Origin: an uncultured bacterium
GTDB taxonomy: Bacteria > Acidobacteriota > Thermoanaerobaculia > Multivoradales > JAHZIX01
NCBI GenBank assembly: GCA_965368975.1
Contig: CBDUPA010000023.1
Location: 28,332 to 92,331 of the forward strand
DNA length: 64,000 nt
Reading direction: 5' to 3'
Within the stretch, counting starts at the first letter, position 1; every line of letters begins with the position of its first letter. Shown here piece after piece: positions 1 through 64,000 of this stretch. The translations under genes and the position numbers were made by a program. A model generated the notes under the pieces. The model saw only the letters and a program-made list of their open reading frames with translations, was not told the DNA's origin and did no database searches.

Positions 1-676
1 CACCGGAGGTCTGTGACGTGCCCAGAGCGCCGTCGAGCAGGACCAGCGTCAGCAACGGGCTGTTGGGCGGAATCTCGACGTCGTTGACGTAGGCAGCTTC
101 GGCTGGGGGGCGAGAACCGCGGGAGACGGCGGTCGGGGTGCTGGCGAGCAGGTTGACGACCGGCGTGTTGAGCAAGGGGCCGAGGTCGTCGGTGGTGATC
201 TGCGGAGCGAGCAGGCTGTAGATCAAGGCGACCGCGAGCACGACGGCGATCAGCGAGGCCGCCAGGGCCCAACGACGCCACGATTGGGCGCTGCGGCTCA
301 CACCTGGCTCCTGTGGACGACGGAAGGGCAAGGGAGCTGCATCCTCGGCTGTAGGCTCACAAACCAGTTCGAGTTCCTGCTGGCACTCGGCACACGCTTC
401 GAGGTGATTGCGTACCAGCGTCAAGCGCGGGCTGGCCTCCAATTGCCCGAGGGCGAAGTCGACCAGGTCTTCCGCCGGTACGTGACCAGCATGCAGATCG
501 CGGGCGCGGCGCGTGGCCCGCAATTCCTCGCGGCACGCATCACAGGTGCGCAAGTGTTGCTCCACCAGCCGCGCTTCGTGCTTGTCGAGGGTGCCATTCA
601 ACCACCAGGGCAGCAATTCGCTCACCGTCCGGCACTCGAGGCCCGAGGTCCCGCTCGACGCGGCCTGTTCCGACAT
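1..676 (-). CDS. Membrane-anchored anti-sigma factor with two tandem zf-HC2 (ZAS) domains; runs off the left window edge
   Basis: Not in the ORF track (no stop inside the window). Manual translation from ATG at 676: MSEQAASSGTSGLECRTVSELLPWWLNGTLDKHEARLVEQHLRTCDACREEL...HVPAEDLVDFALGQLEASPRLTLVRNHLEACAECQQEL...WRRWALAASLIAVVLAVALIYSLL. Two HxxxCxxC motifs plus a TM helix, 4 bp downstream of the sigma factor stop. Confidence 0.88.
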   Translation of the reverse strand, partial: MSEQAASSGTSGLECRTVSELLPWWLNGTLDKHEARLVEQHLRTCDACREELRATRRARDLHAGHVPAEDLVDFALGQLEASPRLTLVRNHLEACAECQQELELVCEPTAEDAAPLPFRRPQEPGVSRSAQSWRRWALAASLIAVVLAVALIYSLLAPQITTDDLGPLLNTPVVNLLASTPTAVSRGSRPPAEAAYVNDVEIPPNSPLLTLVLLDGALGTSQTSG

Positions 677-680
677 GAGC

Positions 681-1283
681 CTACTTTACAGCTTGACGGC
701 GTTCTGGGGAACCCTCGTCGTGTGCTGGCTGTTTCGGCTCACCGTGGTGCGTCTGCCACCAAGCCAGGGCGCGTCGACGGCAACGCAGCACGCGCACGCG
801 CAACGTGCCGGTCGCGATGCCCAGCTCGTCGCTCATCTCGCGGTAACTCTTGCCGGCCAGAATCAGCGTCCACAGCCGGCGGCAGTCGGCGGGCATCTGG
901 TGCATCAGGTGGTGTAGCCGGGTCACGGCTTGGGCCTCTTCGATACGCCGCAGCACGGAGGGTCCGCGCGCCCGTGGCTCGGGCAGGTTGTCGTCCTCTG
1001 CGCTGACTTCGCGCGAGCGTTTCTGGTCACGCAGCAAGTTGAGACACGTACACTGTGTGACTCGCCACAGGTAGGTGCGCAGCCGCGAGTCGCCGCGGAA
1101 GGATCCGGTGCGCAGCAGGCTGGTGACTTCGAGCAGTAGCTCCTGCTCGACATCCTCCCAGGGCATGCGCAGCGACACCCGGAAGCGCCTGCCTGCCTGC
1201 CCCAACCACTGCCGAATCTGGGCCACTGCGTTGGCGTCGCCGTTCAGGAAGTCCGCGATGAGCTGCTGATCGTCTCCGTGCAT
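681..1283 (-). CDS. ECF (sigma-70 family, group 4) RNA polymerase sigma factor
   Basis: Region 2 (WEDVEQELLL...FRGDSRLRTYLWRVTQCTCLNLLR) and region 4 (GKSYREMSDELGIATGTLRVRVLRCR). Likely start is MHGDDQQLI at 1283; the ORF track extends to 1406. Confidence 0.92.
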   Translation of the reverse strand: MHGDDQQLIADFLNGDANAVAQIRQWLGQAGRRFRVSLRMPWEDVEQELLLEVTSLLRTGSFRGDSRLRTYLWRVTQCTCLNLLRDQKRSREVSAEDDNLPEPRARGPSVLRRIEEAQAVTRLHHLMHQMPADCRRLWTLILAGKSYREMSDELGIATGTLRVRVLRCRRRALAWWQTHHGEPKQPAHDEGSPERRQAVK

Positions 1284-1323
1284 GATCCCCGGTGTCAGGA
1301 GCTGTGCTCGAGTGTCTTGGTGC

Positions 1324-1353
1324 TTGTCACTAGTGAAGTTGTCATTAGTGAAA
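1324..1353. repeat. 15-bp tandem duplication (ttgtcaYtagtgaaR x2) upstream of the sigma factor
   Basis: ttgtcactagtgaag / ttgtcattagtgaaa. Confidence 0.7.
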
Positions 1354-1427
1354 TAGACATTCGTACACGGGGAATTCCCGCGATAGCTCTGGTGTGAGCA
1401 CTCCAAGGGTGCTTCACGAATAGGCAG

Positions 1428-1457
1428 TGTAACGCTTCCGGGCGCTTCGGTGACTAA
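1428..1457 (+). promoter_or_regulatory. Candidate ECF-type promoter for the defensin-like gene
   Basis: TGTAAC (1428-1433), 17-nt spacer, TGACTAA (1451-1457). An AAC-containing -35 is typical of ECF promoters; about 80 bp upstream of the ATG at 1535. Confidence 0.4.
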
Positions 1458-1534
1458 CCCTCTACGAGGTTCAGCCCGTTCAGCGTGAGCGGCATCCTCA
1501 GGTCACTTTCTACGAACCAAGGAGGTTCAACACC

Positions 1535-1867
1535 ATGAAGAACACTTTCCTCAGTCTGCTCGCCGTCCTGTGTCTGGCCGCGCTGATCTTTGCGCCGCTG
1601 ACCTTCGCCAACGAAGCCCCTGCCGACGTGCCGGTTGCCAACCAGACGCTGGATCTCGCGGATATCGTCAACCCCCAGTCGAGCGTCGAGACTACGGGCG
1701 CCGAGATGTCCACGGACACCCCGAGTCCCGACTTCATGCAGGGTCCCTATCCTGGGCACGCTGCCTGCTTCGACTTCCACGACGAGTGCAGCATCTACTG
1801 TGCCCTCCAAGGCTATCTGTACTACAGCGCCAACTGCAACAATATGACCTGCAGCTGCTACAGCTGA
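1535..1867 (+). CDS. Secreted prepropeptide with a C-terminal six-Cys CS-alpha/beta defensin-like core
   Basis: RBS AAGGAGG, Sec signal peptide (MKNTFLSLLAVLCLAALIFAPLTFA), acidic pro-region, core C-x6-C-x3-C-x11-C-x4-C-x-C-YS. Confidence 0.82.
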   Translation: MKNTFLSLLAVLCLAALIFAPLTFANEAPADVPVANQTLDLADIVNPQSSVETTGAEMSTDTPSPDFMQGPYPGHAACFDFHDECSIYCALQGYLYYSANCNNMTCSCYS

Positions 1868-1950
1868 TCGTCATGTCTGTCGGATGAACGTCCTGCCCGT
1901 AGGATGTTCGATAGGGGGGTCTCCTTGAGGGGGGAGGCTCTTCTTTGCAT

Positions 1951-4900
1951 CTAGCGCCAATCGCCGTTCAGCTGAAAGCCTGCCCAGTGGAACGGGTGTG
2001 CTGCTCCCGGCAGAGCCAGCAGGTCCATCTTGGCGAGTCGCAGAGATTCGGCCTTGTTCTTTCCTTGCCTGAGGTAGTGATAGAAGCGTTGCATCAGCTG
2101 GCTGGTCGAGGCATCGTCGACCTGCCACTGCGACGCGAGCACCGAGCGCGCACCCGCGAACTGGAAAGCTCGAGTCAAGCCGATGAGGCCCTCGCCGCCG
2201 GCTTCCGTGCCGAGTGCGGTGTCGCACGCCGAGAGGGTGACCAGATCGGCGTCGAGCCGCAGCTCTTCGAAGATTTCCCATACTTGCAGCAGGCCGTTTT
2301 CCCGCTCTTCTCGTCCTGGCTCCGGCAAGTTCTCATTCTTGGGTAAAGCCAGCGCCAGCGCTGACTCGAAAGGGGAGCGGTCGTTGAGTAGGCCGTGGCA
2401 GGCGAAGTGCACCAAGTCGGCCTGCCCGGCCAGGGCCTTGACGCGCTCTTCTGTCGCGGCGTCGCCGAGGAACCCCAGGGATTCGGGGAAGAGACGCTGC
2501 AGGGCACGCACTTCGGCGCGGCTTCCCGGTAGCTGAGGCAAGCTGCCTGACGCAGGTGTACCGGCCACGGCTTCACGGGTGTACTCGGGGTCGCCGAAAG
2601 CGACCAGGCGTTGTGCGGAGTCCGCCCGTCGACGATCCTTCAGCTGGGCGAGGACCGTCACCGAGGCGGCAAAGTGCAGTGACTTGCTCTGGGCCAGGTA
2701 GCGTGGTGGTCCGGGGACGGACGGATCGGCGAGGACGCCGAACGGCAGCCGGTGCAACGGACCATCGGCGACAAGCAGCAGGCGCTCGGCGCGGTGGATC
2801 TGGTCTGTCGCCGGCGCCAGCAGCAGCGCACTCAGACGCCGGCTGTGCGCCAGCACCGGTTCGACGCGCGCGTCCGTGGTGCCGCGTGCCAGCAGCCCGC
2901 GCAGGCGTTCGACCTCGGCGGCCAGTGGCTCGTGGCTCGTGGTTAGCTCGAACATGGCGAAGTCCGAGCGCCCCGGTCCAACCGCGAACAGGAAACTCGT
3001 CGCCTCGCCGATGACGTACGACAGCAGCAAGGTGCCCGGGTCGAGCGCGGCCCGTGCAGCTGTCAGGTCGAGGGGGACGGCGTGGTCGAGGTCGGCGAGC
3101 TTCGGGGCTTCCGTCCGGATGCGCGATGCCAGCTCGTGCTGCTCTTGGCGCACTCGGATCAGTCGCTGTCGCAGCTCTTCGCCGCGCTCTTGCGAGACCG
3201 GGGTCGTGGTCAGTTCGGCGTACAGGCGATCGTACTCGGCGTTGACGAGCCGCCGCTCACGTTGCAGCGCTGCAGGTAGCTCCTGGTCGAAGCTCAGGTC
3301 CCGGCGCGCCATCAGGCGCAGCAGTCCGCGGGCTCGGTAGCGTTCCGAGATCTCGAAGGCTGTTGCTTGCCACGCTGGTGGCCTTGCCTGCTGCAGCAAC
3401 TCGATCATCTCGTGGTAGTAGGCTGAAAACTCAACGGCGAAGAGGCTGTGGTTCTCGGCGGATCCGCCAGCGCGCAGCTGCTGGGCTTCCAGTGCTCGCA
3501 GGGCTCTCTGGTGCAAGGACAGGGCGTGCGTCAGCTGGCCTTGCTGCCGGTAGAGACGCGCCAGCTGCAGCGCCGCCTCGGCTTCTTCCAAGGTGCCGGC
3601 AGGACGAAGGAAGCTGGGGCCCAAGGATTCCTCTAGCAGAGCCACGGCTGTCGCGGCGTCGGAGTGGCTCAAGACGGTCGCCAACAAGTGCAGGCTGCGC
3701 GCTACGGACAGGCTGTTCGGGTCGATCGCCCGTTGGATCTCCAGTGCCTGACGCTGGTAGCGCTCGGCTGCGTCGAGTTCCCCCTGGCGCAGGGCGAGCT
3801 GGCCCAGATTGTGGAGACCAAGGCTATACGGCAGGCTGTCGGGCAGCCGTTTTTCCAGAAGAGCCTGTGCGCGTTCCTGGTAGGCGCGAGCTTGCAGCAG
3901 CTGACCGCGTCGTGCGGCGACGTCGGAGAGATTGCTCAGGTTCAGGCTGACGTTTGGGCTGCCGGGGGAGAGCTGGCGGTTGATCTCCAGCGCCTGCAGG
4001 TGGTAGGCCTCCGCAGCTTCCAGGTCGGAGCGTACAAAGGCGATCGAGCCGAGCAGACTCAGGCAGCCCGCGGCCCCGAGGCTCTGTGGTGCTTCCCGTT
4101 CGAGGCTGCGGCGCACCAAGGTCTCGGCACCTTCCAGGTCACCGCGAAAATACGAGACTGTCCCCAGGTTGTACAAGACTCGAGTTCTTTCCGGGCTGCG
4201 CGGATCGGTCTGCTCTGTGATGTCCAGAGCACGCTGGAGGTATGTCTGGGCGGTCACCAGGTCTCCGCGAGTCTGCTGCAGGAGTCCCAGATTCATCAGC
4301 GCTCGCACCACCGACATGCTGTTGGGCGTCCAGTGCTCGGCCAGGTCGAGACTGCGCTTGAAGTACATCTCGCTTTGCTCGAGGTCGCCGAGCCGGCGGT
4401 GGACGATGCCCAGGTTGTTGAGCACGGTCGCAGTGGACTGTCCTTCCGGGGCCAGGTCGAGACAGATTTCGAGCGCCTGGTTGAGCAGGATGCCCGCTTC
4501 GTGCACCTTGCCGTGGCGCCCGGTGGCGACGCCCAGGAAGTTGAGCACGCGCGCAACGCCCAGACTCTGTGGCTCCTGCTGCTGGCGCAGATCCAGCGCG
4601 GCATGGTAGTACTTGAGAGCCTTGCCCAGCTGGTCGAAACGCTCGGCGATGCGTCCCCGGGTCTCGACGACATGGATCTGTACCAGAGTGTCCCCAGACT
4701 GCACGGCGGCCCGCGCAGCCGCGTCGAGCGGCTCCTCGGCGGCCGCCCAGCCGGTATCCGCCGGTATCTGCCGCGCTGTCAGTACGTAGAGCCAGGCCGC
4801 CGTGCCGTGGTCTCCCGCCGTCTGCAGCTGCTGCGCCAACCGCGTCCAGGCATCGTTGACCGGGCCCCGCTGCACATCAGCTTGCCGGCTCCAGCCTTGC

Positions 4901-5391
4901 TGGTAGAGCGCCCGGTCGTCCGGGTGCAAGAAGGCTCGCACCGTGAAGTCCCAGGCTTCGGGACCGACGGTCCAGACTCTGGGCAAACCACCGCGCTGTC
5001 CGTGTAGGACGACCGGCCCCAGCGGTCCGTGTTCGAGTTCGACCTCGTCGAAGTGAAACGGCGTGAGCAGCGGTCCGGACGCCGCCGCTGGCAGGCGCGG
5101 AGAGGTCGGTAGCCGTTGCCAGGAGAGTAGTTCGTCTCCCGGTCGCAGCCCTGCCGCGGCGGCGGCAGATTCCGGGTTGCAGGACTCGACCACGATGCGC
5201 TGCAGCTGTGCGCTGGGTTCGCGGTTGGCAGCCGGCGGCGGGTTGGAAGTTGCTGGTGCAGCGGCCGCGGAGGTCAGCCACAGCAGCAAGATCCACGCCC
5301 AGCTCAGCAGGGCCGTGGTCGGTGCACGGGTGGCGTCAGTGCGGTGGGTCTGCGGGGTTCCTCGTCTCTGTCGACGTTCGATAGCGGTCAT
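1951..5391 (-). CDS. Secreted TPR-CHAT (caspase-like) protease with an N-terminal PDZ-like segment
   Basis: Hydrophobic signal ending in AAAA, PDZ-like AAAAGLRPGDELL, many ~42-aa TPRs (LNNLGIVH, LMNLGLL, LYNLGTV, LHNLGQL), CHAT catalytic motifs VHFACHG and VTLSACDT, C-terminal HPFHWAGF. Confidence 0.93.
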   Translation of the reverse strand: MTAIERRQRRGTPQTHRTDATRAPTTALLSWAWILLLWLTSAAAAPATSNPPPAANREPSAQLQRIVVESCNPESAAAAAGLRPGDELLSWQRLPTSPRLPAAASGPLLTPFHFDEVELEHGPLGPVVLHGQRGGLPRVWTVGPEAWDFTVRAFLHPDDRALYQQGWSRQADVQRGPVNDAWTRLAQQLQTAGDHGTAAWLYVLTARQIPADTGWAAAEEPLDAAARAAVQSGDTLVQIHVVETRGRIAERFDQLGKALKYYHAALDLRQQQEPQSLGVARVLNFLGVATGRHGKVHEAGILLNQALEICLDLAPEGQSTATVLNNLGIVHRRLGDLEQSEMYFKRSLDLAEHWTPNSMSVVRALMNLGLLQQTRGDLVTAQTYLQRALDITEQTDPRSPERTRVLYNLGTVSYFRGDLEGAETLVRRSLEREAPQSLGAAGCLSLLGSIAFVRSDLEAAEAYHLQALEINRQLSPGSPNVSLNLSNLSDVAARRGQLLQARAYQERAQALLEKRLPDSLPYSLGLHNLGQLALRQGELDAAERYQRQALEIQRAIDPNSLSVARSLHLLATVLSHSDAATAVALLEESLGPSFLRPAGTLEEAEAALQLARLYRQQGQLTHALSLHQRALRALEAQQLRAGGSAENHSLFAVEFSAYYHEMIELLQQARPPAWQATAFEISERYRARGLLRLMARRDLSFDQELPAALQRERRLVNAEYDRLYAELTTTPVSQERGEELRQRLIRVRQEQHELASRIRTEAPKLADLDHAVPLDLTAARAALDPGTLLLSYVIGEATSFLFAVGPGRSDFAMFELTTSHEPLAAEVERLRGLLARGTTDARVEPVLAHSRRLSALLLAPATDQIHRAERLLLVADGPLHRLPFGVLADPSVPGPPRYLAQSKSLHFAASVTVLAQLKDRRRADSAQRLVAFGDPEYTREAVAGTPASGSLPQLPGSRAEVRALQRLFPESLGFLGDAATEERVKALAGQADLVHFACHGLLNDRSPFESALALALPKNENLPEPGREERENGLLQVWEIFEELRLDADLVTLSACDTALGTEAGGEGLIGLTRAFQFAGARSVLASQWQVDDASTSQLMQRFYHYLRQGKNKAESLRLAKMDLLALPGAAHPFHWAGFQLNGDWR

Positions 5392-5399
5392 GGCGCATG

Positions 5400-8300
5400 C
5401 TACAGCAGCTCGTTGACGTCCGCCTCTGACATCTCTTCGATCTCTGTGAGCAGGTCATCCAGGTCGTCCACTCCGACGACTTCGGCTTGCTCACGCGCCA
5501 CGCGCACGCTCAGGCCGGCGACGGTGGGGGCTTCGAAGACGGCGCGCAGGGGCACTTCGACGCCGATCTGATCGCGGATGGCGGTGACCACTCGGCCGGC
5601 GAGCAGGCTGTGGCCGCCGAGGTCGAAGAAGTCATCACGCACGCCGACGCGTTCGACGCCGAGCAAGCCTTGCCAGATGTCGCACAGGGTGTGCTCGAGG
5701 TGGCTGCGCGGTGCCAGGTAGGCAGCGGTGGTGCTGCCCGGCCAGCCACGGTCGCGCAGCGAGCCGCGGTCCAGTTTGCCGTTGGGCAGATGGGGGAGGC
5801 TACGCTCAGCGACAAGGGCGGCGGGTACCTGGTGGCTGGATAGGGCGGCTTCGAGCTGCTGGCGGATAGCGTCGAGGTCCAGATCCTCGGACGGGTCACC
5901 TTCCGGGACGACACCTTCCGGGACGATATAGGCCGCCAGGCGGGTGTCGCCCTCGACCTGGATTGGTACTACGGCGGCCTCGCTGATCTGTGGCAGGCCG
6001 GCGAGTACGGTTTCGGTCTCGCCGGGTTCGACGCGCACCCCGCGCACTTTGACCTGCTGGTCGAGACGGCCGATGAACTCGAGTTCGCCGAGCGGATTCC
6101 AACGCACCAGGTCGCCGGTGCGGTAGAGGCGCCGGCCACCCGTACCCGTACCAGAGCCAGTCCCGGAGGCGGGATCGGGGACGAAGCGCTCGGCGGTGAG
6201 GGCAGGGCGGCCGAGGTAGCCGCGCGCCAGTCCGTCGCCACCGGCACACAACTCGCCGGCACAACCGATCGGTACTGGTTGGCCGTGGCGGTCGAGCAGA
6301 GAGACGTGGGTGTGCGGCAGGGGCCGGCCGATCGGTACGGTGCGTGCTCCGGCCGGGACGCGACGCACGCGGCCGGCGGTGGTGTAGGTGGTGTTCTCGG
6401 TCGGGCCGTAGACGTGCAGCAGGCGCTCGGGGCCGCCGGGAGATTCGCTGAGCACGCGGCGGATGCGTGCCGGGTCGACCAGCTCGGCGCCGTACTGCAC
6501 CTGAGTGATGGCGGCGAGGGCATCTGGAGCGAGCTCCTGCATCTGGTAGAGCACCGAGGTGAGGACGAAGAGGTTGCTCACGCCTTGCTGGCGCAGCGCG
6601 CGCGCCAGGCGTGCCGGGTCGCGTTGCAGCCGGCGGCGAATGCCGACGATGGTACCGCCAGTGAGCAGCGGCGCCCACAGCTCCCAGGTGGCGGCGTCGA
6701 AGGCAATGTTGGCGACCAGGGCGACGCGTTCGCCGGCTGCGGGTAGCGTTTGTGGAACGCCGTGTAGTCCTTCACTGGGTAGCCCTCCACCGGGTAACCC
6801 CTCACTGGATAATAGGCCACCGCCGAGCACCAGGCGGTGGACGGCGCGGTGGGGGATCGCGGCGCCTTTGGGGCGGCCAGTGGAGCCGGAGGTGTAGATG
6901 ACGTAGGCTAGGCTGTCGGCCCGGGCTTGCTCCGAGATTCTCTCGGTCTTAGCGGGAGAATCCGTGAATTGTGCGGCGACAATGTTTAGGGCCGAAGATT
7001 CGTCGGTAGACGGGGCGAATTTCTGCTCTTCTTCCGCCATGTAGCGTGACGCGGGCAGTTCCAGGGCGTCGAGATGCCTTGGGTGGCCGAGGACGCAGAC
7101 GGCGCCGCTGTCTTCGAGCAGGAAGCGTTGGCGCTCGACGGGATCGTCGGGGTCGAGCGGCAGGTAGGCGCCGCCGGTGTGCAACACGGCGAGGACGGCG
7201 ATGATCAGCTCGGGGGAGCGGCTGAAGCACAGACCGACGCGCACATCCGGGCCCAGCGGTAGCTCGTGGGTAGCGGCTTGGCGCCGCAGTCGGGCGGCCT
7301 GGTGGCGCGCCCGGGCGTCGAGCTGGAGGTAGCTGAGATGAAGTCTGCCATAGACCACGGCGACGGAGTCCGGCTGCCGATGCACGATAGCTTCGAAGGC
7401 GGGCAGCAGGGTCAGGTCGTCGTGTCTGCTCGTGGACTGCCTTCTCGCGGACTGTCTTCTCGCGGACTGTAGCGTCGCTGAGGAGCACTCGGCGACGCTG
7501 CTCCATTCGTGGAGCAGCTGGTGCCGCTCACTGGCGTGCAGCCACTCCAGGTGTTGCACCGGCGTGTACGGTTGTTCGAGTCCGGCGCTGAGCAGGGCCT
7601 GGTAGTGGCGCATCCAGCGCGCGACGGTGGTAGCGTCGAACAGGTCGGCATCGTAGGAGGCAGCGCCGCTGAAGCCGCCTCCGGGTCGGCTCTGGAAGTG
7701 GACTTCCAGGTCGAAGTGGGTGGCGTGGAAGTCGAGCGGCAGCGGTTCGAGCTGCAGAGCTTCCGTCGCCTCGCCGCCGAAGTCGACGCGCGGCTGCGGC
7801 AGGTCTTGCAGCGCGAAGCTGACCTGCAGTAGCGGCGTGCGCGACAGGTCGCGCTGCGGCGAAAGTTCTTCGACCAACTTCTCGAACGGCAGGTCCTGGT
7901 GCTCGTAGGCGCCCAGCGCGGTGTCGCGGATCTGCTCCACCAGCTGCTCGAAGGAGAGTTCCCGGCGCCCGCCCTCGTCGTCTTCGGTGCGCAGTCGACA
8001 GCGCAGCGCCAAGGTGTTGACGAAGAAACCGATCAGCCGTTCCAGCTCGGCCAGCGGCCGGCCGGCTATCGGCGAACCGATGACCACGTCGTCCCGTCCG
8101 TCGACGGCACCCGCGAGGCGGCCGGCGGTGGCGGCGAAGCCGGCGAGCAGTGCCATGAAGGGTGTCAGGCCTCGGCGCTGGCTGAAGGCGTGCAGGTGGT
8201 GACTGAGGTCGTCGGGCAGGTGGACGGCCAGGCCTCGGCCGCGGAAGCGCTGCAGACTGCGGCGCGGGCGGTCGGTGGGGAGTTCGAGCGGCGGCGGCAG

Positions 8301-11300
8301 GCTGGCGGCTGGGCTGGTACCGTCTGGATTGGTACCGTCTGGATTGGTACCGTCTGGATTGGTACCGTCTGGATTGGTACCGTTTGGATTGGTCAGAGTC
8401 TGGCGCCACCACTGCATCTGACGTTCCAGTTCGTTGCCAGCCAGCCACGCGCGTTGCCATTGGGAGTAGTCGACATACTGCACGGGGAGGGGAGCGAGGG
8501 GCTCACCGCGATACGCCTGGGCCCAATCCGCCAGCAGCACACCCATCGACCAGCCGTCCGAGACGATGTGGTGCTGACTCACCAGCAGTGCGTGCTCGTC
8601 CGCCGCCAGGCGCACGAGCACGGCACGCAGCAGGGGTGCAGTGGTGAGGTCGAAGGGGCGGCGAACCCAGGCGGTCGCCAGGCGTACCGCTTCTACCGTG
8701 CGCCGCGTGGGGCACAGCCGACTCAGATCCAGACGCCTCCTGGGCTGCGGCCGCGCGGGCTCGACGATCTGCTCGGGGTCGCGGTCGCGGCTACTGCTGA
8801 AGCGGGTGCGCAGGCTGCCGTGGCGGGCAACCACGGTGTCGAGGGCCGCCTCCAGGCGCGCCGGATCGAGCGCGCCGCGCAGGCGCCAGGCGGCGGGTAA
8901 GTTGTAGGTGTCGTTGTCAGGGTCGAGGCGGTCGAGGAACCACAGGCGTTGCTGGGCGAAGGAGACCGGTGCGCGGAATACGCTGTCTGCGGGCCGCGGC
9001 TGCGTGCCGATCGGTGGTCTCCGTTCGCTCGACGCACGTCGCAGGCGCTCGGCCAGATCGGCGACGGTGGGGGCCTCGAAGACCGTGCGCATGGGCAGTC
9101 GGCGGCCGAGCCGGCGGTCGATGTGAGCGACCAGGCGGGTGGCGAGCAGGCTGTGACCGCCTAGCTCGAAGAAGTTGTCGCGCACGCTGACGCGCGGCAC
9201 GTCGAGCAGCTCGACGAAGAGCGCCGCCAGCTGGGCTTCGAGGCTGGTGCGGGGAGCGGTGAACGGACGCTCGCCGCCGCCCAACTCTTCCAGTGCGGCG
9301 CGTAGCTCAGGTGCCGCGCGCCGCGCCAGCGCCCGGCGGTCGAGCTTGCCGTTGGCGGTCAGCGGCAGGGCGGTGGCGGGCAGAAAAACCGTGGGGATCA
9401 TGTAGTCGGGGAGCCGCTGGCCGAGGAAGAGGCGCAGCTCGGCGGTTTCCGGCGCGATGCCGGTAGTGACGAAGACGGCGGCCAGCCGGGCGTCCCCCTG
9501 GCTCGGCCCGCCTGCGCGCTGCCGTTCGGCGACAACGGCGGCGGCGCTCACCGCCGGATGCTCAGTGAGTACGGCCTCGATCTCTTCCAATTCGACGCGG
9601 AAGCCACGCACCTTCACCTGGGCGTCGGCGCGGCCGAGGATCTCCAGCCGGCCGTCGTGCAGATGGCGCACCAGGTCGCCGGTGTGGAACAGGCGCGCGC
9701 CGGGAGAACCGGCGGCTGGACCAGCGGGCGCGTGACCGTCGGGACGGAAGCGGCCGGCAGTGAGCGCGGGCTGGTGCAGGTAGCCTCGGCCGACGCCGCT
9801 GCCGCCCAGGCACAGCTCCCCGGCGCAACCGAGGGAGACGGGATGGCCGCGGCGGTCGAGCAGCAGCGCGCGCACGCCCGGCAACGGCCGTCCGATGTCG
9901 GGGTCGGTACCGCGCGTGTGGCTGCCCTCGGCGCGACGCGGCACGGCACCGCTGGTGGTCAGGATAGTGGTCTCGCTGGGACCGTAGTCGTTGATCAGGC
10001 GCAGGTGGGGTAGCCGGCGGCTGTACTCGGCGGCGTCGCGGTGCAGGCGGTCGCCCCCCGGATACAGCTGGCGCAGGCAGGCGAGCGTGGGTAGGGGACC
10101 GGGGGGCTCTCGTGGTACGTCCCGTAGCAGCGCTTCGAGCATCGGGGTTGGTCCGTAGATGCCGCTGCAGCCGAGGCGTTCTAGCCAGGCACGCAGCAGT
10201 CGCGGGTCGAGGCGCGCACTCGACGGTGGCACGCAGACGGTGGCGCCGCTGGTCAGGGGGGCGCCGAGGCCGAGCAGGGAAGCGTCGAAGCCGGGGCCGT
10301 AGGCTTGGGCGATTCGCTGGCTTGGGCACACGGTCGGGCCGCTGCTGGGTGGCGTCTCGTGCCGCCGCACCGCCATGCGGGCGGCATAGCTGCCGCACGA
10401 GATGCCGTTGCCCTTGGGTCGGCCACTGGAGCCCGAGGTGTAGACGATGTAGGCGAGGTGCTGGTGCGGTCGTCGTTGTGGTGCTGATAGGGAGGACGAG
10501 ACGTTAGCTGCTCGGCGGGGCAGGTCGTGGCGTTGCCAGATCTGCTCCTTCCTCACGACCAGTCCTGCAACCAGCTCGGCTTGCAGCCCCTGGTTCTTGG
10601 AGGCACCTTGGCCTGGTTCGGCGTCGACCAGGACCGCCACCGGTCGTGACTCTCGCAGCATGTCGAGCAGCCGTTGGACCGGCACGCTAGGGTCGAGCGG
10701 CAGGAAAGGGACGCCGGCATAGAGCGCGGTGACCTGGGTCAGCACCTGCTCGGCACAGCCCGGCACGCACAGGGCGACTGGCTGCTCCGGCTTGGCAGAT
10801 TCGCATGGGATCTCGGTGGCCAGCCGTAGGGCGAGCCGGTGCAGGCCGCCATAGCTCAGGTGCAACCGCTGGTCGTGGACGGCGATACGGTCCGGCACGC
10901 GCGTGCCGTGGTCGGCGATGCGCTCGGCGATACCCGGTGCGTCCGCTTCGCTGGTGCCTGTCCAATCCTTGGCGCCCGTCCCATCCGCCGCGAGGTCACC
11001 CTCGGCGGCCGGCGTGGTCGTGACCCATTCGTGCAACACTTGCTGGCGTTCGCCGATCTTCAGCATCGACGCTTCGCCGATGGGCAGATCTGGATCGGCG
11101 GCGAAGCCTTCGAGCAGCGAAGCGAGAGCGTACAGCCAGCGGTGGATGGTGGTGTCGTCGAACAGGTCGGTATTGAACTCCATCTGCGGCACCGACAGCG
11201 AGCGCCGATCTGACGCGTCGTGGCCGGTGGAGACGTCGGTGAACAGGATCAGGTCGACCTGCGTGACATGGTTCTGCACGAAGTTGCTGTCCACCGTCAC

Positions 11301-12616
11301 CTCGCCCAACTGCAGCGGTGGCATTTCGATGTTCTGCAAGCTGAACACCGCCTGGTAGACCGGCGAGTACGCCAGATCGCGCTGGGGCTGCAGCGCCTCG
11401 ACCAGGCGGTCGAAGGGCAGGGCCTGGTGCTCGTAGACGGCGAACACGCGCTCACGTACCTCGGCGAGGAAGTCGCGGAAGCGCTGGGCCGGGTCGAGCT
11501 GGCCGCGCAGCACGATGGTGTTGACGAAGAAGCCGAGCATGCGCTCGGAGCCGGGCATGGCGCGGCCGGCGGCCGGCGAGCCGACGAGCAGGTCGCGCTG
11601 ACCGGTGAGGCGGTAGAGCAGCACCTGGTAGGCCGCCAGGATCACCATGAAGAGGCTGGCACCGCCTTGCATCTGCAACTCCACGGCGGCTACTTCCAGG
11701 CGTGGCGAGGCGTAGTGGATGATGCGCTTGCCGTGTGTGGTCTGGGCCGGCGGGCGCGGCCGGTCGGTGGGTAGCGGCAGGATCATCGGTGCGTCTTGCA
11801 GCTGCGCGCGCCAGAAGCTCAGTTCGGTTTCCAGCTCCCGTCGGCCGAGCCACTCGTGCTGCCAGCGTGCAAAGTCCTGGTACTGCAGCTTGGGTACCGG
11901 CAGCGGGCAGGGCAGGCCCTGACGGCGCGCGTCGTAGATCTTGTTGACCTCGTCGTAGAAGACGCCCAGCGACCAGCCGTCGGAAATAATGTGATGCTTG
12001 AGGATCACCAGCAGGTGGTACTGCGTCTGGGCGCGGGGCGCCTCGACACGGAACGCCTTGATACGGAAGAGAGTGCAGCGCCACAGTGGCCCGGCTTCCA
12101 GGTCGAAAGGCCGTTGGCCCTCACGGCCAGCCAGATCCTCGGCCAGCTCGAGGGCGGTCTTGGGAGGCAGGCGGTGCAAGTCGACCACGGGCAGCGGCAT
12201 CTGCATCGGCAGGGGTAGGGTCCGTTCGGATGCCGGATGGATGACCTGCCGTGGCCAGTGCTCGCCGGCGGCGTCCTCGACCTGCTGGAAGGTGGTGCGC
12301 AGCGACTCGTGACGCCGCTCCATGTCGCTCAGGGTCTGGTGCAGCGACGCTACCTGCAACGGGCCATGCAGGTCGAAGGCGAGGATCGGCAGGCTGTAGG
12401 CCAGGGTGCCAGGTTCCAGGCGGTCGGCCAGCCACAGGCGCTGCTGCATCAGGGAGAGGGGGGCTGAAGCCCCTTTGGCTGAAGACGTATGGGTTGGAGG
12501 CTCTCGAGCCGGATCTTGTCGACCTGGAGGTTGCTGCTGTTGCCGGCGTTGGCGAGCCAGGGCGGCCCGCTGCTCGGGGGTGAGCTGGGAGATGCGGCGA
12601 TACAGATCCTTCAGGC

Positions 12617-12620
<4 letters not shown>
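5400..12620 (-). CDS. NRPS, two modules (C-A-T-C-A-T), no TE/E domain, N- and C-terminal docking helices
   Basis: C motifs HHIISDGWS and HHIVSDGWS; A motifs YTSGS(S/T)GRPKG, YGP(S/T)E, TGDL, NGKLDR; T motifs FFELGGHSLL and FFDLGGHSLL. Start overlaps the upstream NRPS stop. Confidence 0.96.
8316..8390. repeat. 15-bp tandem repeat x5 (ggtaccgtctggatt), encodes TNPDG repeats in an NRPS C-domain loop
   Basis: Four identical copies plus one with a single mismatch. Confidence 0.95.
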
Positions 12621-26479
<13,859 letters not shown>

Positions 26480-26646
26480 TGGAAAGCTCCCCCTAGCACA
26501 CGCCCGAAACGAACGACTCACCGAAGGCGGGTGTTGGAATGAACAAGCGAGACTTCGAAGTTACGCGGAACGAAAGGGTTCCGACTCATCAGATACCGAG
26601 CAGTCTATCTTGTTGTCCGTGCTGGGAGGAGAAGCGATAAGGCGGG

Positions 26647-27525
26647 TCAGCGACCGTAGCGGCGATGCCGCTCGGCGAAGGAGCGCAGTGCGCGCAGAAA
26701 GTCGATCTTGCGGAAGGCGGGCCAGTTGGAGTCGCAGAAGTAGTACTCCGAATACGCACTTTGCCACAGCAGGAAGCCGCTCATCCGTACCTCGCCGCTG
26801 GTGCGCAGGATCAAGTCCGGCTCTGGCTGGCCGTAGGTGTAGAGGTACGGCTCGATCGAACGCGCCGTGAACGTCTCGGCCACTTGCTCCAGCGAATGCC
26901 CACGCTCGGCCTCGTCTTCGAGATAGCTGCGCAGCGCATCGGCGATCTCTTCACGGCCGCCGTAGGCCATGGCGATGTTGAGGCAGAAGCGATCGTAGCC
27001 CGCGGTCACCTGTTCGACGTGCTGGATCTCTTGGCGCAAGCTGTCCGGCAGCAATTCCAGTCGCCCGATATAGCGCACCCGCACCTTGTTTTCGTGCACA
27101 TCCGAGTGGTCGGCCATCTCGCGCGTCTTGTCCTCGAACAGCTGCAGCAGCGCCTGCACTTCTTCGTGCCCGCGCTGGAAGTTGTCGAGAGAGAAGCACC
27201 AAACCGTGACCACCGGGATCTCGGCGTTGTAGCACCAGGACAGCAGCTCTTGGAGCTTGTCCGCTCCCCGTTGATGTCCGAAGTTGGTCGTGCCCGCCCC
27301 CATCTCACGCGCGAAACGGCGGTTGCCGTCCATGATCACGCCGATGTGCTGCGGGCGGTGCCAGCTGGCAACCTGGCCTTCGAGGTGGTGTTCGTAGACT
27401 TTATAGAAAGGCCACTTGATCACCGACTTGAGCAGCCTCCAACCGAGTTTGAAGATCGAAGTCGGCAAAGCCAGGGGGCGTGCGGGAGGGGAAGCTGCTT
27501 GCTGTGTCGTCGTGCCGTTGGCCAT
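26647..27525 (-). CDS. uppS: cis-prenyltransferase (UppS / short-chain Z-isoprenyl diphosphate synthase family)
   Basis: PQHIGVIMDGNRRFA, FSLDNFQR, YGGREEI, PDLILRTSGEVRMSGFLLWQSAYSE, C-terminal RRYG. Confidence 0.92.
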   Translation of the reverse strand: MANGTTTQQAASPPARPLALPTSIFKLGWRLLKSVIKWPFYKVYEHHLEGQVASWHRPQHIGVIMDGNRRFAREMGAGTTNFGHQRGADKLQELLSWCYNAEIPVVTVWCFSLDNFQRGHEEVQALLQLFEDKTREMADHSDVHENKVRVRYIGRLELLPDSLRQEIQHVEQVTAGYDRFCLNIAMAYGGREEIADALRSYLEDEAERGHSLEQVAETFTARSIEPYLYTYGQPEPDLILRTSGEVRMSGFLLWQSAYSEYYFCDSNWPAFRKIDFLRALRSFAERHRRYGR

Positions 27526-27698
27526 CTTGCGAGTGTACTCCTAGCGCAGAGAGTATCAGAGGGCTCTCCCCGGCCGGGAACTTTCTCGACACCCCCTCTG
27601 TCCAATCACTACGAACGGGGTCGCGACCCTCCGAACTTCTGACCACCAGCCTTGACGGTAAGAAAAAGGACCTTGCGGAAAGGTCGAGGAGGCACGCC

Positions 27699-28454
27699 AT
27701 GCGCGACAAGAACTCAGCTACTCCCAATCTAGATACATCGAGTCTAGAGACATCGAGTTCAGATACATCGAGCCCCGACGCTCCAAGTCCCGACGACAAC
27801 TTGATTCCGTCGTACCTGATCGAGAACGACACTAGCCGTGGCACGCGCCGCGCCGCGATCGCACTGGCGGTGGTTTTCCACATCGCGCTGCTGGCTTTCA
27901 GCGTGCCGGAAGCGACGACGGAAGCCTTCGAGCCGGAGCCGCCGAAGGTCTACGTGGTCGAGCAGGTGCGCTTCAAGCCGCCGGTGGTCGACCCTGTGAC
28001 GCCGCCGACACCGCGCGAGCGGCGGGTGCCTGTACCGGACCCGACACCGGACGATCCGGAACCAGACCTGCGCAACATCGAGATCGAGCCGATCTACGAA
28101 CTGCCGAGTCCTGACGTCATTTATGACGCCATCCCAGAAGGTCCGCCGGCGCCGGAGATCACCGGGCCGATCGAGATCAGCGGGGCGGTCGTGCCGCCGA
28201 TAAAGATCTACCACCCGAATCCGGCCTACACCGAGGTGGCGCGCAGAGCACGCATCGAAGGCGTAGTGGTGGTCGAGGCGATCGTCGATGTCGAAGGCAA
28301 CGTGACGAAGGCCGAGATCATCAAGCCGCTGCCGATGGGTCTCGACCAATCGACGCTGCAGACCGTTGTGAACTGGAAGTTCGAGCCGGCAACGCTGCGC
28401 GGCAAGCCGGTTCCAGTGATCTATCGCTTCTCGGTGACGTTCAGTTTGAACTGA
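27699..28454 (+). CDS. tonB: Energy transducer TonB family protein
   Basis: TM anchor with His (LAVVFHIALLAF), Pro-rich linker, TonB C-terminal domain (PAYTEVARRARIEGVVVVEAIVDVEGNV...WKFEPA). RBS GAGGAGG before ATG 27699. Confidence 0.88.
   Translation: MRDKNSATPNLDTSSLETSSSDTSSPDAPSPDDNLIPSYLIENDTSRGTRRAAIALAVVFHIALLAFSVPEATTEAFEPEPPKVYVVEQVRFKPPVVDPVTPPTPRERRVPVPDPTPDDPEPDLRNIEIEPIYELPSPDVIYDAIPEGPPAPEITGPIEISGAVVPPIKIYHPNPAYTEVARRARIEGVVVVEAIVDVEGNVTKAEIIKPLPMGLDQSTLQTVVNWKFEPATLRGKPVPVIYRFSVTFSLN
27729..27773. repeat. 15-bp tandem repeat x3 (ctagaKacatcgagt) in the tonB N-terminus
   Basis: ctagatacatcgagt / ctagagacatcgagt / tcagatacatcgagc. Confidence 0.88.
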
Positions 28455-28563
28455 AGCCCTCCCCTCTCCTTCCACCCTGGTCCTGTCTACGGGCCCGGCT
28501 CGCGAGTACTCCACCTCGAGTGCTCCGAGCCGGGCCTTCTCTCGTTCCACGCAGCTGTGGGCG

Positions 28564-29274
28564 ATGTGGCAGAATCCAGATATGGATGCCCCTGCCGTTT
28601 CTTTCGACTTACCTGGGTGGACGCTGGTCTGGGCGTCGTTTGTGCGCGCCGCCCAACTCGACGAGAGCACTCGACTCGACGAGAACGCTCAGCTTGAAAG
28701 CACAGTCGAGCGTGTGCTCGCCGAAGTGCGGGAGCAGCGCGCAGGGCAGCCGCTGATCAGCGATCCGGCGATTGCGGCGCTGCGCAAGCTGCTGCGGGCA
28801 GCGGGGTGTGATCCGACGCGCTACCGCTCGTCACCGGAAGCGCTACTGCGCCGGTTGCTCAAGGGCGAAGATCTGCCGCGCATCCATCCCCTGGTCGACA
28901 TCGGCAACCTGCTGTCGGCGCGTCTGGGCATCCCCTGCTGCATGCTGGACATCGACCGCCTGAAGCCGCCCTTCACCCTGCGTGCCGGCCGTGACGGTGA
29001 GCGCTACGAGTCCCTGCGCGGCGACTTCAACCTGGCGGGCAAGCCGCTGCTCGCCGACGTCGACGGTCCGTGCGACACACCGATCACCGGCAGCCGGCGT
29101 GCGGGGGTGACGGCGGCGACCGAGCGCGCCTGGTTCGTCGCCTACCTGCCGGCAGCCCTGGCCGAAGAAGGGGGCGTCGATGCAACTGCGGTTGAGCGGG
29201 AACTCCGGCAGCTGGTGGCGGCGGTGCCAGCGTGGACTCTGGAATCCGTCGCGGTCGTCGCGGAGGAGAGCTGA
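28564..29274 (+). CDS. Stand-alone B3/B4 domain protein (PheRS beta-subunit related, putative tRNA trans-editing)
   Basis: GCDPTRYRSSPEALLRRLLKGEDLPRIHPLVDIGNLLS, LDIDRL, LRAGRDGERY and PLLADVDGP are typical of B3/B4 proteins. Confidence 0.82.
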   Translation: MWQNPDMDAPAVSFDLPGWTLVWASFVRAAQLDESTRLDENAQLESTVERVLAEVREQRAGQPLISDPAIAALRKLLRAAGCDPTRYRSSPEALLRRLLKGEDLPRIHPLVDIGNLLSARLGIPCCMLDIDRLKPPFTLRAGRDGERYESLRGDFNLAGKPLLADVDGPCDTPITGSRRAGVTAATERAWFVAYLPAALAEEGGVDATAVERELRQLVAAVPAWTLESVAVVAEES

Positions 29275-29275
29275 C

Positions 29276-30751
29276 ATGCCCCCCAGACCGCTCCTCTTGA
29301 AGGAGATGGACGCGCAAGCCGTGCTGTTGGTGCGCGCCTTCGAGCAGGCGGACCCGGAAGGCGTCGTGCTGGCGCGCTCTGTGCGTGAACGTGCCGACGC
29401 GGAAGCACCGCAGAACAAAGAGAAGCCGCAGGCGTGGCTGGTCCGACGAGCGCGCACGTTGTCGGCGGAGATTGAAACCCAGGTGCCGCTGGTACCTGGC
29501 CTGCGCCGCGTGACGCGACTGGCCGGCCGGCTGGGGCCGCTGCTGCTGATCGTGGCTTTCGTCCTCGGCCTCGCCTCGAACCTCGTCGGCCCGGCGCGCC
29601 ACATCAACTTGCTGTCGGTGCCGCTGCTCGGGATTCTGGCCTGGAACCTGCTGATGTACGCCATCTTCGTCCTGGTGTGGGTGCTCAAGGGCCGGGCTCA
29701 GAAGCCAGGGCGCGGGGCCGCCCGCGTGCTGGCGCCGGTGTCGACCTTGCTCTATCTGCGACGCAGGCTCGGCGGGCTCGACCGTAGCGAGGCGGCCTCC
29801 GCCGTGACCGCTGGCGGCGTCCGGGGCTACCTCGACGCCTGGCGCACCGCCGGAGCCGCGCTGGTCGAGGCGCGCGGCCGGCGGCTGATGCACCTGGCGG
29901 CGATGGTGCTGATGCTCGGTGCCGTCGCCGGCATGTACGTGCGAGGCCTGATCTTCGAGTACCGCGCCACCTGGGAGAGCACCTTCTTCGACGCGCTCAC
30001 CGTGCGGGACCTGCTGCACGGCATTCTCGGTCCCGCGGCGTCGATCCTGGGCGTCGAGATCCCGCCGCTGCTACCTCTGCGAGTTCCCGGCGACGGGCCC
30101 GCGGCCTTGTGGATCCATCTCTTCGCCGTCACGGCTGTCCTCTTCGTGGTGTTGCCACGCGGCTTGCTGGCGCTGGTCGAGGCACTGCGTCTGCTACGCC
30201 TGTCGCGCCGGGTGCCGATGCCCGAGGGCGACCCCTACCTACGCCGCCTACTGGCCACGGGACGCGCCGAGCCGCCGGCTGTCGAGCTGTGGCCGTACAG
30301 CCTGGAGCTGTCGATCCAGCGTCGCGAGCAGCTGCTCGAAGCCTTGCACGACGCCTTCGGCCGCCGCGCCGACATCCGGCTCCAACCCGTACTGGCCTAC
30401 GGAGAGGACGTGCCAGTTCTGGCGGAGGAGTCGGAGAGCGGTGACGCGGTCCTCACGCAACCCCTCGTCCTGTTCAATCTCGCCCAGACGCCCGAAGCCG
30501 AGGTGCATGGCGAGCTTCTGCGAGCCCTCGCCGCGCGCCACGGGGAACCGCCACGCGCGCTGATCGAGGTCAGTGCCTACCGTCAGCGCTTGCACGGCGA
30601 CGAAACGCGGCTGCAAGGACGCAAGGCGACCTGGACGCAGGTCGTCGAGGCCGCGGGGGCGCGGGCGACCTTCGTCGATCTCGAGGCGATGGACCGGGGC
30701 GCCCTCGCGGCTGCCCTCGGCGACGAGCGCGAGGAGTCCGAGCGTGGCTGA
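29276..30751 (+). CDS. DUF2868-like membrane protein
   Basis: Several TM segments, INLLSVPLLGILAWNLL, EYRATWESTF, VVLPRGLLA; coupled to the downstream GTPase. Confidence 0.65.
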   Translation: MPPRPLLLKEMDAQAVLLVRAFEQADPEGVVLARSVRERADAEAPQNKEKPQAWLVRRARTLSAEIETQVPLVPGLRRVTRLAGRLGPLLLIVAFVLGLASNLVGPARHINLLSVPLLGILAWNLLMYAIFVLVWVLKGRAQKPGRGAARVLAPVSTLLYLRRRLGGLDRSEAASAVTAGGVRGYLDAWRTAGAALVEARGRRLMHLAAMVLMLGAVAGMYVRGLIFEYRATWESTFFDALTVRDLLHGILGPAASILGVEIPPLLPLRVPGDGPAALWIHLFAVTAVLFVVLPRGLLALVEALRLLRLSRRVPMPEGDPYLRRLLATGRAEPPAVELWPYSLELSIQRREQLLEALHDAFGRRADIRLQPVLAYGEDVPVLAEESESGDAVLTQPLVLFNLAQTPEAEVHGELLRALAARHGEPPRALIEVSAYRQRLHGDETRLQGRKATWTQVVEAAGARATFVDLEAMDRGALAAALGDEREESERG

Positions 30752-32162
30752 TCCACAGAGCGATCCGAACCTCGCTGCCGGCAGCGTCTTGCACCTGAGC
30801 CTGATCTCGCACACCAACGTCGGCAAGACCACCCTCGCACGCACCCTGCTGCGCCGCGACGTCGGCGAAGTGCTCGACCGCGCGCACGTCACCCTCGAAC
30901 CCGCAGCCTACGAGCTGATCACTGCTGGTCCGCACCGCCTCGAACTGTGGGATACCCCCGGCTTCGGCGACAGCATCCGCCTGCTGCGTCGCCTGCACAC
31001 CGAGCAGTTCCCGATCCGCTGGTTTCTGCAACAGACCTGGGACCGCTTCACCGATCGCGCCTTTTGGTCCGGCCAGCAAGCCGTCCTGCACCTGCGCGAG
31101 CAGGCCCACATTGTGCTCTACCTGGTCAATGCCATGGAGCACCCGAGCGAAGCCGGTTACGTCGACCCGGAGCTCGAGCTGCTCGGCTGGATGGGTCGCC
31201 CGGTCTTGTTGCTGCTCAACCAGACCGGTCCCGCCGGCAGCGACACCCGCGCCGCCGAACGCGCCTGGCGCGACTACGCGCAGCGTTATGAAGTGGTCAA
31301 GGACGTCCTGACGCTCGACGCCTTCACCCGCTGCTGGGTGCAAGAGAACGAACTCCTACGCCGCGTCCAGGCCGTTCTGCCAGCGGAGAAGCAGCCTGTC
31401 ATGGCCGCCCTCGCCGACGCCTGGGAAGCGCGCAACCAAGAGATCTTCCGCCGCTCTCTGGGCCACGTCACCACCTACCTGGCGACCACCGCTACGGATC
31501 GTGAAGCTTTGACTAGCAAGCGTCCGAGCAAGGTCGAGTCGACCCGAGCGATGCAGACACTTGCAGAGCGTCTGGAAGCCGAGACCAGGAAGCTCATGGA
31601 CCGCCTGATCCGCGAGCATGGCCTAGAAGGCCGCAGCGAGGCCAAGCTCTACCGCCAATTGGATGACGTCCTGCTCCAGGGAACCACCAAGCTGAGCACC
31701 GAGCAAGGCGCCTTCTGGGGCGGCCTGGTTAGCGGTGCTCTCGGTGGCCTGATGGCCGACTTCCTGGCCGGCGGCCTCACCTTCGGCGGCGGTGCGGTCG
31801 CGGGGGCGATTCTCGGCGTGCTCGGTGGTGCCGGCCTGAGCCGCGCGCACGAGCTGATCCAGTTCGGCGGCGAGCCCGCTGCTAGCTGGTCATCGGAGTT
31901 CCTGCACGAGTTGCTGCGTCAAAGCCTGCTGCGCTACCTCGCCGTCGCTCACTTCGGGCGTGGACGGGGTGTGTTCGAAGAAGGCGAGATGCCGGAAGTC
32001 TGGCGGCGGGAGGTGGATGCGGTGCTGCAGAAGGTGGACGTCAAGGAGATGTTGAAGACTTGGCGTCGGTGGGGGAAGGAAGATCGCGGGCTCGTCGAGC
32101 GGGAGTTGGGGCCGCAGGTGGAGCGGTGGGTGTCGGGGGTGTTGGGGCGGCTGTATCGGTAG
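30744..32162 (+). CDS. GTPase domain / DUF3482-like protein
   Basis: SLISHTNVGKTTL (G1), DTPG (G3), Gly-rich hydrophobic C-terminal hairpin (GGLTFGGGAVAGAILG). GTG start at 30744 overlaps the upstream gene. Confidence 0.78.
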   Translation: MADPQSDPNLAAGSVLHLSLISHTNVGKTTLARTLLRRDVGEVLDRAHVTLEPAAYELITAGPHRLELWDTPGFGDSIRLLRRLHTEQFPIRWFLQQTWDRFTDRAFWSGQQAVLHLREQAHIVLYLVNAMEHPSEAGYVDPELELLGWMGRPVLLLLNQTGPAGSDTRAAERAWRDYAQRYEVVKDVLTLDAFTRCWVQENELLRRVQAVLPAEKQPVMAALADAWEARNQEIFRRSLGHVTTYLATTATDREALTSKRPSKVESTRAMQTLAERLEAETRKLMDRLIREHGLEGRSEAKLYRQLDDVLLQGTTKLSTEQGAFWGGLVSGALGGLMADFLAGGLTFGGGAVAGAILGVLGGAGLSRAHELIQFGGEPAASWSSEFLHELLRQSLLRYLAVAHFGRGRGVFEEGEMPEVWRREVDAVLQKVDVKEMLKTWRRWGKEDRGLVERELGPQVERWVSGVLGRLYR

Positions 32163-32324
32163 AAGCCCTTTGCAGCACGAGATCAGTTAGTGTTTGTCAG
32201 GTTGTGCTTGAGGCAATCGAAGGTTCAAGGTTCGGGTTGCTCTTTCCTGTGATGTATGGTTTACTCCGGTTTGTAAGTTGTATTCAGCGATAATTGGGGC
32301 GGTTCAGATTCTGAAAGTCATGGT

Positions 32325-33011
32325 ATGCGCGCGAGTGTAGTGAATCTTGGGGCGGCATTGATCTCGCTATTTGCAGCCATTATTGGCTGGCATTTAGCAG
32401 AGTGGAATTATAAGAAAGAGAAGGAAGGGTTTGAGGCTCAAATTGCCGAGATGCGCCGTGTGAATGTTGAGAATGGAAAACTGCAGCAGAAGATGCAGAG
32501 GCAAGATCTAGAGATACAAGGCCTCACTCGAGATTTTCAATCTTTAGAGATTTCACTGGAGGCGTCGAGGTTGCAGGTTGAAGACTTAGAGGAAAAATGG
32601 GGTCGTTGTACGTCACCAGATGGTTTGATTAATATAGTCAGTACACTGGAATCTGCAGGTAGAGTTCGAGTAAGGACGGGTTCGGCTTTAGAGTTTCCAA
32701 TGACGTATTCTTCTCTCTTCGCTAGGATTGTAAGGATTAGTGAGTGGGGCCCCGTTGTAGCGATCGAGAATTGTGACTTTGTGAAGGCTCTTGATGGTAA
32801 TCGGAGTTCTGCAGATGGCGAGAATAGCTATCTCATGACTCCTGACCAGGGCTTGGTGTTGTTCGCATCCAGTAAGTGCTGTGAAGTTGGGTTCGATGTT
32901 TGCAGAGAGGGGACCACAGAGAGGATCGAGCTAACTGTCGAAGAGATGGATGTTGATCATCAGGAGGCATTCATCAACTATGAGAAAGAATTCATCAGCC
33001 TGGAGTTGTAG
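32325..33011 (+). CDS. Orphan protein: N-terminal TM anchor, coiled coil, Cys-containing C-terminal domain (low-GC islet)
   Basis: 228-aa ORF in visibly AT-richer DNA; TM LGAALISLFAAIIGW followed by a heptad-rich segment. Confidence 0.65.
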   Translation: MRASVVNLGAALISLFAAIIGWHLAEWNYKKEKEGFEAQIAEMRRVNVENGKLQQKMQRQDLEIQGLTRDFQSLEISLEASRLQVEDLEEKWGRCTSPDGLINIVSTLESAGRVRVRTGSALEFPMTYSSLFARIVRISEWGPVVAIENCDFVKALDGNRSSADGENSYLMTPDQGLVLFASSKCCEVGFDVCREGTTERIELTVEEMDVDHQEAFINYEKEFISLEL

Positions 33012-33374
33012 ATGCGAATTTCAAGAGCATTGAAGTACGCTTCTGTCTTGTGCATGTTGATCACGTGCTCCTGTGCCAGCACGTCTGAGTTTGAAGCGCT
33101 CTCGTTGCAGGTGGAGAGGCAGGACTCTCGGTTTCGCTCCTATTCAGACCAACAAGCAATTACCGTGGCTCAGTTGATTCTTAGACTTGATGAGCTTTCG
33201 ACTGACATCCAAGCTCTAGAGGAAGCGATCAAGCTTGAAGCTCTAAAGAGAGAGGAGTTTGGCGAGGCCACGAAGAGTCAACTTGCTTCAAGTCAGGAGC
33301 GTCTGCAGCAGATGGCTAGTGTCGTGGCAGAGATGCGTCTTAGATTAGGCGAACTGGCTCGGGCACTTCGTTAG
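33012..33374 (+). CDS. Orphan coiled-coil putative lipoprotein (low-GC islet)
   Basis: Signal ending LITCSC (possible lipobox), all-helical remainder; ATG directly abuts the previous stop. Confidence 0.6.
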   Translation: MRISRALKYASVLCMLITCSCASTSEFEALSLQVERQDSRFRSYSDQQAITVAQLILRLDELSTDIQALEEAIKLEALKREEFGEATKSQLASSQERLQQMASVVAEMRLRLGELARALR

Positions 33375-33439
33375 TTTTGGCATTAACTTTCTGCGTACTC
33401 GAAGTGGTCTGGTCTCGGTCACTGGTGTCGCACTGTGGG

Positions 33440-33770
33440 TTCAGTCGAACACCGCCCAGAGAGCTAGGTCCCCGCCTCGAAGTCGTCCGTAAAGATCGAC
33501 GCCGACCCTCCCGGCTCGAAACGCAGGTAATAGACTTCCTGCTCGCTGTTGAATGTCGACGCAGACTCCAAGTGCGCAGCGTCGTTGAAGGAGACGATGT
33601 CGTAGTAGTCGCCGATCTTTGTCCTGATTGCGGAATCCGAGGTGCGGATCCCTAGGCGGGGGGGCAGGGGTCGTTGGCCGACCTGCCCGATCTCGATTGG
33701 CTCTTCGAAGTTCGCGCCGGCGGCGGTGGAGCGGTTGAACATGGCCGGTGAGCAGCAGCCGATGGAGTTG
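33440..33770 (-). pseudogene. Internally deleted, decayed duplicate of the BNR/sialidase-like gene at 36373-37935
   Basis: Encodes PIGCCSPAMFNRSTAAGANFEEPIEIG joined to KIGDYYDIVSFNDAAHL...EQEVYYLRFEP...IFTDDFEAG. These match two segments of the intact gene that are roughly 175 codons apart. Confidence 0.85.
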
Positions 33771-33828
33771 GGATCACGCGTGGAGGCGTGAGTGTCGGGT
33801 TTGGGGCGGTTGTAGCGGTGAAACCGAG

Positions 33829-34239
33829 TCAGCTCTCCCAGGGATTGATTACTTCGACTCCACAGTGCCGAAACCCACCCTCATCCCGCGTAGCGATTCC
33901 CGCACTATGGACGCGTGCAATAGCCGCGATCTGGCAGTCGACGGTTCCAATCGGTTCTCCCGACTTGCGACGATCTGCTGCCAACACGGAATACATCTCC
34001 GCAGCCTGCTCACCGAAGGGTAAGACGTGCAGTCTGCTCTGAAAGTGAGCGAAGCGTTCAGCCAGCTGAGTCCGTCTCTTGCCTTGAGGCAGGATTCGAA
34101 TACCGAATAGAACTTCGGCAACTCCTGGTGCGGCTAATGCCACTGCGGATTCCCGGACTTCTTGCATCCAGGCGACGACAGCTGGATCTGGTCGACTCTT
34201 CATCAACTCCGAGACGACATTGGTATCAAGGATGATCAC
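33829..34239 (-). CDS. vapC: VapC/FitB PIN-domain toxin
   Basis: MIILDTNVVSELM, EVLFGI, DCQIAAIA, IATRD, VINPW. Confidence 0.93.
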   Translation of the reverse strand: MIILDTNVVSELMKSRPDPAVVAWMQEVRESAVALAAPGVAEVLFGIRILPQGKRRTQLAERFAHFQSRLHVLPFGEQAAEMYSVLAADRRKSGEPIGTVDCQIAAIARVHSAGIATRDEGGFRHCGVEVINPWES

Positions 34240-34245
34240 CGTAGC

Positions 34246-34500
34246 TCAATCCTCGAAATCCGGCGGCTCGCGCATGGGCTCTCGAGCGGGAAGATAAGGC
34301 GCCAAGTCGAAGCCGTGCGCAGGGCCGAAGCACTCCATTGCCAGGTCTGCCAGGGACCTACCGGAAGCTTCCTCCTCTGTGAGAGCCGAACGCAAGATCG
34401 CCCGCGCTTCAGCTTCCATGGAGCGTCCATGCTCGGCCGCGCGACTGCGCAAGCGCAGTTTGAGGCTGTCTTCTAGGTTTCGAACGATCAGGCTGGCCAT
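34246..34500 (-). CDS. FitA/StbC-like ribbon-helix-helix antitoxin
   Basis: MASLIVRNLEDSLKLRLRSRAAEHGRSMEAEARAIL, directly upstream of the PIN toxin. Confidence 0.9.
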   Translation of the reverse strand: MASLIVRNLEDSLKLRLRSRAAEHGRSMEAEARAILRSALTEEEASGRSLADLAMECFGPAHGFDLAPYLPAREPMREPPDFED

Positions 34501-34528
34501 AGTGCCTCCAGGTTCAAGTTCAGCTCGA

Positions 34529-34545
34529 TGATATCAGTGATAGCG
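34529..34545. promoter_or_regulatory. Probable antitoxin operator (imperfect palindrome GATATCA-G-TGATAGC)
   Basis: About 30 bp upstream of the antitoxin start; half-sites resemble the FitAB operator half-site TGCTATCA/TGATAGCA. Confidence 0.55.
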
Positions 34546-34572
34546 CTTCATGGCTGCCCTGGTGTGTCGACA

Positions 34573-36336
34573 CTACTTCGTGAGTCGACGCTGCAGGCTG
34601 GCGGCAGCGGCCACGTCCGGTGGTTGGTAGAGCAGGTCGCCGCGGGCGCCGCGGTTGGACAGCTCGGCGGCGTTGGCTTCGTCGGTGTCTATGTGCATCT
34701 CCAGCACATAGCTGTCCTTGACCCGGATCAGCACGTCGCCGAAAGTCAGGTCCCTATCGCCTCCTTCAATGGCGACCTCCACCTGGTCGCCGTTCTCGAC
34801 GCCATAGGCTTCGGCGTCTTTCTGGGTCATGTGGATGTGGCGCCAGGCGCAGATCAGGCCCTCGTCCAAGTGCAGCGTGCCGGCGGGACCGACCAAGGTG
34901 ATCGGCGCCGAACCTCGGATGTTGCCCGACGCTCGAATCGGCGCGTCGACCCCCAGCGCAAACTCGTCGGTTCGGGAAATCTCGACCTGGGTTGCCTTGC
35001 GCAACGGCCCGAGCACGCGAACGCCTTCGATACGTCCTCGCGGCCCCACCAGAGTGACGGTTTCGTGGGCGGCGAACTGACCGGGTTGCGACAGGTTGCG
35101 GTAGACCGTGAGCTCGCTTCCCGCGCCGAAGAGAGCGTCCATCGAGGCCCGGTCGAGATGCGTGTGACGACCACTGATGGCGATCGGAATCGGTCCGGGT
35201 GAGCGGACTTCCGTCTCGCCCTGCACCACCCGGGCGGTCTGGCGAGCGGTCATCAACTCCTCGTTGGTCTTGACCACCAGGGTCCGGACCAGTGCCCGGC
35301 CGGCACTGATGTCGACCACCGGAGCATCGGCACGGAGCTTCACGTCCTGGTTGCGGTCGTCGTCGAGTCGGACGCCCAGGAAGTCGAGCTGCTGGAGGAT
35401 GCGGTGGCGCATCTGAGCGCTGTTCTCACCGATGCCGCCGGCCAGAACGATGCCGTCGACACCGCCCATGGCGGCCGCGTAGGCGCCGATGTAGCGGCGC
35501 ACGGCGTGGGCATAGACGGTGATGGCGAGACGAGCACGGTCGTTGCCGGCCGCCGCTTGCGCTTCGATATCCCGCAGGTCGTTGCCCAGACCACTCAGGC
35601 CAGCCAGGCCGCTCTCGTGATTGAGCAGGCGATCCGTTTCGTCGACGCCGAACTCGCGGACCAGTTGCAGTACGACCCCTGGATCGAGGTCGCCACAGCG
35701 GGTTCCCATGACCAGGCCCTCGAGCGGGGTCAACCCCATCGAGGTCTCGACCGAGGCGCCGTATTCGATGGCACAGGCACTGGCGCCGTTGCCGAGATGC
35801 AAGGTGATCAAGCGCAGCTCGCGGATGTCCCGCTCGAGGTAGGTCGCGGCCGTCTTGGAGATGTATTCGTGGGACGGACCATGGAAGCCATAGCGGCGGA
35901 TGCCCAGGCGACGGGCCAGGTCGAGATCGAGGGCATAGTTCTGGGCCCTGCGGGGCAGCCGGCGGTGAAAGGCGGTGTCGAACACGGCCACCTGCGGCAA
36001 GGCCGGCAGCGCCTGGCGGGTGATGCGGATACCGGCGAGGTTCGCCGGGTTGTGCAGGGGCGCCAACGGGACACAGTCCTCGATCGCCGCAACGACCGCG
36101 TCATCGATCAAGGTGGCGTCGTGGAACCGCTCACCGCCGTGGACCACCCGGTGGCCAATGGCTTCGACCTCGAACGCTTCGACCTGCGCGAGAGCTTCGG
36201 TGACGGCCGTCTCGTGGGTTCGCCCCCCTTGCCCGATTCGCTCGGCGGCACCGGTGTGCAGTGCCTCGCCGGTCGCCGTATCGATCAGCTGGTACTTGAC
36301 GCTCGATGAGCCGCAATTGATGACCAAAACCTTCAT
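34573..36336 (-). CDS. ackA: Acetate/propionate kinase fused to a PduL-type phosphate acyltransferase
   Basis: AckA motifs (VINCGSSSVKY, GHRVVHGG, PLHNP, FDTAFH, YGFHG, HLGNGAS, GGIGENS, TNEE) followed in frame by PduL motifs (ISGRHTHL, SQPGQFA, LGPLRKATQVEIS, RHIHM, EMHIDTDEANAA). Confidence 0.92.
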   Translation of the reverse strand: MKVLVINCGSSSVKYQLIDTATGEALHTGAAERIGQGGRTHETAVTEALAQVEAFEVEAIGHRVVHGGERFHDATLIDDAVVAAIEDCVPLAPLHNPANLAGIRITRQALPALPQVAVFDTAFHRRLPRRAQNYALDLDLARRLGIRRYGFHGPSHEYISKTAATYLERDIRELRLITLHLGNGASACAIEYGASVETSMGLTPLEGLVMGTRCGDLDPGVVLQLVREFGVDETDRLLNHESGLAGLSGLGNDLRDIEAQAAAGNDRARLAITVYAHAVRRYIGAYAAAMGGVDGIVLAGGIGENSAQMRHRILQQLDFLGVRLDDDRNQDVKLRADAPVVDISAGRALVRTLVVKTNEELMTARQTARVVQGETEVRSPGPIPIAISGRHTHLDRASMDALFGAGSELTVYRNLSQPGQFAAHETVTLVGPRGRIEGVRVLGPLRKATQVEISRTDEFALGVDAPIRASGNIRGSAPITLVGPAGTLHLDEGLICAWRHIHMTQKDAEAYGVENGDQVEVAIEGGDRDLTFGDVLIRVKDSYVLEMHIDTDEANAAELSNRGARGDLLYQPPDVAAAASLQRRLTK

Positions 36337-36372
36337 GGACAACCTCGTTCCCCTTGAGTTACTCGGAGCCAG

Positions 36373-37935
36373 TTACTCTAAGACAGTCCAGCGCAGCAGA
36401 TTCCCCGCCTCGAAGTCATCCGCGAAAATCAAATCTGACGCGCTCGGCTCGATGCGCAGGTAGTAGACGTCCTGCTCGCCGTTGAAGGTCGCCGCGTAGG
36501 CCAGGTGCGCGGCGTCGTTGAAGGAGACGAGGTCGTAGTAGTCGCCGATCTTGTCCTGATTCGGGAAGCCGAGGTGCGGATCCCAGGCGGGTGTCAGAGC
36601 TTCGTTCGCCGACCACGTGACGCCGGCATCCTCAGAGAACGCGTAGTAGACGACGCTATCGAAACCACTGGGATCGGCGCGCGTGTCATTCCACACGACG
36701 TCGATCCTGCCGTTCGGCGCCACTCCCAGCGTGGCGAACCATTGCCAGGCACCGATGTCGACGGGATCGGTGTTGATCCGGACGGGAACGCTCCAGGTGG
36801 CCCCGCCATCGAGTGACCTCGAGAAGTGGACGTCGAGCGGGTCGTCGCCGGGTGGATCGACGGAGGACAGCAGGTAGAGGCGGTTGGCGTTCGTGGGATC
36901 GGCGATGATCCAGACTTGGCTCAGCATGCCGTTGGGGTTGGGGCCGGCGCCACGGACGAAGCTACCGCCGAGGTCGACGGTGGCGATGAAGTCGGTGTTC
37001 GGGGCTGCCTCGGGATCGCTGGCAGTGGTGGACTTGGCGACCAGGAAGACGGAGAAGTCGGTCGGCAGATGACCGGTGGTGTAGACGGCGCCGTCGGGGC
37101 CGACGGTGGTGGTGCCGCGGCGTAGACCGTCGCCGATCTCGATCGGGGGTTCGAAGGTCGCGCCGGCGTCGGTGGAGCGGTTGAACATGGCGGGTGGGCA
37201 ACAGCCGATGGGGCCATACCAGTTCTGGTAGATGTGCCCCTGCGATGGACCACTCGTGCGATCGATGGCCATCCACTGCTTGTCGCCGCCGAAGGCGTAG
37301 ACGCCGCTGTCCCACGTGGCGCCACCGTCAGCGGAACGGAAGAGGTCGGTGGTGAAGTCGCCTTCGAGGCTGTTGTAGTAGAAGGCACCCTGCGCATCGA
37401 AGTCGAGCACTGGGTCGGAGCGGAAGACAGCCGGTTCCAGGACGCCGGGGAAGGTCCAGGTGGTGCCGCCGTCGCTGCTGTAGGCGAAGCCGGCCTGGCG
37501 GAAGTTGCTGGCGAGGGTGTCGAATTGACGCCAGCCGACCGCCATGCGCGAGGGGTTCGTCGGATCGACGGCGAGCGAGGGTTCATTGGCGGCGTCGCCG
37601 ACGAGGTTGTTGCCTTGCGCGTCGACGTTGACCTGCACGCTCACGTGGCCTGCGGTCTGGACGCGCGGTGCCGGTGTGGTGCGGCGCAGGATGCGCGGAA
37701 TGGCCATGTAGGGGTCGTCGGGATGCTCGTCGGGTTGTCCTTGGGAGGGCAAGGAGCTGGGGCTCTCGGCAGTTGTCGCTGTGACCCCGAGGGCCGTGAT
37801 CGAGAGGGCCGTTACTCCGATGGCCGTCACTCCGATGGCCGTGAGCCAGCCCGTGCAAAGCGCCCAGAAGGCTCGGGTGTGGTGGCTGATGCGGTACGTC
37901 ACTTCGATGAAACCTCTGTCCCAAGGATATGCCAT
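36373..37935 (-). CDS. Secreted BNR/Asp-box repeat (sialidase-like beta-propeller) protein with C-terminal IFADDFEAG motif
   Basis: Asp boxes SSDGGTTW, SADGGATW, STDAGATF, SLDGGATW, SEDAGVTW; ANEPSLAVDP; IGDY. Confidence 0.85.
   Translation of the reverse strand: MAYPWDRGFIEVTYRISHHTRAFWALCTGWLTAIGVTAIGVTALSITALGVTATTAESPSSLPSQGQPDEHPDDPYMAIPRILRRTTPAPRVQTAGHVSVQVNVDAQGNNLVGDAANEPSLAVDPTNPSRMAVGWRQFDTLASNFRQAGFAYSSDGGTTWTFPGVLEPAVFRSDPVLDFDAQGAFYYNSLEGDFTTDLFRSADGGATWDSGVYAFGGDKQWMAIDRTSGPSQGHIYQNWYGPIGCCPPAMFNRSTDAGATFEPPIEIGDGLRRGTTTVGPDGAVYTTGHLPTDFSVFLVAKSTTASDPEAAPNTDFIATVDLGGSFVRGAGPNPNGMLSQVWIIADPTNANRLYLLSSVDPPGDDPLDVHFSRSLDGGATWSVPVRINTDPVDIGAWQWFATLGVAPNGRIDVVWNDTRADPSGFDSVVYYAFSEDAGVTWSANEALTPAWDPHLGFPNQDKIGDYYDLVSFNDAAHLAYAATFNGEQDVYYLRIEPSASDLIFADDFEAGNLLRWTVLE
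37777..37851. repeat. 15-bp tandem repeat (ggccgtNactccgat-like, 4-5 copies) in the signal region of the BNR gene
   Basis: Encodes IGVTA-IGVTA-LSITA-LGVTA. Confidence 0.8.
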
Positions 37936-38001
37936 TAGCTCGCCGCGATTGGGACGGAAGACAGAGGGGCCGGCAGCGCGGGTGTGCGATTCAAGGTCAT
38001 C

Positions 38002-38030
38002 TTGCTTGCGTTTTACGCGGGTGCTATAGT
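38002..38030 (+). promoter_or_regulatory. Sigma-70-type promoter for the precursor/PhyH/NRPS operon
   Basis: TTGCTT (38002-38007), 17-nt spacer, TATAGT (38025-38030), with an extended -10 TG, in AT-rich intergenic DNA. Confidence 0.6.
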
Positions 38031-38142
38031 CGTCTTACTTCTAATATCTATTTGCGTCGACTGCACTTGAGTCGATTGCATTCGCTTCACTCAAGGTCCA
38101 GAACATAACCAGCCCTCCGTAGTGGAGGAGCCAGGAGGAACC

Positions 38143-38325
38143 ATGAAGCGTAGAGCCCTGCTGCGTCGGCCAAGCCAGTTGCTGGCGCGCGACGAGATTC
38201 TCGAGCAAGTACTGGCTGTAGCGGTCGGTGGTGTGGATACCACCAGCCCGGACCGCCTCAGCCCGGACCGTGTCAGCCCGACCCTGTCGACCACGGACAT
38301 CAACAGCGCTGTCAGCCCTCCGTGA
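38143..38325 (+). CDS. Putative RiPP-like precursor peptide (60 aa; double-Gly leader plus Ser/Thr/Pro-rich core)
   Basis: AGGAGG RBS 4 nt before the ATG; MKRRALLRRPSQLLARDEILEQVLAVAVGG / VDTTSPDRLSPDRVSPTLSTTDINSAVSPP; stop overlaps the next start (GTGA). Confidence 0.65.
   Translation: MKRRALLRRPSQLLARDEILEQVLAVAVGGVDTTSPDRLSPDRVSPTLSTTDINSAVSPP
38244..38288. repeat. 15-bp tandem repeat x3 (cagcccggaccgYNt) encoding SPDRL-SPDRV-SPTL
   Basis: Directly visible. Confidence 0.85.
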
Positions 38326-39191
38326 TCGACGCGGAGCAGCTTCACAGCTTGCTCCCCAGTGAAGAAGAGGTAGCCGAGTACCAGCGGCGGGGCTGGTACG
38401 TGTCCCAGCAGGTTCTCCCCGAGGACCTGCTGGACGAAGCTCTCTATGGGGTAGAGCGTCACCATGCCGGTGAGCGGGACTCGCGGCTACCTCTGTCCGG
38501 GGGCTACCTGGACTGGAAACCGGAGCATGGCGACACCCTGCGCATGAGCGACTACGTGTCGCTGCAGAACGACGAGATCCACGAGTTGGTGAAAGCCCCG
38601 GTCCTCGGCGCTATCGCGGCGCGGCTGAGTGGTAGCCGGACGGTTCGGCTGTTCCATGATCAGCTGGTGTACAAGCCGCCCGAGCCGGACGGTGAGGAGA
38701 CGGTGGTTGGCTGGCATGTGGACAGTGCCTACTGGCATACCTGCACCTCGCTCAACCTGCTGACCGCCTGGATCCCGTTCCAGGACTGCACTGTCGAGAT
38801 GGGAACCTTGACGGTGATTGACGGCAGCCACCGCTGGAAGGGTAACCAGTCGATGGCTACCTTCCGCGAGCGCGATCTGGACGCCTTGGTACAGAGCTTT
38901 CGCACCGGCGGCGAGGAGGTACGAGAAGTGCCGATGCAGCTCAAGAAGGGACAGGTGAGTTTTCATCACTGCCTGACCATCCACGGTAGCCTGCCCAACC
39001 GCAGCCAGCAGCCGCGTATCGCACTGGCGGTGCACATGCAGGACGAGAGCAATCGCTACCAGGAGCACATCGATGCCTCCGGCCGGCGCACGGTGCATGT
39101 CAACGACATGCTGGTGCGTAAGGATGCGGAGGGCAAGCCCGACTATGCGGATCCTGAGATCTGCCCGATTCTGTGGGAAGAAGATGCATGA
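38322..39191 (+). CDS. PhyH-family Fe(II)/2-oxoglutarate dioxygenase
   Basis: YQRRGW, FHDQLVYKPP, WHVD (HxD), LTAWIP, GTLTVIDGSH, FHHCLTIHGSLPN, PRIA. Confidence 0.92.
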   Translation: MIDAEQLHSLLPSEEEVAEYQRRGWYVSQQVLPEDLLDEALYGVERHHAGERDSRLPLSGGYLDWKPEHGDTLRMSDYVSLQNDEIHELVKAPVLGAIAARLSGSRTVRLFHDQLVYKPPEPDGEETVVGWHVDSAYWHTCTSLNLLTAWIPFQDCTVEMGTLTVIDGSHRWKGNQSMATFRERDLDALVQSFRTGGEEVREVPMQLKKGQVSFHHCLTIHGSLPNRSQQPRIALAVHMQDESNRYQEHIDASGRRTVHVNDMLVRKDAEGKPDYADPEICPILWEEDA

Positions 39192-42100
39192 GCGAGCAGG
39201 GGACGGACGAACACGAAGGCTGGTGGCTCGAGCGGCTGGAGCCGCCGCCGGACGAAACTAACCTTCCTCTCGACCGCGCGCGGTCGAAGGTTTTCTCGGC
39301 CAAGCGGGCGCAGGTGCGGGTCGCGCTGCCGGCAGCGCTGCGCGGGGAAGTCGAGGCGGTGGGTCGGGGCGATTCCGGTGCCCTGGGGCGCCTACTCGCT
39401 GGATTGGTGGCGGTACTACACCGCTACACCAGTTGTGAGCGGCCCGTGATCGGCATCCCGGTTGCTGCCAGTGAGACGGGCGGCAACGTCCTGCCGGTGA
39501 TCATCGACGGCGTGGCACAGGAGCAGCGCTTCTCGGATCTCGCCGAGGCGGCGACGGCGGCGGTGGCCGCGACGCGGGCGCATGCCTCGATGCCATGGGC
39601 GACCCTGGTCGAGCGGCTCGGCCTTGCCGAGGTACAGAACCGCAACCCCGTGTTCGACATCGTTCTTGTGCTGCCAGGCGATCCACCGGTGTTGGCGGCA
39701 CTGCGCCATGACGTCGAGGTACGGCTGGGCATTGAGGGTAAGGCGGAGCTGGAGATCGACTACAGCGCCCGCCTGCTGCGCACCGACACCCTGGAGCGCT
39801 TCGCCGGGCACTTGCTGACCCTGCTGGCGGCGGCTCTGGCGGAACCCGAAGCTGCGTTGCTCGATCTCGACCTGCTGCGCGATACGGAACGCCGGCAGTT
39901 GATCGTCGACTGGAACCAGACGGCGGCGGAGTTTCCCTCCGACCGCTGCCTACACCATCTCTTCGAGGCCAGTGCGGCGGAGCATCCGGATGCCGAGGCG
40001 CTGGTTTTCGAGCAGCGCTCTTGGACCTACTCCGAACTCGACGCCCAGGCCAATCGCCTGGCGCACTATCTGCGTGCCCAGGGCTTCGGCCGGCACTCCC
40101 GCATAGGCCTGAGTCTGCGCGCCACCGATGACTCGCTGGTGGTGCTGCTGGCGATCCTCAAGGCCGGTGGCGCGGTGGTCACCCTCGACGCCACCTTCCC
40201 GGCCTACCGCCTGGAGCTGATCATTCGCAACTCCGGACTCACCGCCGCGGTCACCGAGACGGCGTTGCTCGATCGCCTGCCCGAGGGGGACTACCAGGCG
40301 TTCTGCTACGACCAGCTGAGCGCCAAGCTAGCAGCGCAGCCGGCAACGCCTCCGGAGGCCGCTGGCTCCGATCTCGGCAGCGACGCGAGTGACCTGCTCT
40401 ACATCCTCTACACCTCGGGCTCCACCGGTTTTCCCAAGGGCGTGTGCATGGAGCATCGCTCGCTGGTCAACTTGTGCAGCTGGCAGCTGCAACACGGGGC
40501 CGCGCCGCCCAACGCGCGCACCCTGCACCGCACTTCGCTGGGCTTCGATGTCAGTTTCCAAGAGATTTTCTCCACCTGGGCCGGCGGCGGTACGGTGGTG
40601 GTGGCCTCGGACGCGGTGCGGGCGGATATCTCGCTGCTGCCCGCCTTCTTCGAGCAGCATCGGATCGAACGCGCCTTCCTGCCCTTCGTTTCGCTGCAGC
40701 AGCTGGCCGAGACCTTCGCCGTCCAGACCCACAAGTTGGAGACCTTGAAGGAGATCGTCACCGCTGGTGAGCGGCTGCAGATCACCATGCCGCTGGTGCG
40801 CTTCTTCCGCCAGGTCGACTGCAGCCTCGACAACCAGTACGGCCCTACCGAGACCCATGTGGTGACCAGCTACCGTCTGCAGGGACCGTGCACCCGCTGG
40901 CCGACGCTGCCGCCGATCGGGCGGCCGGTACACAACGTTTCGACCTACATTCTGGACGCCCGGCTACGTCCGGTGCCGGTGGGCGTGGCGGGCGAGATTT
41001 GCATTGGTGGCGTCGCGGTGGCGCGCGGTTACAATGGCCTCGCCGAGGACGGCGACTCGCCCTTCCAGCCCGATCCCTACCGCGCGCAAGCCGGCCTCGA
41101 CCCTTTCGGCGGCCGGCTCTACCGCACCGGCGACCTCGGCCGTTTCCTACCCGACGGTGAGATCGAGTTCCTCGGCCGCCGCGATCACCAGGTCAAGATC
41201 CGCGGCTACCGCGTCGAGATGGGGGAGATCGAGGTGGCGCTGCGTGACATCGCTGGGGTGCGTGAGGCGGTGGTCACCGCGCGCGAAGACCTTTCGGGCA
41301 CCCAGGCGCTGGTTGCCTACATCGTCACCGAGGCGCCGGACGTGCCGCCGCTGGTAGCTATTCGGCGCGCCTTGCACGAGCGGCTACCCGAGCACATGGT
41401 GCCAGCTGCCGCCGCCTTTGTCCGTCTTGCCGAGTTACCGCTCACCGCCACCGGCAAGGTCGACCCGGCCAAGCTTCCCGAGCCCGGCCAGGAGCGGCCG
41501 GAGCTGAGTGAGAGCTACATCGCCTCGCGCTCTAGCCTGGAGAAGCGGGTCTCGGCGATCTGGTCCAAGACACTGGGCGTCGGCCAGGTGGGAGTCAACG
41601 ACAAGTTCCTCGACCTCGGTGGTCACTCGCTGGTCGGCGTGCAGATCGTGTCGCAGATCAACGAACTCTACGGCATCACCGTACGCCTGAGTTCGTTGAT
41701 GAACCAGGCGACAGTGGCGTCGCTGGCGCAGGAAGTGGAACGCTTGCTGCTGGCTCGAGTCGAAGAGATGTCCGAGGAGGACGCGCTGCAGCTGGCCAAA
41801 GGCGGCGGTCGGGACGAGCCTGGCCAACCTGGAGCAGGCCAACCTGGAGCAGGCCAACCTGGAGCAGGCAGTACCGTCAGCGAGTTCTACGAGCTGCCGA
41901 ACGGCCGCCGCGTCGTCGATCAGTACCGAGCTGAGACGCACCATCTGGTGGTTGACATCTTCGAGCACAAGACCTATGACCGCCATGGCATCGTCTACCC
42001 CGAGGACGGCTGCTACGTCGACGTCGGTGCCAACATCGGCCTGTTCGCTCTCTACGCCCTGGAGCGGGCGCCGAAGGCACGCGTCTATGCCTTCGAGCCG

Positions 42101-42664
42101 GCACCGCGCCTGTTCGAGCTGCTGCGACGTAACGTCGAGGATTTCGGGGAGCAGGTCCGCACCTTCGATGTCGGTCTTGCGGATCAGGCTGGAGAGGCGT
42201 CCTTCACCTACTATCCGCGCTTGCCCGGCATGTCCTCCTTCGCAGCCGACAAGGACGACGAGCGTGCCTTGCTCGGCGCCATTGTGCGCAATCAGGCCGA
42301 GCGCGGCGAGGAGGGCATGGAGCACGTCATGTCCGACGTCGACGCCCTGATCGAGGATCGCCTGGGTAGCGAGAGCTTCCCGGCACAGCTGCGCACGCTG
42401 TCCGAGGTGCTGACCGAGACCGGGATCGACGCCGTCGACCTGCTCAAGATCGATGTCCAGAAGACCGAGCTGCAGGTGCTGCAGGGTCTGGCCGATGGTG
42501 ACTGGCCGAAGATCCGCCAGGTGGTGGTCGAGGTGCACGATCAGGACGGCCGCCTGCGGCGAGTGGAAGAGTTGCTGCAGAGCCGCGGCTACCGCACCGC
42601 CACCGATCAGGATTCGCTGCATACCGGTTCGGTGGTCCACTTCGTCTACGCCATCCGTTCCTGA
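39188..42664 (+). CDS. NRPS-like protein: truncated C (C-terminal lobe only) - A (Pro/pipecolate-type) - T - docking helix - FkbM methyltransferase
   Basis: Begins at WWLERL...LPLDRAR with no HHxxxDG; A motifs YTSGSTGFPKG, FDVSFQE, NQYGPTETHVV; T motif FLDLGGHSL; FkbM motifs VDVGANIGLF, YAFEP, LLKIDVQKTE, VVVEVH. ATG 39188 overlaps the PhyH stop. Confidence 0.92.
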   Translation: MSEQGTDEHEGWWLERLEPPPDETNLPLDRARSKVFSAKRAQVRVALPAALRGEVEAVGRGDSGALGRLLAGLVAVLHRYTSCERPVIGIPVAASETGGNVLPVIIDGVAQEQRFSDLAEAATAAVAATRAHASMPWATLVERLGLAEVQNRNPVFDIVLVLPGDPPVLAALRHDVEVRLGIEGKAELEIDYSARLLRTDTLERFAGHLLTLLAAALAEPEAALLDLDLLRDTERRQLIVDWNQTAAEFPSDRCLHHLFEASAAEHPDAEALVFEQRSWTYSELDAQANRLAHYLRAQGFGRHSRIGLSLRATDDSLVVLLAILKAGGAVVTLDATFPAYRLELIIRNSGLTAAVTETALLDRLPEGDYQAFCYDQLSAKLAAQPATPPEAAGSDLGSDASDLLYILYTSGSTGFPKGVCMEHRSLVNLCSWQLQHGAAPPNARTLHRTSLGFDVSFQEIFSTWAGGGTVVVASDAVRADISLLPAFFEQHRIERAFLPFVSLQQLAETFAVQTHKLETLKEIVTAGERLQITMPLVRFFRQVDCSLDNQYGPTETHVVTSYRLQGPCTRWPTLPPIGRPVHNVSTYILDARLRPVPVGVAGEICIGGVAVARGYNGLAEDGDSPFQPDPYRAQAGLDPFGGRLYRTGDLGRFLPDGEIEFLGRRDHQVKIRGYRVEMGEIEVALRDIAGVREAVVTAREDLSGTQALVAYIVTEAPDVPPLVAIRRALHERLPEHMVPAAAAFVRLAELPLTATGKVDPAKLPEPGQERPELSESYIASRSSLEKRVSAIWSKTLGVGQVGVNDKFLDLGGHSLVGVQIVSQINELYGITVRLSSLMNQATVASLAQEVERLLLARVEEMSEEDALQLAKGGGRDEPGQPGAGQPGAGQPGAGSTVSEFYELPNGRRVVDQYRAETHHLVVDIFEHKTYDRHGIVYPEDGCYVDVGANIGLFALYALERAPKARVYAFEPAPRLFELLRRNVEDFGEQVRTFDVGLADQAGEASFTYYPRLPGMSSFAADKDDERALLGAIVRNQAERGEEGMEHVMSDVDALIEDRLGSESFPAQLRTLSEVLTETGIDAVDLLKIDVQKTELQVLQGLADGDWPKIRQVVVEVHDQDGRLRRVEELLQSRGYRTATDQDSLHTGSVVHFVYAIRS
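41822..41866. repeat. Perfect 15-bp tandem repeat x3 (ggccaacctggagca), GQPGA linker between T and FkbM
   Basis: Directly visible. Confidence 0.95.
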
Positions 42665-42683
42665 GTTCGAGAGAGGCGCCCGG

Positions 42684-44363
42684 ATGCGAGATGATGACCT
42701 GCGCGATCGCCTGTCTGGGCTCTCGTCGGTCAAGCGGGCTCTCTACGAGCGCCTGCTGGAGGAGGGCGAGGCATCCTTCGGCGAGCGCGAAGCCATCCCC
42801 CGCTGGATGCACCGTGACCGTGGGCCCTTGACCCCGACTCAGCGCCAGCTGTGGCGGCAGGATCACTCGAAGGGCGGCGATGCACTGCTCAACATGTGTT
42901 ACGCGGTCCGCCTGGAACCGGCGCCGGAGGGCCGGCCCTTGGATGCGCGTGCCCTGCGGCGGGCGCTGGCTGATCTACAGGCGCGCCACGAGCCGCTGCG
43001 CAGCGTCTACGAGCAGGGCAGTACGGGCGTGGTGGTGCGTGTCCTGCCGTCGTCGCCACTGCACTTCGGCGACGTCGACCTGCGCGGTCTGCGTCCCGAG
43101 GACCGTGAGCGCCAGGTGCAACGTTGGGCCGCCGCCGACCTCTTGCGCGCCTTCGACCTGGCGCACGGTCCGGTGTGGCGGGGTGCGTTGCTGCGTCTGG
43201 AGTCTGCCGATGCGGCGAGCGGGCTAGACGTGTTGCTACTCGGCCTCCATCACGTCTGCGGCGACGCCTGGTCGATGGAAGTGTTCAGCAAGGATCTGTC
43301 CGAGCTCTACCGCGCCCGCGTCGCCCATCGCAGATCCAGCGCTGATCTAGGCGCCGAACCCGAGCTGCCACCGCTGGAACGTCAGTGTATCGACTGGGCT
43401 GCCGAGCAGGAGCGCTGGCTCACCGATCCCGAAGCCGGCGAGCAACTCGCCTGGTGGCAGCAGCGTCTCGCCCGCCCGCGGCCAGCGACGAGCGCCCTGC
43501 CCTACGACAAACCTCGGCTGCCGGTGCCCTACCTGCGTTCGTCGCGGCAAGTGGCGCAGCTACCAGCCGTCCTGGTCAGCGCTCTGCGCGACCTCGGCAG
43601 CCAACTGGGCACATCTCTGTTCACCACCCTGCTAGCCGGCTTCGCGGCAGTGCTGGCGCGCTGGCGCGGCGATCCCGACGTGCTGATCGGTAGCCTTGCC
43701 GCCAACCGGCCACCGGGCAGCACCCAGATGCTGGGTGCGCACTACAACACCATTGTGGTGCGCGCCGACCTGGGTGGTGATCCGGACCTGGTCGAAGTGC
43801 TGGAGCGGCTGGCGGATTGTGTCGAGGAGACCCTGCAGCACCAGCGCATCCCCTTTCCACTGGTCGCCGAACTCTACGAGAAGGATGCGCTCGCTGAGAC
43901 AGGGGGAAGCCACGACCACAAAGAACTGCACCGTGCGATGCTAGTTCTCGACAAGTACCCCTTACAGTTCCTGCAACTCGAAGGCCTCGATGTCCGTGGC
44001 CTGCACTTCAGTCCCTACGAACCCGAGTCCGCCGTCGATTCCGCCGACCCTGTGCCGACACATCCCGAGCTGCCATTCCAGATCACTCGCCTACTGACCG
44101 CCTCGTCCGCGGATCTGACCTTCTTCCTGCGCGAAGCCGGCGATGCGCTCACCCTGTCCGCCTTCTACAAGACGGATCTCTTCGATGACCGCACGATTGC
44201 CAAACTGATACTGTCGTTCATAGAAGCACTCGTCGACCTGGCCAACGCTTCCGACACTCCACTGAGTCAGCTGTCGCTATCTCTCGATGCGCAAGCTCGG
44301 GTAGTAGGGCAGGCTCCGGATGCCGAGGCCTTCCCCCAAACTGCGTTCGAAGGAGATTCCTGA
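42684..44363 (+). CDS. Stand-alone condensation domain protein with N-terminal docking helix
   Basis: Likely start MRDDDLRDRLSGLSSVKRALYERLL; PLTPTQRQLW, RHEPLRS, HHVCGDAWS, LPYDKPR, YKTDLFDDRTI. Confidence 0.88.
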   Translation: MRDDDLRDRLSGLSSVKRALYERLLEEGEASFGEREAIPRWMHRDRGPLTPTQRQLWRQDHSKGGDALLNMCYAVRLEPAPEGRPLDARALRRALADLQARHEPLRSVYEQGSTGVVVRVLPSSPLHFGDVDLRGLRPEDRERQVQRWAAADLLRAFDLAHGPVWRGALLRLESADAASGLDVLLLGLHHVCGDAWSMEVFSKDLSELYRARVAHRRSSADLGAEPELPPLERQCIDWAAEQERWLTDPEAGEQLAWWQQRLARPRPATSALPYDKPRLPVPYLRSSRQVAQLPAVLVSALRDLGSQLGTSLFTTLLAGFAAVLARWRGDPDVLIGSLAANRPPGSTQMLGAHYNTIVVRADLGGDPDLVEVLERLADCVEETLQHQRIPFPLVAELYEKDALAETGGSHDHKELHRAMLVLDKYPLQFLQLEGLDVRGLHFSPYEPESAVDSADPVPTHPELPFQITRLLTASSADLTFFLREAGDALTLSAFYKTDLFDDRTIAKLILSFIEALVDLANASDTPLSQLSLSLDAQARVVGQAPDAEAFPQTAFEGDS

Positions 44364-44365
44364 TC

Positions 44366-44902
44366 ATGGCAAAAGAGAAGAAAGCGGCGAAGAAGAAGGC
44401 GAAGCTGAAGGGCCGTACGCTGACCGCGTTGCGAGAAGGCGGCAAGCCCGCTGCGGCACTGATCAACACGTTGAGCCCCGAGCGCTCGCTGTCCGAGATC
44501 ACCCTGGTGGTCAACACCCTGAGCGAGGCGCAGAGCTTGACCCCTGAAGCTAGCTTCGGCCACGCCAAGATCACCTCCCTGAGCCCGGCCGCCTCAGTGA
44601 CTCCTGTTTCGGTGCGCCTGCGCGACGGCGGCGAGACCTTCGACGTCGCGGTGCAGGCCCTGACACCGGTCGGCAGCCTGGCCGAAGTCAGCGGCGGCGC
44701 GGCTGCCAACCTGTTCTCCAGCTCCATGTTCGATACCTTTCTGGCGGCGCAGCTGCTGGAGCCCAAACAACTGCTGGAGCTGGACGCCCGCCAACTGCTG
44801 GCGGTCAAGCAGCACGTGATCCAGACCATCGTCTCGTCGCCAGCCATCCTCAAGGTGCTCAAGGCCAAGGCTGCGTCGGTGGTCAAAGAACTCACGGCCT
44901 AG
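44366..44902 (+). CDS. Hypothetical protein with Lys-rich N-terminus and repeated L(S/T)PxxS motifs
   Basis: GGAG RBS, 2-bp gap from the upstream gene, typical high-GC codon usage. Confidence 0.75.
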   Translation: MAKEKKAAKKKAKLKGRTLTALREGGKPAAALINTLSPERSLSEITLVVNTLSEAQSLTPEASFGHAKITSLSPAASVTPVSVRLRDGGETFDVAVQALTPVGSLAEVSGGAAANLFSSSMFDTFLAAQLLEPKQLLELDARQLLAVKQHVIQTIVSSPAILKVLKAKAASVVKELTA

Positions 44903-44940
44903 ATTGGCCGCCTTCATTGGGTGGCAGGAGAAAGAAAGCC

Positions 44941-45801
44941 ATGGACCTGACCCCGGAACAGCAGGCCCTTTTACCGTCTGACGCCGACGTGCATTTCTAT
45001 CAGGAACACGGTTGGTGGATCTCGCCGGTACTGCTCGACGCGCACGAACTCGAAGACGCCAACTTTGGTGCTGAGCGCTACTACGCTGGTGAGCGCGACG
45101 CGCCGCTCTTGGTCGACCTGCACACCGATTGGAAGCCCGAGGACGGCGAAGTGCTGCGCCAGAACGACTATGTTTCGCGCCAGGTCGACGAGTTCCGCGA
45201 CTTGCTGCACCATCCCCTGGTCGCCGCTACCGCCGCCCGCCTGAGCGGTGCGGACTCGTTGCGTCTGTTCCACGACCAGCTGATCTACAAGCCGCCTGGC
45301 GCACCGCCGGAGCGCAACACCGTTGGCTGGCACGCCGACAAGGCCTACTGGCAGACCTGCACCTCGACGCGGATGCTCACTGCCTGGATCCCGTTGCAGG
45401 AAAGCACCGAAGAACTCGGCACACTGGTCGTGCTCGACAAGAGCCACCACTGGAGCGCCGAGCTTGGCCTGCGCACCTTCCACAATCCCGACCTCGCCGC
45501 GCTCGAAGCGCGCATCCGCGCCAGCGGTCACCCCATGGAGCGCGTGCCGCTGGTGATGGAGCCCGGTCAGGTCAGCTTCCACCATTGCTTGACCATCCAC
45601 GGCAGCTACCCCAACGTCTCCGACCGCCCGCGTCTGGCCTACGCCATCCACCTGCAGGACGGCGGTAACGTCTACCAGGCTGCGCTGCAGGACAACGGCA
45701 AGCCGGTGATTCACATCAACGACATTCTGTGCGGCAAGGACGCCGCTGGCCAGCCGGACTACGCGGATCCGGCGATCTGCCCCGAGGTGTGGCCGCTCTA
45801 G
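44941..45801 (+). CDS. PhyH-family Fe(II)/2-oxoglutarate dioxygenase (paralog of 38322-39191)
   Basis: WHAD, LTAWIP, FHHCLTIHGSYPN; long shared blocks with the first copy (DWKPE, AARLSG, RLFHDQL, YWxTCTS, PDYADP). Confidence 0.92.
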   Translation: MDLTPEQQALLPSDADVHFYQEHGWWISPVLLDAHELEDANFGAERYYAGERDAPLLVDLHTDWKPEDGEVLRQNDYVSRQVDEFRDLLHHPLVAATAARLSGADSLRLFHDQLIYKPPGAPPERNTVGWHADKAYWQTCTSTRMLTAWIPLQESTEELGTLVVLDKSHHWSAELGLRTFHNPDLAALEARIRASGHPMERVPLVMEPGQVSFHHCLTIHGSYPNVSDRPRLAYAIHLQDGGNVYQAALQDNGKPVIHINDILCGKDAAGQPDYADPAICPEVWPL

Positions 45802-45945
45802 TTTTCAAGAGCCTCCACGCGGAGAAGCGGTTCGAAAGGAAGACCAGGGGGGGCCGAAGCTGCGGTGTACAATAACCGGACCCGGCTTCCTCGCGAGGCC
45901 GTTTCCCCACCTTCCTTTTCCCTTCCCCTCGGAGGTAGAAATACG

Positions 45946-48000
45946 ATGACGACTCCCGCTCGCTCCCCATCTTCCAGCATCGAGTCCTCCAGCATTCCGT
46001 CCTCCCGCCCGGCCGAGACTGTCACCCTGACGCCCGACAAGCGCATCCTCTTCCTGACCAAAGATCCCGAGCTGATCCGCAAGCAGCTCACCGGCGAGCT
46101 GAACCTGACGCTCGATGATGTTGGCGTCGACGACCTGCTCGACGACATCAACACTGACGCCATGACGCCAGCCTGGGTGTGCTTCAATCATCGTCCCGAA
46201 GACCTGGCGCGCGAGGCGTACGCGGGCCTGATTGTCGACGGGCAGCGGGTGTTCGAGCGTGACGCCTTGATCAACGGCGGTTTCGAAGTGATCGTGTCGG
46301 GCTATCGCAAGGGCGTCGGGTCGTCACGGGAGACGGCGGTGCAAGCGGAGAAGTGGAGCGGCATTCGGATCGCGGTGGCTGAATCGTTCGCGCCGATCCA
46401 TGCGCGCAACAACATCAACCAAGGGGTGTTGATGGCCAACCATGCCATGCTACGCCGCCTGATGGACGGCGAGGGTGTGCCGCTCGAGGAGTTCTACCGC
46501 GAGTACGACCCAATCACGCAGTTGATCGTGCGGCACGGCGGGCTGTTCCCGTTCGCACGTGCGCTGAAGGCCAAGGAAGTGCAACTGCCGTCACCTGCCA
46601 CGGGGGAGCGGCCGATGACGATGTGCGAGAAGGTCCTGGCGGCGCACCTGGTCGGCGTCAATTCGGCAGGGCGCTACGTGCAGCCCGGCGACGCGGTGTT
46701 GGTGGAGGTCGATGGCGGCTATTCGCACGACTTCACGTCGGCACAGGTGCACTACTTCCTGCAGCAGGAGTACGGCGACGACTACCAGGTACAGACGCCG
46801 GAGCGCTTCGGCGCCTTCGAAGATCACCTGATCTACGCCGACGGCGTCGCCCGCTTCGCGCCTTTCCGCGACAAGATCGAGGTGTTGCGCCAGCTGCAGC
46901 GCGACTTCCAAGGACACACCGGGGTGCGCGATTTCTTGGCCAAGGACGGCGTGTCGCCGGGCATCTGCCACGAGGTGGCGCGCGTCGAGATGGTCGAGCC
47001 GGGAGACTTCATCCAGGCGACGGACAGCCACACTTGCATGGGCGGCGCCAACAACGCACTGGCCTGGGGCGTTGGTTCGACGGAGTACGCCAATCTGTTG
47101 TACTCGGGCTTCACGCAGGTCGAGGTACCGGAGGCGATCCGTTTCCACCTGGTCGGCGAACTGGCGGACAACGTCACGGCCAAGGACGTCATGCTGCACA
47201 TCCTGCTGCACTACGCGCGGCCGCAGTTGACGCTCAACCGGGTGATGGAGTTCACCGGCCCGGGGCTGGCCAGTCTGTCGATGGACGAGCGCGCGACGCT
47301 GACCAACATGGCGACCGAGTGCTCGGCGCGCGGCGGCATTATCTCGGCGGACGAGGTCTTGTTCGAGTGGTTGGCCGAGCACCGGCCCGGCCTCGACCTC
47401 GAGCGCGCGCGAGAGAGAGCCGTCGAGCCGGACGAAGGTGCGGTCTATGCCGGTGGTGAGCACGATATCGACCTGTCGGCCATGCGGCCGATGGTGGCGC
47501 ATCCGGGCGATCCGGACCACGGCGTGCCATCGGATCCGACCAACGGTGCGATGGTCGACGAGATCGGCCGCGTCGAGATCGATATCGCCTACGGTGGTAG
47601 CTGCACGGCGGGCAAGATCGACGACTTCGACTTCTACCACCGGGTGGTCAAGGAGGCGTTGGAGCAGGGCCTGAAGGTGCACCCGAACGTACGCTTCTTG
47701 ATCCAGTTCGGCTCCCAGGAGGTCGAGCGCTATGCCCGTGGCAACGGCTTGGTGGACGACTTCGAGCGTGCTGGGGTGACCGTCATCCAACCTGGCTGTG
47801 GCGCCTGCATTGGCTGCGGCCCGGGTGTCTCGGAGAACGCCGAGCAGGTGACGGTGAGCGCGATCAATCGCAACTACAAGGGGCGCTCGGGTCCGGGCAA
47901 GCTCTACCTGGCGTCGCCACTGACGGTGGCGGCTTCGGCCTTCGCTGGCTACATCACGGCCTACGAGCCGGGGATGTTCCGGCAGCGCATGGCGTCTTGA
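45946..48000 (+). CDS. Aconitase-family hydro-lyase, LeuD-like swivel domain fused N-terminal to a LeuC-like domain
   Basis: DDINTDAMTP and GVGSSRETA (swivel), then PMTMCEK, DSHTCMGG, GGSCTAG, PGCGACIG, NRNYKGRSG, YLASP. GGAGG RBS before ATG 45946. Confidence 0.88.
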   Translation: MTTPARSPSSSIESSSIPSSRPAETVTLTPDKRILFLTKDPELIRKQLTGELNLTLDDVGVDDLLDDINTDAMTPAWVCFNHRPEDLAREAYAGLIVDGQRVFERDALINGGFEVIVSGYRKGVGSSRETAVQAEKWSGIRIAVAESFAPIHARNNINQGVLMANHAMLRRLMDGEGVPLEEFYREYDPITQLIVRHGGLFPFARALKAKEVQLPSPATGERPMTMCEKVLAAHLVGVNSAGRYVQPGDAVLVEVDGGYSHDFTSAQVHYFLQQEYGDDYQVQTPERFGAFEDHLIYADGVARFAPFRDKIEVLRQLQRDFQGHTGVRDFLAKDGVSPGICHEVARVEMVEPGDFIQATDSHTCMGGANNALAWGVGSTEYANLLYSGFTQVEVPEAIRFHLVGELADNVTAKDVMLHILLHYARPQLTLNRVMEFTGPGLASLSMDERATLTNMATECSARGGIISADEVLFEWLAEHRPGLDLERARERAVEPDEGAVYAGGEHDIDLSAMRPMVAHPGDPDHGVPSDPTNGAMVDEIGRVEIDIAYGGSCTAGKIDDFDFYHRVVKEALEQGLKVHPNVRFLIQFGSQEVERYARGNGLVDDFERAGVTVIQPGCGACIGCGPGVSENAEQVTVSAINRNYKGRSGPGKLYLASPLTVAASAFAGYITAYEPGMFRQRMAS

Positions 48001-48134
48001 GGTCGGGCGCCGAGTGTGGCTCGGCTAGAGTTCTTCGGCTGCCATAGCTTTTCGGCTGATAGAGTTTTCCGCTGATAGAATGGCCGTCACATTGTGAAAT
48101 CCGTCAACGCGCCTTCAGAGAGGGAGAAGACCCG

Positions 48135-48380
48135 ATGAGTGAGAAGCCGACGATTGCCGCCCGCACGCCGGTCGTGCTCGAGTTGGAGCCTGGAACCTAT
48201 TGGTGGTGCCGCTGCGGCAAGTCCGCGAACCAGCCATTCTGCGATGGTGCCCACGCGGGGTCCGGTTTCGAGCCGATGGAGGTCGAGATCTCGGAGAAGA
48301 AGCGGTACGCGATGTGCGCGTGCAAGTACACGGAGAACTCTCCGATGTGCGACGGCACGCACGCGCGGCTGCCAGAGTAG
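48135..48380 (+). CDS. CDGSH iron-sulfur domain protein (two motifs, MiNT-like)
   Basis: WCRCGKSANQPFCDGAH and MCACKYTENSPMCDGTH. Confidence 0.92.
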   Translation: MSEKPTIAARTPVVLELEPGTYWWCRCGKSANQPFCDGAHAGSGFEPMEVEISEKKRYAMCACKYTENSPMCDGTHARLPE

Positions 48381-48403
48381 CGTTCGCGCTCACTGCGACC
48401 GAG

Positions 48404-48435
48404 AGAGAAGAAAGGCCGGGGTCGAAACCCCGGCC
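48404..48435 (-). terminator. Rho-independent terminator downstream of btuB (possibly bidirectional)
   Basis: Stem GGCCGGGGT-CGAA-ACCCCGGCC followed on the minus strand by TTTCTTCTCT. Confidence 0.7.
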
Positions 48436-48481
48436 GTCGTGCTTCTGGGGCCCCTTGTTCTTGAGGAAGAGAGGGCCGGTT

Positions 48482-50443
48482 CTACCAGCGCAGCGCGATG
48501 CCGCCGATGACGCTGCGGCCGAGAGCCGGGAAGCCGAGGACTTCTTCGTAGGCCTCGTCGGCGACGTTCTCCACGCGGGCGTAGGGTGCCAGCATCGGTG
48601 TGGCCTGCCAGCGCGCACCGAGATCGATGCGCGTGTGGCTGGGATTGGTGGTGCGCGCGAAGGTCACCGGGTCGGAGTCTGGGCGCGCGCCGGTGTAGCT
48701 GGCTTCCAGGTGGAAAGTCCAGTCGGCTGTGCCACTGCCTGTGCCGCTGCCTGTGCCGCCGAGAGTGGGCTTCCAGGCGCTGGGCTTCCAGGCGCTGGGC
48801 TTCCAGGTGAGGACGGCGAACGCGCTCTCGTCGGGACGCCGTAGCAGAGCCTCGCCGGTGTCGCGGTTCTCGGCATCGAGGAAGGTGGCACCGACCTGGA
48901 CGCTCAGCCCGTTCCCTGTCCAGGACACCTCGGCTTCGAGTCCCTGGCTCTCGGCACGGCCACGGTTGACGTTGCTGAAGGTGACGGGATCGAAGTCGAT
49001 CAAGCCGTCTTGACGGATGTCGAAGGCCACCAAGCCGAACTGCCACGGGCCGCTACGGTGTTCCAGCGCGATCTCGTAGCTGTCACTGGTCTCGGGCTCG
49101 AGGTCCGGATTGCCGCTGAACGGGAAGAAGCGCTCGCCCAGGCTTGGAGCGCGAAAGGCCTGCGACCAGCCGGCCCGCAGACGCGTTCCTTCGGACAGTT
49201 GCAGGGCGATGTGGACCCCGGGGCTGGTTTCACTGCCGAAAGCCTCGTGGTCGTCCTGGCGTAGGCTGAGGTCGAGCAGCCAGCGGCCCTGTTGCCAGTG
49301 CACCTGGCCGAAGGCGGCCCGGCTGATCTGGCGATCGTCGTCGAGATTGGTGCCGAAGGTGTTGATGTTGGTCACCTCCTCGCGCCGCCACTCGCCGCCG
49401 AAGGCCAGCCAGGAGGTGGCGTCGGATGTGGCGGCGAAGCGGTACGTCGCGACGGCTCTGCCCCGCAGGCTCTCAGCGTCGGTGTCGTTGGCGTCGAAGA
49501 AGGCGTCCGGATCGCGAAACTCGAAGTCGCTGTCGATCTGCGATAGCAGGACGTCGAGTTCCCAGGCGCCGAAGCCGGCATGGAGTGGCACGGCGAGCTG
49601 ACGATCTTGCTGCGTCTGGAGGCGGTTGGGCGTCAGCGTGGCGCCGGAGAGTGGAATGCCGATCTCGGCGTCGTGCACACGGGCCAGTAGGCCGATCGAG
49701 AAGGCGTTGCCCGTGCCCCTGTCGGAGCTCGTGCCGGAGCTCCACTCCAAGCGAGCGGTGATGTCCTCGCCATCGTAGAAGTCGTTGTTCAGCTCGCCTT
49801 CGGAGGTACGGGCCAGGCCGAGCAAGTCGAAGCGCAAGCTGCCCGAGTCACCGGTGGCGAAGCTGCGGCCGGCGGTGACGGCGGCGCGGCCGTAGCTGTT
49901 GTCGCCGCCTTCGAGGTCGAGTGCGATACCGTCGCTTCGACTGCTGAGCACGTTGACCGTGCCGCCGATGGCGTCACTGCCGTAGAGGCTGCTCAGTGGT
50001 CCGCGTACCACCTCGATGCGATCGACTCCGACGGTGGGCAGGAAAGCCCAGTCGTAGCCGCCGAAGTAGGGGCTGTTGAGCGGCACGCCGTTCCACAGCG
50101 CCAGCGTGTGTGTCGAGTTGGTGCCTCGGCTGAACACCGAGGTGACGGTGCCGGGGCCACCGCTCTGCGCGACGGTCACGCCGGGCACGGTGCGCAGCAG
50201 GTCGATCACCGTGGTGGCCTGGCGGGCCTCGATGTCGGCCTGGTCGAAGACGCTCACCGACGCTGGTGCGTCGGCTGCCGGCGTCGCTTCGAGCGTCGCG
50301 GTGACCGTCAGGTCGTCCTGGAAGGTGGAGGCAGTGGAGGGCTCGGGGGCGGTAGAAGGCTCGGGGACAGGGGGGGTATCGGTCTGGGCGAGTGCTGGAG
50401 ACGCGCCCCCGAGCGTCCCGAGCAGGATCAGGGCGTACAACAT
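48482..50443 (-). CDS. btuB: TonB-dependent cobalamin receptor (BtuB-like)
   Basis: Signal peptide, TonB box DDLTVTAT, plug motifs (LLRTVPGV, RIEVVRGPLSSLYGSDAIGG), GNPDLEPE, terminal W; downstream of a cobalamin riboswitch. AAGGAG RBS before ATG 50443. Confidence 0.88.
   Translation of the reverse strand: MLYALILLGTLGGASPALAQTDTPPVPEPSTAPEPSTASTFQDDLTVTATLEATPAADAPASVSVFDQADIEARQATTVIDLLRTVPGVTVAQSGGPGTVTSVFSRGTNSTHTLALWNGVPLNSPYFGGYDWAFLPTVGVDRIEVVRGPLSSLYGSDAIGGTVNVLSSRSDGIALDLEGGDNSYGRAAVTAGRSFATGDSGSLRFDLLGLARTSEGELNNDFYDGEDITARLEWSSGTSSDRGTGNAFSIGLLARVHDAEIGIPLSGATLTPNRLQTQQDRQLAVPLHAGFGAWELDVLLSQIDSDFEFRDPDAFFDANDTDAESLRGRAVATYRFAATSDATSWLAFGGEWRREEVTNINTFGTNLDDDRQISRAAFGQVHWQQGRWLLDLSLRQDDHEAFGSETSPGVHIALQLSEGTRLRAGWSQAFRAPSLGERFFPFSGNPDLEPETSDSYEIALEHRSGPWQFGLVAFDIRQDGLIDFDPVTFSNVNRGRAESQGLEAEVSWTGNGLSVQVGATFLDAENRDTGEALLRRPDESAFAVLTWKPSAWKPSAWKPTLGGTGSGTGSGTADWTFHLEASYTGARPDSDPVTFARTTNPSHTRIDLGARWQATPMLAPYARVENVADEAYEEVLGFPALGRSVIGGIALRW
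48766..48810. repeat. 15-bp tandem repeat x3 (tgggcttccaggcgc), WKPSA repeats in btuB
   Basis: Directly visible. Confidence 0.92.
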
Positions 50444-50597
50444 GCCGTGCTCCTTGTGCGCCATGTACGGCGCGCTGGGGTTGATCCGGCTCCCACGGCC
50501 GGACGCGCCCCGAGGAGCGTGTCGGTGAGAGGCTCGCTCTCGGCGGTCCGCACGCGCCCCGGCTCGTTCCACCCGAAAGAGCAGGAGGGAATGCAGT

Positions 50598-50840
50598 GTC
50601 GGCAGGTCTCCTGGCTTCCGGATCACCCTACTCCCGGACCTTCCCACGCGGTCAACCCCCCGTATGGATGGGATCGTGCCGCGCAGTGGCTTGCCGCTGG
50701 CGCATCCTTGCCGTCTGGCTAGGTGGGCGAACGGCTCCGGTTTCGTCCTCGGTTACAGTGGCGGGGGCCGCGCCGGAATTGCACCGGCTTCCCTTTTGGA
50801 CCCAGGCTCGGGCGAGCTGAGGCTGGATCACCGCACCGCG
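50598..50840 (-). ncRNA. Cobalamin (AdoCbl) riboswitch
   Basis: Minus strand reads AAAAGGGAAGCCGGTGCAATTCCGGCGCGGCCCCCGCCACTGTAA...GCCACTG...GGGAAGG...AGCCAGGAGACCTGCC (B12 box). 5' boundary approximate. Confidence 0.93.
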
Positions 50841-50897
50841 ATGGGTTGAACCCGCCGAAGCGGGTTCGTGCAGTGTACTGCAGATCGGGTCGCTACG

Positions 50898-51449
50898 TCA
50901 GGAGCCGCCGTCGTCACCGCTGGAGGTGTACGAGGTGAAGGACGCGCTGCTTTGCGTGAAGCCGCTGGCGCTGAAGCCGGCGCCGCCGGCCTGACCCGGC
51001 TGCACGAACTGCCGGACGGTGTTGTCGCTCTCCTGACTTTGGGCGCGTTCCTGCGCTTCCATCAGGCGCTCTAGCGGGTCGCGGCTGCTGCGCTCGCGCT
51101 CGGCTTCTTCCTCTTCCTCGGTGGGCGCGTCGTTGAACGACAGGCCGAGGAAGACGGTCTTCTCATCGATCACCTGGCCGAGACGTCGACGTTCGACCTC
51201 GAAGACCACCAGCTTGATGTCTTCCTGCGGAATGGCCATCCAGCTGCCGGTTTCAGTCAGCACCATCACCATGGTGCGGTCCCAGCTGGCTTCCCGCGGC
51301 TGGCGCAGCGTGCCGATCTCGGAGCCGTTGTGCAATTGGATCGTGTACTGCGCAGCGCTGGCGGCATCGGCCAGCAGCAGGCTGGCGATCAGGGCACCGG
51401 CGACGAGCAGGGAGGAGCGCAAGCGTGAGGGCATCAATGAGCTGGTCAT
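50898..51449 (-). CDS. Secreted hypothetical protein
   Basis: Signal peptide LLVAGALIASLLLADAASA, then YTIQLHNGSEI and an acidic tail. Confidence 0.65.
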   Translation of the reverse strand: MTSSLMPSRLRSSLLVAGALIASLLLADAASAAQYTIQLHNGSEIGTLRQPREASWDRTMVMVLTETGSWMAIPQEDIKLVVFEVERRRLGQVIDEKTVFLGLSFNDAPTEEEEEAERERSSRDPLERLMEAQERAQSQESDNTVRQFVQPGQAGGAGFSASGFTQSSASFTSYTSSGDDGGS

Positions 51450-51611
51450 GGGTTCTCCGGATCTTCCATTTGAGGCCGTGATCGAAGTAGATAGATAGTT
51501 TAACATAGTCCTTTGGGAGGCGCCCTGGTGTGTGTTGGGGAGAGGACGGTGAGCGGGTCAGTGCAACAGTCAGTGAAACGGTCAGTGCGGGGCGAGTGAT
51601 ACCGTGTGCCA

Positions 51612-52988
51612 ATGAACTACCAGACGATCAACCCGGCTACTGGCGAACTTGTCGCCTCCTTTCCTATCGCCTCTGACGCCGAGGTTGAGCGGGCTTTGAC
51701 GCGCGCTCAGGAGGCCTTCCGTCGCTGGCGCCGGGTGGCTGTTGATCAGCGGGCCGAGTTGTTGCTGCACATTGCGCAGGGCCTCGAGGACAAGGCTGCC
51801 GAGTATGGCCGCCTCATGGCGCAGGAGATGGGCAAGCCGCGGAGTCAGGGGGAGGCCGAGGTCGAGAAATGTGCCTGGGTTTGCCGCTACTACGCGCACA
51901 ATGCTAGAGATTTTCTGCACCAGCGTTGCGCGGAGTCGGACGGGAGCGAAGCGTACATACGTCATGATCCCCTGGGCCCGATCCTGGCCATCATGCCTTG
52001 GAACTTTCCCTTCTGGCAGGTTCTGCGCTTCGCGGCACCGGCCCTGGTGGCGGGGAACGCGGCGCTGCTCAAGCATTCTCCCAACACACCCCAGTGCGCG
52101 GAAGCCATCTCCGCACTCTTTCGGGAAGCGGGGCGCAGCGTTGGTGCTCCAGAGGGGCTGTTCCAGAATCTCTTCCTGAGCCATGAGCAGGCCGCTGACG
52201 TGATCGCTCACCGATACCTCCGCGGCGTTACCCTCACCGGCAGCACACGTGCCGGCAAGCAGGTAGCGAGCATCGCCGGGCAGCACCTCAAGAAGACCGT
52301 GCTGGAGTTGGGCGGGAGTGATCCGTTCATTGTCTTTGCCGACGCCGATCTGGACGCGGCGGTCGAGAAGGGGGTCTTCTCGCGTTGCCTGAACAGCGGC
52401 CAGAGCTGCATTGCCGCCAAGCGCTTCCTGGTCGCGGCGCAGATCCAGGAGGAGTTCACCGAGCGGCTGACGCACGCCATGGCGTCGCAGAAGGCCGGCG
52501 ATCCGATGGCTGACGGCACCGATCTCGGTCCGCTCGCCCGGCGGGACTTGCGCGACACCCTGGCCGAGCAGGTCGAGCGTGCCAAGAGTCAGGGTGCCAA
52601 GGTGCTCACTGGTGGCGAGATGCCCGACGGCGACGGCTTCTTCTATCCACCGACGGTGCTCACCGGCTTGTCTCCGCAGCAGCCGGCGGCGCAGGAAGAG
52701 CTCTTCGGTCCGGTCGCCACTATCTACCCCTTCGGTAGCGAAGACGAAGCTATAGCCGTCGCCAACGGAACGGCTTACGGCCTGGCGAGCAGTGTCTGGA
52801 CGCGGGATGCGCAGCGCGTCGAGCGGCTGGTCGCCGAGATCGATGCCGGTTCGGTGTTCATCAACGGCATGGCCAAGAGCGATCCGCGCCTCCCCTTCGG
52901 CGGCGTCAAGGACTCAGGCTACGGTCGCGAGTTGGGGCTCGATGGAGTCGCCGAGTGGGTGAATGTCAAGACCGTGTGGGTGGGCTGA
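51612..52988 (+). CDS. NAD(P)-dependent succinate-semialdehyde dehydrogenase (GabD1/Sad-like aldehyde dehydrogenase)
   Basis: [64 protein letters not shown]. Confidence 0.92.
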
Positions 52989-53006
52989 CGCAGGGGAGTT
53001 GGAGAG

Positions 53007-53083
53007 TGGTGCACCCGAGAGGATTCGAACCTCTGACCTACGGCTTCGGAGGCCGTCGCTCTATCCAACTGAGCTACGGGTGC
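53007..53083 (-). tRNA. tRNA-Arg(CCG)
   Basis: GCACCCGTAGCTCAGTTGGATAGAGC...ACGGC-CTCCGAA-GCCGT...GGTTCGAATCC...GGGTGCACCA. Confidence 0.95.
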
Positions 53084-53116
53084 AGGAGTGAAGAGGCGAC
53101 GCAGAGTGGGTCGGGA

Positions 53117-53193
53117 TGGCCTGCCTGGAGGGATTCGAACCCCCGACCCGCGGCTTAGAAGGCCGCCGCTCTATCCAGCTGAGCTACAGGCAG
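53117..53193 (-). tRNA. tRNA-Arg(TCT)
   Basis: CTGCCTGTAGCTCAGCTGGATAGAGC-GCGGC-CTTCTAA-GCCGC...GGTTCGAATCC...CAGGCAGGCCA. Confidence 0.95.
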
Positions 53194-53303
53194 CCTGGTC
53201 TACCGAATCAGAAGCACCCCTCGGGGAGGTACTGGCCGTCTGCTCGCGTCTCGTCGTGTGCCGTTTGCCGGGCCTGCCAGGCAGGTGACCCGCGGTGGAC
53301 AAA

Positions 53304-53377
<74 letters not shown>

Positions 53378-53392
53378 TCACGACGAAGGCAG

Positions 53393-53422
53393 AGTGTACA
53401 ACTGGCCCAGGGACGGTGTCAA
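53393..53422 (-). promoter_or_regulatory. Sigma-70 promoter of the tRNA cluster
   Basis: Minus strand TTGACA, 18-nt spacer, TACACT, ending about 15 bp before tRNA-Pro. Confidence 0.65.
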
Positions 53423-53471
53423 TCAGGTTTCACGGCGGCTTCGCAGCAGAAGGCGCCGCGAAGGTGGACAC

Positions 53472-53520
53472 AAAAACGCCCTCCGCCGTGCTTTTGCAAG
53501 CCGGTTCGGAGGGCGCTTTC
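53472..53520 (-). terminator. Probable terminator of the TonB-dependent receptor gene
   Basis: Inverted repeat CGCCCTCCG...CGGAGGGCG followed by TTTTT on the minus strand. Confidence 0.6.
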
Positions 53521-53553
53521 GCTCGTCAGCTCAAGAGCTGCTGGGGGTCGAAC

Positions 53554-55956
53554 TCAGAAGGTGAACGCGATGTGCCCGAGGGCGCGACGCTCCAGCAGGT
53601 CGCCGCCGAAGATCTGGTAGTGATCTTCGTCGAACAGGTTGCTGACGTTCAGGCCCAGCTCGATGTTCTCCGATACCTGGTAGGTGGCGGACAGATCGAC
53701 CAGATCGTAGGACAGGACCTCGCCCTGGAAGACGCCGGCGTTCCAGCCGAAGCTGTCGGAGTGCCGGTACTTGACGGCGGCGCTGAAGCCGTCGCCGATG
53801 TAGGACAGCCCCAGGCCGTACTGGTTCTCCGGCGCGTTGAGCAGGATCGGGTCCGCCGGCAGTTGCTGCTTGACCTCGATGTCACGCCAGGTGTACTGCG
53901 CGTCGAGCACCCAGTCGTGCGTCAGGTAGACGCTGAGCGCGATTTCCAGGCCATCGCTCTCCACCTCACCGAAGTTGGTGTAGGACACCGGGTAGAGCAG
54001 CGCTGTGCCATCCACCGGGCTGTTGGAGAGGAAGGCGTAGAGCGGCGCCAGCTGCGGGTTGGAAAGGAACACTGCCGCCAGCGTACCTTCGAGCTGCGCG
54101 GCCACAGGGGCGGGCAAGCCGGCCGGTGCCTGGTACGGACCGAAGTTCGGGTTGATCCGACCGAGGGTCGGGTTCACCGAGGTGATCAGGTCCGTGATGA
54201 AGTTCTCCATCTCGTTGTGGTAGTAGTCGATGGTCAGGAACGCCTTGCCACCCAGGATGCCGGAGTAGCCGATCTCGTAGGCGGTGACTTCCTCGATCTC
54301 GAGATCGTCATTGCCCAGGCCCAGGATCGGGATCGAGTCCAGGCCGCAAGTGACGCCGAAGGGCGTGCAAAAGCCGGCTTCGAGCGCGCCGAGCGCGTTG
54401 AGCGGTGGTGCCACCGCGGCACGTAGGAACAGTTCGTTGTACGCCGGAGCCTGGAAAGCTTCGCCGTAGTTGAGGCGGATGGTGTGGTTCGGGTGGGCGG
54501 CATAGACCAGCGCGACGCGGGGCGAGAACACTGAGTCGTGCAAGTTACTGTCGTCGTAGCGGCCGGCCAGAAGCACCTTCAGCTTATCGGTCAAGCTGTA
54601 CTCGATCTGGCCGAAGACACCTTCGAACTCACCCTTGACCGGCTGGAACATCAGAGTGCCCATCGAGTCGATCTCCTCTTCGCTGTAGGAGATACCACCG
54701 ACCAAGCGGCCGTTGCCGTCGGCGAAGTCGGTGTTGCCCTGGGCCTCGATGAGCCACTTGTTGGAGTCGAGCAGCAGTGGTGAGCCCGACTGCAGCGACT
54801 GCTGGTCGCCGTCGCGGTCGTTGTAGTAGCCCATGATGTTGAGGTGATCGGTGTTGAAGTTGGCACGCACGTAGGGACGCTCCGAGCTGCGAATCTGCAC
54901 GCGGCCAATGCCGGTGACGAATACCGGGCCCTCGACGTCGGACATGCCGGCGTCGACGGTCAGCGAGGCGCCGCCGTCGAAGTAGTGGTCCAGGCGCAGG
55001 CCGCCCACCAGGAGCTCGTTCTGGTCGGACTGCAGCGGGATCGCCTCGAAGGGCAGGCCCGGATACTCGACGCTCTGGTTGCGCGACAGCGAGAAGTCGT
55101 CGCCTTCAGTGTAGCCGGCGGTGATGCGGGCGAAGGTGTTGTCGCCCAGGGCGCCGGCGTAGCGGAAGTCACCACGCACCGTGCTCAGGTCGCCGCCGGT
55201 GAGCTTGAAGAAGCCGCCCTGGTTGTAGCGCGGCGCGCGCGTCACCATGTTGATGACGCCATTGAAGGCGTCGGCGCCGTAGAGCGCGGAACCCGGGCCA
55301 CGGATCAGCTCGACGCTCTCCAGCTCTTCGAGCGGGAAGGGCATCGACGACCACTCCTGGGCACCCAGGAAGGGGGCCGAGGGATCTCGGCCGTCGACCA
55401 GCACCAAGACCCGACGGTTCAGCGAACTGTTGAAGCCGCGGGTGTTGAAGTTGAAGTCGTAGACGCCGCTCTGCGTCGCTTCGGCACCCGCCGAGTGCTC
55501 GAGCAGCTTGGGCAGCTGGCCGTGGGAAGCTTCACGCTGGATCGCCTCGGTCGACACGGTCGTGATCGCGGCCGGAGCTTCGGTGATGCGCTCGGTGCGC
55601 CGCGAGGCCGAAGTCACGGTGATGGTCTCGATGAAGCTGACGTCCCAGTCCACCGTCAGATTCTGCGTCGTGGTACTGCCAGCAGTGACGTTGACCGTCT
55701 CGTTGGCGGTGTTGTCTCCGAGAGTGAACGTGATCGTGTGCTCTCCGGCTGGCGCGGTCAGCGAGTAGGCGCCGTTGACGTCCGTGACGTCTACTTCGGA
55801 TGAACCATCGAGGATGACGGCGACACCGCCGACACCGGTTCCGTCCGCCCGGGTGACCTGGCCGTCGATACGGCCGTTGCCTTGGGCCAGGACCGGCGCT
55901 GCGGTGAGCAGCAGGGCGAGCACGCCGACGGCAAGAAAGACGTACGCTTTTCTCAT
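53554..55956 (-). CDS. TonB-dependent receptor with N-terminal carboxypeptidase-regulatory-like domain
   Basis: Signal peptide, GRIDGQVT, ETITVTSASR, ELIRGPGSALYGADAFNGVIN, NLFDE, terminal F. GGAGG RBS before ATG 55956. Confidence 0.92.
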   Translation of the reverse strand: MRKAYVFLAVGVLALLLTAAPVLAQGNGRIDGQVTRADGTGVGGVAVILDGSSEVDVTDVNGAYSLTAPAGEHTITFTLGDNTANETVNVTAGSTTTQNLTVDWDVSFIETITVTSASRRTERITEAPAAITTVSTEAIQREASHGQLPKLLEHSAGAEATQSGVYDFNFNTRGFNSSLNRRVLVLVDGRDPSAPFLGAQEWSSMPFPLEELESVELIRGPGSALYGADAFNGVINMVTRAPRYNQGGFFKLTGGDLSTVRGDFRYAGALGDNTFARITAGYTEGDDFSLSRNQSVEYPGLPFEAIPLQSDQNELLVGGLRLDHYFDGGASLTVDAGMSDVEGPVFVTGIGRVQIRSSERPYVRANFNTDHLNIMGYYNDRDGDQQSLQSGSPLLLDSNKWLIEAQGNTDFADGNGRLVGGISYSEEEIDSMGTLMFQPVKGEFEGVFGQIEYSLTDKLKVLLAGRYDDSNLHDSVFSPRVALVYAAHPNHTIRLNYGEAFQAPAYNELFLRAAVAPPLNALGALEAGFCTPFGVTCGLDSIPILGLGNDDLEIEEVTAYEIGYSGILGGKAFLTIDYYHNEMENFITDLITSVNPTLGRINPNFGPYQAPAGLPAPVAAQLEGTLAAVFLSNPQLAPLYAFLSNSPVDGTALLYPVSYTNFGEVESDGLEIALSVYLTHDWVLDAQYTWRDIEVKQQLPADPILLNAPENQYGLGLSYIGDGFSAAVKYRHSDSFGWNAGVFQGEVLSYDLVDLSATYQVSENIELGLNVSNLFDEDHYQIFGGDLLERRALGHIAFTF

Positions 55957-56334
55957 GGAAGCCTCCTGCACTTTTGCTCCTGCGGTGCACACAGCGTGCA
56001 CTCGGATGTCTGGGTGCGTTTTGCGGGTTTGAGTCCCTAATCGAAGATCTGGAACCGCGCTCCGGAGCCGGTACCGGTCGAGGATTGCACTCGGGAGATG
56101 AAGATCTCCACATGCAGCCGAATCGTGTCTGTCTTTCGAGTGCGTATCGCCCGTCGGAGGTCCTCGCGATGTCCCATTGTCGTTACGCCGAAGCTTACAT
56201 TCGGGAGTCGGAGCTGTCCACGCCGCACTGCGGCGCTAAACTTCGTGAATGCCGCGACGCGGCGCTGTTCGGTTGGAGAGGGTGGAAACGAGCCGTAGGG
56301 GTGTTGCCGCGGCGCCAGCCTTGTGTCAGGCTTG

Positions 56335-57705
56335 ATGACCGTGCAAAGAAGAAATTTCGCCGTCATGGGTGCCGGTCAAGTGGGCTTCCAGCTTGCTCGC
56401 TCTTTGTCTCAGGAAGGGCACGACGTCACCGTTATCGAACCGGCCCGCGAGGCCCGTGAGCACGTCGCCGAGGAGCTGGACGTACGTGTTCTCGACGGCA
56501 ATGGAGCGCACGCACCGGTGCTCGAAGCGGCCCTCGGCAAGGGCTGTGAACTGTTCATGGCTGTGTCATCGGACGACGAGGCGAATCTCGCCGCCTCGGC
56601 GCTGGCCAAGCACCTGGGGGCTGCCCGCTGCGCGGTGCGGGTCGAGACCGCGGACGATGTGCTCAGTCACCGCCAGCTGTACGAGGATGTTTTCCAGGTC
56701 GATCTGCTGCTGTCGACGCAGCTGCTGACCACCACGCGCATCCTCAACCACGTGCGCGGTCTCAACACGGTGGCGGTCGAGCACTTCGCCGATGGCAAGG
56801 TGCAGCTGCGCAAGATCCACTTGGAAGAGAATTCACTGCTGACCCAGAAGCCGCTGAGCGACATCGACCTGCCGCGGGGGAGTCTGGTGGCCGCCTTTTT
56901 CCGCGGCGACGAAGCGATCATCCCGTCTGGCGAAGACCAAGCGCGTCCCGGTGACGAAGCTCTGATCCTAGGCAAGACGGATGTCATCAATCGCTTCGAG
57001 CGCATGGTCACGCGCCGGCCGGCGAGGCTGGGCGAACTGGTGATCGCTGGCGGCGGTGCCTACGGCCGTTTGCTGGCGCGTGCTGTCCAGGGCCTGGACA
57101 CGGCGGTCAAGCTGATCGAGCGAGATCGCCGACGGGCGCAAGAGCTGGCCGAAGAGTTTCCCGCGTACCAGATCCTGCACGGCGACGCTACCGACCTCAA
57201 CCTGTTCAAGGCTGAGCGTCTAGACCGGGCCCAAAGCCTGGTAGCGGTGACCGGGCACGACGAGAGCAACCTGATGGCGACGCTGCTGGCGCGCGAGCAG
57301 GGTGTAGAGGAAGTCGTGGCCTTGGTCGATCGGGCCGAGACGTCGCACCTGTGGAAACGCCTGGGCGGAGATTCGGTCGAGGTCTTCTCGCCCCGCGCGC
57401 TGGCCAACGAGCGCATCCACGAATACATCGACAGCGGCTACAGCTCGAACATCGTCTCCATGCGCCACGGTGCCGCGCAGGTACTGGAGCGTCGCCTCTA
57501 CCGCGCCAGCCCGGCCGCTGGCGTCACGCTGGCAGAGATGAACCCGCCGCGCGGTCTGATCGTCGGCGCGGTGGTGCGTGGCCACAAAGTCTTCGTCCCC
57601 GCCGGTCCCGACCGGCTGGAAGTAGGCGACCTGGTCATCCTCTTCGTGCGCGAAGAGGAGATGGACACCGTGCGTCTGCTGTTCCCTGGCCGGGATCGCT
57701 CCTAG
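56335..57705 (+). CDS. trkA: Trk potassium uptake regulatory subunit TrkA
   Basis: Two RCK_N (GAGQVG, GGGAYG) plus RCK_C domains, upstream of trkH. Confidence 0.92.
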   Translation: MTVQRRNFAVMGAGQVGFQLARSLSQEGHDVTVIEPAREAREHVAEELDVRVLDGNGAHAPVLEAALGKGCELFMAVSSDDEANLAASALAKHLGAARCAVRVETADDVLSHRQLYEDVFQVDLLLSTQLLTTTRILNHVRGLNTVAVEHFADGKVQLRKIHLEENSLLTQKPLSDIDLPRGSLVAAFFRGDEAIIPSGEDQARPGDEALILGKTDVINRFERMVTRRPARLGELVIAGGGAYGRLLARAVQGLDTAVKLIERDRRRAQELAEEFPAYQILHGDATDLNLFKAERLDRAQSLVAVTGHDESNLMATLLAREQGVEEVVALVDRAETSHLWKRLGGDSVEVFSPRALANERIHEYIDSGYSSNIVSMRHGAAQVLERRLYRASPAAGVTLAEMNPPRGLIVGAVVRGHKVFVPAGPDRLEVGDLVILFVREEEMDTVRLLFPGRDRS

Positions 57706-57720
57706 GACCCGAGGACACGC

Positions 57721-59265
57721 GTGCGAATCGGTCCAATCGACATCGGTCCCGCCAGTCGCATGCTCGGGCGACTCGTCCTGGTGCTGGCCGGTGCCCAGCT
57801 ACTGCCCCTTCTGTGTGCGCTGCTCTACGGTGAGGGGACCGCCGCCTGGTCCTTCGCCGGCGCGGCCGCCATCACCGCCCTGGCCGGCGGTGCCATGATG
57901 TTCTTCGGCCGCGGGCAGAAAGAACTCTATCGCCGCGAAGGCATTCTGATCGTCACGGGCGGCTGGTTCCTGGCGTCTGTCTTCGGTGCTTTGCCCTACG
58001 TGCTCAGCGGTGCCATTGCGCATCCCGTCGACGCGATCTTCGAGGCCGCCTCCGGCTTCACCACCACCGGCGCTTCGGTGCTCACCGACATTGCTGCCCT
58101 CGACCACGGCATTCTCTTCTGGCGCAGCTTCACGCAGTGGCTGGGCGGCATGGGCATCATCGTCCTCTTCGTCGCGCTGCTGCCGGAACTCGGCCCGGGT
58201 GCCCGCTTCCTCTACAAGCTCGAAGTACCCGGTCCGACCGCCGAGACGCTGAGCCCGCGCATCCGGGATACCGCGGCGGTGTTGTGGCGCCTGTACCTGG
58301 GCTTCACGGTGGTGCAGACCAGCCTGCTGTGGATCGGCGGCATGACCCTCTTCGACGCCCTGACCCACACCTTCGCGACCTTGTCGACCGGCGGTTTTTC
58401 ACCGCACAATGACTCGGTCGCCGGCTTCATGGACCAGCCCTGGCTGGTGATCGTGATCATCGTCTTTATGATCCTGGCAGGTGGCAACTTCTCGCTCTAC
58501 TACGGCTTGCGCTTGGTGCTGGCCAATCGCCCCAAACCGCTACCGGCCCTCGGCTGGCGCCTGCGCGTGTCTGGCTTCTTCCAGAGCCTGCGCTACGGCC
58601 TCCGGCGCATCGGTCGCGATCCGGAGTTTCGCCTCTACCTCTTGCTCATCTTCGGCGTCACCGCTGTGATCAGCGTCGACCTGGTGGTCGAGCAGGGGCA
58701 TCGCGATGTCTTCCGGGTCCTGCTCGACGCCTTGTTCCAGGTCAGCTCGCTGATCACCACCACCGGCTTCGCCACCGCCGACTACGACCTGTGGCCCAAC
58801 ATCTCGCGCATCCTGCTGGTGGCGCTGATGTTCGTCGGCGGCTGTGCCGGTTCGACGTCCGGTTCGATGAAGGTGATGCGCATGGTCATCGGCCTGCGCA
58901 GTGCGCTGCACGAGGTGCGATCGATCTTCAGCCCCAACACGGTGTCGGCCGTCTTCGTCGGCGGCAAGGCGGTGCCGGGCGCGGTGGTGCGCAGCGTCTC
59001 CGGTTTCTTCATCCTCTTTCTCACCGCCTGGGGCATCGGCACGCTCCTTCTGACGCTCGAAGGGAGCGATCTGGAGACCGCCGCCACCGCCTGCATCGCG
59101 ACCCTGGGCAACGTCGGTCCGGGCTTGAGTGACGTCGGTCCGACGCAGAACTTCGCCTTCTACAGCGCACCGGCCAAGTTGCTGATGGTGTTGCTGATGG
59201 TACTCGGCCGCCTGGAGGTGTACGCTTTGGCCGCCATCTTCCACCTGCGCTTCTGGCGCGATTAG
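57721..59265 (+). CDS. trkH: Trk potassium uptake membrane subunit TrkH
   Basis: SGFTTTGA, QWLGGMGII, TLSTGGFS, TTTGFAT, GGCAGSTSG, LGNVGPG, GRLE. Confidence 0.95.
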   Translation: MRIGPIDIGPASRMLGRLVLVLAGAQLLPLLCALLYGEGTAAWSFAGAAAITALAGGAMMFFGRGQKELYRREGILIVTGGWFLASVFGALPYVLSGAIAHPVDAIFEAASGFTTTGASVLTDIAALDHGILFWRSFTQWLGGMGIIVLFVALLPELGPGARFLYKLEVPGPTAETLSPRIRDTAAVLWRLYLGFTVVQTSLLWIGGMTLFDALTHTFATLSTGGFSPHNDSVAGFMDQPWLVIVIIVFMILAGGNFSLYYGLRLVLANRPKPLPALGWRLRVSGFFQSLRYGLRRIGRDPEFRLYLLLIFGVTAVISVDLVVEQGHRDVFRVLLDALFQVSSLITTTGFATADYDLWPNISRILLVALMFVGGCAGSTSGSMKVMRMVIGLRSALHEVRSIFSPNTVSAVFVGGKAVPGAVVRSVSGFFILFLTAWGIGTLLLTLEGSDLETAATACIATLGNVGPGLSDVGPTQNFAFYSAPAKLLMVLLMVLGRLEVYALAAIFHLRFWRD

Positions 59266-59277
59266 GAGAACATCGCC

Positions 59278-60678
59278 ATGGACGCTATCCACGCTTGGTT
59301 GCGGGCCGCCTCGGGCTTCGTCTGGGGCCCCTACCTACTGATTCCGCTGCTGCTGCTCACCGGCTTCTACCTCACCGTGAGGCTCAAGGGCCTGCAGTTC
59401 ACCAAGTTGTGGCACTCCCTGTGGGTAGCGTTGGTGGTGCGCAAGGAGAAGGGGGCCGAGGGCGACATCTCGCACTTCGAGGCCCTGATGACCGCGCTCG
59501 CCGCCACCGTTGGTACCGGTAACATCGTCGGCGTCGCCACCGCCATCGCGGCCGGTGGTCCTGGCGCGCTGTTCTGGATGTGGATGACTGGCCTGGTGGG
59601 GATGGCGACCAAGTACTCGGAAGCCCTGCTGTCCGTGAAGTTCCGCGTCACCGGTGAGGACGGCGAGCAGAGCGGCGGCCCGATGTACTACCTCAGCCGT
59701 GGATTGGCGGGGTCGTCCGGAAGTGGCTTCGGCCGCTTCCTCGGCGGCGCCTTCGCCCTCTTTGCCGCTGTCGCCGCCTTCGGCATCGGCAATATGGTGC
59801 AGTCGAACTCCGTCGCCGACGCCGTCAAGGGCTCCTTCGGCGTTCCGACCTGGGTCACCGGCCTGATCCTCGCCCTCGGCGCCGGCGCCGTCATCCTCGG
59901 CGGTATCCGCTCGATCGGCCGCTTCACCGGCGTCTTCGTGCCGGTCATGATCGTCGCCTACATGATCGGCTGCCTGCTGGTCCTGGCCCTGCACATCGAG
60001 CGCGTGCCGGAAGCTCTGCAAATGGTCTTCCGCGACGCCTTCACCGGCACCGCCGCTACTGGCGGCTTCGTTGGCGCCGCCGTTGCCCAGGCCATCCGCT
60101 TCGGCGTCGCGCGTGGCATCTTCTCGAACGAGAGCGGCCTCGGCTCCGCCGGTATCGCCGCCGCCGCCGCGCAGACCCGCGAACCCGTGCGGCAAGCGCT
60201 GGTGTCCATGACCCAGACCTTCATCGACACCCTCGTCGTCTGCTCCTGCACCGGCCTGGCCATCCTGTGCACCGACGCCTGGCAGCAAGTGGACGAAGCG
60301 GGTAACGCCCTCACTGGCGCCCTGCTCACCCAGACCGCCTTCAGCGACGGCCTGCCCGGCGACCTCGGCGGCCTGATCGTCACCGTCGGCCTGATCCTCT
60401 TCGCTTTCTCGACCATTCTCGGTTGGAGCTACTACGGCGAAAAGAGCATCAAGTACCTCTTCGGCGATGTCGCCGTGAAGCCCTACCGCTTCGCCTTCAT
60501 TTTCTTCGTCTTCTTCGGCGCCATCCGTAGCCTCGACTTCGTGTGGACGCTGTCCGACGTGATGAATGGCCTGATGGCGCTACCCAACCTGATCGGCCTG
60601 CTGCTGCTCAGCGGTGTGATCGTCAAGGAGACCAGGGATTTCTTCGCGCGGCAGAGGGCGGGGGAGGTCGGGGACTGA
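59278..60678 (+). CDS. Alanine/glycine:cation symporter (AGCS family)
   Basis: [54 protein letters not shown]. Confidence 0.93.
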
Positions 60679-60695
60679 GCTTGTTGCGTCTGCGA

Positions 60696-60725
60696 TTGCA
60701 TGCCCCTATTTCCCGGGTGTATAGT
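60696..60725 (+). promoter_or_regulatory. Sigma-70-like promoter for the Cys-rich peptide gene
   Basis: TTGCAT, 18-nt spacer, TATAGT. Confidence 0.45.
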
Positions 60726-60799
60726 GCGGTGATTCCCATCACTGGCTCTTGCGTCTCCGTGTGGAGGTCGCCCGAGCTACAACATTTGGAGGAGCAGGT

Positions 60800-61141
60800 A
60801 TGAAGAATCTCAAGTTCTATCTCTTGGCTGCCTTGGTTCTGTGCGCGGGTAGCTTCCTAGTCTTGAACTACAACGTTCAAGCTGAAACCGAAGTGCAGGT
60901 TGCGTCGGCGACTGACGTTGTCGAGCCGCTGTTCTTGGAATCGGCTGATGAGGCCATGTCATCCAAGATTCAAGCAGCTCCTGCGCCGGTTCGTCCGGCG
61001 GAGATCAAGCCGGTTCCTCTGGCTTGCGGTGCGGATAGCCACGCCGATTGCAAGGGCTTGAACCACGGCGATTCCTGTGGTGCGAACGGTCTCGGCACCT
61101 GCAACGCGTCGTACCCAACGGACGAGTGCCTCTGCATCTGA
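60800..61141 (+). CDS. Secreted prepropeptide with a C-terminal six-Cys core
   Basis: GGAGGAG RBS; signal MKNLKFYLLAALVLCAGSFLVLNYNVQA; acidic pro-region; core C-x7-C-x8-C-x7-C-x8-C-x-C-I. Confidence 0.8.
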   Translation: MKNLKFYLLAALVLCAGSFLVLNYNVQAETEVQVASATDVVEPLFLESADEAMSSKIQAAPAPVRPAEIKPVPLACGADSHADCKGLNHGDSCGANGLGTCNASYPTDECLCI

Positions 61142-61171
61142 AGCCTCTGGAGTAGAGCTTCGTGCTCGGAG

Positions 61172-61208
61172 GACGCCAGGCCGCTGCTGTCAGCCGCCTG
61201 GCGTTTTC
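61172..61208 (+). terminator. Rho-independent terminator after the Cys-rich peptide gene
   Basis: GACGCCAGGC...GCCTGGCGTT followed by a short T run. Confidence 0.6.
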
Positions 61209-61342
61209 ACGTTCTGGGAGTGCGAGTACGTTCCCGATCATCCCGGACCAGCATGCTAGACTTCGGGGCCATCCACTTGCCGACCATGCCGGGTCGGCCG
61301 CCTTGCAGCCGCGTAGGCCGCACATGAAGAGTCCTCCCATCG

Positions 61343-62674
61343 ATGGAACAGCTACGAGTCAGCACACCCAGCGAGGCCTACTGGGCCTTCGATCCGTTCG
61401 CCGTGGTTGGCCCAGGTCATCTCTGGTACGAGGATCTCTCGGCACGTCTGTCGAAGCATCGTTACGGGCTTGGTGCAAAGTTGACCAACCATCTCCGGCC
61501 GGCGCTGAACGCCCCGGACTTCGTACAGGTTGCTGTTCTCGGGCAGAGCGGTGTCGGCAAGACGACGCAGGTCCAAGGTGCAATCGATGCCATGCCGCGC
61601 GAAGATGTTTTCCCGGTGATGATCAACGCCCAGACCGAACTCGATCCTAGTGATCTCGACTTCGCGGACATCTTGTTCACTCTGGCTCGGTCCGTGCTTG
61701 TAGCCCTCTTCGATGCCGGTATCGACGTGCCGGAGGCGGAGGCAAGGCTGTTGGAGGACTACTTCGCCGACGAGACCTACGTCGAGACCACCAAGCATGG
61801 GGTCAGCGCGACACTAGAGGCTGAGGCGAAAGCCGCGGGAGGTGTCCCGTTTCTGGCACAATTGCTGGCCCGCTTCAAAGCCAGCATGAAGGCGGAGAGC
61901 GACTATCGGCGCGAGGTGCGGCGTTCTGTGCAGCGCGATCCGCGAGAACTCGTCCGGCGCGTCAATTTTCTGCTCGACCAGGCAACCAAGTCGGTACGCC
62001 AGCGCCACGGCGCGCGTTGCCGGCTGCTGGTGGTGATCGACAATCTCGAGAAGTTCGAGAAGCGGGAGATCGTCGAGCGAGCGGTGATCAGCCGCGCGGG
62101 GGAACTGCGTGAGCTGCGCTGCCACCTCGTTGCGTTTCTGCATCCAGCCGATCTCTATGCTCCCCGGACGATTTCTGCAAGCGCTGCCTTTCAGAAAGTC
62201 ATCTCCGTTCCCGCGCTACCGATTCGGCAACGCAAGGATCTACCGGAGAGGGTCGAGTCGGACTGTGTGGCGGCGGTCCGGGCTCTCCTGGATCGCCGTG
62301 TTGATGTCGATGCGATCTTCGAGGATCCCGAGGCAGCGGTGACCCAGTTGCTGAGGCACTCGGGAGGACATCTGCGCGACGTGCTGGCGATAGCGCGCGA
62401 AGCCTGCGAACTCTTCACGGGGCCGAAGATCGGGTTGGAGCAGATCGATGCCGCGGCCCGTCGTCTGAGCCGGACTCACAACGCGAAGATTCGTCCAGGT
62501 GACTGGCCTCGCTTGCATGCGATTGCCGAGACGAAAGACATCGTGAGTGATCCCGTCGACGGGTACTTGCTGCTGCACTTGCTGGTGTTGGAGTACAACG
62601 GCGAAGCCTGGTGGGACGTGCATCCCTTCGTGCGCCTCGATCGGCGCTTCGATGCCGGCGCTTCTGCTTCCTGA
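61343..62674 (+). CDS. P-loop ATPase (AAA/STAND-like)
   Basis: Walker A GQSGVGKTT, Walker B LLVVIDNLEK, SGGHLRD, C-terminal LEYNGEAWWDVHP. Confidence 0.85.
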   Translation: MEQLRVSTPSEAYWAFDPFAVVGPGHLWYEDLSARLSKHRYGLGAKLTNHLRPALNAPDFVQVAVLGQSGVGKTTQVQGAIDAMPREDVFPVMINAQTELDPSDLDFADILFTLARSVLVALFDAGIDVPEAEARLLEDYFADETYVETTKHGVSATLEAEAKAAGGVPFLAQLLARFKASMKAESDYRREVRRSVQRDPRELVRRVNFLLDQATKSVRQRHGARCRLLVVIDNLEKFEKREIVERAVISRAGELRELRCHLVAFLHPADLYAPRTISASAAFQKVISVPALPIRQRKDLPERVESDCVAAVRALLDRRVDVDAIFEDPEAAVTQLLRHSGGHLRDVLAIAREACELFTGPKIGLEQIDAAARRLSRTHNAKIRPGDWPRLHAIAETKDIVSDPVDGYLLLHLLVLEYNGEAWWDVHPFVRLDRRFDAGASAS

Positions 62675-62682
62675 ACAGCGCC

Positions 62683-64000
62683 ATGACCGCTGAGGCGACA
62701 GCGTTCCGCGGTGAGTATGAACGGCTGTTGCGGTTCATCGTGGCGCCCGGTCAGTGCTTCGGCCTACTCGCGGCCTGTGTCGACGACTCTAGGCATGAAG
62801 CGGAACTGCGCGCGGCGATCACCGCCGATGCCCACAAGGTCGGTGTTGCTGTCGTCGAGGTTGATGTCCGAGACTTGCCGAGGGATGAGAGCATCATCGA
62901 TGCTCTTGCCCGGGCGCTCGGGGAGCCTGCGGGTTCGGTTCTCTTCGTCCGGAGTGCTGACCAACTGGCCCCTAGCACGGGGGACGGCCGTTTCGCTCGG
63001 GCTCTGAATTACGCTCGCGACCGCCTGCCGGAACTCGTGCCGGCCCGTCTCGTTTTGTGGTTCTCGTCGGAAGGTCGGATCCGCTTTGCCCAGGCTGCGC
63101 CGGATCTCTCGAATGTGATTCTGTCGACGCTGTATTTCCCCACCGAAGTCGAAGCGCCGCCGCAGCCGATGCTGCATCAGCTCGGGGATGGAGCCGGCTG
63201 GCACGCGAGAAGGTTGCCGGTGGACGATCCCGCAGCGCTGGCCGAGCGAGAGGTGCTCCTGCGTGTCGTGGGTGATGTCGAGGCAGCCATCGACTCGCGC
63301 CTCGATGCGGGCCTACGGATTGCGGAACTCGATGCCGCACGCGGAGAACTCTCAGAGGCGGTGAAGCGGGCTGAGAGCATGGTGGAGTTGGCGCGGAAGG
63401 AGGGGAGCTCTGCAAAGGTGGTAGATGGGCTCTCTCTTGTGGCGAGTATCGCCTACCGCACTGGTCGGATCTCGCAGGCGCTGGAGTGTCAGTTGGAGTT
63501 GCACAGGGAGCTGGAGAGCCTGCTGGAGGTTGAGCCCAAGTCGGTGCGGTTGCAGCGGCAGCTGGCTTGGTCCCATGTCGAGCTGGGCGATCTTTATAGC
63601 GCCCTTGGTCAGGGTGAACAGGCCCGTACGGCTTACCAGAACTCGCTTGAGATCGCTGAGCGTCTAGCGGAAGGCGAGCCCGACCGTGCTGACTACCAAC
63701 GGGACCTGTCTGTGTCGTACAACAAAGTCGGCGACCTTTATCGCGCCCTTGGTCAGGGTGAACAGGCCCGTACGGCTTACCAGAACAGCCTTGAGATCGC
63801 TGAGCGTCTAGCGGAAGGCGAGCCCGACCGTGCTGACTACCAACGGGACCTGTCTGTGTCGTACAACAAAGTCGGCGACCTTTATAGCGCCCTTGGTCAG
63901 GGTGAACAGGCCCGTACGGCTTACCAGAACAGCCTTGAGATCCGAGAGCGTCTAGCGGAAGGCGAGCCCGACCGTGCTGACTACCAACGGGACCTGTCTG
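62683..64000 (+). CDS. TPR protein with a degenerate ATPase-like N-terminal domain and near-identical 48-aa TPR repeats; runs off the right edge
   Basis: Not in the ORF track. Manual translation: MTAEATAFRGEYERLLRFI...ALNYARDRLPELVPARLVLWFS...AAPDLS..., then repeats GDLY(S/R)ALGQGEQARTAYQNSLEI(A/R)ERLAEGEPDRADYQRDLSVSYNKV. Confidence 0.88.
   Translation, partial: MTAEATAFRGEYERLLRFIVAPGQCFGLLAACVDDSRHEAELRAAITADAHKVGVAVVEVDVRDLPRDESIIDALARALGEPAGSVLFVRSADQLAPSTGDGRFARALNYARDRLPELVPARLVLWFSSEGRIRFAQAAPDLSNVILSTLYFPTEVEAPPQPMLHQLGDGAGWHARRLPVDDPAALAEREVLLRVVGDVEAAIDSRLDAGLRIAELDAARGELSEAVKRAESMVELARKEGSSAKVVDGLSLVASIAYRTGRISQALECQLELHRELESLLEVEPKSVRLQRQLAWSHVELGDLYSALGQGEQARTAYQNSLEIAERLAEGEPDRADYQRDLSVSYNKVGDLYRALGQGEQARTAYQNSLEIAERLAEGEPDRADYQRDLSVSYNKVGDLYSALGQGEQARTAYQNSLEIRERLAEGEPDRADYQRDLS
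63586..64000. repeat. 144-bp near-identical tandem repeats (units start at 63586, 63730, 63874)
   Basis: The units differ at only a handful of bases. Confidence 0.95.

Follow-up and report, generated by a model that had tools for sequence, protein, structure and literature searches.

A compact candidate operon encoding a leader-bearing peptide together with a putative proline-type NRPS module and a free condensation domain

Gene organization of the locus

The window analysed here is a stretch of 64,000 nucleotides of bacterial DNA. On its forward strand, six genes form one operon (Table 1), which encodes a small peptide with a putative leader (pep), two PhyH-family proteins (PhyH1 and PhyH2), a stand-alone NRPS module, a free condensation (C) domain and the protein p178. 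The initial annotation had described six tightly packed genes with GTGA and ATGA overlaps and gaps of 19, 2 and 38 bp, and all of this was confirmed on rechecked coordinates. GC3 lies between 0.74 and 0.85 across all six frames. The aconitase-like gene located downstream is a core gene and does not belong to the operon.

The sigma-70 promoter that had been assigned to the operon proved to be weak in its agreement with the consensus. The site falls under the threshold of the promoter scan, which returned 0 promoter-like sites between positions 37500 and 48600 (1.3 expected by chance). The direct repeat GTCGAYTGCA, which is located in the presumed 5' untranslated region, may represent an operator.

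The genome is rich in NRPS genes, with 32 module-sized matches, and a six-module NRPS is encoded in the same window as the operon. No orthologue of this hexamodular NRPS was found in 20 relatives. Within the operon itself, there is no gene for a thioesterase or a reductase, and a second carrier is also lacking. The earlier statement that a second carrier and a thioesterase are missing is thus true inside the operon, but carriers are present outside it, in the six-module NRPS and elsewhere in the genome. The window was correctly said to contain no C39 peptidase gene; none was found on its contig, and three C39-ABC genes (PF03412 matches) are located on other contigs (C13 and C8).

Table 1 Features of the operon and its surroundings (positions in the window)
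Feature	Position	Strand	Remarks
Six-module C-A-T NRPS	5400-26521	minus	starts with C, ends with T; no thioesterase; 12 kb upstream of the operon
Weak promoter-like site TTGCTT-17 nt-TATAGT	38002..38030	+	8/12 consensus positions; in a 207-bp divergent intergenic region
Direct repeat GTCGAYTGCA (candidate operator)	38052..38080	+	2 copies 15 bp apart; Tandem Repeats Finder: period 15, 1.9 copies
Double Shine-Dalgarno-like element	38124..38140	+	GGAGGAGCCA then GGAGGAACCA, ahead of the pep ATG
pep (leader + core)	38143-38325	+	60 aa; ATG start; preceded by GGAGGAGCCAGGAGGAACC
pep leader	38143..38232	+	30 aa; GG end; 27/30 residues identical in the sole homologue P0004
pep core	38233..38325	+	30 aa + stop codon; four S-P motifs; VSPP end
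Tandem repeat (15 bp) inside the pep core	38244-38288		
PhyH1, putative Fe(II)/2-oxoglutarate dioxygenase	38322..39191	+	289 aa; GTG start; PF05721, 1.8e-26
NRPS, stand-alone module	39188..42664	+	ATGA overlap with PhyH1; Pfam: AMP-binding, PP-binding, FkbM
Partial C	about 39194-39901	+	residues 8-243 match Condensation profile positions 188-455
A domain	about 39962-41482	+	AMP-binding
T (carrier)	about 41537-41746	+	GGHSL at residue 816
(GQPGA)x3 linker	41822-41869	+	
FkbM domain	about 41993-42661	+	PF05050/TIGR01444
Free C	42684..44363	+	559 aa; 19 bp gap before; full Condensation domain (Pfam)
p178	44366..44902	+	178 aa; 2 bp gap before; no Pfam family
PhyH2	44941..45801	+	38 bp gap before; alternative TTG start at 44917; Pfam PhyH, 8.5e-25

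The first cistron and its homologue

The pep ORF is very probably translated, since it has a strong Shine-Dalgarno sequence and gene-like codon usage, and PhyH1 has no such sequence and starts on the pep stop codon. Read in its own frame, pep had a codon score of +0.25 bits per codon, against at most +0.05 in the other five frames. Among true in-frame windows this score ranks at the 22nd percentile, and 1.4% of the out-of-frame 60-codon windows of long genes exceed it. The GTGA overlap, in which the TGA stop codon of pep meets the GTG start codon of PhyH1, strongly suggests that PhyH1 is translationally coupled to pep by termination-reinitiation on the pep stop codon. The small first cistron with a strong ribosome-binding site was thus borne out. 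As is expected of a RiPP precursor, pep appears as a small translated ORF beside modifying enzymes, judging from its Shine-Dalgarno site, the GTGA overlap and the codon score.

It is highly improbable that the pep ORF lacks translation or function and lies atop a conserved 5' regulatory RNA, with the operon truly beginning at PhyH1. A CCCUCC...GGAGG hairpin upstream of the ORF would suit such an RNA, as would the GC of the leader half, which at codon position 1 exceeds that at position 3, and the reverse-complement frame, which over the leader alone scores equal to the forward frame. However, the strong Shine-Dalgarno sequence belongs to pep and not to PhyH1, and the frame of the pep homologue P0004 stays open despite a length change of 7 codons. 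Moreover, no Rfam family matched, and the RNA fold was no better than those of shuffled sequences (z = -1.19).

A protein search with pep (3 candidates scored) found, apart from pep, one protein, P0004 (67 aa). The longest contig recorded is 22,354 bp for P0004 and likewise for P0006, the orthologue of the free C. The pep leader ends with EILEQVLAVAVGG, and the high identity with P0004 ends at the GG; the core shares 14 of 30 residues with P0004, which is 7 residues longer (Fisher p = 0.0006 for the difference between leader and core). For comparison, the identity of orthologues is 72% for the free C and 80% for p178, which has a single homologue. The pep core contains neither Lys nor Cys, and three of its four Ser-Pro motifs are spaced 5 residues apart; P0004 retains both the SP positions and the VSPP end. 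The GG leader and the core with four Ser-Pro motifs described initially are thus present, with a leader conserved to the GG and a divergent, SP-rich core in the homologue. This pattern of conserved leader and variable core, found with one homologue only, supports the view that pep behaves like a RiPP precursor, as far as two examples can tell. Since there are only two examples of pep and the orthologue is known as a protein, the conservation of the leader could also reflect an RNA element.

The p178 protein has a Lys-rich N-terminus, six hydrophobic-(S/T)-P motifs and a GC3 of 0.85. No Pfam or NCBIfam family matched it even at E up to 10, and its AF2 model reached a pLDDT of 36. With its six conserved motifs, p178 could be a second substrate or a chaperone of pep; it is left unexplained if pep is taken as the substrate, which counts against that reading.

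The NRPS module, the dioxygenases and the free C domain

The N-terminus of the NRPS comprises only the C-terminal lobe of a C domain, which lacks the HHxxxD motif and is predicted to be catalytically dead. The description of one A-T unit and one active C domain holds in that the operon has a single A-T and a single intact C, but it has to be extended by this dead half-C. The best PDB matches of the A pocket region were TycB1 (2e-16) and GrsB1 (1.9e-14) (9bfd_B, 8p5o_A); four sequences were matched in all, the next after GrsB1 at 5.5e-9. Both TycB1 and GrsB1 activate proline. The pocket code DVQLVAQVV, read from the alignment to TycB1, is identical to that of TycB1 at 7 of 9 residues, with Ile changed to Val at 299 and His to Gln at 322. 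The amino acid that the module loads onto its single carrier is very likely proline or one of its close cyclic analogues, in agreement with the Pro- or pipecolate-type A domain suggested earlier. The proteins P0036, P0037 and P0075 share 41-47% identity and the pocket code with the operon NRPS, and P0036 and P0037 also its architecture; residue 322 is Gln in all these proteins and His in TycB1 and GrsB1. The half-C is present in two of the three further NRPS cluster representatives that were compared and absent from one. The parts by which an NRPS module is recognized (an A domain, a GGxS carrier and a C domain with HHxxxD) are all encoded in the operon, the last motif being HHVCGD of the free C.

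The FkbM domain scored 73.5 bits with PF05050 (cut-off 22.7) and 107.2 bits with TIGR01444 (cut-off 37.7); a search of solved structures gave no relative at E up to 0.01. Carrier and FkbM were contiguous in the matched stretch in 17 of the best 150 T-FkbM matches, and the 8 of these 17 which were scanned with Pfam include KR-ACP-FkbM and A-T-FkbM proteins. The carrier-FkbM didomain recurs in both NRPS and PKS proteins.

PhyH1 and PhyH2 are paralogous (51% identity) and scored 94.2 and 88.7 bits with PF05721 (cut-off 22). The residues H132, D134, H221 and R232 (His-x-Asp...His and Arg, for iron and 2-oxoglutarate) are the same in all 12 PhyH relatives that were aligned, which strongly suggests that both proteins are intact Fe/2OG dioxygenases. 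The nearest solved relatives were SnoN, SnoK, MysH and PhyH; the 'chlorinating enzyme' model TIGR01762 matched with E = 0.00024 and 20.5 bits (cut-off 226). Among 13 metagenome loci with PhyH relatives, a C domain was present in one and absent from 12. The neighbours scanned at these loci were a DegT aminotransferase, GNAT, an HPPD-like protein, a ThDP enzyme and a GMC oxidoreductase, and the contexts are mostly of non-RiPP type (small-molecule or glycan). At the only C-PhyH locus (L018), genes for a free carrier protein and for ABC exporters are also present, which argues for carrier-bound chemistry. No pep-like ORF was found upstream of the PhyH relatives in the 5 loci whose upstream DNA was read, which counts against pep as a substrate.

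The free C has an intact HHVCGD motif, and no acceptor carrier for it was detected in the operon by Pfam, as had been claimed. It carries a 45-aa N-terminal extension, which is conserved in the orthologue. Its best matches were Txo1 and Txo2 (about 1e-42), and it is, judged by its sequence, an ordinary elongation-type C domain, which speaks against pep as its substrate. PDB 4znm, which we take to be SgcC5, was matched at 3.1e-16. The conserved extension would be consistent with in-trans supply, i.e. the modified prolyl unit would be made on the carrier of the operon and joined by the free C to another NRPS chain, e.g. that of the hexamodular line. The location of this line, which has no thioesterase, 12 kb upstream in an NRPS-rich genome, and the free carrier protein that accompanies the C-PhyH pair in L018 point in the same direction, and cystobactamid provides a precedent (PMC7966384). 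We nevertheless regard this possibility as quite unlikely. An HMM of the N-terminal motif common to 8 NRPS proteins of the genome missed the free C even when run unfiltered with E values as high as 10, eight unrelated-looking genes lie between the two loci, the combined line would still be without a release domain, and pep and p178 would be left unexplained. The many genomic NRPS lines that could accept the prolyl unit in trans count against pep as the substrate.

The co-fold of the free C, PhyH1 and pep scored 0.59 (individual runs 0.59, 0.60 and 0.54). None of the 3 controls, among them a run with the free C replaced, scored above 0.00. The pLDDT of the partner was 42-52 and the contact agreement at least 19%. 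In the calibration for scores up to 0.60, 7 of the 80 solved complexes passed, as did 2 of the 110 mismatches; these counts are only rough for this three-chain run with its own alignments. The multimer prediction proposed as a check of the initial annotation thus passed its controls, but with a grade which only weakly supports the binding of pep to the free C and also weighs against pep as the substrate. The null score obtained with PhyH1 present and the free C replaced gives no backing to another role of pep, although such a score was not counted as evidence against binding. In that role, the PhyH enzymes would hydroxylate the SP prolines of pep (perhaps also of p178), and proteolysis would free hydroxyproline for the A domain, O-methylation and condensation. 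Such a sacrificial scaffold would be in agreement with the SP positions kept while other core residues drift and with Gln instead of His at pocket residue 322 in the operon NRPS and its three relatives. A precedent is rufomycin, where modification of a small ribosomal peptide is followed by its hydrolysis, which supplies an NRPS (PMC12002111). However, the operon contains no peptidase, and a simpler route with many precedents is to hydroxylate proline in its free or carrier-bound form, which makes the scaffold improbable.

The weak co-fold suits an adaptor as well as a substrate. In a small-molecule pathway, the free C would move the hydroxy- or methoxy-prolyl unit to a diffusible amine or alcohol, and pep would be an adaptor binding the C domain or an upstream cistron delivering ribosomes. 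Every RiPP hallmark enzyme is absent from the operon, the PhyH subfamily occurs mostly in small-molecule or glycan contexts, and the NRPS module family (P0036, P0037, P0075) is wider than that of pep and p178. Free C domains of fabclavine and zeamine biosynthesis join NRPS-bound acyl groups to soluble polyamines (PMC8842026). On the other hand, an adaptor or coupling ORF fails to predict conservation bounded by the GG, a divergent core of variable length and kept SP motifs, and the operon has no gene for making an amine acceptor. Somewhat doubtful in itself, a small-molecule product is nearly as likely as the use of pep as a substrate.

Proposed pathway and comparison with known systems

Our tentative proposal is that the operon enzymes act on pep, whose most likely role would be to accept a modified prolyl unit. 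The operon would then be a self-contained pathway, in which a ribosomal peptide is coupled to a minimal thiotemplate module. PhyH1 and/or PhyH2 would hydroxylate the prolyl thioester on the carrier, where FkbM would also O-methylate it, and the free C would off-load the modified unit to a soluble nucleophile, a step proposed because the operon has no other release function. The conserved pep leader would be bound by the free C, and acylation would occur at a Ser/Thr hydroxyl of the (S/T)-P motifs in the core or at the new N-terminus formed by cleavage at the GG. Leader removal and export would proceed in trans through one of the three C39-ABC transporters. That the free C specifically grafts the unit onto pep is rather unlikely, and we are equally hesitant about a C domain which uses a leader-guided ribosomal peptide as the acceptor of hydroxy- or methoxy-prolyl at these positions.

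The six-gene combination is rare. If the free C does acylate the peptide, this gene set would be a compact tool for placing non-proteinogenic residues onto genetically encoded peptides. The plainer reading still defines a recurrent, uncharacterized type of module (half-C, Pro-like A, T and FkbM), and the operon places pep and p178, two orphans, in a context that can be tested.

Double-glycine leaders carry a GG cleavage motif and hydrophobic residues at -4, -7 and -12. Like the precursors of double-glycine/C39 systems, pep has a short leader to the GG, hydrophobic residues at -7 (Leu) and -12 (Ile) and conservation ending at the GG. Unlike them, it has Ala at -4 and Val at -8, matches no Pfam or NCBIfam leader family and has no operon-linked C39; searches with Pfam and NCBIfam detected no protease, exporter or recognizable leader-binding domain in the operon. 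The departure from the consensus at -4 and -8 and the core without Lys count against pep as a substrate. SyrB2-type enzymes are carrier-dependent and have the PhyH fold. The operon resembles them in a PhyH-fold Fe/2OG enzyme adjoining an A-T unit and in the weak match to TIGR01762, but its PhyH has His-x-Asp, the mark of hydroxylases, instead of His-x-Ala/Gly, and remains far under the cut-off of that model.

Cystobactamid CysH/CysJ/CysQ combine a stand-alone A-T, Fe/2OG hydroxylation of the carrier-bound amino acid and subsequent O-methylation (PMC7966384). A stand-alone A-T, an oxygenase and an O-methyltransferase are shared by this cassette (with the CysB shuttle) and the operon. The operon differs in being of Pro type, not Asn type, in having two PhyH-family oxygenases and a methyltransferase fused behind the carrier, and in encoding a free C and a leader-bearing peptide instead of an AMDH domain. 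No aminoacyl shuttle of the SyrC/CysB/CmaE type was detected among the six genes with Pfam and NCBIfam.

VibH and SgcC5 are free-standing condensation enzymes using soluble acceptors. Similarly to the free C domains of fabclavine and zeamine (PMC8842026), the operon has a lone C with intact HHxxxD and no cognate acceptor carrier adjoining. Unlike these domains, the operon free C has its nearest sequence relatives among in-line elongation C domains (Txo1, Txo2).

ATP-grasp ligases also link ribosomal and non-ribosomal peptide pathways. A BytA-type peptide feeds the NRPS in rufomycin (PMC12002111), a GNAT attaches a PKS acyl chain in lipolanthines and goadvionin (PMC8842026), and PEARL/LanB enzymes occur in NRPS-PKS clusters (PMC11212132). 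These systems pair a ribosomal peptide with a co-encoded assembly-line module for a single product, as our operon would. The connection described there is made by GNATs, by ligases of the LanB type or by a modified amino acid that proteolysis sets free, and none joins the two halves by a condensation domain; the operon encodes no GNAT, ATP-grasp, LanB or P450. In the open-access literature searched, we found no precedent for a ribosomal peptide as the acceptor of a C domain and, as the initial annotation had suspected, no described pathway with this gene set. If true, the acylation of a leader-bearing ribosomal peptide by a C domain would be a new joining chemistry and the first direct thiotemplate-to-ribosomal-peptide condensation.

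Organization and borders of the operon

The operon consists of six co-directional genes whose spacing, as the initial annotation gave it, was confirmed when the coordinates were rechecked (see the table). The genes encode the candidate precursor peptide pep (a 30-aa leader ending in GG and a 30-aa core), two Fe(II)/2OG dioxygenases (PhyH1 and PhyH2), an NRPS module, the stand-alone condensation enzyme free C and the orphan protein p178. All six frames have a GC3 of 0.74–0.85. Pfam and NCBIfam searches assigned PhyH to both dioxygenases, AMP-binding, PP-binding and FkbM to the NRPS and a full Condensation domain to free C, and no family to pep or p178.

Coordinates of the operon genes and of other features of the window
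Feature	Coordinates	Size	Remark
pep	38143-38325	60 aa	
PhyH1	38322-39191		overlaps pep by GTGA
NRPS	39188-42664		overlaps PhyH1 by ATGA
free C	42684-44363		19 bp gap before
p178	44366-44902		2 bp gap before
PhyH2	44941-45801		38 bp gap before
5' region	38036-38142 (+)		GTCGAYTGCA twice, 15 bp apart
Linker repeat in NRPS	41822-41869 (+)		perfect 15-bp tandem repeat, 3.2 copies
Aconitase-family gene	45865-48000 (+)	711 aa	starts 63 bp 3' of the operon
Hexamodular NRPS locus	1951-26521 (-)		two subunits
Six C-A-T modules	5400-26521 (-)		
NRPS subunit	12617-26521 (-)	4634 aa	N-terminal motif, acidic tail
NRPS subunit	5400-12620 (-)	2406 aa	N-terminal motif, acidic tail
Low-GC stretch	32000-34000		GC 53%, ~65-70% around
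Tandem ORF	32325-33011		no Pfam match
Tandem ORF	33012-33374		SKA2, below cut-off (24.7 vs 30.1 bits)
Kinase-transacylase fusion	34573-36342 (-)	589 aa	acetate kinase and PTAC-type phosphotransacylase in one ORF

The σ70 promoter proposed for the operon is weak: the candidate TTGCTT-17-TATAGT agrees with the consensus at 8 of 12 positions, and a promoter scan of 37500-48600 returned no site. Of two Shine-Dalgarno-like elements in the 5' region, the first could be hidden in a CCCUCC...GGAGG hairpin; the region matched no Rfam family and its fold is no better than that of shuffled sequences (z = −1.19). The aconitase-family gene downstream is full-length at 69–76% identity in 17 of 20 relatives and partial in one more, and p178 is absent from the relatives' genomes that bear it. 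Judged by this conservation, it is a core gene outside the operon and, since it is kept in relatives without p178, the operon ends at 45801. Its product is a fusion, conserved across the order, in which a LeuD-like swivel domain precedes LeuC-like domains. A synteny comparison of six relatives' loci with 20 window proteins matched the aconitase-like gene only. Elsewhere in the window, the low-GC stretch with its two tandem ORFs may be foreign DNA.

Proposed carrier-bound chemistry and release

With the pocket region of the A domain (A4 to A5), four PDB sequences were matched at E ≤ 1e-5. Tyrocidine synthase 2 leads at 2e-16, gramicidin S synthase 2 comes second at 1.9e-14 and the third match stands at 5.5e-9. 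We take the two best-matched chains to be TycB1 and GrsB1, first modules that activate proline. The pocket read off this alignment, D-V-Q-L-V-A-Q-V-V (D-V-Q-L-I-A-H-V-V in TycB1), agrees with the Pro- or pipecolate-type substrate predicted initially. LgrA matched the A domain with 507 bits, but this was discarded as a specificity clue, the score being the sum of two domains and uninformative on specificity. The reading of the NRPS as one A-T unit was correct, and an N-terminal half-C domain, of which only the C-terminal lobe is present (profile positions 188–455, no HHxxxD motif), has to be added to it. Among the matches listed, the whole architecture including the half-C is common to P0036 (1129 aa, 47% identical across its length) and P0037 (1130 aa, 45%), and P0075 (41%) is without the half-C; in all three, the pocket reads DVQLIAQV(V/A), position 322 being Gln. 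A tblastn search of plasmids with the NRPS gave generic NRPS matches only (<40% identity).

The carrier-FkbM query matched 3,143 representatives at E ≤ 1e-30, and 17 of the best 150 showed a contiguous carrier and FkbM match. Because architectures with this pair, including A-T-FkbM, KS-AT-ACP-FkbM, KR-ACP-FkbM and T-FkbM, recur among the eight of the 17 that were scanned with Pfam, the FkbM domain is predicted to be a recurrent on-carrier O-methyltransferase. The linker between carrier and FkbM domain is (GQPGA)3, encoded by the tandem repeat. The residues His-x-Asp...His...Arg are present in PhyH1 and PhyH2 and unchanged across 12 of 12 sequences; the closest solved relatives of the two enzymes are SnoN, SnoK, MysH and human PhyH. 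Free C has the motif HHVCGD and is nearest to in-line C domains of Txo1 and Txo2 (~1e-42).

The initial annotation found neither a second carrier nor a thioesterase, which is right for the operon, where a reductase is missing as well; the window as a whole does hold further carriers, those of the hexamodular NRPS. Since the operon lacks all three, free C is the only candidate for release, a step that we infer would need a soluble or trans-acting nucleophile. In this scheme, a Pro-type residue would be loaded onto the carrier, undergo hydroxylation and O-methylation there and leave through free C; this course, common to all serious readings of the operon, we consider probable. The acceptor could be a small molecule, with pep serving as an adaptor or as a mere coupling cistron; this reading, though doubtful, is not far behind that of pep as a substrate. 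Alternatively, the unit could be supplied in trans to another NRPS, as by the cystobactamid linker cassette (PMC7966384). The carriers of the hexamodular NRPS would be at hand for such a transfer, but the docking-motif test of free C was negative: a resemblance by eye of its N-terminus to the N-terminal motif of the big NRPSs was rejected, as an HMM built from eight such motifs gave no match. We regard in-trans supply as unlikely.

That motif, (S/K)(V/L)KDLY(K/R)RIxSLxPE(Q/K)RAxL, is common to eight NRPS proteins of the genome, among them both window subunits and proteins on contigs C1, C8, C16, C18 and C47. Together with the acidic tail ...S(D/E)ADV(E/N)ELL that ends both window subunits, it looks, from sequence, like a lineage-specific docking pair. 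The hexamodular NRPS has no thioesterase or reductase and no orthologue in 20 relatives (best 46%). A gene for a TPR-CHAT (caspase-fold) protein lies 9 bp downstream of it, and a UppS-family prenyltransferase gene 126 bp upstream on the same strand.

The candidate precursor peptide and p178

The best Shine-Dalgarno site in the operon is that of pep (GGAGGAGCCAGGAGGAACC-ATG). PhyH1 has no such site; its GTG start shares bases with the pep stop codon and is in keeping with where the N-termini of 11 PhyH relatives lie. The codon log-odds of pep is +0.25 per codon vs at most +0.05 in the other five frames, a score that falls at the 22nd percentile when compared with in-frame 60-codon windows taken from long genes and is exceeded by only 1.4% of out-of-frame windows. 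With these coding features, it is highly improbable that the pep region is a non-coding 5' element.

Among ~5.8 billion protein clusters, the search with pep scored three candidates and yielded pep itself and the homologue P0004 (67 aa, E = 6.3e-9). The two share 27 of the first 30 residues, and this identity ends exactly at GG; in the core, which is seven residues longer in P0004, 14 of 30 residues are identical (Fisher p = 0.0006 for the difference between leader and core). Three S-P motifs at 5-residue spacing and the C-terminal VSPP are kept between the cores. Free C (72% identical to P0006) and p178 (80% to P0002) lie below the pep leader and above the pep core in identity. The earlier proposal of a GG-leader RiPP-like precursor thus stands as to the leader conserved up to GG and the divergent core that keeps its S-P motifs, the pattern expected of a leader-plus-core precursor, with one homologue as its sole basis. 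The longest contig on record is 22,354 bp for P0004 as well as for P0006, a coincidence that suggests, but does not prove, conservation of the operon where they are encoded. No pep paralogue was found in its own genome by tblastn (E up to 50, pep alone significant), an Atlas search with pep matched unnamed clusters only and no public sequencing run containing the locus is listed. A weak tblastn match on contig C43 (~5897-6025 (-), E = 0.81), a GG-type peptide in which ...EQVMAIISGG precedes a stretch rich in Ser/Thr, probably represents an unrelated precursor.

Ser or Thr precedes proline in four of six cases in pep and in six of eight in p178 (genome background 11%), and all six motifs of p178 are kept in its orthologue, its one homologue anywhere. 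A BLAST comparison of the two proteins yielded E = 0.25. Among 41 genomes, p178 is present in the source genome alone (0 of 40 relatives); it matches no Pfam family at E up to 10, has no usable Atlas match and is modelled by AF2 with a pLDDT of 36.

When free C, PhyH1 and pep were co-folded, pep scored 0.59 (runs 0.59, 0.60 and 0.54) and all three controls scored 0.00. In one of these controls, free C was replaced while PhyH1 stayed, so the contact as predicted depends on the C domain. The multimer prediction thus bore out the proposed contact in part, with the tool's verdict "weak support": at ≤0.60, passes come from 7 of 80 solved complexes and from 2 of 110 mismatched pairs, a calibration that is rough because the job had three chains and used custom, shallow alignments. 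Partner pLDDT was 42–52 and run-to-run contact agreement at least 19%. Three C39 peptidase-ABC genes lie elsewhere in the genome, so that cleavage in trans after the GG of pep is possible; a crude scan near them for GG-type small ORFs gave nothing convincing.

That pep is a substrate of the operon enzymes is the best single reading, which we hold tentatively. Its leading version, acylation of the pep core by the C domain, is by itself doubtful to unlikely. pep might also be a sacrificial scaffold yielding hydroxyproline, by analogy to rufomycin, where a ribosomal peptide feeds the NRPS (PMC12002111); we find this quite improbable.

Distribution and comparison with known systems

The operon is rare. 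PhyH matches at E up to 1e-30 occurred in 8 of 401 phylum genomes (best non-self 160 bits vs self 610), with no close relatives in the 400 phylum genomes sampled. T-FkbM was matched in 12 of 401, a count that takes in the unpublished genome G189; every non-self match covered the FkbM part only, and the carrier-FkbM didomain had no contiguous match in the 400 sampled. A T-FkbM scan of genome contigs gave eight loci, none with PhyH, p178 or pep; in L002, L005 and L006, the A-domain and carrier matches flank that of FkbM.

PhyH relatives of 42–60% identity were found at 13 metagenome loci, 12 of them missing a C domain. The small ORFs expected upstream in related loci failed to appear, a pep-like ORF being found at none of the five of these loci with upstream DNA read. 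The neighbours that were scanned are a DegT aminotransferase, a GNAT, glycan-related proteins, an HPPD-like dioxygenase, an AMP-ligase, a ThDP enzyme and a GMC oxidoreductase. The locus L018 (71% GC), whose contig stops at the start of the C gene, pairs a free C (33% identical) and a PhyH2-like gene (58%) with a free carrier protein and ABC exporters, which suggests that the C-PhyH pair acts in carrier-bound chemistry. At L013 and L015–L019, a conserved gene of ~367 aa, whose product has an Acetyltransf_6 (FemAB-like GNAT) domain, comes after the PhyH subfamily gene, and at L016 and L019 a DegT aminotransferase comes before it; these loci show the dioxygenase subfamily in a separate, glycan-like setting.

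ATP-grasp ligases are among the enzymes that join RiPP and thiotemplate halves. In the described hybrids, the halves are likewise joined via GNATs, LanB-type enzymes or proteolytic release (PMC8842026, PMC11212132 and PMC12002111). In the open-access full texts searched, no condensation domain was described as acting on a ribosomal peptide and, as claimed initially, none of the pathways has this gene set. If proven, the hybrid reading would be categorically new. The NRPS half of the operon would work like the stand-alone-module cassettes of cystobactamid (PMC7966384), and its free C is like the free-standing C enzymes of fabclavine and zeamine (PMC8842026).
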